Origin: Winogradskyella sp. 3972H.M.0a.05
GTDB taxonomy: Bacteria > Bacteroidota > Bacteroidia > Flavobacteriales > Flavobacteriaceae
Assembly: GCF_040493455.1 (NCBI RefSeq)
Contig: NZ_JANFDA010000003.1
Location: 347,592-371,591 of the forward strand
Length of the DNA: 24,000 nucleotides
Reading direction: 5' to 3'
Numbering within the stretch: position 1 is the first letter of the stretch; each line of letters starts with the position of its first letter. Shown here piece after piece: positions 1 to 24,000 of this stretch. Made by a program: the position numbers and the translations under genes. The notes beneath the pieces are model-generated. The model did not search any database, was not told the origin of the DNA, and saw nothing but the letters and a program-made list of their open reading frames with translations.

Positions 1-1986
1 AATATTCTGGATCATAGAGGATATCGTTTCTTCCAGGCAGATTTTGATCCAGATGAAAAAGGAACAGTTCTTTCCGTGAATCATGATGCGGCAGGAACCT
101 GGGTCACTTACATAGGTTATTTTATGTTATACTTTGGCTTAATGGCTATTCTTTTTGCGAAGCATACACGCTTTGACGATCTAAGAAAACAATTAGAAAA
201 AGTAAAAACTAAGAAGTCCAAAATAGCTACAATGGTAGCTTTGCTATTGAGTGTTATGCTTTCTGCACAAACACACTCGCAAGATGATGGACACGAGCAT
301 TCAGAAGTTACTACAACTCAGATTGATTCCATTTTGGTCGCCAATGTTACTCCAGAAGATCATGCAGCTAAGTTTGGTGCCTTGGTGATTCAAGACTTTA
401 ACGGTCGCATGAAGCCTATGGATACCTATGCTTCAGAATTGCTTAGAAAGTTGAGCAAAAATGAAACTTATGCAGGACTTAATGCCAACCAGATATTACT
501 CTCTATGCAAGAGAGTCCACAGTTATGGTATAATGTTCCTATCATTTATCTGAAGAAAAGAAAGGGCGATTCCATACGAAAGATTATCGGTGTTTCAAAA
601 GATGAGAAATATGTAAGACTTATCGATTTCTTTGATGAGCGTCTCAACTATAAATTGGATCCATACTTAGAAGAAGCATATTCTGCACAAATTCCGAATG
701 GATTTCAAAAAGAATTCAAAGAAACAGATCAGCGTGTTAGTTTATTGTTCAATACTATAGAAGGGCAGACCTTAAAGATTTTTCCTGTTCCCGAAGATGA
801 CAATAACACTTGGATATCATCTCACGATTTCAGAAGAGAAGGTTATCGCGAAACCATTAAGGATAGTCTCTATGGAAACTTCATTAATAATGGATTTAGT
901 GCCTATCTCTTAACGCTAAACCAAGCCAAACAAACTGGAGATTTTTCTAAGGCCGAAAGTTTATTGGAAGGCATTAAAAAGACACAACAAAAGATTGGAG
1001 CAGAGGTGATGCTTTCTGATGAGAAGATAAATTCTGAAATTCGTTACAACAAGTACGATATCTTCAAAAAGCTGTTTAGTTGGTACATGTATGCAGGTAC
1101 CTTGCTATTCATCATCCTTATCGTGAAGATATTCAATGATAGAAGTAAACTGCTTAGAATTTTATCCTATTCATTTCAAGGAGTTATTATTCTACTCTTC
1201 TTGATGCATACTGCAGGTCTTATTTGGCGTTGGACGATCTCTGGTCATGCACCTTGGAGTGACGCATACGAGTCTATGATTTATGTAGCATGGGCAACTA
1301 TGTTTTTTGGATTAGCCTTTGGTCGTAAGAGTGCTTTAACTATTGCGGCAACTGCATTTGTAGCCTCAATGATTTTAATGATCGCACATTGGAACTGGAT
1401 GGATCCTTCCATTGCTAATCTTCAGCCTGTACTAGACAGTTATTGGCTAATGATCCACGTGGCAGTTATTGTGGCAAGTTATGGGCCTTTTACACTCGGA
1501 ATGATATTGGGTGTTGTAGCGCTGATACTAATGATATTCACCACTAAATCCAATAGAGAAAAAATGCTGTTGAATGTTAAGGAACTAACCATCATTAACG
1601 AAATGGCATTGACAGTTGGACTAGTGATGCTTACCATTGGTAACTTCCTTGGAGGTATGTGGGCCAACGAAAGTTGGGGACGTTATTGGGGCTGGGATCC
1701 AAAAGAAACTTGGGCGCTTATTAGCATTATGATTTATGCATTTGTTATACACATGCGATTAGTTCCTGGACTTAGAGGTCGCTGGTTCTATAACCTAATG
1801 TCTATTCTTGCTTTTGGTAGTATTTTAATGACTTATTTTGGCGTTAACTTTTATCTGTCTGGTTTACACTCTTATGCTAGCGGAGATCAAATACTTAGTT
1901 TCCAATTTATAGCTGGTGCTCTGGTAATTATTGCTATACTGGCTTCAGTGGCGTATTACAAATACAAATTGCACTATAAGAAATAG
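1..1986 (+). CDS. ccsA: cytochrome c biogenesis protein, fused ResB/CcsB-CcsA type (CcsBA); 5' end lies outside the window
   Basis: Frame 1 is open from base 1 (NILDHRGYRFFQADFDPDEKGTVLS precedes the listed GTG at 76), so the gene starts upstream. The C-terminal half is polytopic. It carries the Trp-rich heme-handling WWD motif (WGRYWGWDPKETW) typical of CcsA/CcmC/CcmF proteins. Confidence 0.85.
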   Translation, partial: NILDHRGYRFFQADFDPDEKGTVLSVNHDAAGTWVTYIGYFMLYFGLMAILFAKHTRFDDLRKQLEKVKTKKSKIATMVALLLSVMLSAQTHSQDDGHEHSEVTTTQIDSILVANVTPEDHAAKFGALVIQDFNGRMKPMDTYASELLRKLSKNETYAGLNANQILLSMQESPQLWYNVPIIYLKKRKGDSIRKIIGVSKDEKYVRLIDFFDERLNYKLDPYLEEAYSAQIPNGFQKEFKETDQRVSLLFNTIEGQTLKIFPVPEDDNNTWISSHDFRREGYRETIKDSLYGNFINNGFSAYLLTLNQAKQTGDFSKAESLLEGIKKTQQKIGAEVMLSDEKINSEIRYNKYDIFKKLFSWYMYAGTLLFIILIVKIFNDRSKLLRILSYSFQGVIILLFLMHTAGLIWRWTISGHAPWSDAYESMIYVAWATMFFGLAFGRKSALTIAATAFVASMILMIAHWNWMDPSIANLQPVLDSYWLMIHVAVIVASYGPFTLGMILGVVALILMIFTTKSNREKMLLNVKELTIINEMALTVGLVMLTIGNFLGGMWANESWGRYWGWDPKETWALISIMIYAFVIHMRLVPGLRGRWFYNLMSILAFGSILMTYFGVNFYLSGLHSYASGDQILSFQFIAGALVIIAILASVAYYKYKLHYKK

Positions 1987-2189
1987 ATTTTTGTTTATTT
2001 CTGGCTAATATTGTTTACCTTTAAATATTCCCTTAGGTAGCTCTACATTTCTGTAGTTAATTAATTACTGTTGAACGATATGGTCGCTTAAGTGACCTAA
2101 AGAAGTATTTTCAAAATATACCTGTATTACGGTATGCTTTTGAATGTGATTAATTAGTAATATTGAATCAAGCTTAAGACATAAATAGA

Positions 2190-3983
2190 ATGAGCAAAAA
2201 GAATCCAATAATCAATTGTCATGCACACGTTTTTACTGGAGATTATGTACCGCCATATCTAGCTAAGACATTTTTAATCTGGCCGTTTTATTACTTATTA
2301 TCGCTTAGAGCGGTGATAAATTGCTTGAGATGGTATCACAATAAGATTAAACCATTTTTCTTTACTAACAAAGTCAAAAAGATTAAGAGATGGTTCTATG
2401 AATCAGAAATATTCTTTAGGCGTAATTATCTACTAGGCACAATTAAAAGACTAGCTGAGATTTATCTTATTGTCTCTATTCTCTTCTATGTTGGTTTATG
2501 GCAATATGACATTACTGAACCTCAAGATACACTTATTGGTAAGTGGGTTGTGAAAGCGCTAATTTTTATAAAAGATAGCGGCTGGATTATTGTTGTTCCT
2601 AAGTTATGGCTAAAAATTCTCTACTTAGTACTTGTGCTAATAGTGTTTAAGTCGATACGAAACCTAGCAATTTCAGTACTCAACATTTTCAAAATATTGC
2701 CAGGGAAAAATTTTAAAAAGCTATTCTCGAGATATGTTCAGATAGGAATGTTTTCAAAATATAAAACCCAAAGTAGAATCTATCAACAACTCGAAAAGCA
2801 ATATCCTCAAGATACAGAATTCATAGTACTTCCCATGGATATGGAGTATATGCAAGCTGGGAAATTAAAGCCAGAGTTTACCATAAATTCTCAGATGGAA
2901 GGTATACTGAAAATCAAGAAAACAAATAAGGAGACTTGTCATCCATTTGTTTTTGCTGAACCAAGCAGAATGAAGGATAAGGCGTATTTTGATTATGAAG
3001 TTGATAAAAGCACTGGAGAAGTGTCTTTGGTAAAAGGATGTCTGGTGCAGGAATATCTTGAAGAGCATGACTTCGCTGGAATTAAAATGTATCCTGCTCT
3101 TGGGTATTATCCATTTGATGAAGAATTACTACCACTTTGGAAATATTGTGTGCAAAGAGATTTACCAATAATGTCACATTGTATTAAAGGGACAATATTT
3201 TTTAGAGGTAAGAAAAAATCTGAATGGGATGAGCATCCAATTTTTACTGAAGGTAAGATTGACGAAGCTATGCGAAAGACCACTGAGCATGATAAAAAGT
3301 TGGATTTCGATATTGATGCCGATTACATTCTTGAAGACGGAAAGCCTCTGTACCTTAATGAGATTAAGAATGTAGACTTCTGTAATAATTTTACACATCC
3401 GCTAAATTACTTATGCTTACTGAATGATGAACTGTTGAAGAAAGTAGTTAGTCAAACTAAAGATCCACGAATTATAAATATCTTTTATGATAATGATGGC
3501 GAATATCGCGGAGAAGGGTTATCAGATTTAAAAATTTGTTTTGCCCATTTTGGAGGTGATGACCAATGGAAACGTTTCTTGGAAAGTGATAGAGATAACT
3601 ACACCTCGCAGTTAGTCCTGAAACCAGATAAGGGAATCGATTTCTTTATGAATGCTTCAGGTAAGCCAAGTCCAGGGAAATTGGCATATGTATGGCGTTA
3701 TGTAGATTGGTATTCTATTATTTGCAGCATCATACTTCAGCATAAAAATGTATATGCAGACATTAGTTACATTTTGCACGATGAGATCATACTACCACTT
3801 CTTAAACAGACACTTGCTAATGATAAGCTTCAAGAACATGTGCTATATGGTAGTGATTTCTATGTCGTTAGAAACCATAAAAGTGATAAAGAATTATTAG
3901 CAGATATGAGAGCAGGGCTTTCTGAAGTAGAATTCGATCAAATCGCTAGAGAAAACCCTAGGGCATATCTTAACTTGGATTAA
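2190..3983 (+). CDS. amidohydrolase-superfamily (TIM-barrel metal hydrolase) protein with a hydrophobic insertion of about 170 aa after the N-terminal HxH motif
   Basis: An N-terminal NCHAHVF (HxH metal motif) is followed later by IKMYPALGYYP, MSHC, CFAHFGG, YGSDFYVV and a C-terminal ARENPRAYL, the order of strand-end ligands in amidohydrolase_2-like barrels. Residues about 25-165 contain several hydrophobic helices (LIWPFYYLLSL, IYLIVSILFYVGLW, LKILYLVLVLIVF). Confidence 0.6.
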   Translation: MSKKNPIINCHAHVFTGDYVPPYLAKTFLIWPFYYLLSLRAVINCLRWYHNKIKPFFFTNKVKKIKRWFYESEIFFRRNYLLGTIKRLAEIYLIVSILFYVGLWQYDITEPQDTLIGKWVVKALIFIKDSGWIIVVPKLWLKILYLVLVLIVFKSIRNLAISVLNIFKILPGKNFKKLFSRYVQIGMFSKYKTQSRIYQQLEKQYPQDTEFIVLPMDMEYMQAGKLKPEFTINSQMEGILKIKKTNKETCHPFVFAEPSRMKDKAYFDYEVDKSTGEVSLVKGCLVQEYLEEHDFAGIKMYPALGYYPFDEELLPLWKYCVQRDLPIMSHCIKGTIFFRGKKKSEWDEHPIFTEGKIDEAMRKTTEHDKKLDFDIDADYILEDGKPLYLNEIKNVDFCNNFTHPLNYLCLLNDELLKKVVSQTKDPRIINIFYDNDGEYRGEGLSDLKICFAHFGGDDQWKRFLESDRDNYTSQLVLKPDKGIDFFMNASGKPSPGKLAYVWRYVDWYSIICSIILQHKNVYADISYILHDEIILPLLKQTLANDKLQEHVLYGSDFYVVRNHKSDKELLADMRAGLSEVEFDQIARENPRAYLNLD

Positions 3984-4546
3984 AGCTCAATAGGTTTTGC
4001 TTCACCAGAAAGGATATCTAGTTTGTAATCTCCAACTCTAACTCGAACAAGCCTTAACGTTGGAAACCCAACTGCAGCTGTCATTTTGCGAACTTGCCTA
4101 AACTTACCCTCGTTTATAGTAACACTAATCCAGGATGTAGGGCCATGCTTTTCATCTCTTACTTTCCGATTGGCAATTGGATAAGGCTTTAACGTATCTA
4201 TTCTGGTGACTTTGGATTGTTTAGTAATATAAGATTCACCATTAACTGTAATAGATATACCATTTTCAAGTTTGTGTATAGCATGGTCAGAAATAATGCC
4301 ATCGACTAAAACATAATATTCCTTATCAATGGCACTGCTATTAATGTAATCACTCACTTTGCCATCAGTTGTCAATAATAAAAGTCCTTCACTTTTCTGA
4401 TCTAGGCGACCAATAGCCATGATGCCTTTAGGAAAATCATGCAACTCTCCAAGTAGCCATTTGTTTCGTCGCTTCTTCTGATTATTAACAAATTGACTAA
4501 GGTAACCAAAGGGTTTATGAAGCATAAAATGTGAGTGCTTTGTCAT
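3980..4546 (-). CDS. pseudouridine synthase, RsuA/RluE family, without an S4 domain
   Basis: The catalytic motif GRLDQKSEGLLLLTTDG contains the conserved Asp. The N-terminal HKPFGYLSQF and the KEYYVLVDG block are as in RluE-type enzymes. The length of 188 aa fits the short RluE-like form. Confidence 0.85.
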   Translation of the reverse strand: MTKHSHFMLHKPFGYLSQFVNNQKKRRNKWLLGELHDFPKGIMAIGRLDQKSEGLLLLTTDGKVSDYINSSAIDKEYYVLVDGIISDHAIHKLENGISITVNGESYITKQSKVTRIDTLKPYPIANRKVRDEKHGPTSWISVTINEGKFRQVRKMTAAVGFPTLRLVRVRVGDYKLDILSGEAKPIEL

Positions 4547-4720
4547 GTAGGCAATTTAAGTTATTTCAGAAATAATGAAACATTTTTTTGTAATTTGAAA
4601 AAAATCCCTCAGATTTGCATCTATGATTGATTAAGCTTACTTCCGGTTCTGTCGATTTTATCGACCCTTAGACATCAAACAGGCAATGTTTGATATTCTC
4701 TATATATTTATAATTCAATC

Positions 4721-6127
4721 ATGACATCACAAATACCATCAATAAAACAACTATTAAAATATTTTAAAATTGCTGTAACTGGCAAGGAACAAAACTTTAC
4801 TTCTGGCAGTATACGTAGAGCAATCTTTATGCTTTCCATTCCTATGATCTTGGAAATGCTCATGGAATCCATCTTCGCTGTTGTAGACATTTTTTATGTT
4901 TCCAAAGTTAGTGTCAATGCAGTAGCCACAATTGGTTTAACAGAATCTGTGGTAACACTCATCTATGCTGTAGCGATAGGATTGAGTATGGCAGCCACAG
5001 CAGTAGTGGCAAGGCGAGTTGGCGAAGAAGACTTAGAAGGTGCTTCGCAAGCTTCGGTACAAGTCATTTTCTTAGGCGTTGCAGTAGCTGCAATAATTAG
5101 TGTTATTGGTATCCTATTTCCAAAGGAAATTTTAGGCTTAATGGGAGCAGAGCAAGATTTAATAGAAGAAGGATACGGCTATACTCAAGTACTATTGGGA
5201 GGTAACGTTACTATAATGCTACTGTTCTTAATCAACGCTATCTTTAGAGGTGCTGGTAACGCTTCAATAGCAATGTGGACTTTGATTTTATCAAACGGAC
5301 TCAATATTATATTAGACCCAATTTTCATTTTTGGTTGGGGACCTGTGCCAGCATTTGGAGTTGAAGGGGCAGCGATTGCTACGACAATCGGTAGAGGTAC
5401 AGCAGTAGTATTTCAACTAGCCATTTTATTCTATGGTTGGAGTAAAATCAAAGTAACTGTCAGAGACTTGGTTATTCGTGCTCAAGTGATGCTAAACCTC
5501 GTAAGAGTCTCTCTTGGAGGTATTGGTCAGTTTTTGATCGGTACGTCGTCTTGGGTATTCTTAATGCGTATAATGAGTGAGTTCGGTAGTGAAGTTTTGG
5601 CTGGATATACTATTGCCATAAGAGTAATGATTTTTACGTTGATGCCAGCTTGGGGAATGAGTAACGCTGCTGCTACCTTGGTTGGTCAAAACCTTGGCGC
5701 GAAACAACCCGATAGAGCGGAAACTTCAGTATGGAAAACAGGAAAGTACAATGCCGTTTTTATGGCGCTTGTCTCTATTGTTTATTTAGTGTTTGCCAAA
5801 CAAATCATTATGTTATTCAACAAGGAACCAGATGTGGTAGAATACGGCGCATTATGCTTACGTATTATAGCAGCTGGTTACGTTGCTTATGGTTATGGAA
5901 TGGTCGTTATTCAATCTTTTAATGGGGCAGGAGATACCAAAACGCCTACATGGATAAATTTTATATGCTTTTGGTTGTTCCAATTGCCTTTTGCTTATGT
6001 TGCCGCTGTAAGTCTGGATTTAGGTCCACAAGGCGTCTTTTGGGCGATTACCTTAGCAGAAGTACTTATAGCTGTTATCGGTATTTGGTGGTTTAGAAAA
6101 GGAAAGTGGAAAACTGTTCAAGTTTAG
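4721..6127 (+). CDS. MATE family efflux transporter
   Basis: The 468 aa protein has about 12 predicted TM helices and the bipartite MATE repeat pattern. Examples are an N-terminal segment (ILEMLMESIFAVVDIFYVSKV), a mid-protein GAGNA-type loop (FRGAGNASIAM) and its repeat (FNGAGDTKTP). Confidence 0.85.
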   Translation: MTSQIPSIKQLLKYFKIAVTGKEQNFTSGSIRRAIFMLSIPMILEMLMESIFAVVDIFYVSKVSVNAVATIGLTESVVTLIYAVAIGLSMAATAVVARRVGEEDLEGASQASVQVIFLGVAVAAIISVIGILFPKEILGLMGAEQDLIEEGYGYTQVLLGGNVTIMLLFLINAIFRGAGNASIAMWTLILSNGLNIILDPIFIFGWGPVPAFGVEGAAIATTIGRGTAVVFQLAILFYGWSKIKVTVRDLVIRAQVMLNLVRVSLGGIGQFLIGTSSWVFLMRIMSEFGSEVLAGYTIAIRVMIFTLMPAWGMSNAAATLVGQNLGAKQPDRAETSVWKTGKYNAVFMALVSIVYLVFAKQIIMLFNKEPDVVEYGALCLRIIAAGYVAYGYGMVVIQSFNGAGDTKTPTWINFICFWLFQLPFAYVAAVSLDLGPQGVFWAITLAEVLIAVIGIWWFRKGKWKTVQV

Positions 6128-6289
6128 TTAGTCTTGCGAATCGTTTGCGTCTAAGTTATCGTCATTAATACTAGCTATTAGTGTTAGAATAATGAAGATT
6201 ACTGAACATCCTAATGCTGAAAACCAGAATAGCCAGCCCAGTAATAAACTAATCAGTGCTCGAAAGTAAATATTTCTTATGAGGTTCAT
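6128..6289 (-). CDS. possible small membrane protein (53 aa), absent from the supplied ORF track because it is under 60 aa
   Basis: My own translation runs from ATG 6289 to TAA 6128: MNLIRNIYFRALISLLLGWLFWFSALGCSVIFIILTLIASINDDNLDANDSQD. It has two hydrophobic stretches and an acidic tail, and it fills most of an otherwise empty 225-bp gap. I recognise no homolog. Confidence 0.3.
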   Translation of the reverse strand: MNLIRNIYFRALISLLLGWLFWFSALGCSVIFIILTLIASINDDNLDANDSQD

Positions 6290-6352
6290 GAAAGAAAATA
6301 ATAGCATGTAAATATATATAGTTTCGTAATTTTAAGGACAGATAAATTTATC

Positions 6353-7528
6353 ATGAAAAAGAATAAATTAGGTATAAATACAATTTGTACGCATGTAGGT
6401 GCTATTGAAGATAGGCAATTCAAAGGTGCAACATCTCCTATTTATTTATCGTCTTCCTATGAATTTATGGACGTAGATGTGAAGCGCTATCCGAGATATT
6501 TCAACACGCCAAATCAAGAGTACTTGGCTAAAAAGATTGCAGCCTTAGAACATGCAGAAGCTGCATTGCTATTTGGTTCAGGAATGGCAGCGATTAGTTC
6601 TACGTTGTTTGCGTTTTTGAAGGCTGGAGATCATGTCGTAGTTCAGAATGATATTTATGGAGGTACTAGAAATCTAATTGCTAAACAATTCGATAAGTAC
6701 AATATCTCGTATACATTCACCAACGGACTTTCAGTTGAAGATTTTCAGGATGCTATTCAAGCTAATACAAAACTGGTTTATATTGAAACGCCATCCAATC
6801 CTTTATTGAAGCTGGTTGATCTGGCTGCAATTGCGTCACTATGTAAAAGAGAAAGTATTATCAGTATTATTGATAATACCTTTGCGACGCCTGTCGTTCA
6901 AAATCCAGTTGACTTCGGAATTGATATCGTTGTGCATTCTGCAACAAAGTACTTTGGAGGTCATTCGGACCTTTGCGCAGGCGCTGTGGCAGCATCTCAA
7001 GAGCATATTAACAAAATATGGGAACTGGCTAAAGATTTTGGAGGCAGCTTAAGCGATTTTACGGTTTGGATGCTAGAACGTAGCTTGAAAACTCTGGGGA
7101 TTCGTGTAAAAGCACAGCAGCGTAATGCTAAAAAGCTTGCAAAGTTTTTGAATAAGCATGAAGCTATTTCTAAAGTCTATTATCCAGGTTTGAAATCGCA
7201 TCCTGATTATGACTTGGCGAAACAACAAATGCGAGGTTATGGTGCTATGTTGTCTTTTGATATCATTGAAGAGCTTAATGCCAAAGTATTTCTTAAGGCC
7301 TTACAGTTAATAAAACCATCAATGAGCTTGGCTGGTATTGAAAGTACCATGATATTGCCTGCTGAAGCATCGCATGCATTATTGTCTAAAGAAGAGCGCT
7401 TGGAGCAGGGCATAGGTGATAACCTCATAAGATTCTCTGTAGGTATAGAGGATAAGAATGATTTAATAAACGATATTGAAACTGCATTATCTATAATTGC
7501 AGAAGGTAAATTAGTAAACACAATATGA
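6353..7528 (+). CDS. Cys/Met-metabolism PLP-dependent enzyme (cystathionine gamma-synthase / beta-lyase / gamma-lyase family)
   Basis: The PLP-lysine motif HSATKYFGGHSD is present, with FGSGMAAIS, YGGT and the DNTFATP block. The length of 391 aa is typical of the transsulfuration family. The exact specificity cannot be called by eye. Confidence 0.85.
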   Translation: MKKNKLGINTICTHVGAIEDRQFKGATSPIYLSSSYEFMDVDVKRYPRYFNTPNQEYLAKKIAALEHAEAALLFGSGMAAISSTLFAFLKAGDHVVVQNDIYGGTRNLIAKQFDKYNISYTFTNGLSVEDFQDAIQANTKLVYIETPSNPLLKLVDLAAIASLCKRESIISIIDNTFATPVVQNPVDFGIDIVVHSATKYFGGHSDLCAGAVAASQEHINKIWELAKDFGGSLSDFTVWMLERSLKTLGIRVKAQQRNAKKLAKFLNKHEAISKVYYPGLKSHPDYDLAKQQMRGYGAMLSFDIIEELNAKVFLKALQLIKPSMSLAGIESTMILPAEASHALLSKEERLEQGIGDNLIRFSVGIEDKNDLINDIETALSIIAEGKLVNTI

Positions 7529-8247
7529 AATTAGATATACTAGCTATAGGTGCACACCCAGATGATGTAGAATTGGGTTGTGGTGCTACAATTGCTAAAG
7601 AAATTGCAAATGGAAAGAAGGTTGGAATCATAGATCTCACCAGAGGAGAACTTGGAACCAGAGGTACTGCAGAGACTAGAGATGAGGAAGCGACAGATGC
7701 TGCAAATATTCTTGGTGTTTCTGTAAGAATAAACATGGGATTTGCAGATGGCTTTTTTGTGAATGATAAGCAACACCAAATAGAGCTCATCAAAGAAATA
7801 CGCAAGTATAGACCAGAGATTGTACTGTGTAATGCCATAGAAGATCGACATATCGATCATGGTAGAGGTAGTAAGTTGGTCAGTGATGCATGTTTCCTAA
7901 GTGGACTTGTAAAGATAGATACTAAGCATGATGATGTAGATGGTTGGCAAGACCCTTGGCGACCAAAGTTTGTGTATCATTATATTCAATGGAAAAATTT
8001 GGAACCAGAAATTGCAGTAGACGTTACTGGCTTTATAGATAAAAAGATGGCAGCTGTTTTGGCTTATAAAACCCAATTCTTTGATCCAGATAGTAAAGAA
8101 CCTGAAACACCAATTTCTAGCAAGAATTTTACAGATAGTATTAAGTACAGAGCCAGAGATCTTGGTAGATTAATTGGCACAGAGTATGCAGAAGGGTTTA
8201 CTGTAGAGCGATATCCTGCAGTGGATAGTTTGTTCGATTTGAAATAA
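7525..8247 (+). CDS. bshB1: bacillithiol biosynthesis deacetylase BshB1 (LmbE/PIG-L family)
   Basis: It carries the N-terminal LAIGAHPDDVELGCGATIAK motif (AHPDD zinc motif), then IDLTRGELGTRG, EDRHIDH and YAEGF near the C-terminus. These are colinear with Bacillus BshB1 as I remember it. The start ATG overlaps the upstream stop (ATGA at 7525-7528). Confidence 0.8.
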   Translation: MKLDILAIGAHPDDVELGCGATIAKEIANGKKVGIIDLTRGELGTRGTAETRDEEATDAANILGVSVRINMGFADGFFVNDKQHQIELIKEIRKYRPEIVLCNAIEDRHIDHGRGSKLVSDACFLSGLVKIDTKHDDVDGWQDPWRPKFVYHYIQWKNLEPEIAVDVTGFIDKKMAAVLAYKTQFFDPDSKEPETPISSKNFTDSIKYRARDLGRLIGTEYAEGFTVERYPAVDSLFDLK

Positions 8248-8287
8248 TTTTAGTCGAAAAGGTTTTGTAAAAACAAGACAAAACAAT

Positions 8288-8295
8288 TACATTTG
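8288..8295 (+). promoter_or_regulatory. Bacteroidota-type -7 box (TACATTTG) for tRNA-His, with TTTG at 8264-8267 as a candidate -33 element
   Basis: The sequence matches the TAnnTTTG consensus of Bacteroidetes sigma-A promoters. It lies 17 nt upstream of the tRNA, and a TTTG lies 20 nt upstream of the box. Confidence 0.5.
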
Positions 8296-8311
8296 CAGTC
8301 CTAATTTAAAT

Positions 8312-8386
8312 GGTGGTTGTAGCTCAGTTGGTTAGAGCGCCTGATTGTGGTTCAGGAGGTCGTCGGTTCGAGACCGATCTTCCACC
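8312..8386 (+). tRNA. tRNA-His (anticodon GTG) with genome-encoded G-1
   Basis: I folded the cloverleaf by hand. The acceptor is GTGGTTG/CTTCCAC with G-1 opposite C73, and the D arm is GCTCAGTTGGTTAGAGC. The anticodon arm is CCTGA-TTGTGGT-TCAGG and the T arm is GTCGG-TTCGAGA-CCGAT. Positions 5:68 and 6:67 are U-U. The supplied ORF 8310-8519 is an artefact of this gene. Confidence 0.88.
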
Positions 8387-8390
8387 CAAA

Positions 8391-8448
8391 ATAAAAGCCT
8401 TTCAGTTATCTGAAAGGCTTCTTTTGTATATAGTGTTTTTAGATTTAG
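8391..8448. repeat. junction repeat copy 1 (hairpin plus right flank)
   Basis: By hand alignment, 8391-8448 matches 10108-10164 at about 52 of 58 positions with one 1-nt indel. The shared sequence is ..AAGCCTTTCAGnnnnCTGAAAGGCTTCTTTTGyATATAGTGTTTTAGATT. Confidence 0.7.
8395..8426. terminator. bidirectional intrinsic terminator hairpin (hairpin-element copy 1)
   Basis: The structure is AAGCCTTTCAG-TTAT-CTGAAAGGCTT (8395-8420). It is followed by CTTTTG on the plus strand and by TTTATTTTGGG on the minus strand. It lies between the convergent tRNA-His gene and the 8502-9959 gene. Confidence 0.65.
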
Positions 8449-8501
8449 TGGTAACGTCTCCAACTATGAATCGTTTTAATGGCTTATGCAAATTGATTGA
8501 C

Positions 8502-9959
8502 TTAGTCTTTTGTGTTTAACAATTTATTTAATTCTGTCTTACTTAAATATTGTCCTCGTTGAACTAGTCCACTTATCGTTAATGTGTTTTCAATGTTTTT
8601 CATTGGGTTCTTGTCAAGGATTAAAATGTTTGCAGTTTTACCTTCTTCAATAGTTCCAAGTTCATCCTCGCGTTCAACATATATAGCAGGATTCAAAGTA
8701 GCCGTTTGCAAAGCTTCCAACTCGGTAAAACCAGCTTTAACAAAAAGGGCTAGTTCATCATGTAATGTAAACCCTGGATATATATTTGGATTACTAGTAT
8801 CTGTCCCTGCTAAAAATTTAGAGCCATTATCCAACATGGGCTTTAAATAAGACATTGTTAGTTCAAAAAAAACTTTCTCAACTTCACTTGATTCTTTACT
8901 AGCTACTAAATAGGATGGTGCTCCATCTTCTGTTATGTCTCCAAACCAGTACTCTTGTTCTTCCTTTGGAATGTATTTTAACCTTGGATCATGCTTAAAA
9001 ATAGAATCAATTTCTTCATTGACAATATAAGATTTCAAAAGTGATAAGGTCGGACAAAACCAAGTGTTCTCTGATTTTGTGATAGTAAGAATATTATCTT
9101 TTAAGTTGCTGTCAAAGGCTTCAAGAAAAGCTTCTGTATACGTATTAATATCTAAATCTTTATGGGTGTTTATAAAAGATTTATAATCAGCAATACCATG
9201 CTCTAATCCTATCGAATGTTCTATGCTCTTTTGGCCAGCTAAGATTCCTTCTTCCGCTGTGACTTGCAATGGAAGGTGTCCTGCAAATTTAAAGTCTAAC
9301 TTCTTGCACTCATCTGCAATGGCCTGATAGGTCTCATAACTGAGGAAATTATAAACCTTTACAAAGTCATATCCTTTCTCATAATATTCCCTTACCAGTT
9401 TGCGGCCTTCTTCGGGATTTGAGGCCACTCTGGCTCCTGGCCAAGTTTCACCTGGCCCATCGGTTATTGGGCTAGAATAAAGAAATTCAAAACCTCTATA
9501 AAATCCATCCTTCCTATTTTTTTTGATGTCTTCGATTCCCTTATCTGAACCATGCATACATCTTAATCCTGTAATTCCTAAAGCAGTGTATCTATCCAGT
9601 ACCCAATCCTTACCCCATAGATGAGCGTGCATGTCCCACAAACCAGGGATGATGTATTTATTACTTGCATCAATTAGGGTGTCAGTAGTCCTTAAGTCCT
9701 TATCGTGGTGGGTGATTTTCAGAATTTTATCCTTATTAATCCAAATGTCACGATGTTCTAGAATTTCTCCTGTTTTTACATCTATGATATTGCCGTTTGA
9801 AACAATTGTATGGTTAACTACAATATCTTCTTGACATGAGAGCCCCAAAAGAAACAATGCTAATATTAATGTTAGTTTAATTTTCACTGATTTTGAAGTA
9901 AGTCCAACGGTTTGTGTATAGTTTTCAATTATAGAAATCACCGAAATAAAGTTAGTCAT
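8502..9959 (-). CDS. amidohydrolase family lipoprotein (imidazolonepropionase/prolidase-like metal hydrolase); start uncertain (ATG 9959 or GTG 9887)
   Basis: It has PGLWDMHAHL (HxH), a later HSIGLEHG, GTDTSN and a C-terminal GTIEEGKTANILILDKNP, all typical of Amidohydro_1 proteins. A signal peptide with lipobox LFLLGLSC begins right after the in-frame GTG at 9887, so the 24 aa upstream may not be translated. Confidence 0.8.
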   Translation of the reverse strand: MTNFISVISIIENYTQTVGLTSKSVKIKLTLILALFLLGLSCQEDIVVNHTIVSNGNIIDVKTGEILEHRDIWINKDKILKITHHDKDLRTTDTLIDASNKYIIPGLWDMHAHLWGKDWVLDRYTALGITGLRCMHGSDKGIEDIKKNRKDGFYRGFEFLYSSPITDGPGETWPGARVASNPEEGRKLVREYYEKGYDFVKVYNFLSYETYQAIADECKKLDFKFAGHLPLQVTAEEGILAGQKSIEHSIGLEHGIADYKSFINTHKDLDINTYTEAFLEAFDSNLKDNILTITKSENTWFCPTLSLLKSYIVNEEIDSIFKHDPRLKYIPKEEQEYWFGDITEDGAPSYLVASKESSEVEKVFFELTMSYLKPMLDNGSKFLAGTDTSNPNIYPGFTLHDELALFVKAGFTELEALQTATLNPAIYVEREDELGTIEEGKTANILILDKNPMKNIENTLTISGLVQRGQYLSKTELNKLLNTKD

Positions 9960-10066
9960 TTAGTTTTCGCATAAATCACAATGTCCTACTAAATTCATTA
10001 ATACTTTAGTACAGTTTTCGATTTTCGTTCATATTTCGCCCAATGTAATTGTATATACAATATATG

Positions 10067-10074
10067 CAAATTTA
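10067..10074 (-). promoter_or_regulatory. candidate -7 box TAAATTTG (minus strand) reading toward the 8502-9959 gene
   Basis: The plus-strand caaattta is TAAATTTG on the minus strand and matches TAnnTTTG. The corresponding position in copy 3 (13467-13474) reads TAAATTTA. Confidence 0.4.
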
Positions 10075-10110
10075 TAAGTATAATCCCGCATACTCTAGGT
10101 TCGAAATATA

Positions 10111-10138
10111 GAAGCCTTTCAGTATTCTGAAAGGCTTC
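10111..10138 (-). terminator. hairpin-element copy 2, probable terminator of the 10205-10909 gene
   Basis: GAAGCCTTTCAG-TATT-CTGAAAGGCTTC forms a 12-bp perfect stem 67 nt past the stop codon. The minus-strand tail (CTATATTTCG) is only moderately T-rich, whereas the plus-strand tail is TTTTG. Confidence 0.5.
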
Positions 10139-10204
10139 TTTTGCATATAGTGTTTTAGATTGAGCAAGTGACACTAGGAGTTAAGCTTATTATTGTATGA
10201 GGCT

Positions 10205-10909
10205 TTATAGACCATTTTTGCTTTTCCAATTACTCATTGTCGTTGGATGGTTATTATCAGTAGGATAATTCTGATTTATAAAGTCTAGTTGTTTTAATGT
10301 TAGCAGTACAAACATCCCATCATTGCCACAACTAATTGGATAAAACTGTTCGTCCGAATTTTGTCTCTTCAGTTCTGCGTTCAACATTTCTATGAAATTT
10401 ACATAGGCAATTCCCCAATCAAGATCTGAAAATGGTCCATCGAAGGCTATATATTCAATCCCGTTCAGTTCGATCGTATGTTTCCAGTTGTTCTGACCTT
10501 GCAGGCTATTTTCATATGCAAATTCTAATTTCAGGTCAAGTTTTTCAAACGTCGGTTTTACTAGGTTTAAATATTCTGTTAGTCCACCTGTTTCAAAAAG
10601 TTCTTCACAGTCTATCCAATGGAAGCGGTTATCCATAAAATACAATGTTTCTCCACGCGTAGGGCCTTGAAAGAAATTCAAGTCCGTGTATGCTTTCTCA
10701 ATATCAAACTTAACCGTATCCAATTCAGATTCTTTAGTCAAACTGAAATACCCTAACTTTTCTAATTCTGTTACTACTTCTTTTCCGCTTAGTTTCTTTT
10801 GAATTGCTTTCTCTGGATTTTGATTTTTGATTTTAGAAACCGTATTATCTTTTTTGGAATTACAGGCTAAAAATGTGAGAAGCAATATGGTTAGAAAAAT
10901 ATGTTTCAT
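10205..10909 (-). CDS. hypothetical lipoprotein (about 235 aa from ATG 10909)
   Basis: The signal peptide MKHIFLTILLLTFLAC is followed by NSKKDN. The listed start at 10948 adds 13 residues ahead of this signal and is less likely. I recognise no family for the mature part. Confidence 0.6.
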   Translation of the reverse strand: MKHIFLTILLLTFLACNSKKDNTVSKIKNQNPEKAIQKKLSGKEVVTELEKLGYFSLTKESELDTVKFDIEKAYTDLNFFQGPTRGETLYFMDNRFHWIDCEELFETGGLTEYLNLVKPTFEKLDLKLEFAYENSLQGQNNWKHTIELNGIEYIAFDGPFSDLDWGIAYVNFIEMLNAELKRQNSDEQFYPISCGNDGMFVLLTLKQLDFINQNYPTDNNHPTTMSNWKSKNGL

Positions 10910-11009
10910 TGAGTTTTGTAAGATTGTTAACAATGGTTTTAGTATCATTCCGTAGTAACAACCAATTTAGCAAAAAGACTTGATAAACTGTGTTAGAGAT
11001 TCATCTGGA

Positions 11010-11579
11010 TTAGTTATGCATGTTATTAGTTACTGTGATTTTTGTTACAATATTTTTGTAATATTCTAAAATCAACTTACTTGAAAATAATTCAAATTCG
11101 AAATTATATGAATACTTATTGGTCTGTTTTTGTGGAATTCCAAATACTTTTTGAAAATCTTGAATAGTAGAACCAATTTTTAATTCGTTTTTAAACGGAA
11201 AAGACTCTAGGCTAGTCTCAAAATGATATATTTCAAAGCCATTTGTTCCAAAAGTCCAAGTTGAATCCGTTTTGAAGACCGAGGATTTCATCTCTGCTAT
11301 TTTTTCTCCTTTGTGCATGTATTTACAGTCGTAGTATACTCTCACAGAGATTTTTAAATTATAGGGGTTTTGATTTTCACTGGTTTTACATTCAATTTCG
11401 TATTGAAGATTGTTTATTATCAAATTATTTCGTGGGTCTTTAAGAAAATCCTTAACTACAATGGTATCAATTACAATATTCGAGTCTGTGTTCAATCCAT
11501 TTTGACTTTTCTTATAGGTACAATTAATAATACAAGTCAATGTTAATATTAAAGATATTTTTTTAATCAAAGGTGTCAT
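11010..11579 (-). CDS. hypothetical lipoprotein (189 aa)
   Basis: The N-terminus MTPLIKKISLILTLTCIINC has Cys candidates for lipidation and is followed by a beta-rich, Asn/Lys-rich sequence. I recognise no family. Confidence 0.55.
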   Translation of the reverse strand: MTPLIKKISLILTLTCIINCTYKKSQNGLNTDSNIVIDTIVVKDFLKDPRNNLIINNLQYEIECKTSENQNPYNLKISVRVYYDCKYMHKGEKIAEMKSSVFKTDSTWTFGTNGFEIYHFETSLESFPFKNELKIGSTIQDFQKVFGIPQKQTNKYSYNFEFELFSSKLILEYYKNIVTKITVTNNMHN

Positions 11580-11672
11580 AATTACAGCTAATGGTCCTCA
11601 GTAATAGGTAATTATTTTTTGCTTACAGTATTAAACCACAATGAATTATAACCATTGTTTGTGCATCAGTTT

Positions 11673-11927
11673 TTATTTGTCATACCAGGAGTAAACTAAC
11701 TCGGTTATTTCTTCGACATTATTTTCACTAATAGTAAGTCCATAAGTTGTAATTAATTCACTCGATATTACTCTTTTAATTTTCTCCAAGTCGTAACCAT
11801 TTTGTAGGTCAAGAATTAGTTTTCTACTCAACTTTTTAAAAGAATGACTGTCGCCAGATAGCATAATGTCCGTCTGATATATGATTTTACTTAGTGCATT
11901 AATATTTTGTTCGTCAAGAATTTTCAC
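11673..11927 (-). CDS. hypothetical small cytoplasmic protein (84 aa, GTG start)
   Basis: This ORF fills the gap between two same-strand genes and looks helical. It has no signal peptide and no upstream in-frame ATG. I recognise no family. Confidence 0.45.
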   Translation of the reverse strand: MKILDEQNINALSKIIYQTDIMLSGDSHSFKKLSRKLILDLQNGYDLEKIKRVISSELITTYGLTISENNVEEITELVYSWYDK

Positions 11928-11960
11928 TTAGTTTCTTTATGTAGTTATAAAAACTTAATG

Positions 11961-12437
11961 TTATTCTGGAATAGGATCTCCTTCTCCAGGTTTTAAAATT
12001 GAAAACGCCCAATCGGTAGATTTTGGAACATTTAATTTATCGAGCCACTCTCCACCTAATCCAGCAACTTGTATTTTATTATCAATTACTTCTAACCCTT
12101 CTGTTTCTCCAAAGAAGAATTGAATTCCGTTGTCGAGCGCAACACCCATTGTGTCTGGTATTTTAAATACATAACTTTCGTTTGGCTTAATTATCACTTT
12201 TTCATTTGCACTAATTGAATTTGCAGTTTCATTGAAAATAAAAATGTTATATACTTTCCCTGTCGCATTATATGTTTCAGGTTTGATAGTTTCTCCGCTA
12301 TAATTTGGATTAATATAAACCTTATTATTTTGTGTTTCTTCGCTCTCGTTCTGCTTATTTTCCATTTTTGATTTACATTGGAAAAAGAAAATTGTGACAA
12401 GAGCCGATATGTATACTAAATGTTTTCTGTTTTTCAT
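11961..12437 (-). CDS. hypothetical secreted protein or lipoprotein (158 aa)
   Basis: The N-terminus MKNRKHLVYISALVTIFFFQC is followed by KSKMENKQNESEE, a charged post-Cys region like Bacteroidota surface lipoproteins. I recognise no family. Confidence 0.55.
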   Translation of the reverse strand: MKNRKHLVYISALVTIFFFQCKSKMENKQNESEETQNNKVYINPNYSGETIKPETYNATGKVYNIFIFNETANSISANEKVIIKPNESYVFKIPDTMGVALDNGIQFFFGETEGLEVIDNKIQVAGLGGEWLDKLNVPKSTDWAFSILKPGEGDPIPE

Positions 12438-12477
12438 TTTTTAATTACGTAGAATGGTCTCAAATAAGAACAGTGAT

Positions 12478-13413
12478 TTAAGACCACAGTTTTTTCCACC
12501 AAGATTTACTTTTGTTATTACTACTGTTTTCTAATTTACCACTTGCCTTATCATTGTTTTCAGGAATTATTTGCAGCTGGCTTTTTTCTTTATTCTCAAA
12601 TTGGCTCAATAATTTATCTTCCTCATCTAGTTTGTCATATGCGTCAGCCTCAGTTAAGTGTCCATCTTGATCACTAATTCTGGTCAATTCTTTTCCTTGT
12701 CTGAAGACCAATTGGAGTCCATGTTCTTGTTCCCATTCACATTCACAAGTTACATTAACATAAATGTCTTCATCTCTTCGGTGTCTTCTAGTTACATATA
12801 TATCTTGGGCGTAAATAAAATTCCATATTTTATTTTTCTCTTTGATATCCCAAAGTGGTTGGTCAGCTTCATCATATCCAATAGCATTTAGGAATTCCAT
12901 ACAATTCTGATATGCAAGTTCACTGAGCTTTAGCCTGTCATTAGTTTTCTTTTCCAAGAATAACTTTAAAGCTTTATCAGCCTCATCTATAAATCTCGAG
13001 TCGTTTTCGAGAATCAAGTCCATAAATGTGATTTTCAGTTTTTTATGGTCAAAGAATGGGATTTCTATAGGTTCACTTTCCCACCAATCATCGAATTGAT
13101 CATTTTGGAACAGAGTTCCAATTACTTCACTTGTTATAAAATTTCTTGAGTTAGATTCCCATTCGTTCTCAAAATCAGTTTTTGAGATTTCAAACTCATT
13201 AAATTCTTCTAAATCCAATTCTTGATCACCTAAACCTCCATACTTGTCTTCAGTATTGTTTTTACTATATTTTAAAATAACTCCATTATCATATTTTTCG
13301 ATCTGTCGTAATGGGAAACCTGTCTCATCTGTTTCAAAAAAAAATGTAGAAAAGCCCCAATCATTAAATTGATCACCCCTTTTTTCGGTCCATTTTCTCT
13401 TGAAGTATTTCAT
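12478..13413 (-). CDS. hypothetical two-module cytoplasmic protein, possibly related to immunity proteins
   Basis: There is no signal peptide. The N-terminal module of about 90 aa reads MKYFKRKWTEKRGDQFNDWGFSTFFFETDETGFPLRQIEKYDNGVILKY...FEISKTDFENEW. The central module ends in VNVTCECEWEQEHGLQLVFRQGKELTRISDQDGHLTEADAY. The tail is low-complexity and ends KSKSWWKKLWS. The resemblance to DUF families linked to polymorphic-toxin immunity comes from memory and is unverified. Confidence 0.5.
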   Translation of the reverse strand: MKYFKRKWTEKRGDQFNDWGFSTFFFETDETGFPLRQIEKYDNGVILKYSKNNTEDKYGGLGDQELDLEEFNEFEISKTDFENEWESNSRNFITSEVIGTLFQNDQFDDWWESEPIEIPFFDHKKLKITFMDLILENDSRFIDEADKALKLFLEKKTNDRLKLSELAYQNCMEFLNAIGYDEADQPLWDIKEKNKIWNFIYAQDIYVTRRHRRDEDIYVNVTCECEWEQEHGLQLVFRQGKELTRISDQDGHLTEADAYDKLDEEDKLLSQFENKEKSQLQIIPENNDKASGKLENSSNNKSKSWWKKLWS

Positions 13414-13466
13414 AAGTTATTATTTTCCTAGGTTTGCTCCCAAGGTATATGCATTCGCAATATATA

Positions 13467-13474
13467 TAAATTTA
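13467..13474 (-). promoter_or_regulatory. candidate -7 box TAAATTTA (minus strand) upstream of the 13413 start
   Basis: It is a near match to TAnnTTTG, lies 53 nt upstream of the ATG at 13413, and is positionally equivalent to the box in copy 2. Confidence 0.35.
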
Positions 13475-13511
13475 TAACTATAATACTGTATGTTTAAGTT
13501 TCAAAATATAA

Positions 13512-13537
13512 AAGCCTTTCAGGTAACTGAAAGGCTT
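13512..13537 (-). terminator. hairpin-element copy 3, terminator of the 13564-14094 gene
   Basis: AAGCCTTTCAG-GTAA-CTGAAAGGCTT lies 27 nt past the stop codon. The minus-strand tail is TTTATATTTTG. Confidence 0.6.
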
Positions 13538-13563
13538 AGTTGTTTTTATAGTAAAGCTTAATG

Positions 13564-14094
13564 CTATTCTGATTTTTCATACGCTTCTTTTAGCCATTCT
13601 ATAAGTTCAGTGTCTACATCTTCTACAGTATTTAATCGCACTCTATGCGTACACATAGAACCAAATGGACCCGAATTCTCAAGACGCTCAGTAAGGGCTT
13701 TTCCTTTTAGCTTTAAACCTAAATCGATGCGTGTTTTGGTTGCAGGTTTTATTAATGCAAATTGTCGTTTTCTAATACAGCTCACACTATCTTTTTTTGG
13801 AGTGACTGTGATATCATTTCCAAACTCATTAATTTGTTCTAGAAGCTTTTCGTAAATCGGCTTTAAGTGTTCTTTTCCTTTGTATTGGTTGGTTAATAGG
13901 CTTTCATCATCTATAGAACCAGCATCCGATTTTCTGGCTTTTAGAGATACAAAATTTGCGTATCCGTGAGTGAAACCATGTTCAGATTTTAAAAAGTCTA
14001 CAATAGCTTTGTGCTTTTCAATCTTTGACGCTTTTACAACGTTTATCCAGTGATCTATTGGTTTTCCAGTTTTTTCAAGTATTCCTTTTTCCAT
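13564..14094 (-). CDS. DUF4287/DUF5655-like protein
   Basis: The N-terminal KTGKPIDHWINVVKASKIEKHKAIVDFLKSEHGFTHGYANFV matches the DUF4287 pattern as I remember it. The C-terminal half resembles DUF5655. Confidence 0.6.
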   Translation of the reverse strand: MEKGILEKTGKPIDHWINVVKASKIEKHKAIVDFLKSEHGFTHGYANFVSLKARKSDAGSIDDESLLTNQYKGKEHLKPIYEKLLEQINEFGNDITVTPKKDSVSCIRKRQFALIKPATKTRIDLGLKLKGKALTERLENSGPFGSMCTHRVRLNTVEDVDTELIEWLKEAYEKSE

Positions 14095-14106
14095 TGTTTT
14101 ATGTTT

Positions 14107-14517
14107 TTACCAGGCACCAAGTATAGCGCCCATTAGTGTTAATGCTACGATGCAGTATCCTGCATTTATTATATATGCTTTTAGTGATTTCATTTCAAAT
14201 AGGTATAGTATTCCGAGCATTGTGGCTACCCAACCAAAACCTGTAAAGAAACCAGCTAGAGTTCCAAATGTTACATCTGCCTCAGATCCAATGAACATTT
14301 CTAAAATCAATGCTGCAATACATGCGAGGAGTAAGGAGAGTCCAAAAGTTTTTGGGACACTTCTCTTTTTTAAATCTTCTTCGGTAACACCAAATTCGGT
14401 CATCCAGCCTTTCCCAAATAGTGGTCCATACCAGATGCCTCCAATTAAAAATGATGACACCGCAGCTACTATAACCGAAAGCCAGTTAATGTTTTCTACT
14501 GCTGTTGCTAAATCCAT
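14107..14517 (-). CDS. DUF1761-family membrane protein
   Basis: It has four hydrophobic helices. The N-terminal NWLSVIVAAVSSFLIGGIWYGPLFGKGWM is the characteristic DUF1761 opening. Confidence 0.65.
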   Translation of the reverse strand: MDLATAVENINWLSVIVAAVSSFLIGGIWYGPLFGKGWMTEFGVTEEDLKKRSVPKTFGLSLLLACIAALILEMFIGSEADVTFGTLAGFFTGFGWVATMLGILYLFEMKSLKAYIINAGYCIVALTLMGAILGAW

Positions 14518-14582
14518 AAATCATAATGTTTTAAATTAAAGTACAAGTCTACTTTAATCTAATTTTACTGGATAGTAAAAAA

Positions 14583-15416
14583 TTAACCTTGCCTGTCTAA
14601 GGGGAAGAAATTCTTCTCTTCATCGTTATGAAAGTTCTGTTGTATGAACTTTTGAGGGTTTATTCCCGAGAAGTGTTTGAACTCTTTTATAAAGTGTGAT
14701 TGATCTGCATATTCGCATAGATAAGCAACTTGTGACCATTCAATCTTTTCTGTTTGATGAATTTGTTGTAGAATTTCATTAAATCGTAGAATTCTCTGGT
14801 AATATTTTGGCGTTAAGCCTACATATTTTTTGAATTGATCTATGAGATGCTTTTGCGTTTTTGAATAGTCTTGAATGATCTTATGATAGTTTGCGACAGA
14901 CTCGGTTTGCAATTTTTCTAAGACACCCAATAATTCAGTAGGAGGAATTCGATCTTCTTGAAATCTATTAGCAAGCCAATTCTCAGCTACTTCAAATTTT
15001 TCTTCTGAGGTTGCCTTAACTAAGATATCTTCTCTTAGTGTCAAGATTTCGGTTCCAAATACCTGTTCTGCTGGGACTACTTTGTCATTTAGTTCTTGAA
15101 TAGGAACATGGAAAAACGGATAGGCTCCATAGGGTTTAAACTGAATGACGAACATTTCGGATTTTTGGTGCGCAGAAATTGAAATGTAATTTTTGTGCAT
15201 TCCAGACACCCAAACTTTTGTAAATGTATTGTTCGGTTTCAGGGTTTCATTATCAAAGGTATTTCGAACAAAACCATCTAATTCAAAGATGATGAAGATA
15301 TGCCCTGTTGGCACTACACGTTCAATAGAATGATCTGGAACAAAGTCTTTAAAATGAAAAATGGATTCAATGTAGTTGCTTATAGTTCCTTTTATGTCAT
15401 GTGTTTTAAAAATCAT
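14583..15416 (-). CDS. AraC/XylS family transcriptional regulator
   Basis: The C-terminal double HTH region (LIDQFKKYVGLTPKYYQRILRFNEILQ ... AYLCEYADQSHFIKEFKHFSGINPQKF) is typical of AraC regulators. The N-terminal domain of about 170 aa is presumably ligand-binding. Confidence 0.85.
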   Translation of the reverse strand: MIFKTHDIKGTISNYIESIFHFKDFVPDHSIERVVPTGHIFIIFELDGFVRNTFDNETLKPNNTFTKVWVSGMHKNYISISAHQKSEMFVIQFKPYGAYPFFHVPIQELNDKVVPAEQVFGTEILTLREDILVKATSEEKFEVAENWLANRFQEDRIPPTELLGVLEKLQTESVANYHKIIQDYSKTQKHLIDQFKKYVGLTPKYYQRILRFNEILQQIHQTEKIEWSQVAYLCEYADQSHFIKEFKHFSGINPQKFIQQNFHNDEEKNFFPLDRQG

Positions 15417-15437
15417 TAGCTGTATTCAGTTTGAGTT

Positions 15438-15932
15438 CTATTGATTCACAAAAGTTTCGTTTAGCACAGTTGTTTCTCTTAAGTCAACGTTCTGTTCGAT
15501 TACAGATTTTAGGTTGGTGAGAAAGAACACCCAACATACGCAGCAATTTATAAATGAAAATTCATTTTCTGCTGTTGGATTTAAGTTTTTCTGATGTAGA
15601 TGCAAAATAGTACTGCCGGATTCATGTCTTTCTAAACTGAATAGAACTGTAAAATCTTTACCAAACGTAAATTCGAAATAGGAGTCATTCTCAGAAGCAA
15701 TAATTTCACCTTCAATTTGAAAATCCTTTTGCCATTTCCATAGATATGCTGTTCCGCTTGAAGGTACTTCGGTAGCGCTTAGTTGCTCATTTTGGCTTGA
15801 AAACTTTACGTTTCCAAGAAACCAAGATTCCAATCCTTGAGCAGTCGCTACACATTGATAAACATCTTTAATTGTTGTATGTAGCAATATTTTGTGGCTG
15901 AATTCACTTTTTGAAAAATCTTCTTGCCTCAT
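15438..15932 (-). CDS. SRPBCC superfamily (AHSA1/START-like) protein
   Basis: Its size of 164 aa and pattern (VYQCVATAQGLESWF ... YLWKWQ ... EGEIIASENDSYFEFTF) resemble Aha1-domain/SRPBCC ligand-binding proteins. The start overlaps the upstream stop (ATGA at 15929-15932). Confidence 0.55.
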   Translation of the reverse strand: MRQEDFSKSEFSHKILLHTTIKDVYQCVATAQGLESWFLGNVKFSSQNEQLSATEVPSSGTAYLWKWQKDFQIEGEIIASENDSYFEFTFGKDFTVLFSLERHESGSTILHLHQKNLNPTAENEFSFINCCVCWVFFLTNLKSVIEQNVDLRETTVLNETFVNQ

Positions 15933-16471
15933 AATAAACCCGCTTTAAATTTTAGTTTTAGAGGTTTTAAACACCCTGGTAAATCCATAGCTCGTCTCCA
16001 AACGGTTAGCTGCGAAATGTGATTGGTTTCGTGCCAGGCAGCCATAAAGTGGATGACTTCAAGTTTGGTAGGAAAAACGGTATCAAAAGACCAGTTCATC
16101 TTTTCCTGAAGAAACTCTTCACTACGATCGTTGAGCAAATCGATTTGTCTTTTGTGGCTTTCCAGATACTTTTTTAATAGCGCTTCTTTGGTAGGGTATA
16201 GGGTTTCGTCTGCTTGTGGAGTTCTAGGATCTCCAGGACCTGTTCTTCTAAAAACCTTAATCCACGCTTCTGGAGTTGTATTCTTATCACCTAATATTTC
16301 GCATGACATTTCTGAAGCATCATAAAGATGTCCAATAGTCCATGCTGGATGATTTTCTATGCCTTTAGATGGAATGATTGACATTTGACTATCTGGAACA
16401 TCTTCGACCAATAATTTTAGGTGTTCTTCATTTAAGCGTAAAGACTTTTTTATTAATTCTATTGGATTCAT
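15929..16471 (-). CDS. DinB-superfamily protein
   Basis: A four-helix-bundle pattern carries His residues (HPAWTIGHL ... AAWHETNHISQL) typical of DinB_2-like metal-binding proteins. Confidence 0.6.
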   Translation of the reverse strand: MNPIELIKKSLRLNEEHLKLLVEDVPDSQMSIIPSKGIENHPAWTIGHLYDASEMSCEILGDKNTTPEAWIKVFRRTGPGDPRTPQADETLYPTKEALLKKYLESHKRQIDLLNDRSEEFLQEKMNWSFDTVFPTKLEVIHFMAAWHETNHISQLTVWRRAMDLPGCLKPLKLKFKAGLL

Positions 16472-16496
16472 AAGATCTTAGCTGCAAATTGAGTAG

Positions 16497-17000
16497 TTAC
16501 TTATTTTCAAAATAAAAGTCTGTCCACATAGACCTCCAGATTTTCCAGGAATCATCTGATTGTTTCTTGTAGATTGTAGTATTAATGCCTTTTTGAAGCA
16601 TTCCGAAACGGATAGTATCTTTTTGATAAGTCCAGTCGAGTATTGAGTTATGAGTAGAAATAGCCAAGGTATCTAATACTTTCAAACTAATGATTTCGGT
16701 TTGAAAATCGTGAACTGTGGTTACCGAACTATCCTTTGGAAACCAAAACTTTTGTATTTCAGATTTTCCTTCAACAGGACTTAAACCACTTGGTTGTATA
16801 CGTGCGTCTTCTTCTAGAAGATTTAGTATTTTATCTTCATCCATTTGCAACCATCCATCGACATAGTCTTTATGAACTTGTATTATGGCTTGCTCTTCTT
16901 TGTCAATTGACTCTTTTGATTGTTCTTTATTACAACCAACACACAAGCATAATATAAATAATGATAAAAAAATATTTGAGAAGATTCTATCTATTTTCAT
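16497..17000 (-). CDS. SnoaL-like / NTF2-fold (DUF4440-like) lipoprotein
   Basis: The signal peptide has the lipobox LCVGC. The mature part (IIQVHKDYVDGWLQMDEDKILNLLEEDARIQPSGLSPVEGKSEIQKFW) fits the NTF2-like cone fold pattern. Confidence 0.6.
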   Translation of the reverse strand: MKIDRIFSNIFLSLFILCLCVGCNKEQSKESIDKEEQAIIQVHKDYVDGWLQMDEDKILNLLEEDARIQPSGLSPVEGKSEIQKFWFPKDSSVTTVHDFQTEIISLKVLDTLAISTHNSILDWTYQKDTIRFGMLQKGINTTIYKKQSDDSWKIWRSMWTDFYFENK

Positions 17001-17110
17001 GTTTATTAATATGAGTTTAAGTATTTGAATACCATTTAAGCGTATGCTCTAATATAGTAAATATGTAGAAGTATTCATTAGAGGGTTTTTAGAGGATTAA
17101 ATAACAAAAA

Positions 17111-17138
17111 AAAGCCTCCCAGTAATCTGAAAGGCTTT
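17111..17138 (-). terminator. hairpin-element copy 4, terminator of the 17166-18764 peptidase gene
   Basis: The plus strand reads AAAGCCTCCCAG-TAAT-CTGAAAGGCTTT. On the minus-strand RNA the two plus-strand C-A mismatches become G-U pairs, and the stem is followed by a T-rich tract (TTTTTGTTATTT). It lies 28 nt past the stop codon. Confidence 0.7.
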
Positions 17139-17165
17139 ATAGTTTTTTATAGAAAAAAAGCTGTT

Positions 17166-18764
17166 TTATTCGCTAGCTTCAGCTTTATCCACTACGATAC
17201 GTTCATCACGGTTGGCTAATTCCCAAGCAGTATGAAATACTAATCGCGCTCTATTCTCAAGCAAATCATATTCGATTTTATCTGGAGTATCGGTTATTTT
17301 GTGATAATCATCATGGGTACCATTGAAATAGAAGATTACTGGGATATTATTCTTTGCAAAGTTGTAATGATCTGATCTGTAATAGAAACGATTTGGATCA
17401 TTTTCGTCATTGTACTTGTAGTCCAACTCTACATTGCAATATTTTAAGTTTACGTCTTCTGAGATGTTATGTAACTCTGTACTTAGCTTGTCACTACCAA
17501 TGAGGTAAACATAGTTCCTATCTCCAGTTTTGCGTTTGGGATCAACACGACCGATCATATCTATATTTAGATTGGCAACCGTGTTTTCTAATGGGAAAAT
17601 CGGATCCATATCTGTGTAATATTTTGAGCCTAACAAGCCTTTTTCTTCACCAGTGACATGTAAAAACAAGATTGAACGTTTTGGACCGTGACCATTTTTT
17701 TGAGCTTCTTTAAAGGCTTCAGCAATTTCTACAACCGCAACTGTACCAGAGCCATCGTCATCTGCACCATTGAAAACTTCTTTATTTTCATCTACACCGA
17801 CGTGATCTAAATGTGCAGATATCACGACAATTTCATCAGGCTTTTCTGAGCCCTCAATGAATGCTACTACATTTTCTGAAGTGAAATCTTTAGATGAATT
17901 TTCAATATCAATAGTTAAGTTTGCTGTAATTGATTTTGGAGTATGGTCATTAACGATTTTATCATAAATTACTTTAGCAAATACACTATCTACTAAAAAG
18001 AAAGGTGCATTTTTTCCATTGTCTTTTAATGACATTCTCCCGCCTTGTGAAGCATAGGAGGTCGAAGAATTATATATTGTTGAATAATAAGTAGCATACC
18101 TTGGAAAGATAGCTTCATCCATAAGTAGTATAGCTCTAGCACCTTTATCTCTCGCCAAGTTACGTTTAGAGAACATAGATTGTCTACCACCAGACCATTT
18201 TGTTGGCTCGGCTGTACCAGTAGTAACGTAAGTTCCGTCTTCGTTCTTTGCTTCTCCAGCTTTGATTAGAACGACTTTATCTTTTACATCGAGGTCTTTA
18301 TAATCTGAATAGCCTTCAGACTCAACACCGTATCCAGCATAGACAACATCGCTAGCTGTTATAGTTTGTGTAGTGCCGCCCAAAAGGCAAAATTGGTGAT
18401 CGAAAGGAGCGAAGTTTCTATCATTAATGGTTATTGTTGTTTTTGCGACTTGTCGTTTCTGCAAAGGCACTTCTTGGAAATAATCGTCACCCTTCAAAGG
18501 ACTAGGAATTTCCATGGATTGATACTGTGCTTTTAGATATTCTACGGCTTTCTTTTGACCTGGCTCACCAGTCTCTCGACCTTCAAACTCATCAGAAGCA
18601 TAGACATAAAGCATGTCTTTTATTTCATCTGCAGTAATGGTTTCGGCATAGACCACAGGATCCGCAGGAGCATTATTTTTTTCTTTAGAGACTTTGTTAT
18701 GTGCTGATGGACCACAACCTGTAATTAGTAAACCAGCAGCTAGAAGTGCAAAAATTGATTTCAT
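17166..18764 (-). CDS. M28 family aminopeptidase lipoprotein with an inserted PA (protease-associated) domain
   Basis: The lipobox is LLITGC. The M28 zinc-ligand blocks are ISAHLDHVG, NGADDDGSGT, HVTGEEKGLLGS, NIDMIG and RSDHYNF. An extra segment of about 190 aa (VVYAGYG...KDKVVLIKAGE) sits where PA domains occur. Confidence 0.85.
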   Translation of the reverse strand: MKSIFALLAAGLLITGCGPSAHNKVSKEKNNAPADPVVYAETITADEIKDMLYVYASDEFEGRETGEPGQKKAVEYLKAQYQSMEIPSPLKGDDYFQEVPLQKRQVAKTTITINDRNFAPFDHQFCLLGGTTQTITASDVVYAGYGVESEGYSDYKDLDVKDKVVLIKAGEAKNEDGTYVTTGTAEPTKWSGGRQSMFSKRNLARDKGARAILLMDEAIFPRYATYYSTIYNSSTSYASQGGRMSLKDNGKNAPFFLVDSVFAKVIYDKIVNDHTPKSITANLTIDIENSSKDFTSENVVAFIEGSEKPDEIVVISAHLDHVGVDENKEVFNGADDDGSGTVAVVEIAEAFKEAQKNGHGPKRSILFLHVTGEEKGLLGSKYYTDMDPIFPLENTVANLNIDMIGRVDPKRKTGDRNYVYLIGSDKLSTELHNISEDVNLKYCNVELDYKYNDENDPNRFYYRSDHYNFAKNNIPVIFYFNGTHDDYHKITDTPDKIEYDLLENRARLVFHTAWELANRDERIVVDKAEASE

Positions 18765-18793
18765 TTTTAATTAGTCTTTTTTATGGATAAGCA

Positions 18794-18801
18794 CAAATTT
18801 A
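18794..18801 (-). promoter_or_regulatory. candidate -7 box TAAATTTG (minus strand) for the 17166-18764 gene, overlapped by an inverted repeat
   Basis: The plus-strand caaattta is TAAATTTG on the minus strand, 30 nt upstream of the ATG at 18764. The inverted repeat TTAACCT-N7-AGGTTAA spans 18799-18819. Confidence 0.45.
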
Positions 18802-18850
18802 ACCTTTGTATGAGGTTAATGGCTTATGGTTTAACACTATTTTAAAAAAA

Positions 18851-19882
18851 TTAGAGTTTTTCTGGTGAAAGGCGCAATTCTGAATTTGCTAAATACCATG
18901 CCGTTGTAAAGATTAGCTTAGTACGTTTTGCCAGTAAATCATAGTTAATCTTATCTGGTGTGTCAGTAGGTTTGGAGTAATCTTCGTGTTCTCCGTTGAA
19001 ATAAAATATAACAGGGACGCCTTGTAGTGCAAAATTGTAATGATCAGACCTGTAGTAATAGCGGTTGAGATCGTCGTCTGCGCTGTAGGTATAATCTAAC
19101 TCCAAATTTGTGAATAACTCATTTGCTTTTTCAGAGACATAATGAAGCTCAGTACTAATACGATCGGCTCCAATGATGTATATGTATTCATCATCGTTTT
19201 CGTGCCTTCTATCGGTTCTTCCAATCATATCTAAGTTTAAGGCCGCTACTGTATTTACTAAGGGGAATACTGGGTTTTCTGTGTAATATCTAGAGCCATA
19301 TAAACCGATTTCTTCTGCGGTCATATGCATGAAGGCTATACTTCGTTTGGGTCTAAATCCATTTTGCTCTGCGAGTTTAAAGGCTTGTGCCATTTCTAAA
19401 ATCGCTGATGTTCCTGAGCCATTATCATCTGCACCCAAGTAAATTTCACCATTAACAATTCCCTCATGGTCTGAATGTCCAGAAATGATCACAACTTCTT
19501 CAGGATAAACTTCACCCTCTATATAGGCGATCACATTTTGAGAATCGTTATAGCCTTCAGGGAAATACTCGGAGGGTACTGTCTGGTAGTATTCGTTGTC
19601 TGAAATTGGCGACCCAATATTGTGCTGTTGGTAGAAGTTGCGTAGGTAATTACATGCTTTGTTATGGCCTTCTTCACCTGTTTTTCTACCTGTAAATTCT
19701 TCAGAAGCAAATTTTTGTATATGGAATTCTAGCTCGTCTACAGTAATAGTATTCGCATATTTTTCTATAGTATCTTGCTGCTCAAAAACAATACTTTGTT
19801 TTAAGTTCTTTACTTTTTCACTATATCTTAGTTCTGTACACGAACCAACTAAAAATAAGGCAGAAAGGAAATAAAATTTCAT
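18851..19882 (-). CDS. M28 family peptidase lipoprotein (short paralog without a PA domain)
   Basis: The lipobox is LVGSC. The same ligand blocks are present (ISGHSDHEG, GADDNGSGT, HMTAEEIGLYGS, NLDMIG, RSDHYNF). The protein is colinear with the C-terminal 250 aa of the neighbouring gene product. Confidence 0.85.
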   Translation of the reverse strand: MKFYFLSALFLVGSCTELRYSEKVKNLKQSIVFEQQDTIEKYANTITVDELEFHIQKFASEEFTGRKTGEEGHNKACNYLRNFYQQHNIGSPISDNEYYQTVPSEYFPEGYNDSQNVIAYIEGEVYPEEVVIISGHSDHEGIVNGEIYLGADDNGSGTSAILEMAQAFKLAEQNGFRPKRSIAFMHMTAEEIGLYGSRYYTENPVFPLVNTVAALNLDMIGRTDRRHENDDEYIYIIGADRISTELHYVSEKANELFTNLELDYTYSADDDLNRYYYRSDHYNFALQGVPVIFYFNGEHEDYSKPTDTPDKINYDLLAKRTKLIFTTAWYLANSELRLSPEKL

Positions 19883-19915
19883 GGATTAATAGACAATTTC
19901 TAGCGTTCAAAGAAC

Positions 19916-19948
19916 GTAAAAAAAAAGGTAACTCGGAAGAATTACCTT
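19916..19948 (-). terminator. intrinsic terminator after the 19975-20301 gene
   Basis: On the minus strand, AAGGTAA-N10-TTACCTT is followed by a run of 7 T beyond the stem. It lies 27 nt past the stop codon. Confidence 0.6.
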
Positions 19949-19974
19949 ACTTTATTGTCCTGAAAATCATATTG

Positions 19975-20301
19975 CTAGTCAATTTCGAGATCATTGAGCT
20001 CTTCAATGGCTTCTTCTTCAGATTTTTTCTCTAATTCTTCAATTTCTTGAGTGTCTCCAAGTTCAGTCTTTTCGAATATGGCTTTGTATGTTGTTACTGT
20101 AAGTGAAATAATAGTCAATAGAAATATATACTGAATAACTTTCTTAGAGGCATTTTGCTTTTTAGAAAGATAGATCAAAACAAAACCAATAAGTAGTGCC
20201 AATACTGCTGGTCCTGCAGAAACCTTGTATAAAGGCGTTACAGATAGTACCACTGCTAATATTGAAACAATAAACCCTAGAACGATTAAAAACTTTCTCA
20301 T
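19975..20301 (-). CDS. small membrane protein (108 aa)
   Basis: It has three hydrophobic helices and an acidic C-terminal tail (EIEELEKKSEEEAIEELNDLEID). It begins 3 nt after the upstream gene ends. I recognise no family. Confidence 0.5.
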   Translation of the reverse strand: MRKFLIVLGFIVSILAVVLSVTPLYKVSAGPAVLALLIGFVLIYLSKKQNASKKVIQYIFLLTIISLTVTTYKAIFEKTELGDTQEIEELEKKSEEEAIEELNDLEID

Positions 20302-20304
20302 CTC

Positions 20305-21084
20305 TTAGTATTTTAGTCCTGTTGCTGATTTAATTTTTAATTCTCCACTTCCTACAGGAATCTTGAATTTTGCATATACTGGGACTTTATTTTCGTCTGC
20401 TGTAAGCCATAATAAATTGGCGTTGCTACCTTTAAGAACGTCATTATTACTTATAGATAAGGCTAGTTTGTAGCATTCCTTTCTACCAAGATTGGTATTG
20501 ATGGTTTCCTTATTAATATACTTTATCACCACATTGTGTTCCTTATTGTCAAAAATAACCTTAAACGATTGGCTGTCACCAGGATTGGCTTTGTGGATAT
20601 CCAAATTTCTTATATGATATAACGTTGAGACCAAGTCTTTTGTTGAAGCTCCAATACTGAGATTCTTTTTCTCTTCCCAAAATTTGCCATCCTTTCTCCT
20701 TTTCTTTTTTAGACTTTGAACGGTTTTGGTTTTATGGTTGAATTTGTATTGCATAAACTTATAGTAGCCGCCTTCATTAATATCTCTTTTGTATAGGTAA
20801 GGGGTTAACGTGGTAGGGCTTACGTAGCTTTCGTACAAATCTCTAATCTTGAAAAACCCATCAAAACTCTTATAGGTAGTCGCTTTGCATTTTAGCCGTA
20901 ATAGCGTGGACTTAGCGGTTTTTACCTCACTGGTTTGCATCGTGACTTCCGCTATATCTGTTAATAGACCAGACATGTTGTATGAAGCTGTAAAAACTAA
21001 GTTTTCTCCTGCGGCTATCGTTTTATTTTGCTGGGCATACAACGATGTTGTAAGTGCTAGTAAGACTATAAGGATAGGTTTCAT
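20305..21084 (-). CDS. DUF3108-like secreted protein
   Basis: The signal peptide MKPILIVLLALTTSLYAQ starts at the internal ATG 21084, which I prefer to the listed 21141. A beta-rich sequence beginning AGENLVFTASYNMSGLLTDIAEVTM fits my memory of DUF3108. Confidence 0.6.
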   Translation of the reverse strand: MKPILIVLLALTTSLYAQQNKTIAAGENLVFTASYNMSGLLTDIAEVTMQTSEVKTAKSTLLRLKCKATTYKSFDGFFKIRDLYESYVSPTTLTPYLYKRDINEGGYYKFMQYKFNHKTKTVQSLKKKRRKDGKFWEEKKNLSIGASTKDLVSTLYHIRNLDIHKANPGDSQSFKVIFDNKEHNVVIKYINKETINTNLGRKECYKLALSISNNDVLKGSNANLLWLTADENKVPVYAKFKIPVGSGELKIKSATGLKY

Positions 21085-21260
21085 TAGTGTTTGTTTAAAT
21101 GATTGGGTACGCCTTATGGCATATAACGCATTAACAAGCATATATTGTGCCGAAAATACAATGTAAAAGATTTTAAAGCTAATTTTTTGTAATACAATTA
21201 AGTTTTTTTGAAGGCCTTAAAAAAAGTGATATTTCCTTTGGCGACATTAAAAAAGCATTT

Positions 21261-21268
21261 TATATTTG
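21261..21268 (+). promoter_or_regulatory. -7 box TATATTTG for tRNA-Ser, with TTTG at 21237-21240 as a candidate -33 element
   Basis: The box is an exact TAnnTTTG match 10 nt upstream of the tRNA, and a TTTG lies 20 nt upstream of it. Confidence 0.5.
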
Positions 21269-21278
21269 CATCCGCTTA

Positions 21279-21363
21279 GGAGGAATGGCAGAGTGGTCGA
21301 ATGCGGCAGTCTTGAAAACTGTTGAGGGTCACACCTCCGGGGGTTCGAATCCCTCTTCCTCCG
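21279..21363 (+). tRNA. tRNA-Ser (anticodon TGA), class II with a long variable arm
   Basis: The acceptor is GGAGGAA/TTCCTCC with discriminator G. The anticodon loop CTTGAAA gives TGA. There is a long variable arm and the T arm is GGGGG-TTCGAAT-CCCTC. Confidence 0.9.
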
Positions 21364-21400
21364 CGAAAAGAGCTTCTATTTTAGAAGCTCTTTTTTATTT
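21364..21400. terminator. bidirectional intrinsic terminator between tRNA-Ser and the convergent 21424-21927 gene
   Basis: AAAAGAGCTTCTA-TTT-TAGAAGCTCTTTT forms a 13-bp perfect stem. T runs follow the stem on both strands. Confidence 0.7.
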
Positions 21401-21423
21401 ATGCTATTTGTACCTGTTATACA

Positions 21424-21927
21424 CTACTGATTAGATAATCTAACTTTTTCCATATTAATAGAATACGCTTGAATGAGCTTAGAAAAAAAGCCAGAACTAA
21501 TGTTGCTAAAATAGTATTCATTAGATTTCCTATCCATTATGTAATAGCTAGAAGTCGGGAGGTGTCTTGTCTCAATTTCGCCTGTTAAGTTACTATAACT
21601 AGTACTTCTCATGCTACCTGCATTGTAGTCAAATAAGTATCTGTATTTATCTCTATCATCATACTTATGGGAATAAACATCAGATTGTAATACAAATTCA
21701 TACTTTCCTTTGTAATTCTTTTTTATATGCTTTCTCATGTAATTATCTCGACTATTTCTCCCTTTAAGAACACAGATGAGAACAGTATCATCTTTTCCAA
21801 AATCGGCAGGAATAGCCCCATTTTCGACAGTCATTTTTTTAGATGCACTACCTTTTACAATTGCTCCGCAAGAATTTAATAAAAATGGGATTGTTACAGT
21901 TAAAATAATGAGTTTGATATGTTTCAT
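21424..21927 (-). CDS. hypothetical lipoprotein (167 aa)
   Basis: The signal peptide carries the lipobox FLLNSC. I recognise no family for the mature part. Confidence 0.55.
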   Translation of the reverse strand: MKHIKLIILTVTIPFLLNSCGAIVKGSASKKMTVENGAIPADFGKDDTVLICVLKGRNSRDNYMRKHIKKNYKGKYEFVLQSDVYSHKYDDRDKYRYLFDYNAGSMRSTSYSNLTGEIETRHLPTSSYYIMDRKSNEYYFSNISSGFFSKLIQAYSINMEKVRLSNQ

Positions 21928-22027
21928 ACTTGTAATTTTTTGTCAAGCCGTAAAACTAAATAATATTTATACATAATTATATTGTTAACATTAATTCCTA
22001 ATTGAATAACGGTTGTCTTTATTAGCG

Positions 22028-22035
22028 TATTTTTG
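22028..22035 (+). promoter_or_regulatory. candidate -7 box TATTTTTG upstream of the nitroreductase gene
   Basis: The box matches TAnnTTTG and ends 14 nt upstream of the ATG at 22050. Confidence 0.4.
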
Positions 22036-22049
22036 CAAAAAATAAACGT

Positions 22050-22685
22050 ATGAATCTCATAGAAAGCTTACAGTGGCGCTATGCCACCAAAAAGTTTGAT
22101 AACAATAAAACACTCTCTAAGAATAAATTAGAACTAATAAAAGAAGCATTTAACCTTACAGCCACGTCGTATGGCTTACAGACCATAAAGCTTTTGGTTG
22201 TTGAAGATAAAGCCATCCGAGAGCAATTGGTTGAGCATTCTTATGGACAACATCAGGTAGTTGATGCATCACATTTATTAGTAATTTGTATTCAGGATGA
22301 TATAGAAACAGAAGATGTTGATTCGCATTTCGATAATGTAAAATCTGTGCGTTCTACTCCAGAGCATATCCTTAAGCCATTTAGAGAAAACCTAAAAGAC
22401 ATGGTCGCCAATATGTCCTTAGAAGAGCAGCAAGAATGGTCTATAAAACAAGCCTATATAGCACTTGGTAATCTAATGACGGTCTGCGCTATAGAGCGTA
22501 TAGACAGTTGCCCAATGGAAGGCTTTTTACCAACCGAGTTTGACAAAGTGCTTAACCTTAAGAAGCTAGGTTTAAAGTCAGTATTATTGCTTCCAGTAGG
22601 CTACAGGGCAGAAGACGATATGTTCGCATCCTTTAAGAAGGTGAGAAAGTCAATTGCGGATACTGTGATAGATTTCTCGGTTTAA
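22050..22685 (+). CDS. NAD(P)H nitroreductase family protein
   Basis: It has the N-terminal LQWRYATKKFD motif (the R-x-x-x-K/R-x-F type) and the later SCPMEGF and LLLPVGY blocks. The length of 211 aa is typical of the family. Confidence 0.8.
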   Translation: MNLIESLQWRYATKKFDNNKTLSKNKLELIKEAFNLTATSYGLQTIKLLVVEDKAIREQLVEHSYGQHQVVDASHLLVICIQDDIETEDVDSHFDNVKSVRSTPEHILKPFRENLKDMVANMSLEEQQEWSIKQAYIALGNLMTVCAIERIDSCPMEGFLPTEFDKVLNLKKLGLKSVLLLPVGYRAEDDMFASFKKVRKSIADTVIDFSV

Positions 22686-22689
22686 TCGT

Positions 22690-22697
22690 TATATTTG
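22690..22697 (+). promoter_or_regulatory. candidate -7 box TATATTTG upstream of the 22716 start
   Basis: It is an exact TAnnTTTG match located between the nitroreductase stop codon and the ATG at 22716. This supports the ATG over the listed TTG start at 22695. Confidence 0.4.
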
Positions 22698-22715
22698 TTT
22701 CAAACATTGATTACT

Positions 22716-23123
22716 ATGAAAAAGTTACTTGTTATTCTGTTTATTACTGTAAGCTATTTTGGCTTTTCCCAAGACAGTAATGCCTTTAAGTCTATAAAAG
22801 AGACTTCTATTGAAGCGACTAAAAGCAATAAATCGATACTCTTAGTATTCACGGAATCTGCTAAGGATTACAAATACATAGCAGATAAATTAAGTGGACT
22901 TAGCGCAACATTTGTAATGCATCATGTTGATAGAGCTGAGAATAATGGCTTAACACAAGAGCAAAACATGCTTAATCAGCGTTTGGTAACGCATTACAAC
23001 AAGACCAACACATATCCTTCAGTGTATGTTCTTGATAAGCATGCTTCACGTACGGGAGAATCTTTATTGAATCTTTCTGAAGCTGAAATAACTAAATTTT
23101 CAGAATCCCTTAAAGCTCATTAA
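22716..23123 (+). CDS. secreted thioredoxin-fold-like protein lacking a CxxC motif
   Basis: The signal peptide is MKKLLVILFITVSYFGFSQ. The pattern KSNKSILLVFTESAKDYKYIADKL ... FVMHHVD ... YPSVYVLD resembles thioredoxin_7/DUF255-type proteins. The position where WCxxC usually sits reads SAKDY. Confidence 0.4.
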   Translation: MKKLLVILFITVSYFGFSQDSNAFKSIKETSIEATKSNKSILLVFTESAKDYKYIADKLSGLSATFVMHHVDRAENNGLTQEQNMLNQRLVTHYNKTNTYPSVYVLDKHASRTGESLLNLSEAEITKFSESLKAH

Positions 23124-23127
23124 TTAA

Positions 23128-24000
23128 ATGCCAGGATTTGAACTGTTTGGTGATCTGGAGCGCAAACATGTAAATGATGTTCTAGACAATGGCGTTCTTA
23201 TGCGCTATGGTTTTGATGGTATGCGTAATGGGTATTGGAAGGCCAAAGAATTAGAGTCAGAGATTGAAAAGACTTTTGGTGTTGAACATGCACAATTAGT
23301 ATCTAGCGGTACAGCTGCTGTTTCTGTAGCTTTAGCTTCCGCTGGAATTGGAGCAGGAGACGAAGTGATTATGCCTACATTTACCTTTGTTGCTAGTTTT
23401 GAAGCCATAATGATGGTCGGAGCGACGCCAATTTTAGTAGATATAGACGATACCTTAACCTTAGATCCTGAAGCAGTAAAAAATGCGATTACACCAAAGA
23501 CCAAAGCGGTTATGGTAGTTCATATGTGTGGTAGTATGGCAAACCTAAATGCTTTAAAAAGTATCTGTGACACCCATAAACTCACACTAATTGAAGATGC
23601 TTGCCAAGCTATTGGAGGCACTTACAACAATAGAGCACTAGGTAGCATAGGTGATCTAGGTTGTTTCTCCTTCGATTTTGTAAAGACCATTACCTGCGGA
23701 GAAGGCGGCGCAGTAATTACCAATAACAAAGACTTCTATACCAACTCAGATCATTATAGTGATCATGGACACGACCATGTTGGAAATGATCGTGGCGCTG
23801 AAACACATCCGTTTTTAGGCTATAACTTCAGAATATCTGAGCTCAACGCTGCCGTTGGATTAGCGCAAATACAGAGACTTTCAGAGTTTTTGGAGATTCA
23901 GAAGAAGAATTATACAGTCCTTAGAAATGCTTTATCTCAAATCCCTGAAGTCACTTTTAGAACAGTTCCTGAAGGCGGCGAGGAGAGTTATGCATTTTTG
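23128..24000 (+). CDS. DegT/DnrJ/EryC1/StrS family PLP aminotransferase; 3' end lies outside the window
   Basis: My own translation from ATG 23128 has no stop before base 24000: MPGFELFGDLERKHVNDVLDNGVLMRYG ... SSGTAAVSVALASAGIGAGDEVIMPTFTFVAS ... IEDACQAIGG ... SFDFVKTITCGEGGAV ... YNFRISELNAAVGLAQ. These blocks are family hallmarks and include the PLP lysine in FVKT. The gene is absent from the ORF track because it has no stop codon. Confidence 0.85.
   Translation, partial: MPGFELFGDLERKHVNDVLDNGVLMRYGFDGMRNGYWKAKELESEIEKTFGVEHAQLVSSGTAAVSVALASAGIGAGDEVIMPTFTFVASFEAIMMVGATPILVDIDDTLTLDPEAVKNAITPKTKAVMVVHMCGSMANLNALKSICDTHKLTLIEDACQAIGGTYNNRALGSIGDLGCFSFDFVKTITCGEGGAVITNNKDFYTNSDHYSDHGHDHVGNDRGAETHPFLGYNFRISELNAAVGLAQIQRLSEFLEIQKKNYTVLRNALSQIPEVTFRTVPEGGEESYAFL

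What the first reader, a model, noticed from the sequence alone, without database searches (positions are those of the whole stretch)
8391..17138. Four copies of one hairpin-centred junction element split the tRNA-His-proximal region into three same-strand gene blocks
The stem AAGCCTTTCAG / CTGAAAGGCTT occurs at 8395-8420, 10112-10137, 13512-13537 and, with two changes, at 17112-17137. The 4-nt loops all differ (TTAT, TATT, GTAA, TAAT). Each copy sits just past the stop of the last minus-strand gene of a block.

Similarity extends well beyond the stems. 10041-10140 aligns without gaps to 13441-13540 at 74 of 100 positions by hand count, with an offset of exactly 3400 nt. 8391-8448 aligns to 10108-10164 at about 52 of 58 positions. 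Copies 2 and 3 carry a -7-like box (TAAATTTG / TAAATTTA) that reads into the next block.

The layout, read along the minus strand, is: M28 gene, copy 4, six genes, copy 3, five genes, copy 2, one gene, copy 1, then the convergent tRNA-His. This could reflect stepwise cassette accretion next to a tRNA gene. As I remember it, the repeated intergenic units in recombinase-associated immunity-gene arrays of Bacteroidales look loosely similar. It could equally be a genome-wide terminator-promoter repeat family. No recombinase is visible in the window.
Basis: partly seen in the sequence, partly recalled or inferred. Interest (0 to 1): 0.65.

Follow-up and report, generated by a model that had tools for sequence, protein, structure and literature searches.

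The report
Duplicated tRNA-His terminator bounding inserted gene blocks
A strong terminator hairpin that normally sits once between the tRNA-His gene and a peptidase gene occurs four times here, because about 8.7 kb of accessory genes was inserted at that spot in three blocks, each ending in its own copy; this is a tidy case of stepwise gene gain at a tRNA hotspot, not a new kind of system.

Summary
**Observation:** confirmed. The stem AAGCCTTTCAG/CTGAAAGGCTT occurs at 8395, 10112 and 13512 (exact) and at 17112 (two changes). Shuffles give none.

**What the hairpin is:** the intrinsic terminator between the convergent tRNA-His and M28 peptidase genes. The same stem recurs across Bacteroidota directly behind tRNA and 5S rRNA genes.

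**What lies between the copies:** in 13 related lineages (Winogradskyella, Pontimicrobium, Hanstruepera, Gaetbulibacter, Bizionia, Mangrovimonas and others), tRNA-His, the hairpin and M28 are adjacent. None of the 12 genes is there. The 8.7 kb is therefore a lineage-specific insertion.

**Flank homology:**
- Copies 1 and 2 share about 62 nt (90%).
- Copies 2 and 3 share about 118 nt (about 72-75%), including a flavobacterial -7 promoter box.
- Copy 4 shares little beyond the hairpin.
- Homology switches at the hairpin edges and decays with distance from the tRNA.

**Copy 4:** its two changes keep a full stem only in the minus-strand RNA, through G.U pairs. That points to terminator function.

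**Best reading (about 0.5):** stepwise accretion at a terminator-centred junction, with each copy kept as a terminator. The recombination mechanism is unknown and no recombinase is in the window.

**Not supported:** integron or rAID-1 membership. The genome-wide count could not be made because the source contig is withheld.

The parts
8313..8387 (+). tRNA-His (GTG). Its -7 box TACATTTG lies at 8288-8295. The gene is convergent with the minus-strand blocks.
   Evidence: ARAGORN; Rfam tRNA, 58.4 bits; TANNTTTG scan.
8388..8448 (.). Junction 1. It holds hairpin copy 1 (8395-8420), which is the orthologous tRNA-His terminator, plus the 28-nt 'A' flank (8421-8448). It forms a direct repeat with 10105-10164.
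   Evidence: family D1; z=6.5; 52 of 58. The same tRNA-His plus hairpin is seen in 9 relatives, and a variant of it in Winogradskyella-type loci.
8502..9959 (-). Block 1: one amidohydrolase-family gene. The true start is probably about 16-24 codons downstream of the longest-ORF ATG.
   Evidence: Pfam Amidohydro_1 and Amidohydro_3. Homologs are 445-461 aa and align from residue 16-24.
10020..10111 (-). Promoter-side unit 'P', copy in junction 2. It carries an exact flavobacterial sigma-A -7 box, TAAATTTG, at 10067-10074 and reads into block 1.
   Evidence: alignment with 13421-13511, z=11.4; -7 consensus TAnnTTTG from PMC9723704.
10112..10164 (.). Hairpin copy 2 (10112-10137; the stem extends to 13 bp, 10110-10139) plus the A flank copy (10138-10164). 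It lies 67 nt past the stop of the last block-2 gene.
10205..13413 (-). Block 2: five genes of 247, 189, 84, 158 and 311 aa. Only the 311-aa gene has a family hit (DUF6985 plus a weak DUF6881). This is the lowest-GC stretch of the window (0.28-0.33).
13421..13511 (-). Promoter-side unit 'P', copy in junction 3. Its -7-like box TAAATTTA lies at 13467-13474. The unit ends 8 nt before the ATG of the DUF6985 gene.
13512..13537 (.). Hairpin copy 3. It lies 26 nt past the stop of the last block-3 gene and has T-runs on both strands.
13564..17000 (-). Block 3: six genes (DUF4287/DUF5655, DUF1761, AraC-type regulator, AHSA1/SRPBCC, DinB_2, DUF4440). Elsewhere, AraC is found next to DUF1761 or DUF5655 but not next to the other block-3 genes.
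17111..17138 (-). Hairpin copy 4, the terminator of the M28 gene. It carries two T-to-C changes in the plus-strand left arm. The 12-bp stem is continuous only in the minus-strand RNA, through G.U pairs, and is followed by U8.
   Evidence: The same CC variant, in the transcribed orientation, occurs behind a 5S gene in Fontibacter (L072).
17166..18764 (-). M28 peptidase. In relatives it is the direct neighbour of tRNA-His plus the hairpin. A tandem paralog lies at 18851-19882.
   Evidence: Pfam; synteny.

Best explanation
**What the hairpin is.** It is an intrinsic, bidirectional transcription terminator. In relatives it sits once between the convergent tRNA-His and M28 genes.

**What happened here (inferred).** Three promoter-bearing, same-strand gene segments of 1.7, 3.4 and 3.6 kb were inserted at this terminator, one after another. 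Each event went through recombination at or within the hairpin-containing junction, so a complete terminator was left at both ends of each insert.

**What the junctions look like as a result (shown).**
- Each junction is a chimera that switches parent at the hairpin edge.
- Junction 1 is tRNA | hairpin | A.
- Junction 2 is P | hairpin | A.
- Junction 3 is P | hairpin | short flank.
- Junction 4 is an unrelated leader | hairpin | M28 3' UTR.
- Repeat identity falls with distance from the tRNA: about 90%, then about 72-75%, then the hairpin only. This fits the newest segment entering next to the tRNA.

**What the copies do now.** Each copy is kept by selection as the terminator of its block. The P unit supplies a sigma-A promoter for blocks 1 and 2. 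Each block is thus an insulated transcription unit.

**Shown:** the repeat anatomy, the insertion relative to 13 lineages, and the strand-specific conservation of the stem.

**Inferred:** the stepwise order, recombination at the hairpin, and terminator and promoter activity.

**Unknown:** the enzyme, or whether RecA-type short-homology exchange is enough.
For: **Insertion.**
- The window flanks 6350-8430 and 17106 onward are contiguous in Gaetbulibacter, Bizionia (two species), Hanstruepera (two species), Mangrovimonas and three MAGs.
- They are also contiguous in three Winogradskyella-type lineages and in Pontimicrobium. There, only 194-300 nt lie between BshB1 and M28.
- No block gene is found in any of those loci.

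**Local duplication rather than convergence.**
- Flank homology has z=11.4 and z=6.5 with the hairpin excluded.
- Nothing else in the window resembles A or P.

**The hairpin is not the lineage's generic protein-gene terminator.**
- Perfect stems of 9 bp or more are rare. In the window they are only three of the four copies plus the tRNA-Ser terminator (copy 4 has a two-change stem and is not among them). In 13-21 kb loci of relatives, the tRNA-linked hairpins account for one or two of the two or three found.
- Other strong terminators in the window use different stems.

**Selection on the stem.**
- Copies 2 and 3 have 0 of 22 stem differences, while their flanks differ by about 25-28%. The chance of this is about 0.001-0.002.
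- All four loops differ.
- Copy 4's changes keep pairing only in the transcribed minus strand.
- The same wobble variant recurs behind a 5S gene in Fontibacter.

**The site is an insertion hotspot.** Mangrovimonas carries a 373-bp GIY-YIG pseudogene at the same place. It is flanked by a 57-bp direct repeat made of the tRNA-His 3' end plus the hairpin.

**The blocks are accessory.**
- Their homologs sit in unrelated contexts without the hairpin.
- Block 2 has low GC.
Against: - No recombinase, transposase or integrase remnant is in the 24-kb window.
- The repeats do not include the tRNA 3' end, unlike classical tRNA-targeting integrases and unlike the Mangrovimonas case.
- No second genome carrying an A-hairpin-P junction was found. 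Mobility of the units is therefore not shown.
- The four loops all differ. That argues against recent exchange with the loop as the overlap region.
- Pontimicrobium has two separate hairpins between tRNA-His and M28. The second (AAGCCTCCC-N5-GGGAGGCTT) matches copy 4's variant left arm and its A-rich flank. Copies 1 and 4 may therefore have existed before any insertion, leaving only copies 2 and 3 to explain.
- The difference in identity between the A and P repeats rests on small numbers (3 of 28 against about 26 of 90). It does not firmly date the events.
Confidence: 0.5

Rival explanations
1. Local tandem duplication followed by cargo replacement. A unit of the form hairpin - A - gene(s) - P was duplicated in tandem by unequal exchange or replication slippage at the hairpins. 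The genes of one copy were later replaced, leaving homologous unit ends around unrelated cargo.
For: Units 1 and 2 have both ends in common (A next to the hairpin, P at the far end) but unrelated genes. The identities of the A and P repeats are not significantly different given the small counts, so one duplication event could account for both. No recombinase is needed.
Against: It needs a precise replacement of the whole coding part between a 28-nt end and a 92-nt end. There is no trace of amidohydrolase pseudogene sequence in block 2 (one search shows no such repeat). It does not explain block 3 or the initial insertion.
Confidence: 0.17
2. Dispersed intergenic repeat family. The terminator-promoter junction is one member of a genome-wide family (REP/BIME-like or MITE-like), and ectopic homologous recombination among copies brought the blocks here.
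For: The bare hairpin recurs widely in Bacteroidota, several times per genome in some (Pedobacter, Belliella, Algoriphagus). The window's genome could not be searched.
Against: Most multi-copy cases are terminators of rRNA operons or tandem tRNA genes, not dispersed repeats. In the other 15 kb of the window there is no copy of the hairpin, A or P, although several intergenic regions are present. No A or P homolog occurs in 153 fetched loci.
Confidence: 0.15
3. Recombinase-driven cassette array (integron, CALIN or rAID-like) whose recombinase lies outside the window, with the hairpin acting as the recombination site.
For: The array is same-strand, with a palindromic site at the unit borders. 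A 72%-identical amidohydrolase homolog is a cassette in an integron-like array in Tenacibaculum sp. S7007, which ends at an XerA/integron-integrase-like recombinase.
Against: The junctions have no attC architecture: no GTTRRRY box and a single RYYYAAC match. The site is a perfect 11-bp stem with a 4-nt loop and U-tracts, which is a terminator. Repeats occur only at the borders of multi-gene blocks. The Tenacibaculum repeats are unrelated to the window's junctions. Relatives have no recombinase at this locus.
Confidence: 0.08
4. Independent terminators that look alike by convergence. Each block brought its own terminator, and a favoured Bacteroidota stem was selected four times.
For: The same exact stem has arisen or been kept behind many different tRNA and 5S genes, and even in two Firmicutes records.
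Against: Flank homology extends 28 nt and about 90 nt beyond the stem. Homologs of the block genes elsewhere lack the hairpin. Long perfect hairpins are otherwise rare next to protein genes in this lineage.
Confidence: 0.04

Closest known systems
Tandem accretion of integrative elements at a tRNA gene. Examples are arrays of ICEs and integrase-less CIMEs separated by att direct repeats, and genomic islands at tRNA 3' ends. This comparison rests on established knowledge, not on a test here.
   Same: The insertion is immediately 3' of a tRNA gene. A direct repeat sits at every junction. The units lack an integrase. The repeats are most similar next to the tRNA. A neighbouring genus has a textbook version at the same site, with a 57-bp repeat that includes the tRNA 3' end.
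   Different: The repeats start after the tRNA and centre on the terminator. The units are only 1.7-3.6 kb. No integrase is seen anywhere in the window. The repeated part differs from one pair of junctions to the next (A side against P side).
Bidirectional intrinsic terminators at convergent genes
   Same: A perfect G+C-containing stem with an A-run on one side and a T-run on the other, placed between convergent tRNA-His and protein-coding genes. It is predicted as a terminator on both strands.
   Different: Here the terminator is multiplied, and its flanks are duplicated together with inserted genes.
Integron cassette arrays and CALINs
   Same: Same-strand units of unrelated accessory genes separated by a hairpin-forming repeat. 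One cargo gene has a homolog in an integron-like array.
   Different: There are no attC boxes and no extrahelical-base architecture. The units hold several genes and carry their own promoter. No integron integrase is present.
rAID-1 (recombinase-associated acquired interbacterial defence) arrays of Bacteroidales, described in 10.1101/471110
   Same: A co-directional array in a Bacteroidota genome with repeated intergenic sequence. Block 2 has low GC and is mostly uncharacterised small genes.
   Different: There is no 5' XerD-like recombinase. The repeats are not between every gene. No immunity family was detected.
pdif modules of Acinetobacter plasmids: small gene modules bounded by short palindromic Xer sites, with no recombinase of their own. 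Recalled from knowledge and not tested here.
   Same: Small modules without a recombinase, bounded by a palindromic site of about 26-28 bp.
   Different: The site here is a perfect 11-4-11 palindrome with terminator U-tracts, in the same orientation at each border. Nothing links it to Xer.

Membership tests
Intrinsic (Rho-independent) terminator | A stable G+C-containing stem-loop followed by a U-tract on the transcribed strand, placed just after a gene's 3' end. | tested here: met
   Stems of 11-13 bp. The 61-nt plus-strand segments centred on copies 1-3 fold at -18 to -22 kcal/mol (z=-5 to -5.8). All four copies are followed by T-runs on the minus strand, and the plus-strand T-run is clearest at copy 1. 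They lie 26-81 nt after stop codons and 8 nt after tRNA-His. Activity itself was not measured.
Intrinsic (Rho-independent) terminator | The constraint acts on the RNA of the transcribed strand. | tested here: met
   Both of copy 4's substitutions give G.U pairs in the minus-strand RNA and C.A mismatches in the plus strand. The chance that two random stem changes are both of this type is about 1 in 36. The same variant occurs in the transcribed orientation behind a 5S gene in L072.
tRNA-linked genomic island, or tandem accretion with att repeats | The insertion is absent from related genomes at a conserved tRNA locus. | tested here: met
   13 related lineages have tRNA-His, the hairpin and M28 adjacent.
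tRNA-linked genomic island, or tandem accretion with att repeats | Direct repeats at the island borders that include the 3' end of the tRNA gene. | tested here: not met
   The repeats begin about 1-7 nt after the tRNA end. The left flanks of copies 2-4 show no similarity to tRNA-His (z of 0.4 or less), and Rfam finds no tRNA remnant.
tRNA-linked genomic island, or tandem accretion with att repeats | An integrase gene in or next to the island. | tested here: not met
   No Phage_integrase, recombinase or transposase domain was found in the 20 window ORFs scanned, which cover 6353-22685. The ORFs at 76-6127 and beyond 22685 were not scanned. Sequence outside the window is not available.
Integron cassette array or CALIN | attC sites: an imperfect palindrome of 57-141 nt with R'' (RYYYAAC) and R' (GTTRRRY) boxes, one per cassette. 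| tested here: not met
   No GTTRRRY on the gene strand in any junction, and one RYYYAAC in junction 2 only. The site is a perfect 26-nt palindrome. Gaps inside the blocks lack it.
Integron cassette array or CALIN | An integron integrase (IntI) adjacent to the array. This is not required for a CALIN. | tested here: not met
   None in the window.
rAID-1 (10.1101/471110) | [quoted passage not shown] | tested here: not met
   No tyrosine recombinase domain in the window.
rAID-1 (10.1101/471110) | Repetitive sequence in the intergenic regions between array ORFs, and immunity-family genes. | tested here: not met
   The repeat is only at 4 junctions, and gaps inside blocks are -4 to 93 nt without it. 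Pfam gives only DUF hits for one block-2 gene (DUF6985, weak DUF6881) and nothing for the other four. NCBIfam and PADLOC give no hit for any block-2 gene.
Genome-wide intergenic repeat family (REP/BIME-like or MITE-like) | Many dispersed copies of the whole unit in one genome. | not testable with these tools
   The window's own contig (436,513 bp) cannot be fetched. Within the window there is no further copy of the hairpin, A or P outside 8388-17138.

The most novel reading that the evidence does not exclude
The tRNA-His terminator hairpin might serve as the recombination site of a terminator-based cassette system. In that reading, small gene units without an integrase but with their own promoter share a conserved junction of about 150 nt (A - hairpin - P). 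They loop out and re-enter at any copy of the hairpin, through a host recombinase or short-homology exchange. This would be a simple analogue, or a possible precursor state, of integron attC cassettes. It would connect with the idea, recalled from the literature and not tested here, that attC sites and terminator hairpins are recognised by the same elements, such as class C group II introns.
Probability: 0.12. Interest if true: 0.8.

Novelty: new variant of a known kind. Interest (0 to 1): 0.42.

Why it matters
If the stepwise reading is right, this locus shows accessory genes being added one transcription unit at a time at a tRNA hotspot. Each unit arrives with, or acquires, a promoter and a copy of a very strong terminator. 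No integrase is visible and the tRNA end is not duplicated.

That would broaden the accepted picture of tRNA-linked islands. It would also give a concrete, testable case of a terminator doubling as a recombination or insertion point.

Two practical points follow:
- The hairpin is a phylum-wide terminator of stable-RNA genes, which makes it a candidate strong terminator part for Bacteroidota genetics.
- Its wobble variants give a natural test of strand-specific terminator constraint.

If the locus turns out to be ordinary repeat-mediated shuffling, it is simply a well-resolved example of genome flux.

Tried and rejected
1. **Fetching the window's own genome to count copies.** Four exact-protein look-ups returned nothing, although the protein is listed on a 436,513-bp contig.
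3. **Looking for A or P units elsewhere.** None was found in 153 fetched loci or in the rest of the window. The only matches were driven by the hairpin itself.
4. **P as a decayed tRNA gene.** There is no similarity to tRNA-His and no Rfam tRNA hit at E of 1 or less. Rejected.
5. **attC or integron architecture in the junctions.** Rejected. A resemblance between the amidohydrolase 3' region (GGAGACGTTACC) and the Tenacibaculum cassette ends (GAGACCGTTGG) was judged too short to count.
6. **Blocks as conserved mobile units.** Homologs of the amidohydrolase, DUF6985 and AraC genes sit in unrelated contexts. AraC is next to DUF1761 in some loci and DUF5655 in others, but no larger part of block 3 recurs.
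7. **Immunity or defence annotation of block 2.** There were no NCBIfam or PADLOC hits for the five genes, no PDB sequence hit for the DUF6985 protein (the only one searched), and no papers on DUF6985.
8. **Known RNA families in the junctions.** None.
9. **Viral contigs.** One hit: a hairpin next to a tRNA-like 3' fragment on a viral contig, read by eye and not called by ARAGORN. It adds nothing about this locus.
10. **Terminal inverted repeats of a transposon at the unit ends.** None seen by inspection.
11. **The A flank as a remnant of the GIY-YIG gene seen in Mangrovimonas.** Only an 11-nt resemblance. Rejected.

Full report

Yes. A pattern search finds exactly four matches to AAGCCTTTCAG-N4-CTGAAAGGCTT. 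Three are exact (8395-8420, 10112-10137, 13512-13537). One has two mismatches (17112-17137). None appeared in 100 shuffles.

- 74 of 100 positions for 10041-10140 against 13441-13540.
- 52 of 58 positions for 8391-8448 against 10108-10164.

I tested the flanks alone, with the hairpin removed:
- The plus-strand left flanks of copies 2 and 3 are homologous over about 90 nt (10020-10111 against 13421-13511; z=11.4; 0 of 2000 shuffles as good).
- The right flanks of copies 1 and 2 are homologous over 28 nt (z=6.5).
- The right flanks of copies 3 and 4 are only marginally alike (z=2.9).
- The left flank of copy 4 is not like that of copies 2 and 3.

The gene layout is as described. Read along the minus strand it runs: M28, copy 4, six genes, copy 3, five genes, copy 2, one gene, copy 1, then the convergent tRNA-His.

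**2. What the hairpin is.**

All copies fold as strong stem-loops of 11-13 bp. They are flanked by an A-run on one side and a T-run on the other, so they score as terminators on both strands.

Nearly all are Bacteroidota.
- Of 120 occurrences, 36 lie within 20 nt of the 3' end of a tRNA gene. The counts are Val 10, His 9, Leu 5, Met 4 and others.
- About 26 follow the 3' end of 5S rRNA. Rfam confirmed this on five of the seven loci checked.
- In tandem tRNA or 5S arrays the hairpin is repeated with each gene.

The stem is therefore a recurrent terminator of stable-RNA genes across the phylum. It is not a marker of a mobile element.

In the lineage of the window, perfect stems of 9 bp or more are rare. 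In the window they are only three of the four copies plus the tRNA-Ser terminator, which has a different stem. In 13-21 kb loci of relatives, the tRNA-linked hairpins account for one or two of the two or three found.

**3. The region between copies 1 and 4 is an insertion.**

I compared the window with the loci found by the hairpin scan by BLAST. Window 6350-8430 holds cystathionine lyase, BshB1, tRNA-His and the hairpin. Window 17106 onward holds M28. These two stretches are contiguous in Gaetbulibacter, two Bizionia species, two Hanstruepera species, Mangrovimonas and three MAGs.

Loci fetched independently of the hairpin, through the BshB1 protein, give the same answer. Three Winogradskyella-type lineages (85-88% BshB1 identity, dozens of contigs) and Pontimicrobium aquaticum (87%) all show this order: BshB1, tRNA-His, hairpin, M28, M28, a small membrane-protein gene (DUF2232-like in the window and one relative), DUF3108. 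Only 194-300 nt lie between BshB1 and M28.

None of the 12 genes of the interval occurs in any of these loci. The window shares both flanks with them, so the 8.7 kb is a clean, lineage-specific insertion at the terminator.

**4. Anatomy of the junctions.**

In plus-strand order:
- Junction 1 = tRNA-His | hairpin | A.
- Junction 2 = P | hairpin | A.
- Junction 3 = P | hairpin | short flank.
- Junction 4 = unrelated leader | hairpin | M28 3' UTR.

A is a 28-nt flank, CTTTTG(T/C)ATATAGTGTTTT(T)AGATT(T/G)AG. Its first 10-12 nt match the flank found next to the orthologous hairpin in relatives (TTTTGTATAT).

P is a unit of about 92 nt on the promoter side of the next minus-strand block. It holds an exact flavobacterial sigma-A -7 box, TAAATTTG, in junction 2 and a 7-of-8 version in junction 3. 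The consensus TAnnTTTG at -12 to -5 is taken from PMC9723704. Exact matches to the same motif sit just upstream of tRNA-His, tRNA-Ser, M28 and the nitroreductase gene in the window.

The direct repeats bracketing each block are:
- Block 1: about 62 nt at about 90% identity.
- Block 2: about 118 nt at about 72-75% identity.
- Block 3: essentially the hairpin alone.

In each pair, homology breaks within a few nucleotides of a hairpin edge.

**5. Evidence for function.**

Copies 2 and 3 differ at 0 of 22 stem positions, while their flanks differ by about 25-28%. The chance of that is about 0.001-0.002. All four loops differ. The stem is therefore under purifying selection in each copy.

Both changes in copy 4 lie in one arm.
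- In the minus-strand RNA, which is the M28 transcript, they give two G.U pairs and a continuous 12-bp stem followed by U8.
- In the plus strand they give C.A mismatches.
- Only one in six single stem substitutions keeps pairing on a given strand, so two such changes have a chance of about 1 in 36.
- The identical variant occurs, again in the transcribed orientation, behind a 5S gene in Fontibacter.

This points to an RNA-level terminator function and away from a constraint on a DNA hairpin. Terminator and promoter activity were not measured.

**6. Nature of the cargo.**

- Block 1 is an amidohydrolase.
- Block 2 is five small genes. Four have no family, and one has DUF6985 with a weak DUF6881 hit. 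This is the lowest-GC stretch of the window.
- Block 3 holds DUF4287/DUF5655, DUF1761, an AraC-type regulator, AHSA1, DinB_2 and DUF4440.

Homologs elsewhere lie in unrelated contexts without the hairpin. In those loci AraC lies next to DUF1761 or DUF5655, but no larger part of block 3 recurs. The blocks are assortments of accessory genes, not conserved mobile units.

**7. How the blocks most likely got there.**

The chimeric junctions, the switch points at the hairpin, and the decay of repeat identity away from the tRNA fit stepwise insertion by recombination at the hairpin-containing junction. On this reading the newest unit lies next to the tRNA, and each event regenerates a complete terminator on both sides.

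The same site is an insertion hotspot in a neighbouring genus. Mangrovimonas futianensis carries a 373-bp pseudogenised GIY-YIG gene there. It is flanked by a 57-bp direct repeat made of 16 nt of the tRNA-His 3' end, the hairpin and 9 further nt.

I give this reading about 0.5. The points against it are:
- No recombinase is in the window.
- The repeats exclude the tRNA.
- No other A-hairpin-P junction was found anywhere.
- The loops differ.
- Pontimicrobium has two hairpins between tRNA-His and M28. The first is a plus-strand-specific, partly compensated version of the terminator. The second is AAGCCTCCC-N5-GGGAGGCTT, and its left arm and A-rich flank match copy 4. Copies 1 and 4 may therefore be an older pair of unidirectional terminators, with the insertions falling between them. 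Only copies 2 and 3 would then need explaining.

The rival explanations are:
- A local tandem duplication of a terminator-to-promoter unit with later cargo replacement (0.17).
- Membership of a dispersed repeat family in this genome (0.15). This is untestable here.
- A recombinase-driven array with the enzyme outside the window (0.08).
- Convergence (0.04). The flank homology contradicts this for copies 1-3.

**8. Comparison with known systems.**

The locus works like tandem accretion at a tRNA gene. It fails two defining features of that class: repeats that include the tRNA 3' end, and an integrase.

It is not an integron or CALIN. There are no attC boxes, the site is a perfect terminator palindrome, and the units hold several genes with their own promoter.

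It does not meet the published rAID-1 criteria.

One cargo gene has a 72%-identical homolog that is a cassette in a genuine integron-like array in Tenacibaculum sp. S7007. That array has attC-like inverted repeats in many of its intergenic gaps and ends at an XerA/integron-integrase-like recombinase. Its repeats are unrelated to the window's junctions.

**9. Verdict.**

The immunity-array analogy is not supported.

This is a new variant of a known kind: island growth at a tRNA locus, with a terminator rather than the tRNA end as the repeated junction. Interest is moderate. The key missing datum is the copy number and distribution of the hairpin, A and P in the full genome.

Noticed in passing
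L001-L118 (genome-contig hits); for example L050 4452-4477, L056 715-740, L041 4010-4035, L012 1323-1348: The exact stem AAGCCTTTCAG/CTGAAAGGCTT, often with a GAAA loop, recurs across several classes of Bacteroidota directly behind stable-RNA genes. About 26 of 120 occurrences follow 5S rRNA and 36 follow tRNAs (Val, His, Leu, Met, Lys, Asp and others). Such sequence-level recurrence of a terminator stem is unexpected. It may reflect a sequence-specific requirement, or simply a favoured strong terminator.
   Followed up: partly
L078 2341-2770 (Mangrovimonas futianensis NZ_JAJJNF010000008.1): At the orthologous tRNA-His to M28 site there is a 373-bp insert that encodes a pseudogenised small GIY-YIG nuclease (Pfam E=5e-6). 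It is flanked by a 57-bp direct repeat made of 16 nt of the tRNA-His 3' end, the hairpin and 9 further nt.
   Followed up: partly
L124 1-14586 (Tenacibaculum sp. S7007 JACGLS010000009.1): A same-strand array of about 14 small genes, mostly without a family, plus a 72%-identical homolog of the window's amidohydrolase. Several families of repeated intergenic elements recur along the array, and where paired they form attC-like inverted repeats (CAACACCGTATATAAT ... TATACAAACACGTTGTA). The array ends at an XerA/integron-integrase-like tyrosine recombinase that is cut by the contig end. It looks like an integron-like array in a flavobacterium.
   Followed up: partly
window 21396-22049: A 167-aa gene on the minus strand (21424-21927), with no Pfam or PADLOC hit, sits between the tRNA-Ser terminator and the nitroreductase promoter. 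It is absent from the two Winogradskyella-type loci inspected, where only about 35 nt separate those two features. This is a second small lineage-specific insertion next to a tRNA terminator, this time without a duplicated hairpin.
   Followed up: partly
L153 10880-11000 (Pontimicrobium aquaticum SUPL01000004.1): There are two hairpins between tRNA-His and M28. The first is AAAGTCTCTCA-GAAA-TGAGGGGCTTT, which carries one compensatory pair change and two wobble pairs valid only on the tRNA strand. The second is AAGCCTCCC-N5-GGGAGGCTT, next to M28. The second looks like the fully compensated form of the window's copy 4, which suggests evolution through G.U intermediates.
   Followed up: partly
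L072 3344-3369 and 3661-3686; L028 1976-2814: Fontibacter flavus has the same TT-to-CC wobble variant as copy 4, behind one of two tandem 5S genes. Pedobacter jejuensis has seven copies of the hairpin at a spacing of about 116 nt in a tandem tRNA array; at least two of the tRNAs are tRNA-Lys.
   Followed up: no
L130 5416-9690, L133 and L137 (Winogradskyella-type loci), compared with window 7528: The Winogradskyella-type relatives carry three minus-strand genes (DUF2490, PEPCK, Na/sulfate-type symporter) between the cystathionine lyase gene and BshB1. The window, Pontimicrobium and several other relatives lack them.
   Followed up: no
window 17166-18764 and 18851-19882: The two M28 peptidase genes are tandem paralogs, with DNA repeats at about 70% identity (17355-17435 against 19028-19108). 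The pair is conserved in relatives.
   Followed up: no
window 17033-17110 against 21398-21475 (reverse orientation): There is weak similarity (67.5% over 80 nt, E=8e-4 within the window) between the leader upstream of block 3 and the region just past the tRNA-Ser terminator. An example is TTAAGCGTATGCTCTAATATAG against TCAAGCGTATTCTATTAATATGG. The sequence is AT-rich and this may be chance.
   Followed up: no
L152 45-120 (IMGVR_UViG_3300045988_168516): This is the only viral-contig hit to the hairpin. It lies next to what reads by eye as a tRNA 3' fragment (ARAGORN called no tRNA in the locus). It looks like a prophage end captured with the host tRNA terminator.
   Followed up: no

Follow-up and report, generated by a model that had tools for sequence, protein, structure and literature searches.

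The block at positions 10205–13413 of the window, that is, of the whole 24-kb stretch of Winogradskyella DNA that was analysed, comprises five co-oriented open reading frames, all on the minus strand, which encode three putative lipoproteins and two proteins predicted to be cytoplasmic. From the upstream end these are ORF5 (12478–13413; 311 amino acids, cytoplasmic), ORF4 (11961–12437; a 158-amino-acid lipoprotein), ORF3 (11673–11927; 84 amino acids, cytoplasmic, with a GTG start), ORF2 (11010–11579; a 189-amino-acid lipoprotein), and ORF1 (10205–10909; a 234-amino-acid lipoprotein), separated from ORF5 to ORF1 by gaps of 40, 33, 93, and 100 nt. They are referred to as cassettes A (ORF5), B (ORF4 as first and ORF3 as second gene), C (ORF2), and D (ORF1). 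ORF1 had been listed as 10205–10948, and its true start is at 10909, which yields the 234 amino acids of the NCBI protein. The predicted N-terminal signal peptides of ORF1, ORF2, and ORF4 end, as in bacterial lipoproteins, at a conserved lipobox cysteine (Cys16 of ORF1, near-invariant in 31 homologues; Cys20 of ORF2, invariant in seven; Cys21 of ORF4, invariant in 14), and ORF3 and ORF5 lack a signal peptide. The original prediction of five minus-strand frames with gaps of 33–100 nt, three signal peptides followed by Cys, and two signal-less proteins was thereby borne out in each of its parts.

ORF1 to ORF4 gave zero family matches in Pfam, NCBIfam, PADLOC, and PHROGs, and PDB sequence and fold searches returned no match for any of the five proteins, including the ORF1 structure model (pLDDT 85). 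For ORF3, the protein collection held neither an NCBI (WP) accession nor a name. ORF5 (structure model with pLDDT 79.6) consists of an N-terminal beta domain, a DUF6985 domain (PF22481; residues 102–253; 121 bits in Pfam against a gathering cutoff of 24.5; E=8e-35), and a disordered tail (residues 251–302), and the invariant residues of DUF6985 are C223, C225, E228, E230, H231, and H252. The fifth protein had earlier been likened to immunity-type DUF modules and the other four placed in no family; a DUF was indeed found for the fifth, and the four stayed without a family in these databases. The absence of a toxin, secretion, or enzyme motif, also claimed earlier, is true for the block. G+C content was 31.2% in the block, 35.1% in the 24-kb window, and 36.3% outside the insertion zone described below, with a GC3 of 27.8% versus 30.8%. 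The block is the lowest-G+C 3.2-kb stretch of the window, about two standard deviations under the mean, so that the low G+C proposed before is real though modest, but the contrast of 18–33% versus 35–55% obtained by hand counts was overstated.

The block lies in an accessory zone of 8.7 kb (8421–17111) which is absent from relatives: in about 30 related metagenome contigs, BshB1, tRNA-His, a hairpin, M28_532, and M28_343 follow each other within about 300 nt. In the window, tRNA-His and its terminator hairpin form the first repeat copy (8313–8443, plus strand; tRNA 8313–8387, hairpin 8395–8420), the right flank of which is common to copy 2 (10034–10165; hairpin 10112–10137). The left flank of copy 2 resembles that of copy 3 (13434–13556; hairpin 13512–13537), and copy 4 (17112–17137) closes the zone on its other side, immediately ahead of the stop codon of the M28 peptidase gene. 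The hairpin AAGCCTTTCAGnnnnCTGAAAGGCTT thus occurs at 8395, 10112, and 13512, and with two mismatches at 17112, against a chance expectation of zero, and its copies divide the zone into three segments, S1 with the amidohydrolase, S2 with the five genes, and S3 running from DUF5655 to DUF4440. Positions 10034–10137 and 13434–13537 are 75% identical over 104 nt, and the repeats said to bracket the block are therefore real. The flank homologies between copies 2 and 3 on the left and copies 1 and 2 on the right were each reached in score by 0 of 500 shuffles. Copy 2 also contains, ahead of the amidohydrolase gene, a Bacteroidetes -7 box, TAAATTTG (10074–10067, minus strand); its promoter-like counterpart in copy 3, TAAATTTA, is found at the corresponding position (13474–13467, minus strand), which lends modest support to the candidate promoter of the original prediction. 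The hairpin flanks do not resemble the tRNA itself, as 254 to 483 of 500 shuffles scored equally high, and an integrase is absent; both observations count against the route of entry proposed below for the block.

Comparison with related loci resolved the block into four abutting, independent homology blocks, 13443–12453 for ORF5 (79.5% identity to L021), 12446–11639 for ORF4 and ORF3 (L017), 11591–11014 for ORF2 (L026), and 10940–10204 for ORF1 (L025). In the case of ORF1 to ORF4, these relatives occur in different genera, each as a single cassette within a unidirectional array, and they are flanked by attC sites in L025 (ORF1), L026 (ORF2), and L001-5, L007, L009, L012, L017, and L020 (ORF4 and ORF3). 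ORF4 was found at 88–91% identity, in protein as well as DNA, in at least seven genera (Algicola, Psychroserpens, Leeuwenhoekiella, Maribacter, Aquimarina, Aequorivita, and Hyunsoonleella), with DNA homology stopping at the gene borders (12446–11961), a dS of 0.3–0.46, and a dN/dS of 0.10–0.17. This nucleotide identity of about 90% across genera, together with the lack of the zone in related contigs, supports the earlier proposal of foreign DNA. ORF3 shares 70% identity with the gene that follows ORF4 in L001-5 and L017 (dN/dS 0.07–0.09), and these two are the only ones of the five to travel together. Elsewhere, a cREC_REC protein, unrelated to ORF3, is the commoner partner of ORF4, and the pairing is therefore not fixed. 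ORF2 has just eight homologues, of which the one in Psychroserpens (L026, 4858–5436) has attC sites on both sides. Among the 109 homologues of ORF1, all those with a taxon name belong to Flavobacteriaceae or to an unclassified Bacteroidota metagenome-assembled genome, and the one in Tenacibaculum is the final cassette of an attC array. The nearest relatives of ORF5, which has more than 500 homologues, are single chromosomal genes outside arrays, and a cassette past of this gene is therefore indicated solely by the weak attC-like sequence at its 3' end.

The genes of the related arrays are separated by attC-like hairpin sites of about 137 nt (RYYYAAC … GTTRRRY) with near-invariant AAC/GTT. In loci retrieved through ORF4 alone, 72 CM matches were obtained, of which 70 lie on the cassette strand and the remaining two are weak and run antiparallel over strong sites, and 24 further matches around ORF1 and ORF2 homologues brought the number to 96. 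A CM search of 720 kb of related DNA gave three matches, every one a strong true site. Stem covariation was 0.399 versus 0.111, and 0 of 500 shuffles came up to the higher value. In 47 of 60 adjacent pairs the 5' border of a cassette matched the reverse complement of its own downstream site exactly, compared with 1.6% of random pairs. Such complementarity of the 5' border (G|TTRRRY) to the own downstream site is the integron signature, the trace left when a cassette is excised in circular form and re-inserted at G|TT. Where the array head was visible (L017, L020, and L009), it was occupied by a Xer/IntI-like tyrosine recombinase. These recombinases pass NF040815 ('XerA/integron integrase') and are equally near XerA (5hxy) and IntI4 (2a3v), but with TIGR02249, for which the cutoff is 265, they reach only 187–199 bits, in a split match that leaves model positions of about 181–260 unmatched. 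They lack the IntI-specific additional domain and share the direction of transcription of the cassettes. Other cargo of the arrays includes restriction-modification (HpaII as a single cassette between the attC sites at 2338 and 4985 of L001), YoeB/Phd toxin-antitoxin, AbiC, HEPN, and cREC_REC cassettes.

Three junctions in the block, all on the minus strand, can be compared with these sites. J1 (12447–12578), a decayed attC-like site overlapping the 3' end of ORF5 and the gap to ORF4, aligns with the bona fide attC that precedes the L012 homologue of ORF4. Its R'' core is AAT for AAC and its R' core CATT for CGTT, and it scored 29.8 bits with CM R1 (E about 1e-5) and 21.9 bits with CM R2 (E=0.0017), as the only one of the three to be significant by CM alone. 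J2 (11580–11672) is a truncated attC remnant with the 5' R''/L'' part retained, the centre deleted, and CATTAGC as R'; it is recognisable by alignment only, as its CM score of 10 bits (E=1.2) is at noise level and the assignment is based on blastn homology to L017 extending to 11639, inside the 5' end of the L017 attC, and on an alignment with the attC that flanks the homologous gene elsewhere. J3 (10926–11034) is another decayed attC-like site, which begins within the 3' end of ORF2; about 35 nt are missing from its interior, and it has TAAT as R'' and CCATT as R'. It is likewise recognisable only by alignment, in this case with the attC after the ORF2 homologue of L026 and the attC before the ORF1 homologue of L025, since its CM scores are at noise level (R1, 13.9 bits, E=0.12; R2, 11.5 bits, E=0.5). 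Elsewhere in the window no CM match exceeded 14 bits, and a chance match of 13.9 bits was seen at 18826–18911. By hand comparison, own-border complementarity in the window was 0 of 6 in the case of cassette B, whereas cassette C reached 3 of 6. The noise-level scores of J2 and J3 and the failure of the border rule in the window are observations against a cassette origin. [quoted passage not shown] 2016; IntegronFinder 2.0, PMC9024848; PMC8618304), for which the default of IntegronFinder 2 is at least two clustered attC sites and no integrase; in the window, E is below 0.01 for one site and 0.12–0.5 for a second, both without an intact core.

Taken together, the block is probably a string of four separately acquired integron-type cassettes that were stranded with decayed sites in a CALIN-like state, and not a co-evolved five-gene system. 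ORF5, ORF4 with ORF3, ORF2, and ORF1 would each have been acquired as a cassette of the kind exchanged between marine Flavobacteriaceae genera. They may then have become stranded in this Winogradskyella, where a recombinase is absent within 24 kb, and in the sites between them the cores appear to be gone (AAC has become AAT, and CGTT has become CATT) along with some of the stem sequence, for which reason the genes are probably no longer mobile. A single transcript is likely, which would begin at the promoter-like box of copy 3 and run as far as the copy 2 hairpin, and the segments of the zone may have entered successively by recombination at or near the tRNA-His terminator hairpin. The single module or system suggested by the original prediction dissolves into the four independent homology blocks, and the conserved co-occurrence of the five genes that was looked for in other genomes failed to appear, as their relatives reside in different genomes and neighbourhoods.

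As to function, our best guess is that the five proteins would serve individually selected accessory roles in the envelope or in defence, like the other cargo of the related arrays. A narrower possibility, which we regard as rather doubtful, is an orphan immunity or defence islet of individually acting immunity factors gathered as in rAID-1 or polyimmunity loci, with the lipoproteins directed against envelope-acting toxins and the cytoplasmic proteins against cytoplasmic toxins. As a statement on protein function, it is compatible with a cassette origin. The architecture resembles rAID-1 in that G+C is low, the genes are small and co-oriented, intergenic sites are repeated, and the related arrays have a Xer-type recombinase; these arrays carry the restriction-modification, YoeB/Phd, AbiC, HEPN, and cREC_REC cassettes, and one DUF6985 relative is found in an array alongside NADAR and NADase_transloc genes. 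Against this, Pfam, with its Imm families included, returned DUF6985 alone, and no match was found to Imm or SUKH-type families, PADLOC models, PHROGs, PDB sequences, or PDB folds; toxin, Rhs, T6SS, and T9SS effector genes are all absent from the 24 kb, and the invariant Cys/His/Glu pattern of DUF6985 would equally fit a metal site or an enzyme.

The repeats at the edges of the block might be merely similar terminators or a genome-wide REP-like element and then uninformative on how the block arrived. The hairpin is indeed palindromic and terminator-like, and its count covers 24 kb of this genome. This explanation is unlikely, since each of 27 related contigs has a single hairpin, always directly after tRNA-His, the four copies of the window are confined to the 8.7 kb missing from relatives and its two edges, and neighbouring copies also have 28–72 nt of flank in common.

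The cassettes could also form a still-active CALIN with a variant ATT/AAT core, served by a recombinase elsewhere on the chromosome. CATT is present in all three R' sites, the complementary change to AAT in two R'' sites, and CCATT also in the L021 relative of ORF5, but none of 76 strong family members has this core, and the pairs C11-G229 and A10-U230 are kept in 67 of 67 and 66 of 67. The deletions in J2 and J3 moreover remove parts of the stems, own-border complementarity is lost, and G-to-A and C-to-T are the commonest mutations in AT-rich DNA, which together make continued activity very unlikely. Least credible, and close to dismissed, is one co-functional envelope operon, passed on as a whole, in which the lipoproteins form a complex and have two cytoplasmic partners; this would suit the common orientation, short gaps, single promoter-like box upstream, and hairpin downstream, but is contradicted by the lack of co-occurrence elsewhere, with homologues in very different numbers (eight for ORF2, 109 for ORF1, more than 500 for ORF5, and 40 clusters for ORF4) and the closest relatives in different genomes and neighbourhoods.

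To our knowledge, rAID-1 of gut Bacteroidales is the sole integron-like system described in the phylum. IntegronFinder surveys found Bacteroidetes to be almost without integrons, with In0 elements only and one complete integron in Salinibacter (PMC9024848). Tentatively, and with less confidence than in the cassette origin of the block, it may be proposed that marine Flavobacteriaceae host an undescribed lineage of integron-like platforms moving cassettes across genera, with the window as a decayed end state and the tRNA-His hairpin as entry site. The hosts may include at least Psychroserpens, Tenacibaculum, Aquimarina, Maribacter, Leeuwenhoekiella, Aequorivita, and Algicola. The platform may be characterised by a co-oriented Xer-type recombinase without the IntI insertion and by uniform attC sites of about 137 nt obeying the G|TT rule, and its cargo may comprise restriction-modification, toxin-antitoxin, Abi, and lipoprotein cassettes shared across genera at about 90% nucleotide identity. 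If this is true, the window represents the state in which cassettes are fixed in the chromosome once their sites decay, and the repeated use of the tRNA-His terminator hairpin for entry would be a further new point. In the related loci, arrays with a full integron signature but a Xer-like recombinase let defence systems and envelope lipoproteins circulate across genera, and the window would illustrate a route by which cassettes become ordinary-looking 'hypothetical lipoprotein' genes of the chromosome. This is relevant for annotating orphan genes of these genomes and for tracing gene flow in marine Bacteroidota.

Among known systems, a complete IntI-type integron does not describe the locus, as the 24-kb window is without a tyrosine recombinase and the recombinases of the related arrays stay under the TIGR02249 cutoff. 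Like a tRNA-linked island or a CIME-like tandem array, the zone adjoins the 3' end of a tRNA gene, is missing from relatives, and is split by direct repeats; however, these repeats copy the downstream terminator hairpin and not the tRNA 3' end, and an integrase is absent.

Sedentary chromosomal integrons store anti-phage defence cassettes in Vibrio and other Proteobacteria, with a canonical IntI (bioRxiv 10.1101/2024.07.02.601686). The related Flavobacteriaceae arrays similarly hold whole defence systems as single cassettes (HpaII, YoeB/Phd, and AbiC), but they lie outside the Proteobacteria and lack the canonical IntI of the known examples, and none of the five window proteins matches a defence model (PADLOC).

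The recombinase-associated acquired interbacterial defence clusters (rAID-1) of gut Bacteroidales (Ross et al. 2019, bioRxiv 10.1101/471110) occur in the same phylum, and in the related arrays, too, an XerD-family recombinase is followed by a one-directional array with repetitive integron-like intergenic sequence, skewed G+C, and cargo common to several genera. In contrast, the window cargo matches no T6SS or other immunity family in Pfam, the hosts are marine Flavobacteriaceae, and the related arrays bear restriction-modification, toxin-antitoxin, and Abi cassettes. The window itself, which has no recombinase, shows only the G+C skew and decayed repeats out of the rAID-1 traits, whereas recombinase, repeats, and skew are all seen in the related arrays.

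In comparison with a CALIN, the sites of the window are too decayed to count as attC sites, with one passing the CM and none having an intact AAC/GTT, and the parent arrays differ by their Xer-like recombinase, which lacks the IntI-specific insertion and is co-directional with the cassettes, and by attC sites that are unusually uniform at about 137 nt. Individual mobility of genes, as in a cassette array, was found for ORF1, ORF2, and ORF4 with ORF3, the closest relatives of ORF5 being single genes. The likeness is that small co-oriented cassettes without a recognised function are separated by attC-type sites, that G+C is low, and that there is no integrase in the vicinity, and the published routes by which CALINs originate, namely off-target insertion, integrase loss, and rearrangement (Cury et al. 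2016; PMC9024848; PMC8618304), suit the window.

The five minus-strand genes at 13413–10205, originally predicted to form one functional module, can best be described, judging from their sequence relationships, as a probable decayed CALIN-like string of four integron-type cassettes that became stranded in an insertion zone adjacent to tRNA-His. The five genes did not co-occur, which was the test proposed with that prediction, and instead fell into four independent blocks. The idea that the DNA is foreign was borne out by synteny and cassette homology and not by G+C content.

All five predicted open reading frames turned out to be real genes of Winogradskyella sp. 3972H.M.0a.05 (Flavobacteriaceae). 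Along the minus strand, these are ORF5 (12478–13413, 311 aa), ORF4 (11961–12437, 158 aa), ORF3 (11673–11927, 84 aa, GTG start), ORF2 (11010–11579, 189 aa), and ORF1 (10205–10909, 234 aa). The proposed division into three lipoproteins and two proteins without a signal was also correct, with an N-terminal signal peptide and a Cys conserved among homologues in each of ORF1, ORF2, and ORF4, and no signal peptide in ORF3 and ORF5. ORF2 and ORF4 begin late in the NCBI annotation (161 and 134 aa) and thereby lose their signal peptides; the 189-aa and 158-aa forms are backed by homologue alignments, in which the lipobox Cys is conserved. For ORF1, the 234-aa form is used by NCBI and by all homologues, and a longer form starting at 10948 reaches into the upstream site. 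In the protein collection, neither an NCBI (WP) accession nor a name is given for ORF3. A further 58-aa frame with a GTG start (9998–10174, minus strand) lies across copy 2 of the junction repeat, hairpin included, and is almost certainly not a gene. As to composition, the module has the lowest G+C of any 3.2-kb stretch in the window, but it stands out far less than in the hand counts on which the prediction was based (31.2% in the module, 35.1% in the window, and 36.3% outside the insertion zone; GC3 27.8% in the module versus 30.8%).

The four abutting homology blocks emerged when the loci fetched through each gene were searched with tblastn and blastn. They comprise ORF5 (13443–12453, 79.5% identity to the metagenome contig L021), ORF4 with ORF3 (12446–11639, 84% to the Psychroserpens locus L017), ORF2 (11591–11014, 76% to another Psychroserpens locus, L026), and ORF1 (10940–10204, 79% to the Tenacibaculum locus L025). 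More than one block together was seen in none of the fetched loci. ORF4 is 88–91% identical at both the protein and the DNA level in Algicola, Psychroserpens, Leeuwenhoekiella, Maribacter, Aquimarina, Aequorivita, and Hyunsoonleella, and the DNA identity extends from 9 nt upstream of the ATG to the stop codon. Across genera, dS of ORF4 was only 0.3–0.46 with a dN/dS of 0.10–0.17, whereas neighbouring ORF3, kept at 70% identity in other genera, showed a saturated dS of about 2 and a dN/dS of 0.07–0.09. Thus, both are real genes with different histories. The usual gene after ORF4 in arrays, and in the same cassette, is not ORF3 but a 112-aa cREC_REC ("cyclic-phosphate processing receiver") gene (L007 3369–3707, L009 10484–10822, L012 5201–5539, L020 10518–10856, and L010), which is replaced by the unrelated ORF3 in the window, in L001–5, and in L017. 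Therefore, ORF4 recombines with alternative partners at its own stop codon. That ORF3 might be a divergent cREC_REC was rejected upon comparison of the two partners, and a 247-aa gene beside ORF4 in L001, although of the same length as ORF1, was unrelated to it. The families also differ in size, from only 40 clusters among 1.84 billion representatives for ORF4 and eight homologues for ORF2 to 109 for ORF1 (all taxon-named ones from Flavobacteriaceae or an unclassified Bacteroidota MAG) and more than 500 across Bacteroidota for ORF5. Secreted amidohydrolase genes were found a few kb from ORF4 or ORF5 relatives (L020 6626–8251, L024 5382–6800, and L016 13824–15191) and in the window (8502–9959), which is probably a coincidence, since this family is abundant in these genomes.

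In other marine Flavobacteriaceae, homologues of ORF1, ORF2, and ORF4 sit in long one-directional arrays (L017 2820–20477, L001 1–16477, L025 1–8100, L026 1–12601, L009 6831–20037, L012, and L007), with a conserved spacer of about 137 nt after each gene or gene pair. This spacer is built like an integron attC site. From 5' to 3', it consists of an R'' box (e.g. GCCTAAC), a short segment without pairing, an L'' arm (GTGTATAAT), a central part that varies, an L' arm (ATCATACAC), and an R' box (GTTAGGC). A covariance model (R1) built on 16 sites from two loci (alignment A4) identified 72 sites in loci obtained solely through ORF4, of which 70 were on the cassette strand and two were weak minus-strand matches lying antiparallel over strong sites; 24 further sites surrounded ORF1 and ORF2 homologues. 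Among 69 distinct sites, 90.8% of cells were paired as compared to 72.3% in shuffles, and stem covariation was 0.399 versus 0.111 (a value reached by none of 500 shuffles); sliding the partners gave no more than 0.089. The cassette rule served as the decisive test. For 47 of the 60 pairs of neighbouring sites, the six bases after GTT at the 5' border of a cassette were the exact reverse complement of its own downstream R'', and five or more of the six bases matched in 52 of the 60. A perfect match occurred in 1.6% of random pairs and in 1/68 for the two ends of one site. This own-border complementarity is the footprint of circle excision and re-insertion at G|TT.

Where the array head is visible, a co-oriented tyrosine recombinase gene occupies it, as in Psychroserpens (L017), Aquimarina (L020), and Leeuwenhoekiella (L009). 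The enzyme passes the NCBIfam model NF040815 ("XerA/integron integrase"), fails the integron-integrase model TIGR02249 (187–199 bits versus a cutoff of 265, with model positions of about 181–260 unmatched), and is about equidistant from XerA (5hxy) and VchIntIA (2a3v). On this basis, the arrays can be classed as integron-like. Their cargo includes HpaII and Eco57I-type restriction-modification systems, YoeB/Phd, AbiC, HEPN, cREC_REC, YARHG, and T9SS-tailed proteins, with the complete restriction-modification systems, YoeB/Phd, and AbiC each forming a single cassette, and strain variants of the arrays differ by whole cassettes. In L017, a 300-nt stretch occurs twice (9630–9929 and 17886–18185, 99% identity), each time directly 3' of an attC R' site, probably reflecting duplication of the 5' region of a cassette. 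A one-directional series of small genes in L024 (10001–17646), among them DUF8250, NADase_transloc, NADAR, Bflower, and DUF805, has a DUF6985 relative of ORF5 at its head; R1-type attC sites are absent from this series, and it may thus be another kind of variable or polyimmunity-like array.

The three junctions between the blocks in the window lie at the positions and on the strand expected of attC sites. J1, between ORF5 and ORF4 (12447–12578, minus strand), takes in the final 100 nt of ORF5 together with the ORF5–ORF4 gap, and encodes the disordered and poorly conserved ORF5 tail (residues ~254–302). It scored 29.8 bits with R1 (E about 1e-5) and aligns base for base with a genuine attC site upstream of an Aequorivita ORF4 cassette. 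All window matches outside J1 were at or below 14 bits, and 720 kb of related DNA as a negative control gave three hits only, all of them strong true sites. J3, between ORF2 and ORF1 (10926–11034, minus strand), starts within the terminal part of ORF2, just as the attC site does after a Psychroserpens ORF2 homologue, and can be aligned to that site as well as to the one before a Tenacibaculum ORF1 homologue, with about 35 nt missing. J2, which follows ORF3 (11580–11672, minus strand), retains the first ~34 nt of the Psychroserpens post-ORF3 attC site and a recognisable R' end, with the centre deleted. By model score, J3 (13.9 bits with R1 and 11.5 with the broader model R2) and J2 (10 bits) equal noise, because a chance match of 13.9 bits exists at 18826, and what supports them is their position and the alignments. 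R2 gave no better scores: J1 dropped to 21.9 bits (E=0.0017) and J2 and J3 stayed at noise.

All three junctions carry an R' core of CATT (J1 12452, J2 ~11590, and J3 ~10937) and not the CGTT of the family, and J1 and J3 have AAT in place of AAC as the R'' core. Own-border complementarity is lost in the window (0/6 and 3/6). Based on these features, the sites are read as decayed and the cassettes as probably no longer mobile. CCATT is likewise found in the ORF5 relative of L021, and the altered cores could stem from a mutational bias that the sites share (loss of CpG) or represent a variant type. A variant ATT/AAT core that still functions is a minor alternative. A search of the window for a recombinase found none.

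As for the surroundings, the predicted bracketing repeats are real. The hairpin AAGCCTTTCAGnnnnCTGAAAGGCTT occurs at 8395, 10112, 13512, and 17112, with zero copies expected by chance, and copy 1 is the terminator directly 3' of tRNA-His. Copy 4 (17112–17137, two mismatches) lies just before the M28 peptidase stop at the far edge of the insertion zone. In about 30 related metagenome contigs, BshB1, tRNA-His, the same hairpin, and two M28 peptidase genes follow one another in this order within ~300 nt, and the hairpin is single-copy in all 27 related loci that extend 3 kb or more downstream. In the window, the end of BshB1 (8247) and the start of the M28 gene (17166) are far apart, and 8421–17111 is thus an 8.7-kb accessory zone absent from related genomes. 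Hairpins bound its three segments, S1 with the amidohydrolase, S2 with the five genes, and S3 with DUF5655, DUF1761, AraC, AHSA1, DinB, and DUF4440. A flank of 72 nt is common to copies 2 and 3, and one of 28 nt, on the opposite side, to copies 1 and 2 (0/500 shuffles as high for each), giving S1 and S2 the same kind of ends. The segments would have entered one by one, with recombination taking place at the terminator hairpin or close to it, or else different "alleles" of the site may have been joined in tandem by unequal exchange. That the left hairpin flanks are decayed tRNA-His copies, like island att repeats, was rejected, as their similarity was not above shuffles. The zone has no integrase. 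The tRNA-His hotspot of relatives has no attC sites, and in all 106 fetched loci the flank sequences L(b) and R(a) matched only at the hairpin itself. Within the left flank common to copies 2 and 3 lies a −7 box of the Bacteroidetes type, which reads TAAATTTG ahead of the amidohydrolase gene and TAAATTTA at the equivalent place ahead of ORF5 and lends modest support to the candidate promoter proposed in copy 3. In the related contig L033 (10859–11300), a ~400-nt element with its own hairpins lies at the tRNA-His 3' end between direct repeats of the tRNA end (CCGGTCTTCCACCCAA.AC.ACAA), and thus the site is also used by other small insertions.

Regarding protein function, only ORF5 was assigned to a family (DUF6985, E=8e-35), and Pfam, NCBIfam, PADLOC, and PHROGs gave none for ORF1–ORF4, in agreement with the original prediction that four of the five could not be placed. 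Its statement that toxin and secretion genes are absent also applies to the whole window. PDB sequence profiles of ORF4 and ORF5 were empty. AlphaFold models were confident for ORF1 (pLDDT 85) and, outside its tail, for ORF5 (79.6); Foldseek matched neither to the PDB, nor ORF5 to the viral structures of BFVD (best E>0.05). The invariant Cys, His, and Glu residues of DUF6985 speak neither for nor against a role in immunity. Since these cassettes elsewhere accompany restriction-modification, toxin-antitoxin, and Abi genes, accessory defence or envelope roles are the best, though tentative, guess for the five proteins.

The feature in the window is itself of modest interest. The cassette platform of marine Flavobacteriaceae, with a Xer-like recombinase without the IntI insertion, uniform 137-nt attC sites, and defence cargo, appears to be little described and merits follow-up. 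In IntegronFinder surveys, Bacteroidetes were represented only by In0 elements and one complete integron, in Salinibacter (PMC9024848). The related arrays are similar to rAID-1 of gut Bacteroidales, which combines a XerD-family recombinase with repetitive intergenic sequence and a skewed G+C content (10.1101/471110).
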